Source: Strigamia acuminata | Taxonomy: Eukaryota | DNA: 64,000 nucleotides | Reading direction: 5' to 3' | Assembly (NCBI GenBank): GCA_949358305.1 | Contig: OX442314.1 | Location: 31,558,001 to 31,622,000 of the forward strand | Shown here: positions 1 through 64,000 of the stretch, piece by piece | How positions within the stretch are numbered: the stretch's first letter is position 1 | How the letters are laid out: each line of letters begins with the position of its first letter | Notes under the pieces: model-generated | The model's database searches: none | Told to the model about the DNA's origin: nothing | Seen by the model: only the letters and a program-made list of their open reading frames with translations | Translations under genes and position numbers: made by a program

Positions 1-71
1 GATTTCGATAACATTTTCAGAAACACATTCATATATATGAAAAATGATCATCATTGCACACACAGAGGTGG

Positions 72-434
72 TTGTGTAAAATGATAATTTTTATATCTTA
101 CTATCGTGGCTCTCTGGTTTTGTTTTGGTTTTCTACCCACGTTATCATTGGAAGTTTTATTATCACTTGACTAGTTTCTCTTCCATTTCCCATTTTTGTT
201 TTTTTTCTAATGTTTATGTGACGCAAATTGGGCAAAACTAACCACGTTGTAGCATTTTTAGACCTGAATCGCAAACAAAACGAACATTGTTTTATCACAT
301 ACCAGTGCTGCTTAATGGCCATTGGTTCCTGATTTAGACTTTGATATAACGATCTTGGCTATTCAAAGCAAAAACCTCCTACTAAACCCCACACTCCTGG
401 TAAATGAGTGCCACTGCCATTTCTTCTTTCCATC
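72..434 (-). repeat. Dispersed repeat/degenerate coding fragment, paralogous to 38282-38610
   Basis: Collinear similarity: ttgtgtaaaatgataatttttatat...ttctacccacgttatcattgga...gtgccactgccatttct occurs at both loci. Family not identified. Confidence 0.7.
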
Positions 435-679
435 TAAAATAGGCCTTTTTAGGAAATTTTACTATTATTGCTGCTAAGCGATCATGATAAAAATTACAAA
501 TCCATTTTTCTTGACTTTGTGGTCTCTTCCCATTCTGTATCTCACGGAGGAGAGACGACAGACTAATCCAAATTTTTTCCTCCTGACCCACTTTATCCTT
601 ACTTGAAGGATATATCATAGCTGTACTGTGAGCTTATAATCTATGAACTGAAAACCCAAATATGTATGAACAATTTTTT

Positions 680-935
680 TTAGTAACACTTATAATTGGA
701 ATATTCAATATTACCAATCAAAGCAATGAGCTTTTCAGAGTCTAGTGCGGGCAAAACTTGTTTATCCTTGTTTGCCTTGCTCTCTCTGCGATTGAGTGAA
801 CATATGGCCAACTTATTAGGGGTAAACACCGATCTTGCTAATTCTCTAGCAAAGATTGATGGAGAGTTGCTAAATGATTTCTCATGTTCAAGTTGCAATT
901 TACCTATCATGACACCATTCCCAATATCAACCTGA
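680..935 (-). pseudogene. BEN-domain exon fragment
   Basis: SPSIFARELARSVFTPNKLAICSL...LPALDSEKLIALI fits the BEN pattern (FAR.L...vFt..EL...sl.G...LD...l..I). Confidence 0.65.
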
Positions 936-1218
936 AATAAAAAGAAATGTAGCTAGATAATTGTATAAGTTGATTTACAACCCCTGGCAAATAAAAGCTA
1001 AATAAAAGGAAACATATATTCGTCAACGTAAGTTGGTTTTTAACCCCAATCAAAACTAGTTAGATGAAATATAAAAATATAACAGGTGGGAATGTTAAAC
1101 ACTCATCCTGGGCTCAAGTGATTTGTGCTCGGTGTTTGAGTTCTAAGTTGTGAGTTCCAGTTGGGACTCGGTTGATGAGCAGTTCGTCTTCCCAAGCGTT
1201 AAGGCTCATGAAACATTC

Positions 1219-1555
1219 TCAATGAAGCAAAGAGAAGTGACGATGATGAGTGTATAGCGGCCACTTCTTGATAATAGTACCTTCATCACCACTTGGGCGA
1301 TTGAGTTTTCTTTTTTCCCTATTGTATTTGTCCCTTATTGATTTCCATTGGTCTTTACAGCTTTTTGCTATACAAAAGAAATAAAAATAGTAAATAGAAT
1401 TCATCTCATGTTTATTTATGTTGACTTATCTTACCATCTTGGTGTAATCTGTCTGAAATTGCAGTCCACACATTCTCTCGTAATATTTTATCCCTATACT
1501 GTCGCAGACTAATGTCATAGAGACATTTACTTTCTTCAACTAATTGAACAAGAGA
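1219..1555 (-). pseudogene. MADF (Myb/SANT-like) domain fragment, two exons
   Basis: LVQLVEESKCLYDIS...YRDKN (about 1555-1440), an intron, then CKDQWKSIRDKYNREKRKL...SG...KWPLY. Typical MADF signature. Confidence 0.75.
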
Positions 1556-2784
1556 GAATTCTGTCTCACTTGTCCAACGTGGTGCTACCATTTTGAATTA
1601 ATTGTGAAGTTGGTGACGACGGGTGCGAAGTGTTGCCACACGCCGCTTCTCGGACCACCAGCCGCTCAACCTCTTCTCGACGCATACTTTGAGGGCTTTC
1701 TGTCGCGCGCTCCTCCGTAAAAAAATAAGGCAGCTTCTCAACTAGGCTTGAAAAAGGGCCTCGCATCAGCTGATACGCGTTGTAGGCACCGAGGTATAAA
1801 CTTGGCTGGACGGAGTAGGCATTACTAACCCGATTTTTCTACAGTCAAGGGAAAGTGAACTTTTTGAAGTCGCATAACCGCCTCGTCGCAGGCATCACAA
1901 CGCATTGGAACGCATGGATGCATCCCAACATCGGCCAATACTTATTGTTGAGCATCTTTGATCAGCTGAATGCGTTTGGAATGGTCTTCAAATGCATTAG
2001 CTGGATTCATGATGGCCACAATCTGGTCGTAAAGAAAGATGGAGATGGGACGAATGGCTTCGTGGACGCGTTTCCCCCAGTACGCTGTGGTGGTGGGTTC
2101 TTCTCTGTCCCATTTGGGAATGCTTATGCATTGAGGAATCGAGATTGCTCCAATCGTCATGCGCGGACTTGGTAAGGTAAGGGGCTCAACGTCCGTTTGG
2201 CTGGTGCCTCGGAGACAGGGACATCGCCTTGGGAGACAGGGATAGCGTCTTGGAGACGGACAGCACTGGAGTCCGTTTTCGCGCTTTCCTCTTTGCATTC
2301 ATCCACTGACGATCGAGTCAATCGTCACGTAAATCAACGTCTAACTGCTTGGCGGCGGCGGCATGCGCAGCTATCACCGTGGCAGTTTCGGGATTGCGTA
2401 TGGCTAGCTCAGCCGGGTGTTCCAAATGGGATCCATGAATTTATGACACTTGGTGCAAGTTTCCCATCGCTTTTTGCCTTCAGCAACTGGAATGTCCGAT
2501 GGGAGACAGGTGTTTGAAGTTTGGTCTGGTGCTACTATACTTGTAGAGTGTTCTTGTACAGTTTCCATTGGTTGTATTGACTCTATTTCATCACAAGCTG
2601 TGCCATTGATCATGGGTTCTAGGATGTCACTTGCTGACAGCCCTTCTGCTATATAAATCAAAACATATGTTTATTACATTTCTATAAATTAATGTTTAAT
2701 TATAAATATTTTAAATGAAATTTAAAAAAAATCAATTTATTCAAATTTCTTGTATTTAATTTAAAATTAATGTCTTATTGTTTC

Positions 2785-3545
2785 TTAAAAGTATTTACCT
2801 GAGTCAAAACCAGAATTACTTGCTATGCTGAGTGGTCGGGCAGATATTAATTCATCCATTCGGTCGTTCCAAGCATCTTCTAGTTCTTCTGGCAGTTGCT
2901 CATCCCATGGCAGATTTCGCAGCCATAATGATTGAAAAAATATTCTTGCTGTGATCGTGAAGGGACTTGCAAATCCAAGTGGATCAAATATTTGTGCGGT
3001 AATTTTTATCACTTCTCTTTTAGTGACTTGTTTGGTTTTTTGGTTTGTTGTGTTTTCCACATCCAATCCTAAGGTGTCCATTTTGGGTTTTTATTTCAGA
3101 CCAAGTATCTTTGTGTTGTCGTCATCGGTTAGCTGGGCGTCGGACGGGATTTCTCATCAAAATAATTTTCTCAAGTTGTCGGAATTTGATTGCCATTTGA
3201 TGAGTTGCATTCCTTCGCTGTCCAATATCTGTCTTGATTGCTGAAAAACTTCAATTGCTTCCATTTCATTAATCAGTGATGTGATGAAGTCATCCATATA
3301 AATAAATTTATTCAAAAGTTCAAATGCTAATGGATACTCATGCTTGAATTTTTGGATGTGATGCTTTATGGTGGCGCTGAGCAAAAATGGGCTGGGCGCA
3401 GCTCTGAAAAGCACACGTGTTTGGCGCAATATATGAATCACTGCCTTGCCAATGCCATCCCAGTTGTCCTCAATCCACAGAAAGAGATTGGTATCTCTGT
3501 CCTTTGCTGCAATTTAGATCATATGAAAAGCTTTCCTTATGTCGC
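2785..3545 (-). mobile_element. pol: BEL/Pao LTR retrotransposon pol fragment (RT to Pao peptidase A17/RNase H region), frameshifted
   Basis: [23 protein letters not shown], then TKREVIKITAQIFDPLGFASPF...LPWDEQLP. Confidence 0.85.
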
Positions 3546-5027
3546 TCCATAGTGGTCGGCTCCTTGGGGACAATCCCAAAGAAAACCGTGGAACATCTTT
3601 GGTCGGTGGCGTTGTGTTCGAGCAGATTGCTGGAGAATCTGAGTCGGGTCGCGCTGAACAGGTCTGCCCGGTTATGTCGTTCACTATCTTTGTGAGATTT
3701 TGATTCCCTCGGTGAATAAATTGGATAGTTTGGTTACATATATCAGAAAAGGCGACTCAGTTGATAGTTGTTCGTGTGCGTGGGTTAACCTCTCGGACAC
3801 TTACATCAGGCGCAAAAATAGCCTCCTTCCAAATAGGTTCATCTTTTGCCAAGCTGGGGACCTTAAATTTTTCGTCAGCTGACAAGAATAAAGGTTATGC
3901 GAGCGTCGGTGACGCTTTTGGCTTGGCCGAAGCAGTACGTGGCTTTTGGGATGCAGGAAAAGGCATATGCGGTTGGGGGGAGAAAGCTCCCGGTTGTTGA
4001 CCTTTACGGTTGGTCGGCTTAGGGTTGTTACGACGAAAATGTGAATTGAAGTTATTTCCCTGATAATTGACAACTTGTTGAAAGTGTTTCTTTCTTTTTT
4101 AAAATTTCTTGCGAAAAGTGAAAAGTGAAAAAGCGAAGTTGTGAACTTCTGTTCTCTAACAGTAATAAACCTGGGATCATAGCAGACAAGATTTCACCTA
4201 GTGAAATGAGATCCCAACCGGACGACATAAGAACAAAAACATAAGTAAGAACGAAAACAGGTATTTTAGAACACTACCTTTTGCTTAGTATTTTTGAGGC
4301 AGAACGCAGAATCAAGCCTTGGTGTGCCGCCAACGCAGCTGCTGCTGTTGTCCTTGATCTATCCTGATTCAAATTCCCAGGCGTAGAGGTAGAATTTACT
4401 TCTATTCTCTCCAGTTCTTTTTCAAATTCATCAACTTCTATCTGCGCCAGGAAGAGCGCATCAAAATATATCTTGGGGTCCCTCGTGTCCTTGACGGACA
4501 CGCCTAAAATATATACAGTATTTAGCATTCATACAGGACAAATAAATAAATGAAATTTAGCTTACCTTCATAATAATTATTTAAAGGAGCATAATTGCTA
4601 TATGCTATAACAAATTGATTGGAAAGGTATTATTCAAAATGAAGATATAATAACTTTTACCAAGTAAAAAAAAATTATTCTTGCAATCTGGGCATTTATT
4701 GCGCTCCAAAACATCTGTTGAGGAAAGTGTTAAGGAATGTCTTATTCAAAGAGAAGTAATGTCAGTTATGTCAAAAACCTAAGGTGTGCAGAAAATTATG
4801 ACTTTCAAGTTCTCATTATCCGAGGCATCTAGATAATGTGTCGAACTTTTATATACTACCGATGTGATGTTTCGGTCCTTCCTCTGTGTGGGTCCTTGTT
4901 GGTTAATGTAAAGTCTCTTTTTGGCCACAAAATGATTTGTTCTTAACTTGATCGAAAGCAAGCAACAACTGATACAAACATAATATTTAGATTTTAAAAG
5001 TAAACTAGCACAACAAAAGAACAATAC

Positions 5028-5620
5028 TGTGACCGCCAGGCCACCTAGGTGACCTACGGCACTGCCACACACCACCGTGCGGCCCCAAAGGTCAACCCCT
5101 ACGCGGGTAGTTGACCTAGCCCGGGGAGGAGGGAGTGGAGTGGTGTGGTGAGGAGGGAGTGTTGTGAGAGAGTGGAGTGTGGGACACGGCCTGAGAAGGA
5201 CGTGCCTGCAGCAGCTCCCCGAGAGGAGAAGGTGTTCATCTGGGAGGGACAAGAAGTGTCCCGGTTTGACTCTGTACTCCTCACCATTCACCACGATGAT
5301 ACTCAGTATGACGGCTCCCACCGTTATACAGCCTCCATAAGTGGACGCGTGGGTCGTAGGTAAGTACGACACGAATGTTAAGTCGAACCGACCACGCCAC
5401 GCATTGGGTTCCCACCCAGTGTGTGGCGGGTCGGTTGCCGGTGCGGTGTGCCTTCGTGGCACCTCTGCAGCGGGTGACGGGTTTCCCCATACCCCTAGAC
5501 AACGCAATAAAGGCCAACCAACCAATATTGTGGGAAGTCTCCGTCATTTACGTGAAGTATGCGTCCCTACCAAGTGTTCTCAGTCCCCTGACTACACTGG
5601 AAGAGACCATAGCAGTCACA
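5028..5620 (+). repeat. 5' LTR of element 1
   Basis: TGTGACCGCC...GCAGTCACA, with AATAAA near 5506. Matches 16799-17391 except three substitutions that I could spot. Confidence 0.95.
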
Positions 5621-5621
5621 A

Positions 5622-5647
5622 TTGAGGGCCCTGTCCTGGATTTGAAC
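5622..5647 (+). promoter_or_regulatory. Primer-binding site, imperfect complement of the tRNA-Pro 3' end
   Basis: TTGAGGGCCCTGTCCTGGATTTGAAC versus the tRNA-Pro complement TGGGGGCTCGTCCGGGATTTGAAC, immediately after the LTR. Confidence 0.75.
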
Positions 5648-7962
5648 TTGTTAAATTTTTTTTTTTTGCCCGCCATTTTGTTTTGCTTTGTGTGCAAACC
5701 CTTTGTTTCATTGTGGTTGCCGTTTGCTTCAATTTTTTGTTGCAGGTTGTTTTATTCATTGTTCAGAGTGTTGGTACATTTTTGCTTTATTTTTTGGCGG
5801 GGAACAATTGTATTGTTTTTCATTTTCTTGTTTTTTTTGGATTTTGGGTTAAATATTTTTCTTTGAGACTGAGGAATTTGAAGGGTGTTTTTGTTTGTCA
5901 CTTTGAGTCGCGTGAGAGGCTTAGTTGTGAGGGCTGGGCACTTTTTCATTTGAAGGTCTTGGAATTATGTTTTTCTCTGTGCTGTTGTGGTTGGGGCTCT
6001 GAAATTTATTTTCAGACGCGCTGCAACTGACCAAAGCACTTTGATGTTTTGTTCCTCTAATTAGCTTGGGGAGTCTTGCTCTTTCCCTTAGGCGGCTACA
6101 GGAATAGACACCATTGTGTATCTTCTTTTGTGTTCTCCACCCCTTGTACTTAATTGAACTGCAGTGACCTTGTTTGAATTTTCATTTCTGCTGTTGTTTA
6201 ATTTTTGTGCCGGGTTGGGAAACATTTGTTTTTCTTCTGCCACACTTTTTCTCTTGTTTGGGCTGGGTAATGCTCAGGTCTTGGGTTAATTTGTGCAATT
6301 TTATATTATTTTTTTTTTGGTTTATTTTTCTTTTGTGTTTGGTCTGGTTAGGATTGGATTGAGTTGTTTTTTTTAGATTCATCTCGTGAAGGTAATATTC
6401 AGCCAACACACTAGTTTAATTTCCAATTTTATTTTGTTTGTTTGGTGTTTTTCTTTGTGTGTTTGGCTTGGCTTGAGTCTGACCTCGTTTATTCCTATAA
6501 TTAGCTTGGGGGGACAAGGGTCAACCAGCACACAAGTTGGACACCCCCTTATTTTTAATTTTATGATTTTTCTTTTCTTGGTGTGCAACCTATAGAGGTG
6601 AGAAACCATTTGTAGGTGCTCAGATGTTGTGGTTTGGAGTGTTGAATTAGATCTGGTTCATCATTTCAGACACAATTGAAAGTGGGGTGTGTAGAGGTTG
6701 GTTTTCACGAGCCAACAATGTGTTACTCATGACATTCCTGAGGTTACGCTGACGTAATGAGTGTCTTAGAGGGTTGACACCACACTGGACATTTGGTAGA
6801 TTAAGTTCTTTTATTTCTCTCTCTGGGTCGGGCGATTTGGTGCTTTTTCCGAGTGTGTTTTTTGGCGGGAAATGTGTTTGTGGTGTTGTTGTGGTGGGCA
6901 GGCATGCTGCTGGGTGCAGTATATCCCAGTTCAGCCCTGTGCTTCGCCCGGACAGCAATAAACTAATGCGGTATATTTAGGGAAGCGCTGTTCATTACTG
7001 GCCAGAGGTACATTCCTGGTTTCAGCGGTTTGATTAATCTTTTGAATTACAGGCACATGTACTTAAGGAGAGCACACGGAGACTGGGTTTCCAACCCTGT
7101 CCCGGGCACTGGTGGAAGCAGTTTGACGTGGTTTTGGCTTTTTTGTGTTTTTGTGGCCACTTATGGCACATTTTTGTCAATTTCACTGCCTTACTGTCGA
7201 AATTGGGTCTCGGACAGCAGGGAGGGCGGCTCTTGCAGGGGACTGCTGGAGTGTCGAGCCTAACGGTATTTGCTTTCAAACCGCGCGTGGAATGCTTGCA
7301 AATACGAATTGGGTGGCTAACAGCTTCAAACGAAGACTGTGAATCCAGCCCAACATCTTTCAGACTTTTATTTTTTCAATGTGCTGTGTGCGGATCCCTT
7401 TTCCCAAATTTTGTGAAACACACCACATTTTTCTTGTTCCCTTCTTTTATCCTATTTCTACTCTAATTTCATATCCGGGTTGGAAAGGAGTGAGGCTCCC
7501 GGGGATTGGACCTAACTTTCCCTGGCGCTGGACTGTGTTCAGTTGCAATATTCTCCGATCTGACTCAGGCTCGGTTCGCCAATTTCCCTTCACTCTTAGT
7601 CTGAGGCGACTGAGTCACATTTTTTTTTGCCTCATCAGGATTATCGCGATCTTGATGGTGTTTTGGGTGTGATTTCGGTGCAGGAGCAGGCAATATCGGA
7701 GGAATCCTAAAACACGCGATTTTAGCGTTTTCAGCAGAGGTTAAACCTGGTGGTAGACGTGTACACCAGCGCAAAGGAAAACGTACGACCTTAGCATCGA
7801 AGCTGTGGGGCGCGATGAGAAAATGCCACGAAAAATCGATATACGCAGTTTTTTCTACTTGGTTCTGGCGCGAATAATTTAGAACACGAAGGGAAAGACG
7901 AATCATGCATTGGTTTGTTAGTTTGGGAGTGTCAGAGAACTTCCAGTCGCCCATTTCTATCT

Positions 7963-8082
7963 TCTGGGGCGTGGATAAATGCCGGAAAGGTGTTCGCTAA
8001 TTTTTTATTTTGGGGCGTGGATTAAGAACCAAAATATAACCGCTAATTTGATTTTTTGGGGCGGAGAGATGAACCAAAACTT
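7963..8082 (+). repeat. Imperfect ~45-50 bp tandem repeat (3 copies) in the element 1 leader
   Basis: Recurring (cgctaattt)...tggggcg(t)gga...(aaccaaaa) blocks. Confidence 0.55.
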
Positions 8083-8590
8083 GATGTTTTATTGTTTTCA
8101 ATAAAAAGACTTTCATTGTAATTTATCATATTTTATTTTTGAAGGTACACGGAATGCAGTGACAGGTTGATGACGAGGTCAGGGTTCGACCATTGACCCG
8201 CCACTCCTCTGTTTAATCGGTTTTAGCATAAAAGGCATGGACTCTGTTGAAAGAACAGGATGGCACCCCGGTGCGCGACTTTGGTCTTCACCAGATGTTC
8301 GATTGCCAATTAGCTAAAAATAGAATCAAGGGCCCTTGAGGCACTGAGAAGCGCTCGAAGGTCCAACACATGGCCAGTGGTTGGACATTCCTTTGAAAGG
8401 GATGCTGAGATCTTTTGTAAAATAATTGTGGTCGACCTAGTTGTAGGTGGCTGTAATTGGTCAAGGTACCCCTGACTTTGGTTTGCCTGTAAGAAGTGAA
8501 AGTGTCCTTGGATTCCTTCTCACTCCTTGCCTGTGCGTGGTCTTGACTGCACACACTTGGTTACCACTGGTTGCAAAGAAATAGCATCTT

Positions 8591-11497
8591 ATGGCAAGCA
8601 AGGATCTCGATTCGGCTTGGGCCAGAGAACTGGCTGTTCTTTGCGACGTCGATCCATGCGACATTAAGACGCAGGACGATGTCATGGAACTCATTCGGTT
8701 ATTTCAACGCGAAAAGCAGCTGGCAGCACTTGATGCCGCCGCTGCGCATGGCGAAGCAATTTGGTCGAATTTTGCCGCAGAACAGGTGCGTAAAGCAGCT
8801 GTTCGTGCGCGGAATGAGGCCAGCGTCATGGCGGAAGCTTGGGCAAGATCCGCGGTGTCGCAGCAATTGGATTTCAGTAAACGTATCATGGAATTGTCCA
8901 GCAGGTCGACGATAACTCGAGCCGCTGCATCGGACGATTCGGACGTTGAAAGCGAGCCGGAGGAGGTGGACCTGGTCCCGGAGAACGGTGTGGTTCAACC
9001 CGCCGAACTCTACGACCGGATCTCGCCTCCCCAGCCGCTAGAAACAGTCGAGGCGGATGAAGGCGTCGTAGCAGATGGCTCACCGCCCGACCAAGTCTGT
9101 TTCGTAGGCTTAGCCGTCGGAGCGGTCTGGGATACGGTGAGTGTCGCCGGACTGGGCAGAGATTTCCCTCTCCCGTTTGTCGACATTCGTTTTTCCGACC
9201 GCGAAGCGGTGGCACTTATGGATACCGCTGCTTCAGGGCAGTATATGAGTAGTGCCGCGGCCGAGAAATACGGACTAACAGCCTCGATTGAACCCTGTGA
9301 CGATTTCGTTAGGGTTATGACGGGCGATAGAGTAACCAGTCCCTTGGGGACGGTGAGATTGTACGTCAGCTGGCAGACGGGGGAAGATTGGTTACGGTTT
9401 GCGGTGTTACCTTCTTCTTCTAACTTCATCCTTTTGGGGTGTAGTTGGTTGAGGGAATATGGCATTGTAATTCGCATTTCCCGGAACGATTGGTTTAAAG
9501 CCGATAATCCAGGGATGACGTTTCCTTTCGCTCCTCGGCCTAGACAGCTAGACGACAGTGGTGCAGATGTTGACAAGTGGGCAAGGGTCACGCTGGAATA
9601 CGGCGTCGACACGGCCGCACTGTCACTATCATCCAAACAATTAGATTTGTTGGAAGACTGCAAAATAGAAGATATGCGGAAGATGAGATTGGCTCGTGTG
9701 CTCGACGAGTTCAGCCACACCTTCAGCGAGATGGGAGGCTGTCATCCGACGGTGGAACTTCGGATCCCCACGTTTAATGAGCCATCCTTCTCGTGCGATA
9801 TCAAACCAACATCCCCTGCTCAAGCGAAAGCTCTGCGCCGGTTGGTGAGATGCGCGCTGAAAAAGGGTGAAATAGAAAAGAGTGCCAGTGCTTATAGGAA
9901 CCAGCCGGTGATAAGTATATTACCTGACGGAACCTTTGACGCTTGCATCGATTTTAGACAGCTGAATTCAGTCACGGAGAGAGACACGTACCCGGTCCCG
10001 TCTATTCCCATGATTTTGGCCTGTTTGGAAGGGAGTCTATTCTTCTCTACTTTGGATCTGGCTATGGGCTGCTTTCAGGTAAGGATTGCGCCCAAGGACA
10101 GACCTAAGACGGCGTTTTACACACCTCAAGGTACCTTTCAGTTCGTGAAATTGCCCTACGGATTGTTGAATACCCCTGTGGCATTTCAACGGCTGATGGG
10201 GAAGGTGCTCGGCGAATCGAAGTTTAAGTGGGCGTTGCCCTACCTGGACTCGATTGTGGTGTTCAGCAAAACTTTTGAGGAACACCTGACACACCTGTCC
10301 GACGTGCTGAGCAGGCTGAGCAAATTTTGCTTGACCGCTAGCCCGTCTGGATCTTGTGTGATATCTACTTCTTGGGACTTTCTTGGCTATTCTATGACTC
10401 CCGCAGGTTTTCGACCGAACGAACGCCGTGTTCAGGCGATCGTGGACTACCCGCGACCAGCGAATGTCGCCCAGCTGCGACGTTTCCTCGGCATGTTTGG
10501 AGGAGACACACCGCCGATCGAGGGACTGGAACATTTGTCGAACCCGCTGGATGACCTACTCACAGTGGGTGCGGAATGGAATTGGTCCGACGAGTGTCAG
10601 GGAGTATTCGAATTTTTCAAGGATCATCTTTCGCGTGGGATCGTGCAGCCGATGCCTGATTTCGGCAAGACCTTTGTCATCCAGGCTGCCGCAAGTTTGA
10701 CCGGGCTCGGTGCAGTCCTCACGCAGATCGATCATCTGGGGGTCAAAAGACCCGTTGCTTACGCGAGTCGTGCGCTGCAAGGCGCCGAGACAGTGTTAAG
10801 CCCGCCGGAACTCGATTGTCTGGCAGTTCTGCAGGCAGTCGCTTCCTTTCGATCTTTCATCGCGTATTCAAAATTCGAAATCGAAACAGGTTGCGTGGCG
10901 TTGTTTTGGTTATTACACTCAATCAACACGTCAGGTCGCCTGGTGCGGTGGGCAATGCAGCTCCAACAGGTGAGATTCTCTTTTAAATTCAGGAGAGATG
11001 TGGACGATCGGATCGCAGTCGCTCTTTCTCGTGTGGGCCTAGATGACGATGAAACGACATTGGCGGCCTCACGCGAAGAAAAAGCTGCTTCCATGCTTGC
11101 CCACACTCTGGTCTCAGAAAGCCTCGCTGGTGCGATCATGTCTTACGATGAGATTAGGCAGAACCAGCGGGCAGACGCCGATTGTAGCGCGATCATGAGA
11201 TGGTTAGACGAAGACCGAGAAGACGACAGTCTTCTGGCCCAACTCCCACCACCCATGGCACAGTACATGTCCGATTATACGTTCGGCGAATGCGGAGAAT
11301 TGTGTATCAATACCCCGTTCTCACCCGAATCGTCACTGACCAGGACGGAGCAAGGCTTGGACGTAAAAATCCTGATGCCTGCACCGCTAGCTGACCGTTG
11401 CCTCGACGTCATTCGATTGCATCCTCGCTACACGCAGGATAACGCAGCCGACATGGTGAAAAGGCTACGACGCATTTTTTTCTGGCCAGGAACTTAG
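8591..11497 (+). CDS. pol: Ty3/gypsy Pol-like protein (aspartic protease-RT-RNase H) with substituted catalytic motifs; ends at the start of the integrase zinc-binding region
   Basis: ALMDTAAS (PR), CIDFRQLN, LDLAMGCFQV, KTAF.TP.G.FQF..LPYGL, YLDS, QAAASLTGLGAVLTQ, PVAYASRAL, GRLVRWAMQLQ, FFWPGT-stop. Confidence 0.9.
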   Translation: MASKDLDSAWARELAVLCDVDPCDIKTQDDVMELIRLFQREKQLAALDAAAAHGEAIWSNFAAEQVRKAAVRARNEASVMAEAWARSAVSQQLDFSKRIMELSSRSTITRAAASDDSDVESEPEEVDLVPENGVVQPAELYDRISPPQPLETVEADEGVVADGSPPDQVCFVGLAVGAVWDTVSVAGLGRDFPLPFVDIRFSDREAVALMDTAASGQYMSSAAAEKYGLTASIEPCDDFVRVMTGDRVTSPLGTVRLYVSWQTGEDWLRFAVLPSSSNFILLGCSWLREYGIVIRISRNDWFKADNPGMTFPFAPRPRQLDDSGADVDKWARVTLEYGVDTAALSLSSKQLDLLEDCKIEDMRKMRLARVLDEFSHTFSEMGGCHPTVELRIPTFNEPSFSCDIKPTSPAQAKALRRLVRCALKKGEIEKSASAYRNQPVISILPDGTFDACIDFRQLNSVTERDTYPVPSIPMILACLEGSLFFSTLDLAMGCFQVRIAPKDRPKTAFYTPQGTFQFVKLPYGLLNTPVAFQRLMGKVLGESKFKWALPYLDSIVVFSKTFEEHLTHLSDVLSRLSKFCLTASPSGSCVISTSWDFLGYSMTPAGFRPNERRVQAIVDYPRPANVAQLRRFLGMFGGDTPPIEGLEHLSNPLDDLLTVGAEWNWSDECQGVFEFFKDHLSRGIVQPMPDFGKTFVIQAAASLTGLGAVLTQIDHLGVKRPVAYASRALQGAETVLSPPELDCLAVLQAVASFRSFIAYSKFEIETGCVALFWLLHSINTSGRLVRWAMQLQQVRFSFKFRRDVDDRIAVALSRVGLDDDETTLAASREEKAASMLAHTLVSESLAGAIMSYDEIRQNQRADADCSAIMRWLDEDREDDSLLAQLPPPMAQYMSDYTFGECGELCINTPFSPESSLTRTEQGLDVKILMPAPLADRCLDVIRLHPRYTQDNAADMVKRLRRIFFWPGT

Positions 11498-13855
11498 AAA
11501 TTCCTTGTTTCGGCTGGATTTAAAGTGAAGAACGTTCGTCAGGCGTAGACACGGCGAATCCTCGTCATTGTCACACCGACAAACACAGAATTGGAACCGT
11601 AAGTTTCCCTGCAACGATGACTTATTGAAACGGATGTTTTTTATTTTGTATCGAACTCACCCGTTTTGTAGCAGTCACTTGTTGCTCGGTAAAGTTGGGA
11701 AAATCGATTAGCAGGCCCGTGATTCGTCTCGATGGTCGCCGATCGGTCAGTGTTTGTCACTAGACCGATGGCACTGTTGAATTGATTGATTAAGTCACTG
11801 AAGTTGGTCGGAGAAGTTTGTTTAATTACCTGCTTTCCGTGGCCAGTTTCAGCGGTCATGTTGCGGTCTCAACCGATGAGAATCGTGGCGTTCATGTGAC
11901 GTCACAAATTCTCGCGGAGGAGCGTAACCATGGCGACGGTCTCAGCACCGCAGCCGCGATTTTTAAGCAGGTTTTATTTCTCTGCCCGGGGATCGTGGGA
12001 GTTTTTCGCTAAAAAATTCGGAAAATTGTCGTGGCAATAAAATAATATTGTTTCGTGGTGTTTTTCCTGCGCTTTCTGAGAAAGATTGTCTCTTTAGATT
12101 GGGAATTAGTTATTGCACCAATTAGAGGGGTGAGGGTGTCGTGGGACCCAATCACAGGTCACGGGTCGAGGATTGTTCTCTGTTTAGACTCGAGGTTTCT
12201 TGTTTCTGGACATAGTCCCCGTGTGTCACTTGTTTTCCAGAGAGCGACCATTCAGCATCAGCTGACTTTTGCTTGTGTTCGTGTTCGGGAAAAGTTTTTG
12301 AGTTGCGATATGAGGGTAAGACACAAATTTATTTTCTGTTTGCATCATTTACTGTGGCCCTTTTTCTCGATTGAACCCGTGACCGATTGCTTTCTTTCGT
12401 GCCCCGGCCCCGTTATTACGTGTAACTTAGCGCTCGAGCAGGCAGTTTCGGCCGCCGCTCCTCGCTAGGAACGCAGGCGGATCAAAGTCATTTTGACCGC
12501 CGCGATCGAGTCGATTCACTGAAACACTTGTGGTTTCGACCATTTAGTGTTCAGAAAACATTTTAAGAAGTATTTTGTGTGAAGAAAACCTGAAATTTCG
12601 GCGTTTTCTCTCACGAAGCGCTTCGTGATACCTGATGCGATTGGTTTCGGTTTGCCATCCGTCTTCCATCTCGAATTTTCTATCACTTCTTTTCGCTTCT
12701 CTTTCTTCTTTTTCCCGATGTTTCTGTGAAAGGTTCTCTCGATTAGTTTTCCTTCTTCAATTCAGTTTAATTTTTTTTTGTTTTATTTTTCATTTTTTTT
12801 TGATTACGTATCTTTTTTTTTGTTTTTGCCTCCATTCGCCGTGTCCCCGGTTTTTCTTTCTGAAATAGGTGGGTATCGGCGTCGAATTCGCGAGTCAGCT
12901 GGCAAAGGTTACACCGTGACCCACGCCTAACCCCTCGGAATTCGTGCATCCCTCGTTCCTATTGTCCCTAATTGAGGTCAATAACCTGCGCGCTGGTCAC
13001 TTGAGTGGCCAGCGACACGATCTGAGACCCCCAATCTGGGAAAACAATAGCGGGCGGTGAGGGGTTGTCGCCGCGGTAAGAGGAACCGAGAAGTTCGCTT
13101 CCCGAATCACTCGCCGCCGCGGCGCGACTCGAAGAAATCAAAGTCCACTTCCGTTTGGAGTTTTTCGTTCTTTTTTTCCCCCTGTTAGTCTTCAACCCCT
13201 CCTTTGTTTATTTTGCCCCGAACTCGAGTTTCTTTCTCAGCCGGCGCATCTAAATTTTTTTTTTTTAATTCAATAAGATTATTTGGTTTTATTTCTTTTC
13301 TCTTTTCGCTCGCGTTCAGGCAAAAAAGGTGTATCACCTTTTTCGCTCGTTCGCGTATTTCTTTTCAAGACATCTTTTTTGTCACGACCGATGGTTTGTT
13401 CGTGTTTTCTGCGACTGGACTGGGTTCTGATTCAGGCGCCAGACTTCACCGACATGCCGGGCCGTTGTGCAGAACGGTCCGCCATGTTGGTTGCGGTTTG
13501 CGTTGCCGTCACCATCCCTTGCCTTGTCGTGTGTGAAATTCTTACAACCATCATTTCTTAGACCAGGCACCACGCTTTGGTCAGGATTTTATATCATCCT
13601 GATTCGGTTTAACAAATTCACGAAATTATTTCGGCTTGCATCGCCGGAGCACCGAAAATGGCTTGCGCCAGCTCGGTGTCTTCGACGATTGTGTAACATC
13701 CACTGACGTCATGTGCTCGCGTGGGAGGTTGATTTTGTCGCCCCCTCGTGCCGGAATCCTCATTCATAACCTTCACACCGCATTTCAACCCATTTTTTTT
13801 TCTCCCCCTTTCACTCCTTAATATAGTTTATTAATTTTTTATTTATTTTATCTAG

Positions 13856-16162
13856 AATTCGGGAAATGGTGGCGGCGATGGTAGCGAACAGTGGCACATC
13901 TGCCCTGTTTGCTCAGGCGAGCGCTGGGAGACATCGGCGGGCGGATGGGATTCACCGTGCGGCAACTGCCTAGGCATGGGGTTGGTGCATTTTTCCATCC
14001 CCAGGCAGAGGTGGTATGCGCGCCACTCGCAGCGACCGGGCGGCGACCGGAGTCGCGCCCGTTCGATGGTGTCGTGGATGAGCGTCGACTCGTGGGAGAG
14101 GCGGACGCAGGAGCTGTTGCGACGCGGGCATGCCCTACTACCACGTGGTTTGACGGTGGAAGCTGTCAGAGCACGGGACGGGCAGCCTGGTCCATCGGGC
14201 TCTGCGCCTCCGGCACCAAGGGTTCAGGCGGGGCGGGCGGCTTCGGCAGAGGCCCCAGCCCAGCCGAACTCGAAGCGCCAGAAGCAAGAACCAGCGCCGT
14301 CGAAGTGGACGGAGGAGATGACCGTGCGGCTGGAGACCTCGTTGGCAGAGTGGCGGGCATCCTACCCGCACGCGACTACGGTTCAGATCGAGTCCGCAGG
14401 GAAGCTGCTGCGTCGTCGTATCAAGGACAATGCGAGGAAAGCGCGGTCCGCCGAGGCGGCGAGGCAAGCGGTGGCCGCAGCTGAAGCTGCTGCTGTGCCA
14501 CCGGTCGCTCAGCAGTCATGTGGATCCGGTGGCAACGAACTGGTCGTTGTGTCCGTTCCGATGGTTGTCACCCTCCCCGTGATTGACAGTGCGCCGGAGC
14601 CCGCGCAGCAGATAGGGGTGGTCGGAGACGAGGTACAGGCTGATTCAGCAGTGTCCCTCGCTCTGGACCTTCCCGGAGTGTCTGACGAGCAGGTGGTCGA
14701 GATGCCCTCGGAGGAAGCCGGCTGCAGTGAGCAAGCAATCGCTTGCGCTTCACTCGCACTCGGAATTCCCGTGGCGCAGTTCGACGGGACGGGAGGACTG
14801 CCCCATCGTACTTGGGGTAGCCTCATGAATCTCGCGGGACGGTCGGAGCCATCTACCCCGCGGGAAGAGTGTATTGTTTCCCAGAGGCAGGACGGCGCTT
14901 GCGCCAAACTACCGATGGTACAATCCCTGATGCCAACGCCAGACGACGAGATGATGGAGTTGTCTGTTTCGGAGGACGATGTGCTGCAATTGTCGGTGCT
15001 GGAGGGTTTGTCTCTCGAAGCACAGCTGTTGCGGTGCGGCGACCCCGAGATGGTCAATGCAGGAGTAGGAGCTGCCGGAGGAGGCGAAGGATCTTCCCAG
15101 GAACCACACCCCTCTGGACAGCACGAAGGAGCGGAGTTCTTGGAACCCGTCGAGGGCCAGGTTCCGCTCGAGGTCGCCGACCTGCCGCCTGGTGCTCCGG
15201 TGGTCTGCACGGCACTTGTGCTGATGGCGGTCCCACGCCTCGAGCATGCGAACGCTCAGGTGGTGGCGCTCTGGGTCGCCGAAGCTAAGCGGTGGAGGGA
15301 ACTTCACCTGCGCTTTGTGGACGCGGCCGGGAGTGAGATCAGGACGACCAGAGCTATCGCCCTGATCCGACAGAGGATGTGGATAATCCTCAACATCCCC
15401 CCTGTCGCATCGGCCGCAGCGAGGAGAATCAGGTGGTTCGAGACGGTGCGCATCGTCGCGTGGGCGGTGGGCACTGTCATGAACGCATGGTATCTCCACC
15501 TACCATCCCCGTTCGTGGTCCAAAGTTGGACGCTGGAGCAGACGGTGGGGGTGGACCATGCGGATTTCGACCCGGCGATCTGCCGTGGCTACGTGGAGAC
15601 GTTGGCCGGGCTCCCGAGGTTGACCAATAACTACGGTCACCAACGGATGTTCGTACCGGCATCCCACGAGCCTGTACCTATCGTGATGCCACCAGAGTTG
15701 GCGGCGCACTCACCGCCACCCCCGCCTACGTACGAAGAGGTGATAATGAAGCGGGTGCACAGGCGGAAGGGCTATCCCGACCAATTTAGCCCCGACGTCT
15801 GGGATCCGGTCGAGGCGACGCACGATGCTTGCAAGCAGAAGGGGAAGGGGAAGAAGTCCCGCACTGCTCAAACCGTGGCAGCATCGAGAGAAGAAGCGGC
15901 AGAGGCGGTGGAAGCAGAGAGCAGGCAACTAATGCCTCGATACGGTCTGTACTGGAGGCGGCGAGAACTTCGCCAGCCCCAGCAGGACCCGCAGCGGTTG
16001 CAACCGAGTCTGAGGAGGAGCCGCAAGACCCCTCTCAGCCGCAACCACCGTCCAACGACAAGCCGGAGCCGTGAAAAGCCTCGACTGTCGTCCTTGGACG
16101 CGAATTGTACAAACGACGGACCTCTGGTCCCGATAATATTTTTTCCCAACAGCATGCCGTGA
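13856..16162 (+). CDS. Accessory ORF2 of element 1, unknown function (CxxCxG zinc-finger pair, acidic low-complexity region, PPxY motif); probably expressed by splicing
   Basis: The 728-aa ORF from ATG 13976 stays open upstream to 13856, just after a pyrimidine-rich tract ending TAG (13853-13855). The extension encodes CPVCSGER...PCGNCLGMG. PPPPPPTY occurs later. Confidence 0.7.
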   Translation, partial: NSGNGGGDGSEQWHICPVCSGERWETSAGGWDSPCGNCLGMGLVHFSIPRQRWYARHSQRPGGDRSRARSMVSWMSVDSWERRTQELLRRGHALLPRGLTVEAVRARDGQPGPSGSAPPAPRVQAGRAASAEAPAQPNSKRQKQEPAPSKWTEEMTVRLETSLAEWRASYPHATTVQIESAGKLLRRRIKDNARKARSAEAARQAVAAAEAAAVPPVAQQSCGSGGNELVVVSVPMVVTLPVIDSAPEPAQQIGVVGDEVQADSAVSLALDLPGVSDEQVVEMPSEEAGCSEQAIACASLALGIPVAQFDGTGGLPHRTWGSLMNLAGRSEPSTPREECIVSQRQDGACAKLPMVQSLMPTPDDEMMELSVSEDDVLQLSVLEGLSLEAQLLRCGDPEMVNAGVGAAGGGEGSSQEPHPSGQHEGAEFLEPVEGQVPLEVADLPPGAPVVCTALVLMAVPRLEHANAQVVALWVAEAKRWRELHLRFVDAAGSEIRTTRAIALIRQRMWIILNIPPVASAAARRIRWFETVRIVAWAVGTVMNAWYLHLPSPFVVQSWTLEQTVGVDHADFDPAICRGYVETLAGLPRLTNNYGHQRMFVPASHEPVPIVMPPELAAHSPPPPPTYEEVIMKRVHRRKGYPDQFSPDVWDPVEATHDACKQKGKGKKSRTAQTVAASREEAAEAVEAESRQLMPRYGLYWRRRELRQPQQDPQRLQPSLRRSRKTPLSRNHRPTTSRSREKPRLSSLDANCTNDGPLVPIIFFPNSMP

Positions 16163-16783
16163 GATGCCTGTCCCGGGACATGAACGCCGAGCCGGAAGCG
16201 AGTGACGAGACGGAGACGCCACGCCACAAGCCCACCTGCCCGACGAAAACGGATACCGGAGTTTTCCCGTTCCATCGGTGGACCTCCCGACTGTGGATCT
16301 TGGTCAGGTCCCGGTCGTTGTATATATATTATTTCTTTTTTTTTAATTATCATTTTTATTATTTGTTTAACGTAACTTTATTTCCGATTATTTTATGGGA
16401 GGATTGACCAGCCTCTCCCATCCTTGTTTTGTTTACTATATTTATTTTTTTTTTCCGTTTTTTAATTTTTTTTTTTTGTTTTAATTTTTGTTTTATGATT
16501 TCGTCCCGGGCTTGTTACGTTCAGGCCCGGTGAATTATTATTTACATTGTATTACATCAATAGTTTGTTTTGTTTTCGGCCAGTCTAGGGCGAGGTGGTT
16601 CCTGTCGCCCAATGCTGCTAACATCGTTGACCGACGGTGCGGTGGTTTTCGGTCCACCAGCACCGAAGGTCGGCGCCGGTAACCCGACAAGTTGTGGTCT
16701 TCGACTGACTTCGTTGTTGTGTCTGCCTCGACTTGCGTGTCCCCGTCGGTGTTGTGTGTGGCCCCTTAGACCTACCTTTTCTT

Positions 16784-16798
16784 GGGGGGGGGGGGAGA
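16784..16798 (+). promoter_or_regulatory. Polypurine tract of element 1
   Basis: G12-AGA directly abutting the TG of the 3' LTR. Confidence 0.9.
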
Positions 16799-17391
16799 TG
16801 TGACCGCCAGGCCACCTAGGTGACCTACGGCACTGCCACACACCACCGTGCGGCCCCAAAGGTCAACCCCTACGCGGGTAGTTGACCTAGCCCGGGGAGG
16901 AGGGAGTGGAGTGGTGTGGTGAGGAGGGAGTGTTGTGAGAGAGTGGAGTGTGGGACACGGCCTGAGAAGGACGTGCCTGCAGCAGCTCCCCGAGAGGAGA
17001 AGGTGTTCATCTGGGAGGGACAAGAAGTGTCCCGGTTTGACTCTGTACTCCTCACCATTCACCACGATGATACTCAGTATGACGGCTCCCACCGTTATAC
17101 AGCCTCCATGAGTGGACGCGTGGGTCGTAGGTAAGTACGACACGAATGTTAAGTCGAACCGACCACGCCACGCATTGGGTTCCCACCCAGTGTGTGGCGG
17201 GTCGGTTGCCGGTGCGGTGTGCCTTCGTGGCACCTCTGCAGCGGGTGACGGGTTTCCCTATACCCCTAGACAACGCAATAAAGGCCAACCAACCAATATT
17301 GTGGGAAGTCTCCGTCATTTACGTGAAGTATGCGTCCCTACCAAGTGTTCTCAGTCCCCTGACTACACTGGAAGATACCATAGCAGTCACA
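16799..17391 (+). repeat. 3' LTR of element 1
   Basis: TGTGACCGCC...GCAGTCACA followed by ATAC. Confidence 0.95.
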
Positions 17392-20300
17392 ATACAATGA
17401 CACACATGACATACTGTATTAAAGTAAAAATAAACACTTCAAATAACAACACAATAAAAAGGTGACAAACAAATGTTACATAATATGATTAAACCTAAAT
17501 CTTACATCCTTCCCCTGTACCAGGCGGCGACCGGATTGGGGCATGCATCGACAACCAGGATAGAACGTTGTCGACCCGTGAAGGTTCTCACGCAGAGAGA
17601 ACTCTTCCTATAGAATCCAAAAGCTTATTTTTTTTTGACCAGCGCTTAAAGGACCCATAAGTGTGTGTACGTGTGCGCGTACGCGCGTCCCTCGGGACAG
17701 TGGGAGCATGATGCAGCAAACCCACTGTGGGACTGTTGCAGGAAACCCGTCTGTACTGGGGAACCTGTTCCAACTCTAAGACAAGAAGCAAAGACAGTGG
17801 ATTGTGTTGCAGAACAGACACAATTCCGGGCTATTGAAGCCGAATACCATTCGTAATGGCGTGCAAAAAAAAGCGACTAGATCAACCTTTTTCCTGACAA
17901 GGGAGACAAGAGATGCGACGTTCAAGTGTCGAATCACAAGAGCGCACCGTTCATATCGGGATCAAGAGGGACAACAACGTTTCTTTTCCGAGAATCAAAT
18001 TCAAAATGAACAGGAGAACTGACCACTGCTTCAGATGCAGTGTCATGTTAATTAGTAGGGGCACTGCGATGCTGCTTGTATGAGCCAACCCTTACTAACA
18101 TTGCGGAGGAGTTTTCCAATTAGCATGGAAACTAAAGCTATCTAAACTCGAAAAAGTACAAAAAAGGAGATCACTGCCTGACCGCAGTGTTTCAAGAGAC
18201 AGACAGCACGCATGGCTGGTCAACGTTGAGAGACAAGCTCAAGAGACCTGGCTCGAGCGTCCCCGTGCTCATTAAGAGCGTACACCAGAGCAGAAAGGAA
18301 AAAGGGTTTTTCTTTTGAAAGGAATCCAAAACGAGGAGGAGGAGATGGCCATTTCTCAGAATGAAATGCCAATCGGGTCAATAAAGACGTCATACACCCA
18401 TGATCAAGGCTAGTTCTACATGCCAAGAAACCATGACCAGAGTAACTGATATTCTCTTTGAATGCCCTGGGAACCGTTAGCTAAAACTGTGACAATTAAC
18501 TAAGGAACTCAGAAGCTCAAAGCTAGGGAACATACACTAAACTCAAAGGGAGAAGGTGCGAGAATGCACGCAATACACGGAACACTAGAGAGAAAACCAG
18601 AGGGAACTCAAACATAAGAGATGAAAAGCTTTTCTGCTCAGATCGTTGTGCCCAGCAACCAGATATAGGCGTGTTCCGAAGCTTAACTGTAGCAAGCACA
18701 AACTGCTTTTTGCCCAATTCACAGAGCCACTAGAAATGAAAGAAACACCCACGTTTCAAAACCCAATCTGGTGCTCAGAGGCGACACACTTGTAATGTTT
18801 AAAATGGAATGAATAATTTATTTAAGGCTTAAATAAATTAGTCTTACAAAATAATGAATAAAGTTATACAAATTCTAATTACTTAATTAAATGTTAGTAA
18901 TAAATGGAAAATAATGAAATAAATGCGAGTCGTGGCTGGCTTGGCGTAGTCTCGCTTTGTCTTCTCCAACAATGACGGTGAAACAACGAGAAGTTCGTTG
19001 TTTCTCTTCTCAAATGGCGGAACGCAAAAGTGCGAGAGTAGACTGAAAAGGTTCGGAAAATACTTAAATTTAGTTTAGTTTCGACTTTACTCACGCTCTT
19101 TCTCCGGTTTTCTCGTCAACTGGCTATTCAGGAAATTTCCGGTGACTCGGGAAATTCCGTATGCGGCTGGTCGACGTGAAATCTGTTTCTCTCGGTGATG
19201 ACACTGCGATTCGGGAGAAGATAAAAGTAAAAAGTCAAGAAAAAGACATCCTCCACCTCACGTCTGGCAGGTGCCACTCAAGGCGGCGACGGAGGCCTAC
19301 ACTCTAATTTCAGCAGTAAGGGACGCATGGCAGGAAGATTACATCGATTGTTTGGGCACTTGGCATGTTCTCTCGCCTGTGTCGCCCTCCTCATCAATGG
19401 ACGAGCGATGGGATGTTGAGTAGACAATCAATGCCTAGACGATGCCGAATCAGGAGTGTGTTATGTGGATGGAAGTTTGGACTTTTGTTGGCGGTGACTG
19501 AGGACTGGTGCATTACTTCTGTATTTGTTCGAAATGGTACAATTGCATCTGTTGTCGCGCCCCCACCCCTCACTTCACAACAGGGGTGGATTGTGTCTGA
19601 CCAGTCGTTTAGGGCGGGCGGGTCCAGATGCGCGAACGAGATGCGTCTAAGCGACTGACACTCAATTAGTGAATAGGGATTCCCAAAATGTAGTTTTTTG
19701 GTAAATAATCAACCCTTGCATTTACATCAAATTAGAATGAATACAAAGTGATTTATTCTTTGATTAAATATCAACTAATTATTAAGCGATCAAATTTAAT
19801 AACATTTCTTAAGTAGTGCTAACAATTATCTACTATCAACTCTCTAACACTTTTACAGTTTGTACTAACAATTATTCACTACTATGTTCTAACACTGATT
19901 TCAAACACATAGTAAGACATTAAAACGAATTGACATGCATTGCAACTAGGAAGAAAAGAAATCATAACTTTCCTGTTTGTTGGTTGTTTTCTTGTATCCT
20001 TCAACTCCAGTGTCGGCCTTGGAAGCTCACCGCGATGGGTTGGTGGTTTTTACTTCACTCCTGCAGGTGGACGAGGCTCGGGCAACTCAACTCACAGCAG
20101 GTGATTCCTCTCCGGTTGGAGATACATCTGGACTTGATTAGCATCTCCTGGTTGGAGGAACATCTGGAAAGTCACCCTTTTTATCCAAAAATGGGTATAA
20201 AAGTGGATGCTGGAACAAGACTATCTTGTTCCAACTTGGTCAGCAGGTTCCATGTTGCAGCATAAACTCATTTCCTTAGACAGAGGAAAAGGTTTCACAG

Positions 20301-20799
20301 TTGTACATACATTGAACCTTTGAGGCAGACTGAAGAACTTGGAGGAGTTCCACAGTCTAGGGGCTGCCATATCCTGTTTACATTAAAACCACAGTCTATG
20401 GCAGGCTGGGCGACCACCCAGCTTGATGGTTTAGACACAACAAACCCTGATCTCTAAAACCTCAATAACTATCATGTGTGAGGTTAACACCTCATCAATA
20501 CCAAATCAAATCAACATTGTCAAAATAAAACAAATTCTATTTTAAACATAAAATGATCTAACAATATATCTTTGACACTAAAATAAACTTTTTTAAGTAA
20601 TACAAATAAAACCAATATACCAGTTTTGCATTTCAATTTGTTTTAAATTCGAATTAACTGTTTACAAACAATATTACAAAAAACAAAAAAAAAAAAAAAA
20701 AAAAAAAACCAAATTAGGAGTATTAGGAGAATAAATTAAATTGAATCAAACACAATATACAGTATTGTTTTAACAAATCAATCTTTAGAAACAAATGGT

Positions 20800-21528
20800 T
20801 CAAGAGTATTGTGCATTATCTCGTACGCAGATTTCTTCACCTTCAATCAGTAACATTAGATTCCTATCTTCGATGTATCTTCTCGCGAAATACTTTATTA
20901 TAGGCCTGCAAGAGTCCTGGTCCAGTTGGGCCATTTTCGGTGGATACCATCGCTCGTATTCTGGAACATAGACTCCCGCTGCAGTTAAGTTTAACTTGAT
21001 CTGAAACCGTATTGGTTCGTGTAATTTCTTCAACACTGGTCCCGATGGATCGTACAGGGTCAGGTTATTTGGCTTCCTCGAAATGTCCAATATGAACAAT
21101 AACCAATGATCCTCAATTGGTATCGGAAAAAACCAAATTCGATGTTGTAAACCGGGAATATTTTCCGACTTACTCAACCATTCTTTCGCTTTTAATCTAT
21201 CTGGCGACATCAGAGACAGGGTTACAGGAGTAGGGAAACTAAACACCTGCTTATTAGCAGTCTGAATCATCGCGAAGTAAAAGTCTATTATGGTGGCATG
21301 CACCCAAGCGTCCTTTCCAGTTTTTGGTGAGAGCAACGCTTTGAATTGATAAGTCTCTATCTTCCCGTGTGGTCGCAGTAATGAAGTATACAGAACCAAG
21401 CGTTCCTGGTATTGGTCAAGGCGTCCCCGAAATTCGTAAATGTGAAGTTTCCGGTCTTCTCTTCCTGTGGGTCCGTCTTGGTTAATGAAAACCAAGTCAA
21501 AGAAATGAATTTCGAGTCTCGTGGGCAC
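20800..21528 (-). CDS. Ulp1/SENP-like (C48) cysteine protease, intronless, likely transposon cargo
   Basis: AWVHATIIDFYF, FFPIPIEDHWLLFILD, LYDPSG, AQLDQDSC: His-Asp-Cys triad with the oxyanion Gln in Ulp1 order. Confidence 0.75.
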   Translation of the reverse strand: MPTRLEIHFFDLVFINQDGPTGREDRKLHIYEFRGRLDQYQERLVLYTSLLRPHGKIETYQFKALLSPKTGKDAWVHATIIDFYFAMIQTANKQVFSFPTPVTLSLMSPDRLKAKEWLSKSENIPGLQHRIWFFPIPIEDHWLLFILDISRKPNNLTLYDPSGPVLKKLHEPIRFQIKLNLTAAGVYVPEYERWYPPKMAQLDQDSCRPIIKYFARRYIEDRNLMLLIEGEEICVRDNAQYS

Positions 21529-22079
21529 AATTGTATTTTTGTACTTTTATTTGCCAAGCGCAAACAGCAACTAACTAGTAATACAGGTTTGATCAATAAA
21601 GTAAATTAATATCGAGAAAAATGATATTTTTTTAAAAATGACACACACAAACACTAGATGCACTATACTATGACTAACAAGTAATATTATATGACAAAAA
21701 AAAAGGAATTTAACACGTATAAGATATTATTACTAATAATTATAAAGGAAAACTTTTATAAAAGAAAATGACAAATCTCACACTCTCTCCACCTTTAATT
21801 TAAAGATACTCTTTAAAACATATTTAAACCCTCAAATATAATATAAATATATAGTAAGATCATAAAAGAGAATAGATATTTTAATATACTAACACTTAAG
21901 AACAAATAAAAAAAATACAAATAGAGTAATACAAAAAAAAGAGACAAAACTGATGAAACTGAGGAAAAAAATTTTATTTCACATAAAAATGACACAAAAT
22001 GACCCATCTTTTCACAAACTCGCATTCAAATGTTGGCATAGAAAATTCTCATTTGTTGGAATTGATTACATGTCAGGTA

Positions 22080-22320
22080 ATTGATGATGGGGCGATGGCG
22101 TGCTGGTTATTCGGCAGTACAATTCAGTACAATTTAGGACAGTTCAACTCTGCCCGGGATATTCGTCGCCGTATCTCAGTGTCGCTGAGCGTTTTTTTTA
22201 TTTTTACCGCGATAAAGTGCCCGTTATCGTGCGCACCGCACATCAAACACACATACCTTGTGCGCCCCGACGGTATAGTATTCCGTATTTATCTGCACCA
22301 TTCTAAAATGGTGAGAAAAA
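22080..22320 (-). pseudogene. Orphan mini-gene family A, frameshifted copy (paralog of 52762-52950)
   Basis: Conceptual translation HHFRMVQ...DVR..AHDNGHFIAVKIKKTLSDTEIRRRISRAELNCP aligns with HHFRTMQ...DVRAHDNNHYISVRIVRELTNAQIGRRIRRAEIECP. Confidence 0.6.
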
Positions 22321-22551
22321 ACTTAACTTTTTTATCGATCCATTAAAAATATTTAAATTACTTACGATATTTTTGCTCAAAGGTGATTGCATTTTCCGTG
22401 TTCATTTTTTCTATGTGTTCGGACGGATGAAAGAGGATACAACACGTACGATCAGAATTTACCAAGTAACACAAGGCGCAAATGATACATTAAGTTAGTT
22501 ATAGGATGCGCAGTGTGTTGCGCCACAGCGATCAGACTGCAGGGTAGAAGG

Positions 22552-23001
22552 TCACCTGTTCTTCATACTGTAGAAGGTCATACTGTTCTTCTGTTGTTCC
22601 TGCTCCCACGGATAGACTTCGTCCTCCTCCAAGGCTAGCTCGTAGGCGGCCAGAGCATCGTCCTGCTCGATTTGGATCCGCTCTTCCTCCTGTCGGCGCT
22701 CCTGCCTCCTCCGTTCTTCTGCTATCGTTTCGCGTGGGTTTGACGGAGCCACTTCAGCGATGATTCTACCCAGTCTTGGGGTCGGGCCATGTCTACAAAC
22801 TGCTTGTCCCCCTCCAATGGTCCAGTCTCGCTCCTCAGGCGCCGCCCGCACTCCTCGGGGCACCATTTTGTAACGAACGGACCTTACCCCTTCGTCCGAC
22901 ACCGAAATTTCTAGTTGATTCAACGGTCTGTCTCTCGGGGTTCCTCTTTCGGCTCTCATATCCTCTTCCGTCGATTGGTAATATCCCTGCAGTCTTGCCA
23001 C
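22552..23001 (-). CDS. Hypothetical charged/coiled-coil protein fragment, probably a retroelement accessory ORF
   Basis: 149-codon GC-rich open frame with an E/R-rich helix. No recognisable domain. Confidence 0.35.
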   Translation of the reverse strand: MARLQGYYQSTEEDMRAERGTPRDRPLNQLEISVSDEGVRSVRYKMVPRGVRAAPEERDWTIGGGQAVCRHGPTPRLGRIIAEVAPSNPRETIAEERRRQERRQEEERIQIEQDDALAAYELALEEDEVYPWEQEQQKNSMTFYSMKNR

Positions 23002-23404
23002 AAATTGGGTACACAGATTTAAAAAAAACGAAACAAACTCGAGTATTATCCAAGGCCAGCATTGTGAATGTTATGATTCTATTTTGACTTCTTTTTGTAG
23101 AACTCTGTTCCTCTCCAGTTTCTGGTCAAATTTCTACTATCAGTCTCCTGTTCTCTGACACACTAGTCCTCACTTTACCTTTTCAATTGTCACTTTCACA
23201 TATATGCTATAACTCAATTTTACTTTAGATCAAATTTTTACTCTATGCACTTTAATAATCGTTTCCACTCAATATCTCTAACTCTAACAACTCTTTTAAA
23301 ATAATTATCAAAACAGAAAAAAAAATACAAAATTTATGCATCAAGCTTACAATTTTTTTTAGAGCAAAGCGGTATTAAGCATAGCCAAAAAATGATTTAT
23401 CAAA

Positions 23405-24483
23405 TCAAGTTTCTATAATTCTTCTCGGAGTTCTGCCTGAACTTTCTCCTCTTTCAATTGTTACATTAGGACTACTTTGTCCTCTATCATTATTAATCTC
23501 ATCTACTTCTTCCAATCGAGTATTATCCAAATCAACTTCTATACTTTGCTTTTTATTCTTCCTATTTCTTTTGTTTCTATTTCTATTTCTCAAGGTCTGA
23601 TATTTTCTGCTTCAAGCTTCTGCTTTTCGGCAAAAATCTCGTTCCGCTCTGCAGACTCTTCCGCTTTTCGTTTATCACTCAATTCCTGTTGCTCCGTTGC
23701 TAGGCGGAGTCTTTCGGCTTCCATTCTGTCTTTTTCGGCGGGAATTTCGTCGTCTGTTACCTTCTTGGCCAAATCTGCCTCGTATTTCGCTTGACGAGCT
23801 TGGCGTTCTTCTAATTTAAGTCGCTTCAACATTGCAAATTCTTCCGACTGGGCTAATTGCAGACGTTGGGCACGGTCGTTCATTGCTTCTGTGATCCGGG
23901 CGACATCATCGACGGAAAGTGTTACGCCTCCTGCATACTGGCGGTGTCGCTCTGTGAGGCTATCTTTAGCTTCTTGCATGATGTCGGCAATTTGCTGACG
24001 AGCTCTGGACAACTTATGTCGTGTCGGGGAATTTTCTCCGGAGGTTTCCGTCTCGTCTTGCGCTCTCTTGCCTGCTGCGGCTTGATAACCTCGCAATAAT
24101 CGTCCCCTCCTTTGAGCAACGGCGATAACTTCTTCTAAAGACAATTTTGTTAAATCAATCTTACTTTGCGGCGTGGATGGCACACTAGGCGGTGTGTTGT
24201 GGGCTGATGAGGTGGCTAGGGACACATTTCCCTTATTCTCTTCTAGCCAAAACTCTTGGCTGGTTATGCGTTGAGCATCCTGATCTGAGCTGGATGATGA
24301 TCGCGAACGTGGATTCGCCCTTCCACCGGATGCACCACCGGCCGTGCCTCCTCTGGTCCGAACTCCGCGTCCTGCTCCTCTTCCTCTCTTCTGTTCTTCG
24401 TGTAACGCGGACCGGGAACGCAGTCCCGGTCCAGTACCGGGACCGCGTTTTTGCGTTACATCTCGCGGTCCACGAGAAAACAC
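23405..24483 (-). CDS. Hypothetical RG-rich and coiled-coil protein (Gag N-terminus-like or accessory ORF), frameshifted near 23590
   Basis: 297-codon ORF with RGRG repeats followed by an E/K/R coiled coil; continues in another frame. Confidence 0.4.
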
Positions 24484-26022
24484 GAGATCTCGTGTTTTCT
24501 TGTAAGCGGTCCGGGACCGAGACCGCGCACAACACTGCGGGTGACCACACGTGTGAATTTACCGGAAAAAAAATACACTAACCATTTCCTTGCCCAAATA
24601 CCTTTTCTCTACAAGATAATGGGCAATTAGTTGTTGTTCTTCAACCGACCACACATGGATCGGTTGACGAGTTCGTTTTCTTGGTGATGACAAACTCGTA
24701 GCCAGCATAGAGTAAAGAAACTCTTTAATCGGACAGATCAAGAACAAAATGGCTGTCACTACAGCTGTGTTAAATGCGCAATGTGCATGCGCACGCACCT
24801 GTAAGTGACTTCTAAAGTTGTGTTACGGTGATGAAAAAAAAATTTCAAAAAAAAATGTTCAAAAAAATAAAATAAAATAAAATAATAAAATAAAAAATTA
24901 TTACGGTAATATGACAAGATAAAAAAAGGAAAAGTATACTGCATATGTTTTTGTCTTCTATGAAAACTTCGCCATCATTATAACACTCGTTTACGGTTAC
25001 GTTTTTAATACAGTCATAGTCGCCATATTCAGGTTTCTCTTCCTCGTTTGCTACCACTGGACAGTCGCCATATTCATCTTTCTCTTTCTCGTTTGCTGTT
25101 TCGTTTGCTTTCAAATCGCGTTTGTGTAGTTTGTATAGAATTTTTAAGGAAATAAAAGAAAAAAATACCTTCTAATTTTAGTGCTATTGATTCGATTGCA
25201 ATCTATTATCAACTTTAAAGGATTTTTAACTGATGCAAGCGTGCGACTAACCAGGGATATTCAACTCTGCAGAGTGGGTGGCATGAGCAACTACTAGGTA
25301 GCAGAAAACTGAACAAAATAAAAATATAAAAATTAATTGAAAAATTTTTACGTGTTATTTCTAGCATTTGTAAGTTTTCTCCTGTTTCCAGTTCACTTGC
25401 GAGAGAGATAGGCGTGCATCAGCGAGATGGCCGCCATAGCACAAGTGAACTGGAAGGCAAAGATAACCTGAAATTAATCACTAATGTTATTTTGGTGCTT
25501 GTTTCACATGTATTTCGATTTGTACTGACCTGTGCTGGTGTTTTGAGTTATCTGTAGGTGATCTTGGACGCTGGGTGGACGTTTTGCAACTTGATTGTGT
25601 TGACCTCATCTTATATGAAATTTTATTTCTCTCTCCTTGCAGGAAGCATTTCCTGTTGGGAACAGCTGATGGGCTGGTTGCCCTGGCAACCACCCACATG
25701 TTACTTTGAGCTACTTGAATTCCTTGTCTAGCATAAAATAAACACAAAAAATTTAAAACTCGAAATAATATTTTTCAGAGATATTTCTGATTCTTCTAGT
25801 GACCACTAGCGTCACTACAAGTTTACAACGCTTAGAATGTTCACTCGTTGCACAAACTCTTGAAAATCAATGACATTAATGAATAAGTAAATAATAAATT
25901 AGTAAATACTAATTATGAAATAATAACAAAATGTCCTAATTAAAATGAAAATACTTGTAATAAAATAACGTGAACGGTCTTTTAAGAGTCAACAATGCAC
26001 AAACAAAATTATCGTACCACTC

Positions 26023-26733
26023 TTAGTCAGATCGGGAATACGTCAAACTGCTCAAACCTCTGTTCTCCGCGTTCTGGGGAATTCGGGGCCGTGACGAAGT
26101 CGTCGGCAGCGCAATGCTGATTAGAACTTTGTAAGACAAATCTACTGGGGTCTCGGTCATCTGATCTGAAGTGGAGGACTTTGGAGATAGCTTAAATGCG
26201 TCGGTCTGGTCGCACAGGCCGGGTAAGGTTGAAGAGAAATCTTCTACTTGGAAAATATTGAACGGACGGTCGTGCTTTTTGCCAGCGAACGGGGGGCTAT
26301 CCTCTTTCTTCTTGAAACTGATTAAATGATAACACATATCGCTGGGGATCTATGGTAAGCGCTTGGGATGTGTTGCATCCATACTCGCGTCATTGTACGG
26401 TGGAGGATAAACACCCGCTCCCAGGAGGCGTCCCACACGTCGCAGCGTAAGTGGTAGGCCGGGTGAATGGTTTCTGCCCCCAAAATTAGTGCCTGACTTC
26501 GCCTTAACTGATTAATCAGTTTGACATACCCGTCATAGCGGTGAGCTACGTTAAAAATCGCGCGGCCTAAATTGTACATGTATTCGCTAACAATGGGGAT
26601 TAACTTGCGTGCGCGACCTAGCATCTCGTCTGGGGTTAACTCATGCGCATCAGTAAAAGTTGGGAGCACAAACTCGTCGGGGACAGCAATGGGTTCTTGG
26701 GGAGCGACTAATTTTTTTACTTGGACCAGCCAT
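26023..26733 (-). pseudogene. Degenerate ORF resembling the central domain of element 1 ORF2
   Basis: LRRSQALIL...R.DVW...VWMQHIPSAY versus IRQRMWIIL...RIRWF...AWYLHLPSPF with near-identical spacing. Confidence 0.45.
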
Positions 26734-26919
26734 TACGCGCCTAGAAGACAAACAAAGCAAATTCCTCATTCCTATGTGAAAAAGAAGGGGAGAAAGTGTA
26801 GCAAGGCCACGCATGCGCTGGAGGCCTTGCAAGGTCATGCGGTGTTGACAAACGGAGGGAGAAATAAAAGATCACAACAACCACTTAAGAGTTGGCTGAC
26901 ATCTGGCGGGTCGTAGAGC

Positions 26920-28170
26920 TTGTGTTCATTTTCTGGATGTTAATCTATGCACAGTCTTGGATCGGACCCTGGTCTCATAACTAGTACTATTCTCATGCCA
27001 TAATCTCCCTCAGCCGGCAATACATATCCTTTATCCTTCATCTCAGTGCATAGCTGGCGTAATATCTCTTTTCTGGGGATTCCCACTCCGAAAAGGCACT
27101 CTTCTTGGTTTTTCTATTGTTAGGTCAATTGAGTGTTGTAATACATGGGTACGTCCCGATACTTTAGTCATGTCTCTTCAGTGTACCATGATGCCGTGTG
27201 ACCACTTAAAAGATATTCTGATAGCACCATGTGGCTGGACTTTTTGTCAGCCATGTTCATGGCTATATTTGGTCCCACTTTTGTAATTAGATCGTCTATT
27301 TCCAATGCTTGGACTAGGGCAATGAGATGCAACTACTGTTCACTCCTGAGTTCAATGTAGCTATTACATTTCCTGTTTCCATAAGAATTTCCATTGTGAT
27401 CATTCCACCCAAAACGTTGTCTTCCGGGATTATAACTTTAAAGTTTCTTGTTCTCGACTGCTCTTTCGGGTCAAGAGTGGTCAATGCAGCAATTAACTCG
27501 TCTTTCAGGATCAGGTTAGCTTCCATTATATGAGCTGCTATTGTCGGTGTAAAACACTCCTGCTTTGTTTCCTCGTTGCATTTAATCTTTTTCAAAGCTT
27601 TAGTTACTTCTTTAAATTATGATTTGTCACTTTGGATGGGTTCCACTACTGCTTTAAAGGGTGTTAACTGGCATGGCGAGAATTGCAGACCTATCACTTG
27701 GCTGTTTAAAATTTCCACGATCATTTCCGATTTATGTATTAGCGCAAGTTCTTTTGACCGGCTAGAACTTGCGCTTACAAGTTTTTTGGATACCTTTTGC
27801 TGAGTGCTGAGTGCCTTTTCCAAATCCTCTTTTGACAGTTGCTTTCTTGGTGAAGTACATTGTCTTGCCCAGTGCCCAATTTTACTGCAGGGGGAATTAT
27901 CTAGAGTCAACTAAACGTGAGTTGAGGTTTCAGTTGTGTCTGCTTCCTTTTCAGAGGAAGATAGTGCTGATTGTAAAACTTTTTCCAAAGTTTCAGCTTT
28001 ATCTGGAGGCACTGTACTCGCATTCTCACTTGAGTTTGACTTAATGTCAGTTAACTTAATATCTTTTACTGCAGGCTGTGAAGATGTGACTGCTTGCGGT
28101 TGCAGCGGTGGTTTGTATTTTGTGGTTGTGGTTTCAAGACAGATAACGCTTTATTCTCATTCCTCCTACT
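26920..28170 (-). mobile_element. Degenerate gypsy gag-protease-RT fragment
   Basis: Knuckle-like PCSKIGHWARQC, protease-like VIATLNSG, LRQLCTEMKDKGYI, and RLCID near 26955-26941. Multiple stops. Confidence 0.65.
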
Positions 28171-28196
28171 AGTACTTCTGGTATTAATTCTTATTG

Positions 28197-28733
28197 TTAA
28201 AGGTGTTGGTTCTCTTTCTGTGGTTGCTGCTGCTGTTCCTCATATTGTTCCTGGGGTTGCTGTTCGTGTTGATGATGGTTTTCAAGAAGTGGCGGTGGAT
28301 GATTCGGAGGTGCAAGCTCCTCCATGAGCTCTTCTTGCGCATTCATCACCAGTTGTAGGTCGTCCTCCATGTGTTGTATACGATTTTGGATGATGTGGAG
28401 TTGCTCATCATGAGCAATTTCCATTTTTCTAATGGTGTTTTGAGCATCTTGTAGTTGCTGCTGCTGTAATACATATTGCGTTTGCATATATGTAAATAAA
28501 TATACAATCTCATTCTGTGATGGAGCTCGGTTTTCCCACTGTTCAGGCACGGGTGCATGTTGGTTCGGGACATGTACAGGTTGGTTTGGGACATCTGGTG
28601 GTGGATGATTACCTCCTAAACCCATTATCTCATTCCATCTCCATTCCATCTCTGAAATATATTTTGTGGATGACCTCTCTACCATCTTTGCATGTGCTGT
28701 GAGAATGTTCTCTTTTATACATTTTCCCATCAC
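28197..28733 (-). pseudogene. Q/E-rich coiled-coil ORF, distant member of the paralog family at 40, 41 and 46 kb
   Basis: H.K.M..R....Y..EM and W...APSQNEIVYLFTYM resemble HSKENMANRATEMFFDEM and WM..QPSD.EIQFVYGHV in the other copies. Confidence 0.5.
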
Positions 28734-29012
28734 AAACCTATTCCTTTTCTTTCAAATGTAGCATTTGCTTTATTTTTGGGTGATATATATTCCTTTATGA
28801 CAATGGATCTAACGTTTTTTTTTAAACAAAGTTAATAAAAATAATAAAATAATAGTACTTATAATAATAATAATAATCAGCTACTAATTAGGACTGATTA
28901 ACTCTTTAAAAACATTAAAACTTTTAATTGAAATAGAGATGCTAAAAAAATCACATTTTTGAGATCTTGATAAACACAAAATTTCTATTTTTTTTAATGG
29001 GCATACGACTAT

Positions 29013-29095
29013 TGTGTTAATACGTCTTTGCTTTTCAAGCAAGCAGGCACAATTTATTGTTAGTTTTTGTATTGGAATAAAGCTAGCGATGTCAT
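29013..29095 (+). repeat. 83-bp direct repeat, left copy flanking the Copia insert
   Basis: Matches 32704-32786 with 3 mismatches. Confidence 0.9.
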
Positions 29096-29564
29096 TGCTG
29101 AAAAAAGGCCCGAGAACAGACGACAACGACGCGTCATAGACATTTTGTCGATATTCGATAACGGGATTTACTGGCGAGGTGAACTGGACCGTATTGGGAA
29201 TACAGTGGCAATTCACGACGCCATCCACAGTGAGTCGGAAAACCGAATTTTAAACGAAAGTTGCGAGAATAGACCCAAGTCTGACAGTGAACGTCCTGAA
29301 GCGACTCGTCGACGCATTGGCAACGAATTGTGGACGTTATATCGACGTACGGTCGACGCAACTAAGACGTATCGACGCAACAGGTACAAGAACGAGTTTC
29401 TTGCCGGAAAATCGACCGAAAAAGCCCAAAAGGACTTAAGAACGAGCCGGAAACGTTTTACGACGCAATATAGGCGTAATACGAACGGGTTAGCGACGTA
29501 ACACGTACGTACACGGTATTTATCGATTATTCCTGAGTTTTAAGCAAGAGACCTGCTGTTCCCA

Positions 29565-31844
29565 ATGGTCGAATCAGTTTCGTCAATCACGCCGTCGTCA
29601 ACGACAGCTTTTAGGATTGAAAAGTTGGATGGGTCCAATTACGCAACATGGGCATTCAACACAAAGTTAGTCCTAGATGAGAAGCAACTTTTTGGAGTAG
29701 TTGATGACAGCGATAAAGAGAAGGATGAAACGAAATTAGCTGAAAAGAAAAGCAAAGCGTTTGCAATAATTGGGCTGACCATAAAGGCACAGCAACAGCA
29801 ACATATCCGTGGTTTGAAGACACCCAAGGAAGCTTGGGACACTTTGAAAAGCATTTATGAACCGACAAACCCGTTGAGGATTGTACAGCTAAAGAAAGAA
29901 CTGTACACAACGGTGAAAAAGCCGGACATGACAATGGATAATTATTTGTCTCGATTGTCAGATTGCGCAGCGAGATTGACCAATGCGGGACAAGATGTAA
30001 CGGATACGGAGCTCGCATTGGCGTTACTATGTGGCCTTGGTGACGAACACGAGGCACTTATCATGTCGATGCATTCAATCTCGAAGACGGATTTTACAAC
30101 TAAACGTGTAAAAGAAATGTTATTGTCGGAATCCACCCGCAGATCGTCAAAGAATGCGACAAGGGCAGAAAACACAGTGCTTTCAGCACAGAAGCAAAAG
30201 CAGTTGACCAAAGGAGTCAAGTGCTACAACTGCGGCAAGTTTGGTCATTTCGCCCCGGACTGCAGCAAACCAAAAAGGGAAAAGCAGCCCAATGACAAAA
30301 AGGAATCAACAATTCCGAAAAAGCGGATGATGTCTGCTGGTTTGATCGCAACAGGAGCGACGGGGACCTGGATGATCGATTCCGGCGCAACCCACCACAT
30401 GTCCGGATACAAGGATAAATTCCTATCACTAAAGCCGACAAAGACGGACAAGACCACTATAGCGACCGGAAGAATCGTCGAGTCTAAGGCAAAAGGAGAC
30501 ATCGACTTGGTCTTCGAGCACGGGAAGAAGCAAACCCCAACCATTCTTGGGGACGTACTGTATATACCGGACATTGCGATGAATTTGTTATCGGTTTCCC
30601 AATTGGAGGAAAAAGGATACGCAATTATATTCAGTAGAGGGATTTGCAGAATTCTCGATGACAAAAATGTAGAAGTTTTGAGAGCCACGAAGAAAGGTGG
30701 CATGTATCCAATACACGAAGTAGGCAATTATGGTTTGGCATCTTCGAGTGACCAAGAGAGCCAAGAGCTTTGGCATCGTCGCTTTATGCATGTATCCGTC
30801 TCAAGTCTCGAGAAGATGGCCAAGGGCGATTTAGTCAACGGACTACGACTGAATGGGACGTCATCACAAAAATGTGACAGCTGTCTACAGGGGAAGTTGA
30901 CTCGCCAGCCATTCAAGAAGTCAAAGACGACTTTAGCAAATGGACTACTTGATTTGGTACATTCGGACATCGCCGGACCTTTTTCGACAGAAAGCAAAGG
31001 AGGAAAGCGTTTTTATATCACGTTTATCGACGACATGTCACGAAAGGTGGAGGTTTACTTCATGCGGCACAAATCCGAAGCTTTGGACAAATTCAAAGAA
31101 TATTTGGCCAGAAATGAAAATGCCACTGAAAGGAAGATAAAAACTCTAAGGACCGATAATGGACTGGAGTACTGCAATAAAGAATTTGAAGAATTCTTGA
31201 CCAGTAAAGGGATTTTACACCAACGGACCACGATTTTTACGCCTCAGCAAAATGGCGTCGCGGAGCGAATGAACCGGACCTTAATGGACCTTGTACGTTC
31301 TTGCTTAATTGATGCAAAGTTAAGCGGAAGTTTCTGGGCCGAGGCGTTTTACACAGCGGCTTACGTACGCAATCGAACGGTGACGAAGGCAACGGGAAAA
31401 ACACCATATGAGGTTTGGCACGGACGAAAACCTACGATTGGCTATTTCCGTGCATTTGGCTGCAAAGCAGTCGTCCACATCCCTTCCCAGAAAAGGAAGA
31501 AGTTGGACAAGCGAGGTGTCAAATGCATTTTTCTTGGTTACACTTCCGGTGAGAAGTCATATCGTTTTTGGTGCCCCGAGAGGCAAACCGTCATCACGTC
31601 ACGGGATGCTGTCTTCAACGAAGACGAATTAGGAGCCAGGAATGGTAAAGCTGACGACAATCCAGAAAGCGACGTGCTGACTTTATTTTTGGACGGAGAA
31701 AAGCCAAAAGATGAAGTGGACATAACACAACCGGAACCGGACCCTGAACCACCGCCGCTTCCCGCAAACAAGAAGCGTGGACGTCCAACAAAGGACACAG
31801 CGGTCAAACAAAGAAGACAGTCAGAAAGATCAAGAAGAAATTAA
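29565..31844 (+). CDS. gag-pol: Copia Gag-protease-integrase polyprotein, truncated by deletion
   Basis: LDGSNYATW, CYNCGKFGHFAPDC knuckle, WMIDSGATHHM, WHRRFMH...CDSC, HSDIAGP / RTDNGLEY / QQNGVAERMN integrase core. Confidence 0.92.
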   Translation: MVESVSSITPSSTTAFRIEKLDGSNYATWAFNTKLVLDEKQLFGVVDDSDKEKDETKLAEKKSKAFAIIGLTIKAQQQQHIRGLKTPKEAWDTLKSIYEPTNPLRIVQLKKELYTTVKKPDMTMDNYLSRLSDCAARLTNAGQDVTDTELALALLCGLGDEHEALIMSMHSISKTDFTTKRVKEMLLSESTRRSSKNATRAENTVLSAQKQKQLTKGVKCYNCGKFGHFAPDCSKPKREKQPNDKKESTIPKKRMMSAGLIATGATGTWMIDSGATHHMSGYKDKFLSLKPTKTDKTTIATGRIVESKAKGDIDLVFEHGKKQTPTILGDVLYIPDIAMNLLSVSQLEEKGYAIIFSRGICRILDDKNVEVLRATKKGGMYPIHEVGNYGLASSSDQESQELWHRRFMHVSVSSLEKMAKGDLVNGLRLNGTSSQKCDSCLQGKLTRQPFKKSKTTLANGLLDLVHSDIAGPFSTESKGGKRFYITFIDDMSRKVEVYFMRHKSEALDKFKEYLARNENATERKIKTLRTDNGLEYCNKEFEEFLTSKGILHQRTTIFTPQQNGVAERMNRTLMDLVRSCLIDAKLSGSFWAEAFYTAAYVRNRTVTKATGKTPYEVWHGRKPTIGYFRAFGCKAVVHIPSQKRKKLDKRGVKCIFLGYTSGEKSYRFWCPERQTVITSRDAVFNEDELGARNGKADDNPESDVLTLFLDGEKPKDEVDITQPEPDPEPPPLPANKKRGRPTKDTAVKQRRQSERSRRN

Positions 31845-32703
31845 GATCATGTTTTGACATTAAAGAATTGGGAGAATTGCGCTACATGTTGGGGATTGAA
31901 TTTGGCAAGAGTTCAACCGGAGGACATTTCATGACGCAAGAAAAATATATTGCAAAAGTTCTCAAGAAATTTGGACAGGACGAGGCAAAACCTATCTCAA
32001 CCCCGATGGAAGCTAACCGCAAAGAAGACGAGATGGAAGCAAAGAGCCCAGATGCAACTGGTCGACCATACAGGGAATTAATAGGGTGCTTATCCTATAT
32101 AGCAAACTGCACCAGACCGGACATTACGTTCGCCGTGAACTCCCTAGCCAAATATAAGCTGAAGATCACACACTGGAACAAGGCCAAGCGTATCCTGAAA
32201 TACCTAGCTGGAACGGCGAAGTACGGGTTACACTACGAGAGGCAAGATGGCATACTGCAAGCTTATGCTGATGCAGACTGGGCCAACTGTAAGGAGACCC
32301 GGAAGTCCTGTTCGGGAACATTGTTGAAAGTGGGCAACAATGTGATCAACTGGCAGAGCAAGAGGCAGACCGTAGTAGCCACATCTACAATGGAAGCGGA
32401 ATATGTCGCCATGGCAAACTGCGCCAAGGACGTGGTTTGGGTTCGCCGCCTGCTCGAGGAAATCGAAATGGGACAATTTGTTGGAAAAGACCCCACAACA
32501 CTCTTCTACGACAACCAACCGGCGAGGGCATTCGCCGAGAACAACGTTGAGAAGAGGAGGACCAAGCATATAGATATCCAGTTTCATTACGTGCGAGACC
32601 AGATTAAAAAGAAGACCATGAAACTGGAGTATGTGTCAACAGAAGAAAATGAGGCGGACATTTTCACCAAACCGCTTCAGCGAATCAAGTTTGACAAGTT
32701 TCG
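31840..32703 (+). pseudogene. pol: Copia RT C-terminus and RNase H
   Basis: FDIKELGELRYMLGIEF, YRELIGCL.Y...TRPDI, AYADADWA, STMEAEY, TKHIDIQFHYVRD, ADIFTKPL. The YVDD region is missing. Confidence 0.9.
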
Positions 32704-32786
32704 TGTGTTAATACGTCCTTGCTTTTCAAGCAAACAGGCACAATTTATTGTTAGTTTTTGTATTGGAATAAAGCTAGCCATGTCAT
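32704..32786 (+). repeat. 83-bp direct repeat, right copy flanking the Copia insert
   Basis: Matches 29013-29095. Confidence 0.9.
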
Positions 32787-33060
32787 GATCATGACAGACT
32801 GCACTGTAAATTTCAATAGGTCTGCCATATTTTCTTGTATACCGAATTGGTAATGTTCGAAACCAATTAACCTTTGCAATTACATGTGTTTTTAATGTAC
32901 TATCCAAGCGCAGATGATGAATGCATATTCCAATTATTTTTCCTGGTGTTAATTCTTCACTACTGCTGATGCTAGATGTGTTTTCGCCACACCATGATGC
33001 AAGAATGTATGACGAACTATTTGTTCCTGTTTTGTAACAGCCAAAATAATAGTTGTTAAT
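32704..33060 (-). mobile_element. CACTA/EnSpm-like transposase C-terminal fragment (target of the Copia insert; continues at 29095-28960)
   Basis: AKVNWF...YGRPIEIY...ASFIPIQKL...CA then, on the other side, INTIVVCPL. Resembles the C-terminus of animal CACTA transposases as I recall it. Confidence 0.5.
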
Positions 33061-33079
33061 TTCAATTCTTTTGCGTTTC

Positions 33080-35900
33080 TCAGCATTTAGAAATTTTCTT
33101 TGACAGTTTTTTGATAAAGAATGGGGTGTTACAAATTGGATCTGGAGGCCTATTCGATCGATTGATTACCATTTTTGTATTGGTCAGCATCTTTGTAGTG
33201 AAAGTACTGATGTTCTCAGCAGAACTCGGGTTGCTTTCAACACATTGATCAGCTGATTTTGTGGATTTTAAATCACTGCAGCCTTTTTTACCTGCATTAG
33301 CCAAATTACTTGTCATCATTTTTGTAATGTTTCTTGACTTTTCTGTTTGGTAATGAGATACAAATTTTTCTAACTCATTCTTCTTGACTGACACAGCAAC
33401 TGAATGACTACACAACTGATTAGTTTTGTAACTATCACAAGTGCAAGAAAAATTTCCTGATTTCCTCTCATTCACAACGTTTGGTCTATCACTGTTTGTA
33501 CTCTTCACATAAAACGAACCAATGCTTAAACCCTCAACTAAACTGTTACTATTTAAAATTTGCTCAGCTTTCTTTTTGATGAAATATATTTCTTTATATT
33601 TCTTTAGGTTTTAATTTATCCATGTCAATTATTTGAAAACTGCTTTTTGATTTATTTCCACTGACAACTACATTCAATTGCTGCGATTTAATGAGAGCTT
33701 TTTGAAATCTAGCTACAATTTTTTGTCGTTCCTGCAGAGTTAAATTGGCAAATTCCGCCTTTGTTTTCAAATGAGCAAATTCAGGAGCTACAGTATAAGG
33801 CCCGGCCATGTTTAAAACTGCTTTCTGCAAATCATAATCTTGACTTTTAACCAAATCAAACATGTCATCAATAAATGAGTCCATTTTGGTTGTTTTTTGG
33901 TTTTGTCAAATCTTAATGACATTATTCAGGCATGATTATTAACAAATGGCTTATCTTCTAAGTTATGTTGTAACATCACACCAGATGATGTTATTTCTCC
34001 AAGATCATTCAGTTTGTTAGAGTAAAAGTAATTAAAAAACTGCTGCAATTTGTTTTCTTTTACATAAGTACTGTGCCATTTTGCTTCTCTTACATCCATT
34101 TCACTGAAAAAAACCTCTGCTGATTCTTTATATAACAAACCACTTTCCTTATTAAAAATGTAATCAATAATTCCTTTGATTGAGTCAAAAGAAAATTCAA
34201 ATTCTCTTAATTATTCTTTGATATTCTTTCTCGCATTGCGCAAAGAAGACCTACAGCATCTGGAAAAACACTAACCAATGCATTTTTTAATGCTGTTTCA
34301 TTGTCTGAGCCATAGGCGAATAGTTTTCTCAGTTTAGGTTGTTAGTCTTAGTAATGTTTGAAAGAAATATTGATAATCATCTTCCAGTTTTGTCATACAC
34401 AGCATCATTGGTCCCAAAAATATTGGGAAATATTCTTTTTGTTTAACTTGCAATTTTTTTATTTTTGAATGTTGTAACGAGGAAAAAAATTGCCAAGTTA
34501 TAAAAGTTACATCAAACCCAATAATAGATACAAATTTGGGATTGTTGTCACACAAAAGTCACTAACTTGATTTAACATATCATCAGTAAACAGTATTACA
34601 CGAGGTGAAACCTCAGTAAATGATGCTTCACGGATAAAACATTGCAATCTACCCTTCATAAGTTGAATAATTTCGCTTAATGGATCCCTACTTGGCTTAT
34701 TGAATTTATTCTTTTCGTATGACGCTTGTCTTTGATTTCTAGGTATCTTTGCAGCAGATACATTCAATCCACCTACATCTTTTGCAACTGTAAAGTGATT
34801 TCTTTTCACACACCCATGTGTAGAGCTTAGTTGTCTTTTGGTTGAATCGCAGTTGCGATAAAATGGCACAGCCTTGTCTTTTCTATTGCCATGACCTTGG
34901 ACCTTAATGGGTACATCTCCATCCTTCAAATAATAATAACGCACAAAAACTAAATTGAATGCTTCACCCTTAATAGTAACTGTCACAATTGTTTTTCTAA
35001 AACTCGACTCTGATAAATTCCTGTATGAAATAATTTGATAACATGCATATTTATTATGATTATTACGATCTCTATAAAACAAAAAAACATTAATCAATTC
35101 AAATCATTTTAAAAAAATCAACAAAATCGATTTAAATTAGCTAAAAATAATCAAAATCTATTTAAATTAGCTAAAAATCACTAATAATCGATTTACCGGT
35201 AAATTCATTAAAAATCAGTGTTTTTCAATAATATGGTGCTTTTATTTTTTATACATGCCTGCAATTCATGATCCTGGTTTTCTAGTTCCATTTCAATCCT
35301 GTCATTTGTCTGTTCCATTTCAATCCTGTCATTTGTCTGTTCCATTTCAATCTTGTCATTTGTCTGTTCCATTTCAATCCTGTCATTTGTCTGTTCCATT
35401 TCAATCCTGTCATTTGTCTGTCCATTTCAATCCTGTCATTTGTCTGTCCATTTCAATCCTGTCATTTGCCTGTTCCATTTCAATCCTGTCATTTGTCTGT
35501 TCCATTTCAATCCTGTCATTTGTCTGTTCCATTTCAATCCTGTCATTTTTCTGTTCCATTTTGAGATCATCATGTTCCAGTTTGATTTGTCTCGTATCAT
35601 GAAATGACTCATGAAACTCATCCTATAATAGAGCACATGGTAAACACACGATATGGCGTATTTTTTTTACAATTATTACTTACATCACTGGACTCCAAAG
35701 TCAAGTCAATGAATTCAGCCTACAAATTAACATTAACAATTAGAATTACCAGTTTTCAGTATATTCCTATTTATTGAGAAAGAAAAACTCTACCCTTTAC
35801 CAGTATTTATGCGACATCCTGTTACCATCCAAACAGAGATATTTTTCCCTGGTTGATTGAGCAACTCCTCCTGGTTTTGTAAAACCAAAAAGCAGGAATG
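33080..35900 (-). mobile_element. Degenerate MULE-like (Mutator superfamily) transposase gene with SWIM zinc finger
   Basis: HGN motif, PRNQRQ, GFDVTF, FLGPMML, GSDNETAL-like motif, FSCTCDSYKTNQLCSHSVA (SWIM). Frameshifts and introns. Confidence 0.75.
35284..35560 (-). repeat. 27-bp tandem repeat (~10 copies) encoding EMEQTNDRI
   Basis: gttccatttcaatcctgtcatttgtct repeated; two units are 26 bp and shift the frame. Confidence 0.9.
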
Positions 35901-36066
35901 ATTTATGTTATAAAAACGAATTAGTTATACTGTATTAGTGGGAAAAATAATTCACAATCAATGTTGTCATCTATATAAATGTCTTAAATAATGTCAAATT
36001 ACTACAAATTTTAAAGAAAAGTGAAAGTTTTTATTTTTAAATAAATACATTTCATTGCACTTGGGT

Positions 36067-36094
36067 ACCCAAATTGGGGTACCCCAATTTGGGT
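36067..36094. repeat. Perfect 28-bp palindrome
   Basis: ACCCAAATTGGGGTACCCCAATTTGGGT is its own reverse complement. Confidence 0.9.
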
Positions 36095-37708
36095 GTACCC
36101 TGCATTTTGTTCAAAGCCAAACGATACTCTTATCAAGTACATCCACATGAGTCAAACCATCAAATCGTGTTAATTCAGGTAAACAATCATCACATTTAAA
36201 TCAAACATAACTCTAAACATTATTTCTAATTCCAGATTGAAGAACGAATTCCTCCATTCAAAGGTCGCCTGTAATCAAGAGTCCAAGGCGAATTAATTTC
36301 CGCGCAATCAAGAAACTGATAAAATAATGAAAGCAATAACAAACTAATTTGTTATTTCCAGTTACATCAACCCTGGCCACCAATTCAAGAACAGAAGCAG
36401 ATTCTCTGGCATTAGGACTTCTCGAGCGAGGCTGCGAATCAGATGAGTAGAAATCCCGATCGTATGTATTGAGATAATTAAATTAAAAACCCTGTTTATT
36501 AATTTCTAAGGTTTTTTCCAAGCTACCAGGAGCGGCCCATCCAAAGAATACTGGCTGAAATCACTGTAAAAATCTTTCCAAAACGACTAATCTATGAAAA
36601 TAAGAATTGCCGAGACAGGTTGGTTATCAAGTCTGCTAAGTGATCGTCGCACTGAGACATTGCACGCATGCTGTGGTACAGTGGTCCGTCAGCGCCATAA
36701 ACAAGGACTAGTCGTCTTGCTGTCCGTTCGAGGTTGGTGTTGTGACAGGGTTCTATGGCTTAAACTGTACTTCCGAGAAACAATGGGCATGACGTTGTAA
36801 ATGCACGAACCAATCGGCACATTTCATGAATTGGACTATAAATTATGTCGTCGACACAATTATTTGAATGAATTATAATACCGTAAATATAATTTCCGAT
36901 TTTTAATTTTGTTTTTAAATTGCCGGGCATTTCTTTTCCATGCGACAGATGCGCCATCGGGTGGACTCAACTGTCACTACGTTAGCTTTGATTGATAGTG
37001 TTTTCTCTCCGACTTATTCATTCTTGATAATAATCTTGGGATGTTTTCAGAAAACTAAAATCTGTGCTTATTTTTATTTAAATCATTCTGAATTTTAAAC
37101 TCTCTGATTCCGAACAAGAGAAAAGACACTAAGGATTTGTTCTATCTTGATCGGAGATCGTGTATTTGCGCCTGTGAACCCCGTACTTATCATTCTCTCA
37201 AAGGAAGGCGTCAGTCGGTCGGTTTGTGAGTGTGCTTCGTCGTTGCTGATCGTGGTTTATTTCGGTAAAATTTTGTCCTCAGATGGATAATTTTTTCAAC
37301 GTAATGTTCTTAAGTAAGTTTGTTCAGCGATGCATCTGGTTTATTTCACTACTTAATTCGAATTTCTCAACTTGTTTTTGTTAAACATTCCATCCGTGCG
37401 TCATATTTCAAGGGAGTGGTCACTTTTTATTTTTTACTTATTATTTATATTTTAATTTTTTAATTTTTTCTTCATACATGCATTGATTGGTAATAGAATT
37501 GCCGGACGAAATGTGTTGGATTGTTCGAACTAAGTAAATGTTAAATAGTGAATTAGGGGGTGTAAAATCCAACTCTCAACCTTCACGTGGTCACCCCTGG
37601 AGAAACTGACGACTTGAACTAGTCCCAGTGGAACCAAAAGAGAGCTCTGGTTACATGCAGTTTGTCTTGCTTTCAATTTAAAAAAAAATATATCTTATGG
37701 TTGATATA

Positions 37709-38092
37709 TTTGTATTGTAAGCCTGCAAATCCTACAAGATTGTGGCATTTACATTTATTTGTATTGTAAGCCTGCAAATCCTACAAGATTGTGGCATTTA
37801 CATTTATTTGTATTGTAAGCCTGCAAATCCTACAAGATTGTGGCATTTACATTTATTTGTATTGTAAGCCTGCAAATCCTACAAGATTGTGGCATTTACA
37901 TTTATTTGTATTGTAAGCCTGCAAATTCTACAAGATTGTGGCATTTACATTTATTTGTATTGTAAGCCTGCAAATCCTACAAGATTGTGGCATTTACATT
38001 TATTTGTATTGTAAGCCTGCAAATTCTACAAGATTGTGGCATTTACATTTATTTGTATTGTAAGCCTGCAATCCTACATGTGGCATTTACAT
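37709..38092. repeat. 49-bp minisatellite, 7 full copies and 1 deleted copy
   Basis: tttgtattgtaagcctgcaaat(c/t)ctacaagattgtggcatttacattta head-to-tail, no spacers. Confidence 0.95.
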
Positions 38093-39780
38093 GATTTTAT
38101 ACCACATTTTTACATGAATCTACTTTATCCAATATTTTATTCAGAACATTCCTAAAATATTTGTGCAGATGCTGTTGTTGGTTGTTCTTGATTCAATTTT
38201 TGAGATCGATTGTTCCAGGATCTTGTTTTGTATCCACTGCAACTATTTTTTCTCAATATTTGTTAGTTGTTAAGTGGCCATTTGTGTAAAATGATAATTT
38301 TTATATTTTACTACCTTGGCCCTCTGGTTTTGATTTGGTTTTCTACCCACGTTATCATTGGATGGTTTGTTACCTGTTGACTAGTTTCTCCTCCATTACC
38401 TATTATTGTTTTTTTCCCAATGTTTATTTGTCACAAATTGGAAAAAGTTAACCAGGTTGTAGCATTGATAGACCTGAAACACTTTCAAAACGAACATTTG
38501 TTTTATTACAATACTTAATGGCCACTGGTTTCCCTGATTCACACTTAAACCTCGTACAAAACCCCAACATCCCTAGTACATATGTGCCACTGCCATTTCT
38601 TTTTTCCATCAAGAGTAATTACTTCCCAGTAAAGTGATTTTCAAACATAAATGCCATTGACAATTTTTGGGTTTCCAATGGAATCTTCATGTAACGTGAC
38701 CATATTTCGTAAAAATTGTCGTCGAACCCATCGATTAGCCTCATTGGAATGTTGTTCAGCGGGTTGAACTTGACTAGCATTTCAAATATTTCAAATATTT
38801 TTGGATGGTTCTGGTTCATAAAGAAATTTGAAATTAAAGAAGAAAAAATAACTACTTCGGTGTTAGTTTCGATGGCCTCAAAATTAATCGCCTTTTCTTT
38901 ATTACCGATCGATGATCATCAGCGCCACTACTCTCATCATCGGAACCGACAAGTGATGTGTTTAGCATACCATCACTGTCTGATTCGTCATCGTAGACAG
39001 ATTTCACTACGACGAACTCCAATTTCGTCAGCTTTTCGTGGCTCCTCTCTATATTTGGTTTATATAAAATATTATATTTTTCGAGGATGTTTCTTGTTAA
39101 AATTCGACGGAGCGTCTCTTGTCCGTCTCATCGATTTTGGCTGTGGTCTCTTCTGCTTTTCGGCTTTTCTTGGGCATGCTTGGAGGCGGATGAGGCAATA
39201 AAGATTGCTTATAGATTGCTTATGATTGATTGCTGATGATTGATTGCTGATGATTGATTGATGATTGATTGATTGATTGCTTATGATTGCATAAGAATGC
39301 TTATGTATAGATTCCCATGTCCTCATTCCCAGATGAAACTGATGACATGAACACAGTTTAATTTCGAGCAGTTGTTGCTGCAATTCGTGAAACTAAAAAT
39401 AATTGTAATTTAACATTGGTTGTATGAAAAACGAGGGCAACATTTCAAATCTCTGCTTATTATTTTCTGGTTAAACCCCTCCATATTGCCTGTCAAGAAT
39501 GTCACACATAGGCTCAATTGGATTTAAGCTTATACCACCACTTTGTTACGTGGTTTATGGGGTTGATTCCTTTGTTACTTCCACTACGATAAAGTGCTGA
39601 TTTTGGTGACGATCACCACATGTCATTCCAACTAGTGCTGTTCGGTAGGCTTTCCCGCATTGCCTGACACACTCATTTTTTTTATAATAATTAATTTTTC
39701 ATCTACTTTATGTAAAAAAAATTAAACTTACTAATTTTATCTTCGAATGTGAGCGGCTCTCCACTGATTGCTGCCACTGT

Positions 39781-40470
39781 CTACCATAAGACTCTACAGA
39801 TGGGGCATGTCTCGTTGTCATAACCGCATCGCAAAAAACACTGGTAGCGGAAAGAGTGTCTACAGTTTAGTTTCACTACAACTTCATCTTTTTTCATCTT
39901 ATACTGGCAGATGACACAAACTTCAGTGGAATCCACCTCTACTGTTTTTGGGTCTAACTCTTGAGGTTGACGTGGAATTGGAGGTGGTGTACTGGTAGCT
40001 GCTGGTCTTCCTCCTCATCTTCTGATAAGTAAATAACGTCTTCCGCTTGCACAACCTGTTGCTGTGGTTGATTTGCTAATGTTGTTTCTGCAATCCGAAG
40101 TCGCTCCTGCACCGTGGCTAAATGGTTTTGAGAGAATTCCAAGTCTCTCTCTAATGATGTTATCTGTGCAGTTTGTTGAGCAAGTCGTTCTAGCACATGA
40201 CCATACACAAACTGGATTTCCTTGTCACTTGGCTGTCGGTGCATCCACTGGAGTGGTGCAAGTGGCGGCAGGTGATGGTGGTGGTCTCCACTGTGCTCTG
40301 TTCTCTTGAAAATATGCTTGCATTTCATCAAAAACATTTCTGGGTGCTCTCTGTGTCATGTTTTCTTTTGAGTGAATTTGAAAATACAGTTGCTGATATT
40401 TGGCATTTGACTTATGTCTTCCTGCTTTTCTTTGACATTTCTTTTCATTGGGTGTTCACTTTAACGTGAT
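39781..40470 (-). pseudogene. Coiled-coil plus RING-H2 E3-ligase-like pseudogene
   Basis: PPLAPLQWM...EIQFVYGHV...LERDLE; after a frameshift near 39955, CVICQYKM...LNCRHSFRYQCF...TCPICR-stop. Confidence 0.75.
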
Positions 40471-40557
40471 ATCCTGCTTTGACATAACCTTTAAAATAAA
40501 AACTATACAGAAAACTTAGGCTTTACATCACTGTATCGAATGGAGTGTCATTCACTT

Positions 40558-40740
40558 TCCAATGCGAACTTCAGTGACACGGCCCATCTTCCACTGGAGC
40601 CGGGGTCGGCCTTGTTCCTCAACCAACACGACGTCGCCCACTTTCAACTCGAGGAATCTCGATTTTCCAGACTGTGTTTTTAAGTCTGTCAAATATTCTC
40701 TCTGCCATCGATTCCAAAAGGAAAGTAGAGTCCAACTCCA
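40558..40740 (-). mobile_element. BEL/Pao integrase C-terminal (DUF5641-like) fragment
   Basis: FWNRWQREYLTDL...VGDVVLVEEQGRPRLQWKMGRVTEV. Confidence 0.8.
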
Positions 40741-43700
40741 TTAAAAAATCTTTAAACCACTTACGATATTTCTGAAGAAACCTTACAGCTGTTACAGAGT
40801 TCATTTTGCGGTTGAAAATGGTTGCTTTTTTCCTGTTCTTATCATGCCCCCTAATTATTTTGTTTATTGTGAGTAGGAAATTGCTAATTGGTAATAGGTA
40901 AACCCCCCTCCTCGTGGAAGGAGTGGTGGTAGAGGATTCCTTTGAGGATTCCTTTCGATATTCCGTGATAGTTTCCGATTTTGACGTTTATTTTCAGAGT
41001 CTAAATCTTTGGCATTTTTTATCAATCTAGCAACATCATCTGCATCAACATCTGTAATGTTGGCAGGGTGCGCGTTCGCATGAAAAACATCTCGACAGAA
41101 TCTCATTCTCCAGTCCCAATTTTGAATTTTGTTCAACACAAAACCGAATTCGTCAAACATCAGCATATCGCATCCAAACTGTTGGTGGTGGTGGTGGTGT
41201 TGGTGGTTGTTTCCCCCTGTGTTCTGTTTTGCTAAAAATAATCCTCCATTTCATCAAATACATTTCTGTATGCTCTTCCTTGATTTGTCATGATTGCTTT
41301 TGAGTGAATTTGGATGTACTAAAATACACTTGTTGATATTTGGCTCTTGACTTTTATCTCTTCCTGCTTTTGTTTGACATTACTTTTTATTGGGTGTTCA
41401 CTTTAATGTGATATCCTGCTTTGTCATTTGTCATTTGACATTTGTCATTCACTTTCATTCAGTTGACAATGAATGCTTGAAGGTGGGCATACCGACATTC
41501 GCCAGCAGCGTGTAAACTTTTTTGGCATCATTTACAATCTTGTTGTAGACAAAAATGCTGTTCATCTGCATGCAGCACAGCTCCCAGTCGTCATTTGCAT
41601 CGTATTCTCGTAGTTCCTATTCCGGACGGGGCCCCCAATTGTGACGGGTCGTCTCTTTCACGGCAATTTGGGGAATGATTACCGTGGGTGTGCCCGGACC
41701 TCCACATTATGATGGAGACAGGGACTCCGGATTGTTGGTTTTGGCCTTTAATCCGTTGTCTAGGGGTCTGAGTACCCATCACCCGTGCTGGTGCCGAAGG
41801 GCACACCACACCTACAACCGTCCCATCATACTCTGTAATACATTCTGCTATGGTACTCTGGCCGTGGTCTCGAAACGTCACTTTTAGACTGATTGCGTAC
41901 TTAAAAAAGGGTAAAACAAAACACGCCCGTTAATTTCGCGCAATTTCGCATATCGCCCGCTACTCGCTTCGTTGTTTTTGTCCTTCTCGAGGGAAACATT
42001 TCCCACGCTTCCAACCCTCTTCAAGTGACGTCCAAAATTATCGTCGATTTTTTTTACCCACGTCTCAAGTTCGGGGAGCCAGCTGCTTTCACTGTTTTAA
42101 TTTCTCGTATTAGTTTGTCAATATTTCGTCGTTGGTTGTCAGTGACTTTCTTTAGATATTTAATCTCTTTTACACGTTGGCTGTATTCATCAAATACCTG
42201 TGTACTTTAAATAATTACAAAATTAAAATTAAAAATTTCTATTACAAAAAATACAAGTCGGCTTACTTTTAATTGCCTTGACATTTCTCTTCTGCTTCTT
42301 CGATGTTCAGAACAATTTCCAAGTCGGACATTTGCTTCGTTATTTCTACCATGACAATGTGACGATTCTGATGTCGTCTGCATCTCATTCCTATCAATGC
42401 GTTCGGTTGTTCGGCATGCTTTCTCGCATAACTTGGCATACTCCTTGGTTGAAAACAATTAATTTTTCATCTAATGTAAAAAAAAAAAAATTACACTTAC
42501 TGATTTTTGCCTCGAAGGTGAGGGGTTCTCCGCTCATTGCTGCCATTTTTGGAAATGAGTGTTGGGGGTGAGGAAAATGGGGAATTGGGAATGTGTGTTG
42601 GATTTTTTCTTTCAACACATGTCTTTGCATGTGGTCATAACAACTGACTTTTGGCATTTTAATGTGTGTGAATTCTTGAGAAAGTTCAAAGCCGTGACCC
42701 CGATCATGACGTTAGCTGCATTTGTTTACATTTTTTTGTTTCTGAATTTTACCACCAGATGTCACTAGCGCCTGGAAAATTGATGAAATTTCAATTTTTT
42801 TTTCTTCTTTTGTGTTTTGAATTAAAAAATTAACATATGTAAACAAAGTAAAAGGTTTATTTTCTTTAATTTCTACCTTTTTTCTTGATGAAACAAAAGA
42901 GCATTCCACAATGGTCCGGGCGTGTCCTTCTTTACGGACCACTCGAGTGAGTCACGGTTACCGAATCCTTCAATTCGGTACGCGAGACGTAATTTGGTCC
43001 TCAAAATTCATGTTCCAACTATGAAAATTGAAGAACACTTCATACAAGTGGAAAAAAAGAGACTATATGCCTAATTATTAAAGAGACTCAATGCATAATT
43101 ATCAAAGAGATGAGTTGAAAACAATGAAATCTTAACAAAAATTATGGTTGATTATGATTTTTTATAAAATTTAAAGATTCGGGGATTCGGAAACCTTATC
43201 TCGGACCTCTTACTTGTACTTACTTCAATCGTAACTCATGAATTTTAGAAGAGATTGTTTCAACAATTAATGATCTCGGGATTCTGGGAAATCTTATCTC
43301 CGTTGCAACTGCAATATTGGAGAGAAAAAAATCATTGTTATTTTTCTTACGAATATTTTTATGCTAATTCGTCTAATCTAAAATTTAATGAGTAAGAACC
43401 AAAATCTTTATTGACTTGAGTCGGGTGATCTCAACGTGGTAAGACGAATGGCGTCGGCTCGTCGTAAAGATTGTGGCCCTTTGTCAAAATCTTTCTCTCT
43501 CAGCCCTTGAGGCGGCTGTATGGGTTGATTGGTTGTTTGCTTTCGAACAATAAACTTCAATTCCTTCCACAACTTCCAGTTTTTCTTTGTAAATGAAAAT
43601 TGTAATTAATTATTAAGAATAATTATACAATTGATGGTAAACGTTTTTTTTACATGTACGTCTGGTTGTATTTGAGCAGTTGGTGTCGATGACCCATGTA

Positions 43701-44389
43701 GAAATGTAATTTCATCCACATCGTTAGATGATTCTTAAAGAGGAAGATTTTTTTTTAATTTATCGAAATAGACTTCTCATATACCTATTACTTGTGTGTT
43801 GAAGACAAAAAGCTCTTCTGGGTTGCCTTTAGCATGATCGTTTGTTATATTATGATTTTTGAAAGATTGACACTCCATGTCTTTTTTATCCACCTGTGTC
43901 TGCAGATTGATGATCGTATTCTGCAGTTGTCTAATTTTTTCTTCTGCCTCGCTACACGTAGCACAGGTAAATTTGTCAATCAACATCTTCATTCTTTGAA
44001 ACAACGTGTTTTTCCCAGCATTGCTGCTTTCGAGTTTCGCATGTACGCAACTCTCCTGTTATAAAGAAAAGGAGAAATGTATAGAATTAATCAGCAACAC
44101 ACAATTAAAATGAAGTCACACAAACGTCTCGCATCAAATCGATATTTTATGACATTTCCTCTTCCTGAGTTCCTTTCACAGGGCTTTCCTGTTGATTGCT
44201 CGTCAATTCATTAGCAATGTGGAAAAATACAATTTATGACTTAATATCTTTTTATGTCGTTAAGGTAATAAAAAATAAATATGATATATTTTGTTATTTC
44301 ATATCTAAAATAAACAAACAAAAATTTAAAAATGCACCGGAAAATAAAGGTGGATTTCCAAAATCAGATTTTCTGTTATCAGGTAAAAC

Positions 44390-46650
44390 CCATTGATTAG
44401 TCTCATTTTAATGTTGTTCAGCGAGTTGAACGTGGCAGCATTACTTTTTTTTAGGCAGTTTCTGGTAAAAATTCGGTGGAGCACCTCTTGTCTGGTTCAT
44501 CGACCTTGGATGTCGTGTCCATTGCTTATCGGCTTTCTTGGGCATGCCTGGAGGCGGAGGAGGCAATCAAGATTGCTTATTGTGCTTAAAGGTGTAGATT
44601 CCCATGCCCTCATTCCTAAATGAAACTGGTGACATGAACACTTGTTTAATTTCGAGCAGTTGTTGCTGCAATTCGTGTAACTAAAAATAATTGTAATTTT
44701 GCATTGGTTGTATGAAAACCGAGGTAAAACAATCTTAAAAACACGTGTAATCTTAAAACATGTGGCTTCTTTGTATACATAAAAAGAAAACATTTACACT
44801 TCGAATTCTAATCTGCATGCACTTAAGCTTAAACAGTAATATGTAATTTTGACATTAAAATAAGTTGTTTGGATAAAAAAAATCGTTTATTTTATTATTC
44901 TAATTTTCGTATAGTTATACTATTACAGTGCTATCCTAGTAAGTCTATCGAGACGTGTGCAACGGCGATGCAAGCGTGCGTGGCATCTCACACCGCAGAA
45001 AAAAAAATATCTAATAAAACTTGTCATAAGTCTCCAAAAACGGCTTTCTCAAGTGAACACGACCGGTATTTTTTTTTTTGTTGGCGTGCTGTGCCGTGAA
45101 CGAATTAAAATAACGGCATATTTTGGATGTAAATTGTAGTAGAAGAAAATTATTATAAGTGACCATCGGAAAATTTCCATAGTTTTAACTACTTAACTAC
45201 CGTTACCAGAGATTAAAATTAACTACCTGTAATTTAAATAAAAGAATTCGTTATACAATATACAGAATTTATATATAAACATGTTTCTACACGAGTTTAA
45301 ATGCTAATTTTTTGCGTATGGCTCGGTTCGAGACTTCAATGACATCTTAACACATGTTGTCTTAAGCGGTAATTTCGGTTGGACGAATAATCGCACGAAT
45401 CACATTTAAATGGTCTTTTCCTTATATGAGTAAACAAATGCCGTCTTAAGGGGTAACTTAAGGGGTAACTTATCAAATCTCTGGTGATTATTTTTTGGTT
45501 GAACCCTCCACATTGCCTGTCAAGAATGTCCCAAGTAGGCTCAATTGCGTTTAAATCTGGAAATTGGGATGGTCAGTCGAGAACACATTTTTTTTTTGTT
45601 TGATCTGGTTTTTTCTTTTTGATCTGGATCAATTTCTTTGGCGTCTGTACTGCGACTTGGCTGGCGATCTTTGTCGATATACAAATACGGTGGTAAACTG
45701 CTGTCACTTTCACTGCTGTCACTGTCTGACAAAGATGAGAGGTCCACGAGTACAACTCCTTAACCGCTCCTTAAGTATGTTTGAGGTTATCTTTTTGGAA
45801 AATCCAATCCCTGGGCATGTTTATTTTTGGCAAATGGAAGAATGTTGGTCTGCAATATTTTTTGTATGTGGCTTTGAACTGGCTGATAAACCTCTTCTTC
45901 ATCATCTGATAAATAAATTAGTACTGGTTGCACAAACTGTTGCTGCTATTGATTTCTCATTGCTAAAGGTGTTTCTGTAACGCGTAGACGCTCCTGCACT
46001 ATTGCCAACTGGTTTTGTGACATTTCCAGGTTTCTCTCTAACGTTGTGATGTACACATTTTGTTGCGCAAAGTGTTCTTGCACATGGCCATATACAAACT
46101 GGATTTCTAAGTCACTTGGTTGACAATTCATCCACTGGAGTGGTGCAAGTGGTGGCAGGTTTTGTGGTGGTGGTGGTGGTGTTGATGGAGTCCTCTGTGC
46201 TCTGTTCTGTTGAAAATATGCCTGCATTTCATCAAAAACATTTCTGTGGCTCTGTTTGCCATGTTTTCTTTTGAGTGGATTTGAAAAATACAGTTGCTGA
46301 TATTTGACTCTTGACTGTTATCTCTTCCTGCTTTTCTTTGACATTTCTTTTCATTGGGTGTTCACTTTAACGTGGTATCCTGCTTTGACATAACCTTTAA
46401 AATAAAAACTATACAGATAGCTTAAGCTTTACATCACTGTATCGAATGGAGTGTCATTCACTTCAATTAATTCTCGTATTAATATAACGTGGATCAGCAA
46501 ACAATGTTCTTGTCAATGCTTGAAGGTGGGCATATCGACGTTCGCCAACAGCGTGTAAACTTTTTCGGCATCGTTCACAATTTTGTTGCAGACAAAAACG
46601 CTGTTCATCTGCATGCAGCACAGCTCCTCGTCGTCATTTGGATCGTATTC
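44390..46650 (-). repeat. Diverged segmental duplicate of the 38730-41610 cassette, including a paralog of the coiled-coil gene (45946-46400)
   Basis: Collinear blocks: 38733 with 44395; 39160-39430 with 44530-44720; 40100-40555 with 45985-46462; 41470-41610 with 46515-46650. Confidence 0.8.
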
Positions 46651-49214
46651 TTGTGGTGCCCCACGGAATAAGGTCATTTTTGATGGCAAAAATGAGCAAA
46701 AGCAGCAAAAACACGAAAAAATTCGAACTTACAGAGACTAGGCCTACTTGAGAAGCACGCGGTCAGCAACAGTCCAAAAATGTCACAAAAAGCATCAAAA
46801 TTTCAAAGAAACACAATCATAGTTTATACAATATTGCATCTGGATGTTGATTGTTGATTTGAATCATCCTCGTCGCCAATTATTAGGTTCTTGGGTTGAT
46901 TGTTGTAGATTACGACTGCTCAGCCGTGTGTTGCGAGTGACCAAGTCCCGCGTCGTAGGCTGCCCATTCTTCAAATTTACACAGCCTGGCTTCGTTCAAG
47001 TTAGGTACCAAAAATTCTTTCATGCATTCTGGCACCCAATCGGCATCATCCCAAACTGCAGCCAAAGAAGCAGCCATTGCGTGTAATGGAATTAACGTGA
47101 CTGGTTTATTCAAATATTCACATAGAGGGCGCTGGACGAATGCACATCACAAACTAACAAAGGTCAAGAATTGATCAATGGAGTAGGTCACTCTGGCAGG
47201 AAACATCCAACTGACAGATTGCATAGGACTCTTTTTGTCGCCTTTGGAATTGGCATTAAATCTAAGCTAGGCAATTAAACTTCAAGGTTCAAGTGGCTCG
47301 TATTACCGCCCATGGATGACACGTGGAACCAGTTTGTGTTACTTCTTGAAGTGAGAATTGGAGCAAGTCTTACTCACCGCACTTGAGGCATACAAACCCC
47401 GTATGCACCAGCGGTATGGTATTGCGAATCTGCTTACACCATCTAAAATGTTGAGAAAAAATTGAATTTTTTTTACCAAGTACATTAAAAAATCTTTAAA
47501 TCACTTACCATATTTTTGGAGAAAGGTTACCGCAGTTTCGGAGTTCATTTTATGGTTTGTTGCGGTTGAAAATCTGGACGATAAGAAACGTACGGTATGG
47601 GTATGGGTATGCAATCAATTTAACTGTATTTCCTGTCTCACTCAATCTCTTCAAGGATCAAAGACAATAATTCGCTTTGTATTCCCAAAATATTTTAATC
47701 TCTCCATCACCAGTAATCCCCAGAAAGAAACCAACCACCAAACAAGAAAACAATAAAAACAACAAAGTCAAATACATTCAACAGTAAAACGTGTTACAAA
47801 CTGTCTGGCCTGGTTATCTCGTCAGTCACTGAACTGAGTTCCTGCAGGTGGTTTTTCACTTGCGGTTCCTCTCGGCTTGAGATGTGATCTCGTCAGTGGG
47901 TTTCTGTGTCCCTTTGTAGACACTGTCAAACGTTCCTCTGCGGGTCTGGTCGACTATTTTTACTAACAAAATAAAACAAACAGAAAACAAAATAAAATTA
48001 GGTTTATTTAACTTATTAATTTTCACAGTCATTCCTTACGTCTCATTTAGCGGTTGGTGCTGCTGGATGCTGCTTTCTCCCGTTTTCGACGAAGAGCAGT
48101 CGCGAGGAAGTGCGTGCGATTAAATGTTTTGTTTGCCCAAATTAATTGGGTTTGCATTGTTTTTTAAGGTTGAGAACTCGCCGTTCGTCGCAAATGGAAA
48201 GGCCCAAAATGTGTAAACAGGTCCATAATCATATATGCACTCAGCCAAATGCATGTGCAAATGCATATTTGGTGTAATAAAATCGGGCCCATAAATATGC
48301 TAACTCCTCCTTCAGTCGGTTCCTTTGGCATCGCTGGGCAACTTCTTGTCACGGGCAAGTTGTGGTTTTGTCGGATGGGTACCGGACTTCGTACAGTTGC
48401 TAGATACAATTGGCCACCGGCTGCTTTCAAGCCAATTGTAAATGTAAACTCGTGAAGAGCTACACGAACAGATTCCTTGTTCTCCTGAATCTCTCTTGAA
48501 GCTTAGTTCTTCACATCACCTTGGTATACGCTCACTCATCATCTCTCTCCGCCACTCATAATAGTCCTTTTATCCAGCCGCAAGGCTATTTCAGCTGTTC
48601 CGCCCCATGTCAGTTCCTTTTTATTTCTGAGGGGATGTCACAAAATTTCGCATTGTTTATTACTCCCTTTCGAATTTCGTCAGGCTATCTTATCATTCCT
48701 CATCCACCAAGCCAGACAAGAATGAACATTTCATTTTCGTCGCAGACTCGGTGCGTGGGTCAAGAATTGAGCATACCACAGCTATCAGGGCCTCGAGTTG
48801 ACCAATCTGGCTACGGTCCAAACAGAAGAGCACACACGTCTTGTGCTCTGACATCCCAAGCTAAATTTGGGCTACGGTGTAGAAAAACCTGGTCCACAAC
48901 TCGGGTTCGGCATGGAGGCAAGTCTTCTGGCTGAGACGCATTGGACATTGCCACTCCAGCGTACCCCGAGGAAAGGTTTCGCGAAATCCTCTTAACGACC
49001 ACATGAATTCCGGAATATCCGCAATCGTGGAGTAGCGGGAGCGATTGCATCTTTTCATTTTGCCGTAGTTGTACGCGTTGTACGGCCTCCTTGACCGCTT
49101 TCGCATCCGGGCTGGCTTGCGGCGCCTGGGAGATTAGATCTGGCTGCTCGATGGACCTAGGCAGGCTGTTCCCGCGTGACGATGGTCGAGGTGGCATGAC
49201 CTCAACCCATATGT

Positions 49215-51157
49215 TTGCTTTTTTGCTATAGTTTCCAAGTCCTCTAATGGCTTTATTAAATTCGGAAATATAATTTCTCTGCATTTGGAATAATGCAATA
49301 AATAGAGAATCTAGTGGTATTTCGTTCCAAGCTATTACTTCTTTGATCACAGAAATTTGAAATTCTGGCAAAAGCTAGAAATGTATCCAAAAGTTTTTTC
49401 ATTTCCTTCAAGCTTGGTGAAAATGTTGATGTCATCTGACGGAGAGTGTTGCAAAAATCACATTATGTGCCACGTGTTGATGGCTACCATTACTTACTGT
49501 CATTACTTTTTAATTCTCTTCACTAAAATAACTTTTTCATGTGAAATAAGTAAGGCTGATCCGAATCGCTTCACAAAGACGATGATGATGACTTTTCACA
49601 CTTAAGACAAAGACCACGAACATAAAAAAAACCAAGTTCGAGTTTACTAACACATACTCATATTTTTAAAAAAAAATCAGAAAATCGGATTTTCGGAAAT
49701 TGTTAATTGTTCAATAACAATTATTGTATGCGAAACATGTTTGAATCTTGTCATTACTTTTTAATTCTTTTCACTAAAATAACTTTTTCGTGTGAAATAA
49801 TGAGATCCTAGTTTACTGTTCTTGTTTTTATTTCAGGGTGTGGTAATGGGAAAACCCGATCGAACACCACTTTCTTTTCAAAATGTAATCTTAATTATCA
49901 AAAATAAAAATAAACATAACAGAATGTTAGATGTGACCGAAATGAGACAGGCCACGCGCTTGTCATCTGTGTTGTGTCATTTTACAAAGTAATTGATTAA
50001 TTAGCAGAGAGTAATTAATTTTTAATTAATTGTTAGTTAATGTGTACCTTTTTTCTTTCTTTTCAAAGAGTGAGATGTCATGTACGTTTTGGTGCAAAAA
50101 TGGCACCAAAATGGCTTCTCTCCTGAGTGAGAGACCATGATGTGTTTTTATAAAAGCTGTACTTGGGCATACTCTTCGGCCCACAAAGAGCATTTAAATA
50201 GTCTGTCTCTTGTGTGGGAAACCATGTGTGTACTCATGTGAAATTGCAATTCGTTATTTCAAATTGGTCGATCGTTTCACAGTCTAAAAGCATTTCAACA
50301 TCATTAACACACACAGAGTATAATCGGTGGATTTCGCAAGCCAAGTTTGGATATTTGTTAAAATGTGATTCCGACAAAAAATCATATTATCAGTTCCAAT
50401 GACTGACGTAAACGAGTTAGTGATGGAAGGTTCCCGGTCAGTCGTAATCAGAATGGATTGGTAAGACGATAAGCCCAAGCATCTATTTGCTATTCTCCAA
50501 AAAGCCTCGTAAACCAATGTTGTTTTTGTCTCTTGGAACATAAATAAACAGGGAAAAATTGGATTGCCAATTAGTTCAATATTTCTAACGACTAGTACAC
50601 TAACATATGCATCTGTACAGTTAAATGTCGTATCGTAGGAAATAACCTGTCCAATGTCGTGATTTTTTTTGGCTTTTTTTCAACAATCGGTCGGCAAGCG
50701 TTATAATCAAAAGATTTCCAAAGATGACGATTGTAGTCGGAATTAATTCAAAGTGTAGAATGGCCCCTCCAAAATCTTGTTTCCAAAGTTCCATAAGAGA
50801 AAAAATTTTACATTGCAAAATGTGAGTTGCTCTCCAAATTGCAAATTGCACATTCTTGACTTGCTTAATATCGCGTGGTGCCAATGTCGGTTTGAGATCA
50901 TTGAAATGTTCTGCTAGTTCTTTTTCACATGCTTTCAAATTCTGCTGGTATATTTTTTTTGGTTTAATCAGATCGGTAACTTTTTCTTTAATTGTGGCCA
51001 GGACAGATTTCGAACTACCGGTAGTAACAAAAATGCGATCGGTCGCAGAAGAATTACCGTGAATTCGAGGAACAATAATCGATTCATCTCCAGCATAATG
51101 CACCAAGACATAGTGGCCTTTCATTTTTGTTGGGTCAAATGTGTCGGGAGGGTCCAA
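49215..51157 (-). mobile_element. Second degenerate MULE-like transposase, interrupted about 49380-50150
   Basis: YVLVHYAGD...PRIHGNS, PRDIKQVKN, ITTDREPSI, IFCRNHIL, W.EIPLDSLFIALFQMQRNYISEF.KAIRGLGNY. Confidence 0.7.
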
Positions 51158-51578
51158 TAAGAAAAACTCGTTATTACATTGCCTAGCAACATATCTGCTT
51201 CAGTCAGTACAAACAAATTTTCCGCGGTGAGATGGGGATATTCCGGAAGTGGCGGTGCTGGTTCCATCCCGTCCCCCTGTCCTTCTTGTATTTCAACAGT
51301 GTTGGCTACGGCACGATGTTCCTCGTTGTTTCGTCGATATCTCTCAATTTGTGATTTAAAGGCTTGAAGATTAATTCATTTACTTTAGATACATCTTTTT
51401 AGAACTGTACACATATATCAATGTAAAAATTAATTTTATTTTAATTTTCAAACATTTTTTTTTTTTTGTAATTTTTTTTGATGAATTTTTTTTTTGTTAT
51501 AAATAAATTACATTTTATTTTTAAAAAAAGTTATTAAATTTTTCAAAAATATTCAACTATTATTCAATAATTATACCT

Positions 51579-51663
51579 CTACAATAAGGAAAAACACTAT
51601 TTATACAATGACACCTCTACAATATGGACAAATTCTTCTTCTGTTTAACCACCAATTTAGACA
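51579..51663 (-). repeat. Duplicated 3' end of the RING-H2 gene (copy of 54597-54677)
   Basis: Near-identical acaataaggaaaa...tacaatgacacct.tacaatatggacaaattcttcttctgtttaaccacc.atttagaca. Confidence 0.85.
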
Positions 51664-51664
51664 T

Positions 51665-52170
51665 TTATTTTGTTATTTTTTTAAATTTCAAGTTTTTTAA
51701 GAGAAAATTCTTGCGTTTACAAGACAAATTGCGCGTCCGCTCTGGGCAGCTGCGTCGAAGCACGTCCTGCCTCTCGAATTCCAATTCCTCATCAGTTGGT
51801 GTCGGTTCCATGCTGCGAAAGCATCCCCCTGCCTTCGGTTTAACAGGTACGGCAGGCGGCGGTATCTTGACCTCCGAATAAACAGCTTTTTTCTTCTTCA
51901 TTTCCTCCCCGGTTGACAAGGGGGACGGAGGAAGAGGAGGAGGAGAAGGTGGAGGGGGAATCGACTTGATGGTTGTGTCGGACGCACATGCACTCGGTGG
52001 AAACGGAAGAACTACGTTTCCTCTTAATAAAATCAAAATAATCAATCAAATAAATCAATTTTTTAAAAAAAAAAAGAAAAACAATTAAAAAATTTAGCAT
52101 ACCGTCGGACAGGGGTGTCATAAACAGGGAGTGGAGGCATCAAAGGAGGGTCCTCATTTCGTCTATATGA
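51665..52170 (-). pseudogene. Orphan proline-rich mini-gene family B (paralog of 59047-59360)
   Basis: EELEFERQDVLRRSCPERTRNLS..RKNFLLKNLKFKK versus EEIAFERMDALRRSCPSLTRVLS.RRSDMFRKNLIFRKK. Confidence 0.65.
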
Positions 52171-52723
52171 ATAAAGAAAAAGATTAAAAAATAAAAGGCA
52201 GAAAAGTAAAAAAATTAATAAAATATATTTTACCGTAATTCCAACAAGGCATCGTCGCATGCCATTTTCACATCCAACAGAAATTGTTTCAGGACAAGTT
52301 CACTCATGCTGCATGTAGAGTAGCAATAAGATAGAGAATGAGCAATTCAATCGAAAGAAATCAAACATTGCGCAGAAGATGGAACAGGTGTTGTTTTTAC
52401 TTTAGCATCCTGCATAAAAAACAACACAGATGAAATTCAACTCATCTTATTTTTTTTTTTTTAAATTATTGATATTATTATTATTATTATTAAAAAAGAA
52501 AACGTCCCATCCATTCCTCCTCCTCGCCGAAGTGATCTGCTGCTTAAAAACTTAATTTTTCGTAAAAAATAAAAAATAAAAGAAAGCAGTATTGTTTTTT
52601 CATTTTATTAGCGATGTTTTACATAAAAATGTGAACAATTTTTTATTCGAAATAAGAAAATTGATTCTGTAAAAATAAAAAAAAAATAAAAATAAATAAA
52701 TAAATAAATTGCATAAAAATAAA

Positions 52724-52757
<34 letters not shown>

Positions 52758-52761
52758 TCAT

Positions 52762-52950
52762 TTAATCGTGAGGACACTCTATTTCTGCGCGACGAATTCG
52801 TCGCCCAATTTGAGCGTTAGTCAGCTCTCTAACAATCCTGACCGAAATGTAATGATTGTTGTCGTGTGCTCGCACATCAACAACACGTACCCAGTAAACC
52901 CTGGCGGCACATCGTCGCGAATTGCTTTGCATCGTTCTAAAATGGTGCAA
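52762..52950 (-). CDS. Orphan mini-gene family A exon
   Basis: Similar to 22080-22320. A 29-nt T run (A on the coding strand) lies 7 nt past the stop. Confidence 0.45.
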   Translation of the reverse strand: MHHFRTMQSNSRRCAARVYWVRVVDVRAHDNNHYISVRIVRELTNAQIGRRIRRAEIECPHD

Positions 52951-53144
52951 AAATTGAATTTTGTCAGGTCAATTAAAAATTCTTAAAAGTACTTACCATA
53001 TTTATATATGACTCATCGGCGTTCATTTTCGATTTGAGAATGAATGCTTTTTCCTTTTTTCATATCACCTCTAATTATTTTTGTTTACTTATTGACAGGA
53101 AAGCACTAATTGGTCCACGTCAATGTCCCCCTTTTTGTTATGAG

Positions 53145-53214
<70 letters not shown>

Positions 53215-53901
53215 GACATTATACACAAAAGAAAATAAGGACTTTGTCAAAAATTTAACCAAATAATAAAAGAATTTTGAGTGAATGAATGAATTTCTAC
53301 ATCCAATCCAATCCATAACAGGAAATGTGAATTTTGAACATTTTTAAAACTAAACGTCAGGAAATACAGTTCAATTACTTGTACGACCATACGGACGCTT
53401 CTTATCACCCGGAGAAAAAACAAAAGCGAAACAAGTGCATTTAAAAGAAAAATGGATCGGGAAAACGCTCCGTGCAAAAAATTCAAGCGAGATGTGAATA
53501 AACATTGTAATTAATTTGAACTTTTTTTAATAAAAAGTTTACATTTTAAAAAATCCAATTGTAAATAATTTTTTACACATATCACAAATCACGTATCACA
53601 ACAAGAAAAAATTGAAAAAACATGACACCACGGGTTCAGTCTGGGAAAATCAAATCTTTAATAGGCACGGTTTTTTCGGTTGAGAAAAAATAAAAGCTGC
53701 TCGGTGTAGTGCAGGGATAGAACTTGCAGTTATTTTCGCTGTAATAAACTACAAAAATAAAATAAAATAAATATATAAATAAATAAATAAAATATTTTTT
53801 TCATATACCACCAACGCCGATGCCCGCAAAGAAAAAAACAATCGCGATTAAAAAAGATCTACTCATGAAGATGAGAAATAAGATGATTCTACAAACCTAG
53901 A

Positions 53902-53932
<31 letters not shown>

Positions 53933-54614
53933 TGTATTTTTCATTAAAAAGTTAAAATTTAGCAAACCTTATTAGTTCTTATTGTCATAAATCGCTGCTC
54001 TGGTACAATATCACTACCGCTGTCATCTTCCCTCTTGTTGCATACAGTAGCACAAACCTAGAGAAAAAATGAGTTGTAATTTTTTATTACGAATTAAGAA
54101 TTTAATAAACCTGAGTTCGCAATGGCTCCTGCATAATGTTAGTAGCGGCTTCCACATCATTGTGATCGATGGTTATGACAAAATCCATTGTTGTTTTATG
54201 TACAAACAATGAAAAAAAGCACAGAGAAAAAAGCAGAGAGAAAAAAGGAGAGAAATCAAAACAAGGAAGTAGAAGAGGAGGAAAAGTGGAGGGAAAAAAT
54301 CACAACACCGCTGCAGAGTGGTGCACCCTAGCGTGAATTATTAGCAACGATTAGCACAAATTTTGAATTAAAAAACAAATAAAATACAGATTTAGGATCT
54401 ATAGATCTCGGATCTATATTTATAGAACCATATTAGTGGATCCATAAATCAACACTCATAACAAAACCCAAAAATTAGAGATCTATAAATCCACAGATCT
54501 ATAAAATCCGGATCTATAAATCTGGATCTATAAATCTGGATCTATAAATCTGGATCTATAAAAACAGCCACTGATCTATACACACCCTATAACTACTTAC
54601 AATAAGGAAAAACA

Positions 54615-55694
54615 CTATACAATGACACCTTTACAATATGGACAAATTCTTCTTCTGTTTAACCACCGATTTAGACATGCACTGTGAAAAATATGACCAC
54701 ACGAAATGGTTGAAATTCTTTCACCATCCATCATTTGAAATAAACATATTGCACATTCCACTTCGAGTGGATGAGGAAGAATGTTATTAACAAAGTGTAG
54801 TTCTACTGGTTCTGCTACATGATTTACCTCAACAACATGCTGTTCCTGTTGCTCCAATTCTTCAAATTCATGATGATGTTGTTCTTCTAATTCCTGATGA
54901 TGTTGTTCTTCTAATTCCTGATGATGTTGTTCTTCTAATTCCTGATGATGTTGTTCTTCTAATTCCTGATGATGTTGTTCTTCTAATTCCTGATGATGTT
55001 GTTCTTCTAATTCCTGATGATGTTGTTCTTCTAATTCCTGATGATGTTGTTCTTCTAATTCCTGATGATGTTGTTCTTCTAATTCCTGATGATGTTGTTC
55101 TTCTAATTCCTGATGATGTTGTTGTTCTAATTCCTGATGATGTTGTTCTTCTAATTCCTGATGATGTTGTTGTTCTAATTCCTGATGATGTTGTTGTTCT
55201 AATTCCTGATGATGTTGTTGTTCTAATTCCTGATGATGTTGTTCTTCTAATTCCTGATGATGTTGTTCTTCTAATTCCTGATGATGTTGTTCTTCTAATT
55301 CCTGATGATGTTGTTCTTCTAATTCCTGATGATGTTGTTCTTCTAATTCCTGATGATGTTGTTCTTCTAATTCGTCATGTTGTTGTGCTATTTCCTGATG
55401 GAGATTTTCTTCTAATTGCTCATTTTTTTCTACTAATTGCCGATGTTGTTCTTGTAGTTGCTGTCTTATTTGTTGTTGATGCAATTGTACGTTGGTGGTC
55501 GATTTTTTAATTTGTACAGCCGCCATATGACGATTTTCGTGTCTTCTGCACCGTACACAGGCTATCGCACTACTCCCTTCTGGCAGGCTATCTCGTACCA
55601 TTTGACAAGTTGCTAAATTTGAATGAATTAAATTAAATAAAAAATAAAAAATCGCGCAGCTGTTTTTGCTGCTTTGCTTCCCGAAATTCTTCAT
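54615..55694 (-). CDS. RING-H2 E3-ligase-like protein with ~21 HHQELE(E/Q)Q repeats
   Basis: C-terminal CAIC...CGHIFHSAC..W...CPYC; 24-bp in-frame tandem repeat. The true start may be spliced or at Met 55600. Confidence 0.8.
   Translation of the reverse strand: MKNFGKQSSKNSCAIFYFLFNLIHSNLATCQMVRDSLPEGSSAIACVRCRRHENRHMAAVQIKKSTTNVQLHQQQIRQQLQEQHRQLVEKNEQLEENLHQEIAQQHDELEEQHHQELEEQHHQELEEQHHQELEEQHHQELEEQHHQELEEQHHQELEQQHHQELEQQHHQELEQQHHQELEEQHHQELEQQHHQELEEQHHQELEEQHHQELEEQHHQELEEQHHQELEEQHHQELEEQHHQELEEQHHQELEEQHHQELEEQHHQELEEQHHHEFEELEQQEQHVVEVNHVAEPVELHFVNNILPHPLEVECAICLFQMMDGERISTISCGHIFHSACLNRWLNRRRICPYCKGVIV
54868..55375 (-). repeat. 24-bp coding tandem repeat
   Basis: tctaattcctgatgatgttgtt(c/g)t repeated about 21 times. 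Confidence 0.95.
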
Positions 55695-56196
55695 TACTCC
55701 GCTCTAGTAGGTGCCTTTCAGCCTCGCACGTTGCAGGGCAATCTTTATAGTACGCGTAATCTGCTCTCGTTTGAGCTAAACTCTAAATAAACGATAAGAA
55801 AAATAAATAAGAACAAGAATATACGACGACTGACATGGTGGAGTATTAAGCTCACCTTTGCAATTCCAGCCCCTTACGCCGCAAATTCTCAAATTGTACG
55901 AATTGCGTCTGCGTGACTGCGTGTCGATCACCGTTCGATTCAGTTGGCTCAGTTGGCGTGCATCGTACCGATAATATCGATAACCCGCTACACAGTACAA
56001 CCTGGAAAGTTTAGACAGGTTTATCTATGTACAATTATACTATAAGATACTGTTGAAGTTTTGCTTTTTTCCCCAGTCACTTACTGACACTCTTGGTCTA
56101 TTTTTTGGATCGAAATCCCGCAATCTTCGAGCTTTACGATTATCTTGTTTTTTTACTTTGAGTGGACCTTTTTTTACACAAAGCTAAATGTCAATT

Positions 56197-56556
56197 GTTT
56201 TAAAAAGGAATAAATTAAATTAATTTCGTTTTAAAAAGGAATAAATTAAATTAATTTCGTTTTAAAAAGGAATAAATTAAATTAATTTCGTTTTAAAAAG
56301 GAATAAATTAAATTAATTTCGTTTTAAAAAGGAATAAATTAAATTAATTTCGTTTTAAAAAGGAATAAATTAAATTAATTTCGTTTTAAAAAGGAATAAA
56401 TTAAATTAATTTCGTTTTAAAAAGGAATAAATTAAATTAATTTCGTTTTAAAAAGGAATAAATTAAATTAATTTCGTTTTAAAAAGGAATAAATTAAATT
56501 AATTTCGTTTTAAAAAGGAATAAATTAAATTAATTTTGTTTTAAAAAGTAATAAAT
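56197..56556. repeat. 31-bp AT-rich minisatellite (~11 copies)
   Basis: gttttaaaaaggaataaattaaattaatttc head-to-tail. Confidence 0.95.
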
Positions 56557-57514
56557 TAATACTTTAATAATGGGAAGAACGGAAAACTGTTGTGAAAAAT
56601 TGAATAAACGAATTGAGTTGGACTAAAAAAAAAATTTTTAGTTTTCATTCAGTGGTTTCGGTGGTTTGCACGCTGACCCCGTCTGGTCAGGACAGGGGTC
56701 GCACTTCGGGAACATCGGTGCCGTGGCCATCGTTTCGGGCGGCGGAGGTGGGAGACGGAATGGCTGTTACACCGTCCGCCCATACCAGAGGTATCTCGTC
56801 ATCATCTGGGTTGGCGGCAACGAGCGATGACCAGTCCGTAAAAACCACGGTCCGGGCCACCTGAACGTTTTCAGTGGATGTTGGGGGAGACTAGGGAGTG
56901 GTACGTGGCGATGCGGTTGAGGATAACAAGTCGGGGTGAGCAACAGTCACTGGGGGTGGCACGTTTATGTTGAGGGATGGGGGCGGTGCTTCCATTTCGA
57001 ATGGTGACAGCAAGGGAGGTGTTTGAAATACCGTGCGCGTGATTGTGACTCGTGACTCGAGCCCGCGGACCGAGTTCGGATGCCCCACGCAGGAGCCGGG
57101 CATCGGAGTCTTGCTGACAGTGGATGGACGCAGGAATAAAAACAGGATGGCTGTCATAGTGGCCAACCACACCGCCCGATGAGCAGTGCCTAACAGAATT
57201 TGCAGCACCTGTGGAAAAGGGATAAGTTTTACAATAAATTAAAAGAAACAAGGAAAGAACAAACGACATAAAATGGAGGGAAATGACCTAAAGATAAACT
57301 GCATAAGGGAGAAGGAGAAAAAAGGAGTTGAAAAGAAAGGCACAATTGACCGGGCAGCTAATTTAGAGGTAACAACGTCTCGGGGGTGGAGGAGGTTGGG
57401 GATCTGTAATACGACGGTAATCCTCCTCTGAGGGAGGTGGCAATGGGAGTTGGGCTTTGGGATCCAACTCAACTCCCTCGAAAGTAGGGTTGGAAACCTG
57501 TAGTCCGGAGTGTG

Positions 57515-58200
57515 GGGTGGATGTCGTTTCTTAGTTGCAGTTGAATCATCATATCGCATTGCCTTCAAAAGCTCTGTAACAGAATCATTGATTGCTTCTT
57601 TGACTTCTTCTTCTGGCTCAGAACATGGCACTTTGCTAAGCACCGTCTCACGATCCATTGGAAAAATTGAACATTTTGCAAATCCAGCTATAATGTTGGC
57701 TGATTGTGTAGGCTTTATTTTTTTAACCAACTAATTTAGAAGCCTTGGAAATTTATCTTTTGAAACGGAACATTCTTTTCTTCCATGGCCAAGTTTTCAG
57801 GCTGTGAGAATTTGACGCCAAAATATTTTTAAGGGCCGGAAAAATGCCACATCCAGGGGTTGGGTTATGTACGTCAAGTTGGGAGGAAGGAACACAAATA
57901 AAATTTTGTTTTTTTCACACAGTTGAACAATATGTGGTGACATGTGGCTTGTTGATAGGTTGTCACCTATGAGCAACTTTGGTCCATCTAGCTTCTTAAA
58001 ATATGGCAGCATGATTTTCTCGAACCATCCAGATTTACTTCTGTTACATCGAGCATGCGGAGGACCATCATGTGTCCAAGAATCATATAAAATCTTGGCC
58101 TTGTACACTTGTACACTTGTGCTCATGCACGCTCGATGTTTTGGCAAAACCTTTCAGAAAGTTCTTTGCGATGGCGTTTTAGGAAACTAATAACGCACTC
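57515..58200 (-). mobile_element. pogo/Tigger-like DDE transposase pseudogene fragment
   Basis: SFLKRH...LSER (HTH end), SKSGW, LLIGDNLS.SH, FLPPNLT..TQPLDVAFFRPLK, NIIAGFAKCSIFP. Confidence 0.85.
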
Positions 58201-59017
58201 TTCCTGGCATATTATCAGAAATTTTTTTGATTTTTTCCCCATTTTGTCCAAGTATGACTTTACAAAACAATCAGTTGAAAAGTTTGGGTAATCAGATTTT
58301 CCTGCATGCATCATTTTGCTATTATTCATGATTGCAAAAGCCATCATCAAATTCTGCAAACCTGTGTCATACTTATATACCTTGCAAAATATCTCATTCT
58401 GGGAATTTCACACATGTACAAATGTATCATGGATGTTATCGGGTTGCCAAACTCCCCAAAGGTTTTGATGATTTTGAACTCTGCCGGAGTAGTCAATGCT
58501 TTCCATCCCACACTCAAAACGAGAGATGTATGCATTTCCTTTTCAGCCATGATTTGGGCTGTATACTTTGCAAAGGCAGAAGACACTCTTGTGGCAGTGG
58601 GGGTGGCATCTGTGATCTTTGCAGATTCTTTTGGAAAAACGACAAGCATGTTCACATCATTGTATGACAGGGTGATTTTTGTCCCTCTGAGATTTGTCCT
58701 CTTTGCTTTGTCTGCCCCTATTTCGATCAGTTTCAACCCAATCATTTTCTTGGCCAGATCACTGTCTAGCCCAGTATATCCTTCAGATGAAAACCAGCGA
58801 CCTGAGAATATGGTAGACTATAATCTTTGGCAATGACCACAGTTGCAGTTGATGTGTTTTTCGTATAAATGTCTGCAGCAGCAATGATCCTCAGGATGTT
58901 ACTGTTATTCGCGTTTTGGGCCTTGTCACTGAGTGCACCTGCAACAGTATTGAGACGATTTTTGCAGTTAATTATTCCAATTCCAATTATTCCAATTTTT
59001 TTGTAGCAGTCCTCCAT
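58200..59017 (-). pseudogene. Possible endogenous negative-strand RNA virus (bunyavirus-like) nucleoprotein fragment
   Basis: Intronless, frameshifted ~270-codon frame. TATRVSSAFAKYTAQ resembles the phlebovirus N motif TLSRVAAALAGWTCQ. Single-motif evidence only. Confidence 0.4.
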
Positions 59018-59046
59018 ACTAGCAATTTTTCTTGTAAAACATTAAA

Positions 59047-59360
59047 TTAAAAAAAAAATGAACCATAACAGCTTTTTTTTTTTTTTTTTTTTCGAAAAAT
59101 TAAATTTTTGCGGAACATGTCGCTCCGGCGGGTGGATAGTACCCGTGTCAGCGATGGGCAGCTTCGCCTCAGTGCATCCATTCTTTCAAAGGCGATTTCT
59201 TCCTCGCTCGGAACGGGGATCGCCCCCGGTTCGCGGGCCTTGGCTGGTTTCGGCAATGGCACAGGTGGGCCCTCTTGCTTCGGTTTCCACGGTGCAGGAA
59301 GTCTTTTTTCAATCACGTCCGTGGGTGGAAGCAGCGGTGGAGGGGGAGGAGAGGATGAAA
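59047..59360 (-). pseudogene. Orphan mini-gene family B, second copy
   Basis: See 51665-52170. Confidence 0.6.
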
Positions 59361-60661
59361 CGTTTACTTCTTTTCTTTCATTTCTTTTTTAAAAGAAAGA
59401 AAGAAAAAAAAAACGTTATTAAAAATAAAAATAAAAAAAATTAAAAAGAAGAAAACGTTATTTAAAGAAAAGAAAAAAGAAGAAAACGTTATTTAAAAAA
59501 AAAGAAAAAAGAAAAATGTGATTAAAAAGAAAGAAAGAAAATATGATCGAAAAGAAAATACTATCTTTGTTTCGGGACATCGTAGATTTCCCCTCCTCTC
59601 TCTCTCTCATTCCTCCCTTCCTATAAATAAAATAAAAAGTACAAAAAACTAAAAAAATTTAATGAAAAATAAAAAAACATACTCAACTTCTTTTAAGTAA
59701 AAATTTATCAATTTGTTTCAGTCGGTATGGATGCTTCAAGTACGGTAACTTTAAATAATTCAAAAAAAAAAATAGAAATAAACGTTTTCATTTTAAAAAT
59801 AAAAATAAAAATAGAATTTCTTACCTTTATTTGCCTTGGCAATTTTCTTCTTCCTGCTCTTCTCGAATGATGATTCTGCAAATTTGCTCGTCTGACATGA
59901 TGCTTTTTATTTTTATGGCAATAAAATGCCTGTACAACTACTATGTACAACTAAGATAAAAAAAAAACGAATAATAAAAAAAAATATAACATGACCAGCA
60001 ACCAGTGAAACCATTGTTCAGTGGTCCGAGCACTACCACAGGGAGGTCGACAGTTAGATTTATTAGCCCCCATATAAGTTATTAGCCTCACAAAAATAGG
60101 ATCGCGATAGGGTAAATAACGGCGAAATTGATGTATTTCCATAAATAAACCTACAGTATCACGCCGAACGCTACTACGGTATAAACTCGAAAAAAAAACT
60201 TTGAAAATTTTTTGCGACAGATAACTTAGTGTTGGTTTCCTTTTACAAGCAGATGGCAAAAAAATCTACACTCAACGTTAATAGATGAAACTTACCGTAC
60301 CTTGTTGTGAATCTCGCAGTCGCGACAGTTGTGCTGATTATACTTGCTCGTATTCTTAAAACACTCCGACAGTTTGTGACCGTTTGGCCACCCTAGTGGC
60401 CTGTTAAAGATGAGTAGAATAAATGTTGGGTTTAATATTCCCACACGTCTTATACATTGAGTGGTGATTCAACAAGTGAAACAAAAAGAAGCAATGTCGC
60501 CAAAAATAGATCAGCGTCACCACGTGATACAATAAAAAATACAGCCTCAGTCAAGGTACATATAAATCACACATTAACCTCCCAGCAACTCAACAAATTC
60601 CCCCAATGCGTATTAATATGTGAACATCATAAAAGTCATACAACAAATTAAATTCCAATAC

Positions 60662-61284
60662 TGTGACCAGCTGCCCCTGCGCACGGGTCGCTGCACTGCA
60701 ACGGCAATGCACTTGGCGCAGCTCCAGCGCCTCTCGTATCTCGCGCAGCCTGTTGCGGTCCCCCGCAACCAGGTGGAGCTGCGGGCCTTTGGTCAAGCAG
60801 GATCGGGCCCCGGAAGTCGCCCTTCCGGAAGTGGTTGGTCCCCGTAGGGACAAGAGAGTTGTTGATCAACCAGCAAGGCGAACGGTCGTGTTGCGACCGC
60901 CTCCGAAACTGGCTATTGAGATAACCCAAACTATCGGCGTGGCGATGATATCGCCCGCCGGGACCTGAGCGTCCAGTTGCGCCACGTCCGCCGGACGTTA
61001 ACCGTAACTTCGGCGGCGTGGCCCAAAACCGATTACCGACCTCGTGTGTCATGGCGGCCGATGGCCGCCGTGCCACGCGGTCTGATTAGGGACGGTTCGA
61101 AGGAACCGCCGCCTTGGGAAATACACTATGGGACACTACAATCATACCCCTAGACATCCAATAAAGCCATAACTAAAACTATATTGTGTCTCCGTGTATT
61201 TCGTGGTTTGTTTTATCGTGTGTGTTGCGTCCAGCGCCTCCGTGGCTCTCCCCCGACCACGTGGCGTCCGTCCGAACACTCACA
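60662..61284 (+). repeat. Putative 5' LTR of element 2 (623 bp)
   Basis: TG..CA ends, preceded by ATAC, shares CATACCCCTAGACA..CAATAAAG with the element 1 LTR, followed by a PBS. The partner LTR is not in the window. Confidence 0.8.
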
Positions 61285-61285
61285 A

Positions 61286-61310
61286 TTGTGGGCCCGTCCA
61301 GGATTTTGAA
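61286..61310 (+). promoter_or_regulatory. Primer-binding site, imperfect tRNA-Pro complement
   Basis: TTGTGGGCCCGTCCAGGATTTTGAA. Confidence 0.75.
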
Positions 61311-63508
61311 TTCTCTTGCGAATACTATTCTAATTTACTGATTGTGTGAAGCACAATATTAAATGAATTTTTTCTTTCAACTAGAGGGGGAAATTTCCTT
61401 GGTCATGATTGTGATAGGGGGTCAGCAGGCGAAACGGCCGCTAATCGCTGACCATTGGACCCTGATCAGACAAAAATTGGTGGCTTTGCATGTCCAGCTT
61501 GCCTGGGTACTGGCAAGCCGGGACTTACACTAGCCACACTTTCCAACGGTCTTCTATTCCTTTCTAGCTTAGCCTAAAAAACTGAGTGGTTGGGAGGGGA
61601 ATATAATTCCAAACCTTCTTTATTATTTCTATTTCTTGGTGCGCAGCCCAAGTAAAAGTAATGGAACAGTCTGCAGCGTATTCAAACTCGATTCGTGGAG
61701 GAGGCGCGCTGGTGGCCACCAGCAAACCAAATCCCACGGGGGAGAAGCGGTCATATTCCAGGTGCCACGCTGCAATCACTGGTTCCATTATGGGCCGGGC
61801 GAGGAGGCGATGTTGAACTGAGCTTTGAGTGACATCAAATTTCTTGTAGGACGTTTAGTCGCTTGGATGCAGGTTGCTAGCTTAGTGGTCGCTGGCGCGG
61901 GAACAGTCACGTGCGGTGAGTTGGCGTGTAGTTGGACCCGAGTAGCAGCGAAGTGTCCGCACACATGGGAAGACTGCCTTGTTTTTTGTTGCGACTCATA
62001 ATTTATGGGTTGCGTTGTGGCTGCTCAAGGCGCTCATCCGGGTTCACATCGGTCATAATCCTACCCTGTCCCGTGTACTGGTTGGTAGGCAACTGCAAGT
62101 TAACGTATTTAACCCAAGAGTTGCTGAAATTGGGACACGGACAGCAGGGAGAGCTGCCGGAGGTACGGGGATACCGATGGTGAAGTGCTCAAATGGCACA
62201 GAGAGTTCGTTAGGGCGTAGGAACGATATCTGTGCGTTCAGGTAGCTACCAACTTTGAAAAAAGATTGGGAATCTAGCCTGTAACTTTTGTTTCTGAATT
62301 TTATTCACTCTTGCTTGATTTCTGGGCTACTGCAGTTTGTTAAAGGACTGTGCTCAAACCACAGTCTGGAGCAATCTCTGTAATTTGGAAATTAGTTGTT
62401 TTTACATCTTTTTCATTTTTTACTTTTTCTCTAAACTTCCCTATCTATGATTTTCATGGTTTTCTTGGGACTCCACACCTGACAGCGGTAATAATCACCT
62501 CAAATGCCGGGTTGTATACAGCGTCAAATGGAGGGCGATATGGCTTCACAATGGCGGCTGAAGGGTGGGACCCAAGGCGACTAGGGACAGAAGATGCATT
62601 TCCTTCTTACTTTAAGTGCAACTGACTGTTCCACAAAAAACACCATTTCATTGGGATGAACAGACATCTCAGTGTAGGCACGTTTCTGTCGAAAGGCAGC
62701 CTCGTGCAGACTGGAATGAGTCTCCGAAAGGGGTGAGCGGGCGCGTTTGTTGGTCTCTTGGGGCAGAAGAAGAGATTGCAACAATATCCCCGTAGTGTAA
62801 ATATCTGCAAAAACCTTCTGCTAAAAATTGGAACTTTTTGGGTGTCTTTTAGATTAAAAAACACCCAGTATTTTGTAATTTTTTATTTTTATTTTCTTAT
62901 CTTTCTTCCTCTGTTTCTTCTTGCGAGGCATCAAGAATCGGTTTGTCTGCGCGCTAGCGCGGTTTGATTTTGTTATTTGTTGCTAACAATGATAAAATTA
63001 ACTGGTTTGAAAATTTCGAAGTTCTACAGACATGATTTCGTGCTTTTTTAGAAAAGCACAAAAGTCATGTTTTTGTGGAATCAGACCATTTTGATCTGGT
63101 TCAGAACTTCTAGTTCCAAACCGAAAAATCACTATTGTTTTTTCAAAAAGTGTTGTTTTTTCTGCAGAAATGTAGGAATTGGAACATTAAAACGGTCGAA
63201 ATTTTGTTTTTATTTTAAAAATCAAACATGGCGACTGGAAAGACAATAGAAAAACATGTGGAAATCTCGGAATTTTCGAGAATGATTGGAATTTCAAATT
63301 TCGACATTTTCTTGGAACTCTGGGAAATTGATTCTATGAATTATTTTAATTTTCTACCAATGGGAAACCAGGGGGGGGAAGTGACATCACTAATCCCTCT
63401 CCCAAGAATGGCTACTTGAGCCTAATCTCCTGTCTCCTCATTGGTCGTGACTTAATTCCACTTGTTCACCTTGCAAGCTGCGGTCCTGCTTTTGGTCACA
63501 TTGTGTCA

Positions 63509-64000
63509 ATGCCAGCGACCAGAACTGGTAAGACCACGTGGGACTCTCCTGCACCTAATTCTTTCACACCCGCAACGGATTCAGATTTGAACGACTCGGA
63601 TAATAATTCGATTGCTTCTTCAAACGACAATATGTCAAGTCCTAAAGTTAAATTGTTGGATCAAGCGATGCTTGAAACGACTTGCAACGTCTTTAATCTA
63701 GTTATCGATGATATGACAACCTACGAAGTGTGGGAAGACACGCTTCTGAAAGTAGCCGATCACTTGGTGGAACTCCAAGACAAATCGGATAGCACTATGC
63801 GTCAATTAACGCAAACGCGCACGGAATTCGGTGATATTAGCGACCGGTTAACTCATGCTTTGCAGGAGTTAGACTCTGCGAAATTATCGAATGAAAGCTT
63901 GTTGAAGATGATAGCTAGTCAAAAAGCTATCGTTGACAGCGTGGTGGCGGCTGGACAATCGAATTTGAGAGCACAATCTGCAATCTCAAACACGATTTCT
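63509..64000 (+). CDS. gag: Gag-like ORF N-terminus of element 2 (partial)
   Basis: My translation: MPATRTGKTTWDSPAP...LTHALQELDSAKLSNESLLKMIASQK..., 164 codons without a stop, coiled-coil character. Position after the leader fits Gag. Confidence 0.6.
   Translation, partial: MPATRTGKTTWDSPAPNSFTPATDSDLNDSDNNSIASSNDNMSSPKVKLLDQAMLETTCNVFNLVIDDMTTYEVWEDTLLKVADHLVELQDKSDSTMRQLTQTRTEFGDISDRLTHALQELDSAKLSNESLLKMIASQKAIVDSVVAAGQSNLRAQSAISNTIS

Follow-up and report, generated by a model that had tools for sequence, protein, structure and literature searches.

Non-autonomous LTR elements usually keep their cis-acting signals, and sometimes Gag, and discard Pol. The locus described here, part of a 64,000-nucleotide stretch of the Strigamia acuminata genome (the window, to whose numbering all positions refer), raises the reverse question: why would an LTR element keep the shape of Pol, in a reading frame of 968 codons, when many of the residues that make Pol an enzyme are replaced? 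A first-pass annotation had proposed a non-autonomous lineage in which a catalytically dead Pol is held under selection.

Architecture of the element

The element is a Gypsy-type LTR element of 12,364 nt (12.4 kb) spanning positions 5028–17391 and carrying two long reading frames, ORF1 and ORF2, both on the forward strand. Its 5' LTR (5028–5620, +) and 3' LTR (16799–17391, +, with AATAAA at 17277) are each 593 nt long with TG..CA ends, and an alignment of one LTR to the other contains 3 mismatches in 593 nt. A 4-bp target-site duplication (TSD), ATAC, flanks the element on the left (5024–5027) and on the right (17392–17395). Both the near-identity of the LTRs and the intact TSD had been noted in the first-pass annotation and were reproduced here. 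A polypurine tract (PPT; 16784–16798, +) lies directly 5' of the 3' LTR. LTRs with TG..CA ends, TSD and PPT are thus all present, as is usual for Ty3/Gypsy LTR structure. The order of Pol domains, protease (PR), RT, RNase H (RH) and integrase (IN), is likewise that of Gypsy elements, with IN represented by an N-terminal remnant only, and RT-RH groups with Gypsy Pols.

Downstream of the 5' LTR, a candidate primer-binding-site-like stretch (5623–5647, +) resembles, with mismatches, what we take to be the complement of the 3' end of tRNA-Pro. Rfam returned no tRNA match to this region, and the 64-kb window holds no tRNA gene for comparison. A single Rfam match to PreQ1 on the LTR/leader, below the gathering score and at chance level, was discarded. 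The leader (5621–8590, +) is 2970 nt long, contains 29 ATGs and has no detected Gag remnant. It is followed by the pseudo-Pol frame ORF1 (8591–11497, +; 968 aa) and by a non-coding spacer (11498–13855, +) in which no integrase-core remnant was found. The spacer ends in a pyrimidine-rich tract and AG, a candidate splice acceptor at 13855 that lies just before ORF2. ORF2 (13856–16162, +), missed in the first-pass annotation, has 768 codons from stop to stop, with its first Met at 13976 and a CxxC..CxxC arrangement near its N end. It is an orphan: Pfam, NCBIfam, homolog search and the Atlas gave no relative, and its single-sequence structure model reached a pLDDT of 38.

By Pfam, protease, RT and RNase H were matched in the element, and no capsid or integrase core was. 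Furthermore, the 77 non-coding frames of at least 45 codons matched no retroelement family. No Gag capsid or nucleocapsid was matched in these frames, in the N end of ORF1 or in ORF2, consistent with the earlier statement that no Gag is visible, although a highly divergent Gag could escape this search. A tblastn search with 191 homologs, many of which include integrase, gave no match in the element outside ORF1, and the only integrase that it located in the 64-kb window belongs to a copia element elsewhere. Gag, intact RT/RNase H catalytic residues and an integrase core, the features of an autonomous Ty3/Gypsy element, are therefore all missing from what was detected. Because integrase core and capsid were not detected, the element would in any case need a helper.

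A non-coding derivative of the LARD or TRIM type was considered. LARDs are a class without protein-coding capacity. TRIMs are non-coding and under 1 kb (PMC10886601). An element of 12.4 kb with frames of 968 and 768 codons is neither.

Catalytic and binding residues of ORF1

The 968 codons of ORF1 (8591–11497) contain zero stops, as first annotated. The protein begins with a helical segment (8591–8905, +; aa 1–105) for which the Atlas, Pfam, NCBIfam and a local search gave no homolog and in which a heptad pattern is not clear. An acidic linker follows (8906–9160, +; aa 106–190; net charge -15), which is predicted to be disordered. The aspartic-protease domain (9161–9535, +) reads DTA at 9221–9229: the catalytic Asp is kept, and both the triad Gly (Gly in 78 of 116 homologs, with 34 gaps) and a downstream conserved Asp are replaced. 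The RT domain (9671–10633, +) retains the motif-A Asp of LDL (at 10055; aa 489) and the first Asp of YxDD (aa 553). This motif reads YLDS at 10241–10252, the Ser (aa 554) being encoded by TCG, and aa 444, 450 and 587 and thumb positions 637–642 are replaced as well. Within the RNase H domain (10673–11032, +), each of the four carboxylate columns (aa 700, 742, 767 and 810) is changed, one of them conservatively: the motifs are AAAS (10685–10696) and then ELD, TGC and AVALSR. All of these motif readings agree with the first-pass annotation in sequence and position. A genetic-code artefact was ruled out, as the copia element in the window has normal DSG and D,D,E residues under the same code.

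The C-terminal part of ORF1 comprises a spacer and a remnant of the integrase N-terminal zinc domain (11138–11497, +). In this remnant other residues stand in the two His columns, and the frame stops before the Cys pair is reached. It had been proposed that the frame ends where the integrase HHCC domain would be. A full HHCC is indeed lacking, but the stop falls inside the domain, and about 110 C-terminal residues of worn spacer and N-terminal domain are present.

We placed ORF1 in a tree of 33 sequences chosen from 219 full-core matches. It groups with tick elements in one clade of Gypsy Pols (UFBoot 99), as sister to P0235 (UFBoot 85). The clade includes P0235, P0249 (Ornithodoros) and the P0272 cluster (Rhipicephalus), and tick Gypsy Pols are the nearest named relatives. 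P0235, P0252 and P0260 carry a full integrase. Autonomous Pols of the tick clade have the domain order PR-RT-RH-IN as in ORF1; where their motifs were displayed, the RT and RNase H carboxylates are retained, in contrast to ORF1. The best full-length identity to ORF1 is 37–42%. Among 116 matches none is a close protein relative (best 39%), 75 shorter matches do not exceed 47% over short stretches, and in a 1.84-billion-sequence library the best of the top 150 matches reaches 42% and the exact ORF1 sequence is absent. A metagenome search with ORF1 gave one unrelated 37% fragment, and a search of viral contigs gave no match.

Against this background of homologs, the positions lost in ORF1 are unusual. 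Five of the seven RT/RNase H carboxylates are replaced, in columns that hold Asp or Glu in 113, 112, 107, 106 and 107 of 116 homologs. Of 215 homologs spanning all seven, 187 keep every carboxylate, 25 are without one, two without two, one without four and none without five. At a conservation of at least 90%, 43 columns qualify, and ORF1 has lost nine of them: the five carboxylates, Lys 444, Arg 450, Lys 587 of motif D and a Phe in the thumb. The columns of the fingers Lys and Arg and of the motif-D Lys are 91–98% conserved among homologs, and in ORF1 the Arg has become an acidic residue. These three residues are presumably the counterparts of K65, R72 and K220 of HIV RT. The ORF1 positions that match N297, Y298 and R300 in the thumb of Ty3 RT are replaced too.

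Conserved charged columns are lost preferentially (14/28 vs 15/81 for the others, p=0.0024), and among 60 homologs the next-worst loss of charged columns is 7/28 and the median 4%. With the seven carboxylates set in advance, 5/7 are lost compared to 4/36 other columns (p=0.0023). We prefer these two unbiased tests to a ten-site Fisher test (8/10 vs 1/33, p=2.7e-6) whose sites were picked after the losses were known. Non-charged conserved positions are mostly retained, and the net charge of the core is +7 against a homolog median of +9. Judged by these alignments, the losses in ORF1 are targeted and not chance. The first-pass argument that random decay would not single out active sites is borne out by the preference for charged columns.

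The fold of Pol is predicted to be kept. The structure model of ORF1, which leans on an alignment with 60 active homologs, has a pLDDT of 78, with RT and RNase H mostly above 85, and superposes on chain A of Ty3 RT with a TM score of 0.83 by target length.

What the replacements mean for activity differs between domains. In Ty3, D358N, E401Q and D426N are reported to abolish RNase H activity (PMC5371799). Because these mutants are inactive and three of the four carboxylate columns are non-acidic in ORF1, its RNase H is very likely dead. The annotation's premise that the acidic residues are required for catalysis was overstated for RT, where the YxDD Asp that is replaced in ORF1 tolerates Asn: Ty3 D214N/E and Ty1 D211N are reported to polymerise in vitro, with transposition lost (PMC5371799, PMC2148107). 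Both aspartates that are essential in Ty3 RT are retained in ORF1. Since the replaced YxDD Asp is the tolerant one, it is the additional losses that make the case for an inactive polymerase. HIV RT K65, R72 and K220 bind dNTP or pyrophosphate (PMC11618517), and Ty3 RT N297, Y298 and R300 are described as touching primer and template (PMC5371799). Because three basic catalytic columns and the thumb grip are also lost, polymerase activity of ORF1 is unlikely, a call that is less certain than that for RNase H. With the triad Gly lost next to a kept Asp, the protease is probably impaired.

An alternative is that the dead parts are RNase H, protease and integrase alone and that RT keeps a weak or altered polymerase activity or nucleic-acid binding. 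The kept motif-A Asp and first YxDD Asp, the in vitro activity reported for the Ty3 and Ty1 mutants and the ordinary net charge of the core all fit this alternative. However, Ser is not among the tolerated substitutions in these Ty3 and Ty1 reports, and the replaced fingers Lys, acidic substitute for Arg, missing motif-D Lys and replaced thumb contacts speak against both polymerisation and binding. We regard a residually working RT as decidedly unlikely.

Copies, subfamilies and selection on the frame

Read data allowed the state of other copies to be assessed. The stretch is present in three of six listed public runs, which come from two studies and of which one may be the source sample. In three runs, contigs at about 11–19x the depth of the flank agree with the window at every dead site, the depth ratio to flank contigs being a rough guide to copy number. 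More specifically, record 4 (10126–10789) and record 6 (10823–11019) of X1 each differ from the window once, record 17 of X3 (9998–10285) twice and record 19 of X3 (10287–11019) three times, none of these differences being at a dead site and all being explained by listed variants away from dead sites. The dead sites are a family-wide trait by these high-depth contigs, which answers the annotation's question whether other copies share the substitutions. Excess depth is also seen on the LTR and parts of the leader, a possible lead to a helper and only that.

By the same rough depth ratios, the element is multi-copy, and it was recently inserted although it is without enzymes. The 3/593 LTR difference, the TSD and, in 3 of 4 runs, a join free of the element are signs of recent mobility, and the family appears to be still spreading. 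A domesticated pseudo-Pol gene of the RTL1 kind was ruled out, given near-identical LTRs and multiple copies in place of a fixed low-copy host locus.

A second subfamily, 81–89% identical, is found at about 6–10x flank depth. Its pieces have no gap or compensated gap pairs, so that the frame is intact where covered. Comparison of its dead sites covers codon 587 and the first and third RNase H carboxylates. At codon 587 the last base rules out Lys (variant 10351). Because neither subfamily has the motif-D Lys, its loss likely predates their 11–19% divergence. Variants were ordered by highest share, those shown having a share of at least 0.418 (an inferred threshold). Among the best 40 of 235 variants, the codons of the two RNase H carboxylates just named show no change, though changes common to both diverged X1 contigs would pass; we infer that at least one diverged lineage is also without Asp at these two sites. 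In RT, diverged contigs at single depth are damaged by a deletion of 45 nt, a deletion that shifts the frame or the loss of one base, and a deletion form without the whole of ORF1 occurs at about single-copy depth. These broken single-depth forms look like ordinary decay after insertion.

The same variants bear on selection. Between 9830 and 11060, the best 40 of 235 comprise 24 silent and 16 missense changes and zero stops. Compared to a neutral silent share of 0.30 derived from the observed spectrum, 24/40 corresponds to p=1e-4 and a dN/dS of about 0.31, with variants classed one by one and dN/dS not phased. Pooled over ORF1, 30 of 48 among those listed are silent. Counted by codon, with two variants beside a gap pair dropped, 20 of 33 among those listed are (p=3e-4). 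The excess among the best 40 is significant in RT (16/23 silent, p=1e-4) and not significant alone in RNase H (8/17, p=0.11), a difference that favours the residual-RT alternative discussed above. A dN/dS near 1 would have contradicted the first-pass proposal of a non-autonomous pseudo-Pol lineage under selection; the value of about 0.3 among the best 40 of 235 variants and the dead sites common to high-depth contigs agree with it.

One rival reading holds that a formerly autonomous element, carried by a helper, is decaying neutrally and that the silent excess is a relic. The branch leading to ORF1 is long (0.97 vs a median of 0.48), as relaxed constraint would produce, and single-depth copies with deletions or an RT frameshift exist. 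However, random decay does not pick catalytic columns, and the likely age of the motif-D Lys loss also counts against this reading. Under neutrality 5–10 stops are expected and 0 are seen: in neutral simulations the frame stayed free of stops in 19 of 4000 replicates at 0.05 substitutions per site and in 2 of 4000 at 0.075. We therefore consider neutral decay very improbable, and the constraint on ORF1 relaxed but real.

Selection could also act on translation of a long frame, through RNA stability, escape from nonsense-mediated decay or ribosome passage, with the protein itself irrelevant. A frame open over 968 codons would suit this, as would the finding that none of the best-supported 12 of 176 indels falls in either ORF (naive p=0.0014, inflated by non-coding homopolymers). 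Such an explanation predicts selection on stops alone, whereas missense changes are about threefold under-represented and the losses selectively bypass conserved positions that carry no charge. We give it little weight.

Proposed role of the pseudo-Pol and known systems

We propose that the element belongs to a non-autonomous Gypsy family whose predicted-inactive Pol mimic likely acts in cis, bringing its own RNA into a helper's particles, and we assign this reading a probability of about 0.55. It starts from intact cis signals (LTR, PPT and TSD), from a protein whose catalytic, nucleotide-binding, thumb and zinc residues are replaced around a fold core that is kept by prediction, and from dead sites common to high-depth contigs together with the silent-variant excess in RT. 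The RT and integrase of the helper would copy and integrate the element. A cis role is suggested by a population-genetic argument: selection on the protein of a helper-dependent element works most simply if the benefit returns to the RNA that encoded it. By analogy with what is reported for the Gag-Pol fusion of IAP I-delta-1, nascent pseudo-Pol might resemble Pol closely enough to co-assemble with the Gag/Gag-Pol of the helper, taking its mRNA along. Contact between proteins is favoured because the shape is kept without the residues that bind ligands. No capsid-binding module is recognisable.

Two roles put forward in the first-pass annotation fare less well. An RNA/tRNA-binding adaptor that uses the RT grip ranks low, the RT nucleic-acid grip itself being degraded. 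A non-catalytic RT dimer subunit is also disfavoured. In the Ty3 RT dimer one subunit is reported to polymerise and the other to cleave (PMC5371799); because each subunit supplies one activity, a doubly dead subunit would fit neither place.

The protein may instead be kept for contact with a host factor or for regulation of the helper in trans, as an anti-silencing factor, a decoy or a dominant-negative brake. The same pseudoenzyme signature is in favour of this reading. RT can bind a host protein, as the title of PDB entry 5dmq (MLV RT with eRF1) indicates, and RTL1 is described as serving the host with a PR-RT-RNase H that is likely inactive (PMC11011659). However, a benefit in trans would be hard to select in a mobile multi-copy family, where broken copies gain equally, and the element, young and in multiple copies, is not a locus fixed in the host. 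We regard a host-directed or trans function as unlikely.

Beyond the cis-acting mimic proposed above, a broader possibility, which we hold only tentatively, is a semi-autonomous LTR class whose sole retroelement-derived product is a disarmed Pol that mimics the helper's Pol for co-assembly and RNA carriage, with the orphan, putatively spliced ORF2 as a second factor encoded by the element. This would be molecular mimicry of one selfish element by another. In the literature searched, with Repbase and most subscription journals outside its scope, we found no description of a Gypsy family that is mobile while its Pol is disarmed. Here Pol seems to have lost its catalysis, its binding of nucleotides and zinc and its grip on nucleic acids, with its shape kept in a mobile family. 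This natural separation of function suggests that Pol also has a role other than as an enzyme, most likely in assembling particles or selecting RNA, and opens to direct test how a retrotransposon parasite wins packaging. Annotation pipelines based on Pfam matches alone will label such elements intact and autonomous.

Three known systems resemble the element in part. Mouse IAP I-delta-1 is likewise non-autonomous, depends on helper proteins supplied in trans and has one open frame, a Gag-Pol fusion reported to be cis-acting and to promote retrotransposition (PMC6466679, PMC10924933). As reported, it is of retrovirus type and arose by a single 1.9-kb deletion, whereas in our element PR-RT-RNase H is disarmed residue by residue, Gag is not detected and an orphan ORF2 is present. 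RTL1/PEG11, a domesticated gene of Metaviridae origin, keeps a likely inactive PR-RT-RNase H as ORF1 does; it is a host gene that includes a capsid domain and is kept across placental mammals (PMC11011659), whereas the element is mobile and multi-copy and has no detected capsid. Wheat RLG_Quinta, the partner of RLG_Cereba, is described as semi-autonomous, keeping Gag and dropping RT and integrase (PMC11302176). The element is the reverse of Quinta: Gag is not detected, and a Pol that is predicted to be dead is kept.

The orphan frame of the element

Downstream of the pseudo-Pol frame (ORF1, 8591-11497, forward strand), the Gypsy-type LTR element at 5028-17391 carries a second, orphan frame of 768 codons, ORF2 (13856-16162, forward strand), which begins exactly behind a pyrimidine tract plus AG, a candidate splice acceptor. 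Given the composition, the probability of a frame of this length arising by chance is 5e-11. The predicted protein has a CxxC..CxxC arrangement at its N-terminal end and a long, acidic middle portion. Among the variants listed for ORF2, 5 of 10 changes are silent (p=0.14).

Deletion forms, insertion site and read depth

Public sequencing runs with contigs matching the window contain two diverged forms in which ORF1 is affected. In three of four runs, 6881 is joined to 14616, removing the whole of ORF1, at approximately single-copy depth; one further diverged contig of single depth lacks exactly 45 nt, in frame, at 10214-10258, a loss that takes out the strand bearing YLDS, the altered YxDD motif of the reverse transcriptase. 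A site without the element, with 5025 joined to 17396 and 14 other letters at the join, is likewise present in three of four runs, and represents either an allele that lacks the insertion or flanking sequence from a paralogous locus.

Contigs are several-fold deeper over the 5' LTR (5028-5620) and two stretches of the leader (6735-7181 and 7629-8075) than over the coding interior, summed depth being a weak measure. This excess hints at solo LTRs or at other families with the same stretches, perhaps including the helper, the proposed autonomous Gypsy family supplying particles and enzymes.

Other retroelements and open frames

A copia element (29544-32788, forward strand), in which the coding sequence is divided between two frames and the protease and integrase motifs are normal, was used as the genetic-code control. 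The window also contains an old fragment (41612-41835, reverse strand) that resembles the 3' portion of the element's LTR at roughly 70%, and two faint, broken pol remnants from other Gypsy elements (26859-27156, reverse strand; 49028-49189, forward strand).

An antisense frame of 254 codons (4779-5543, reverse strand) spanning most of the 5' LTR is probably a chance product of GC-rich DNA. Another frame, of 362 codons (54615-55703, reverse strand), is built from a 24-nt tandem repeat encoding LEEQHHQE units and ends in a motif that we take to be RING-finger-like.
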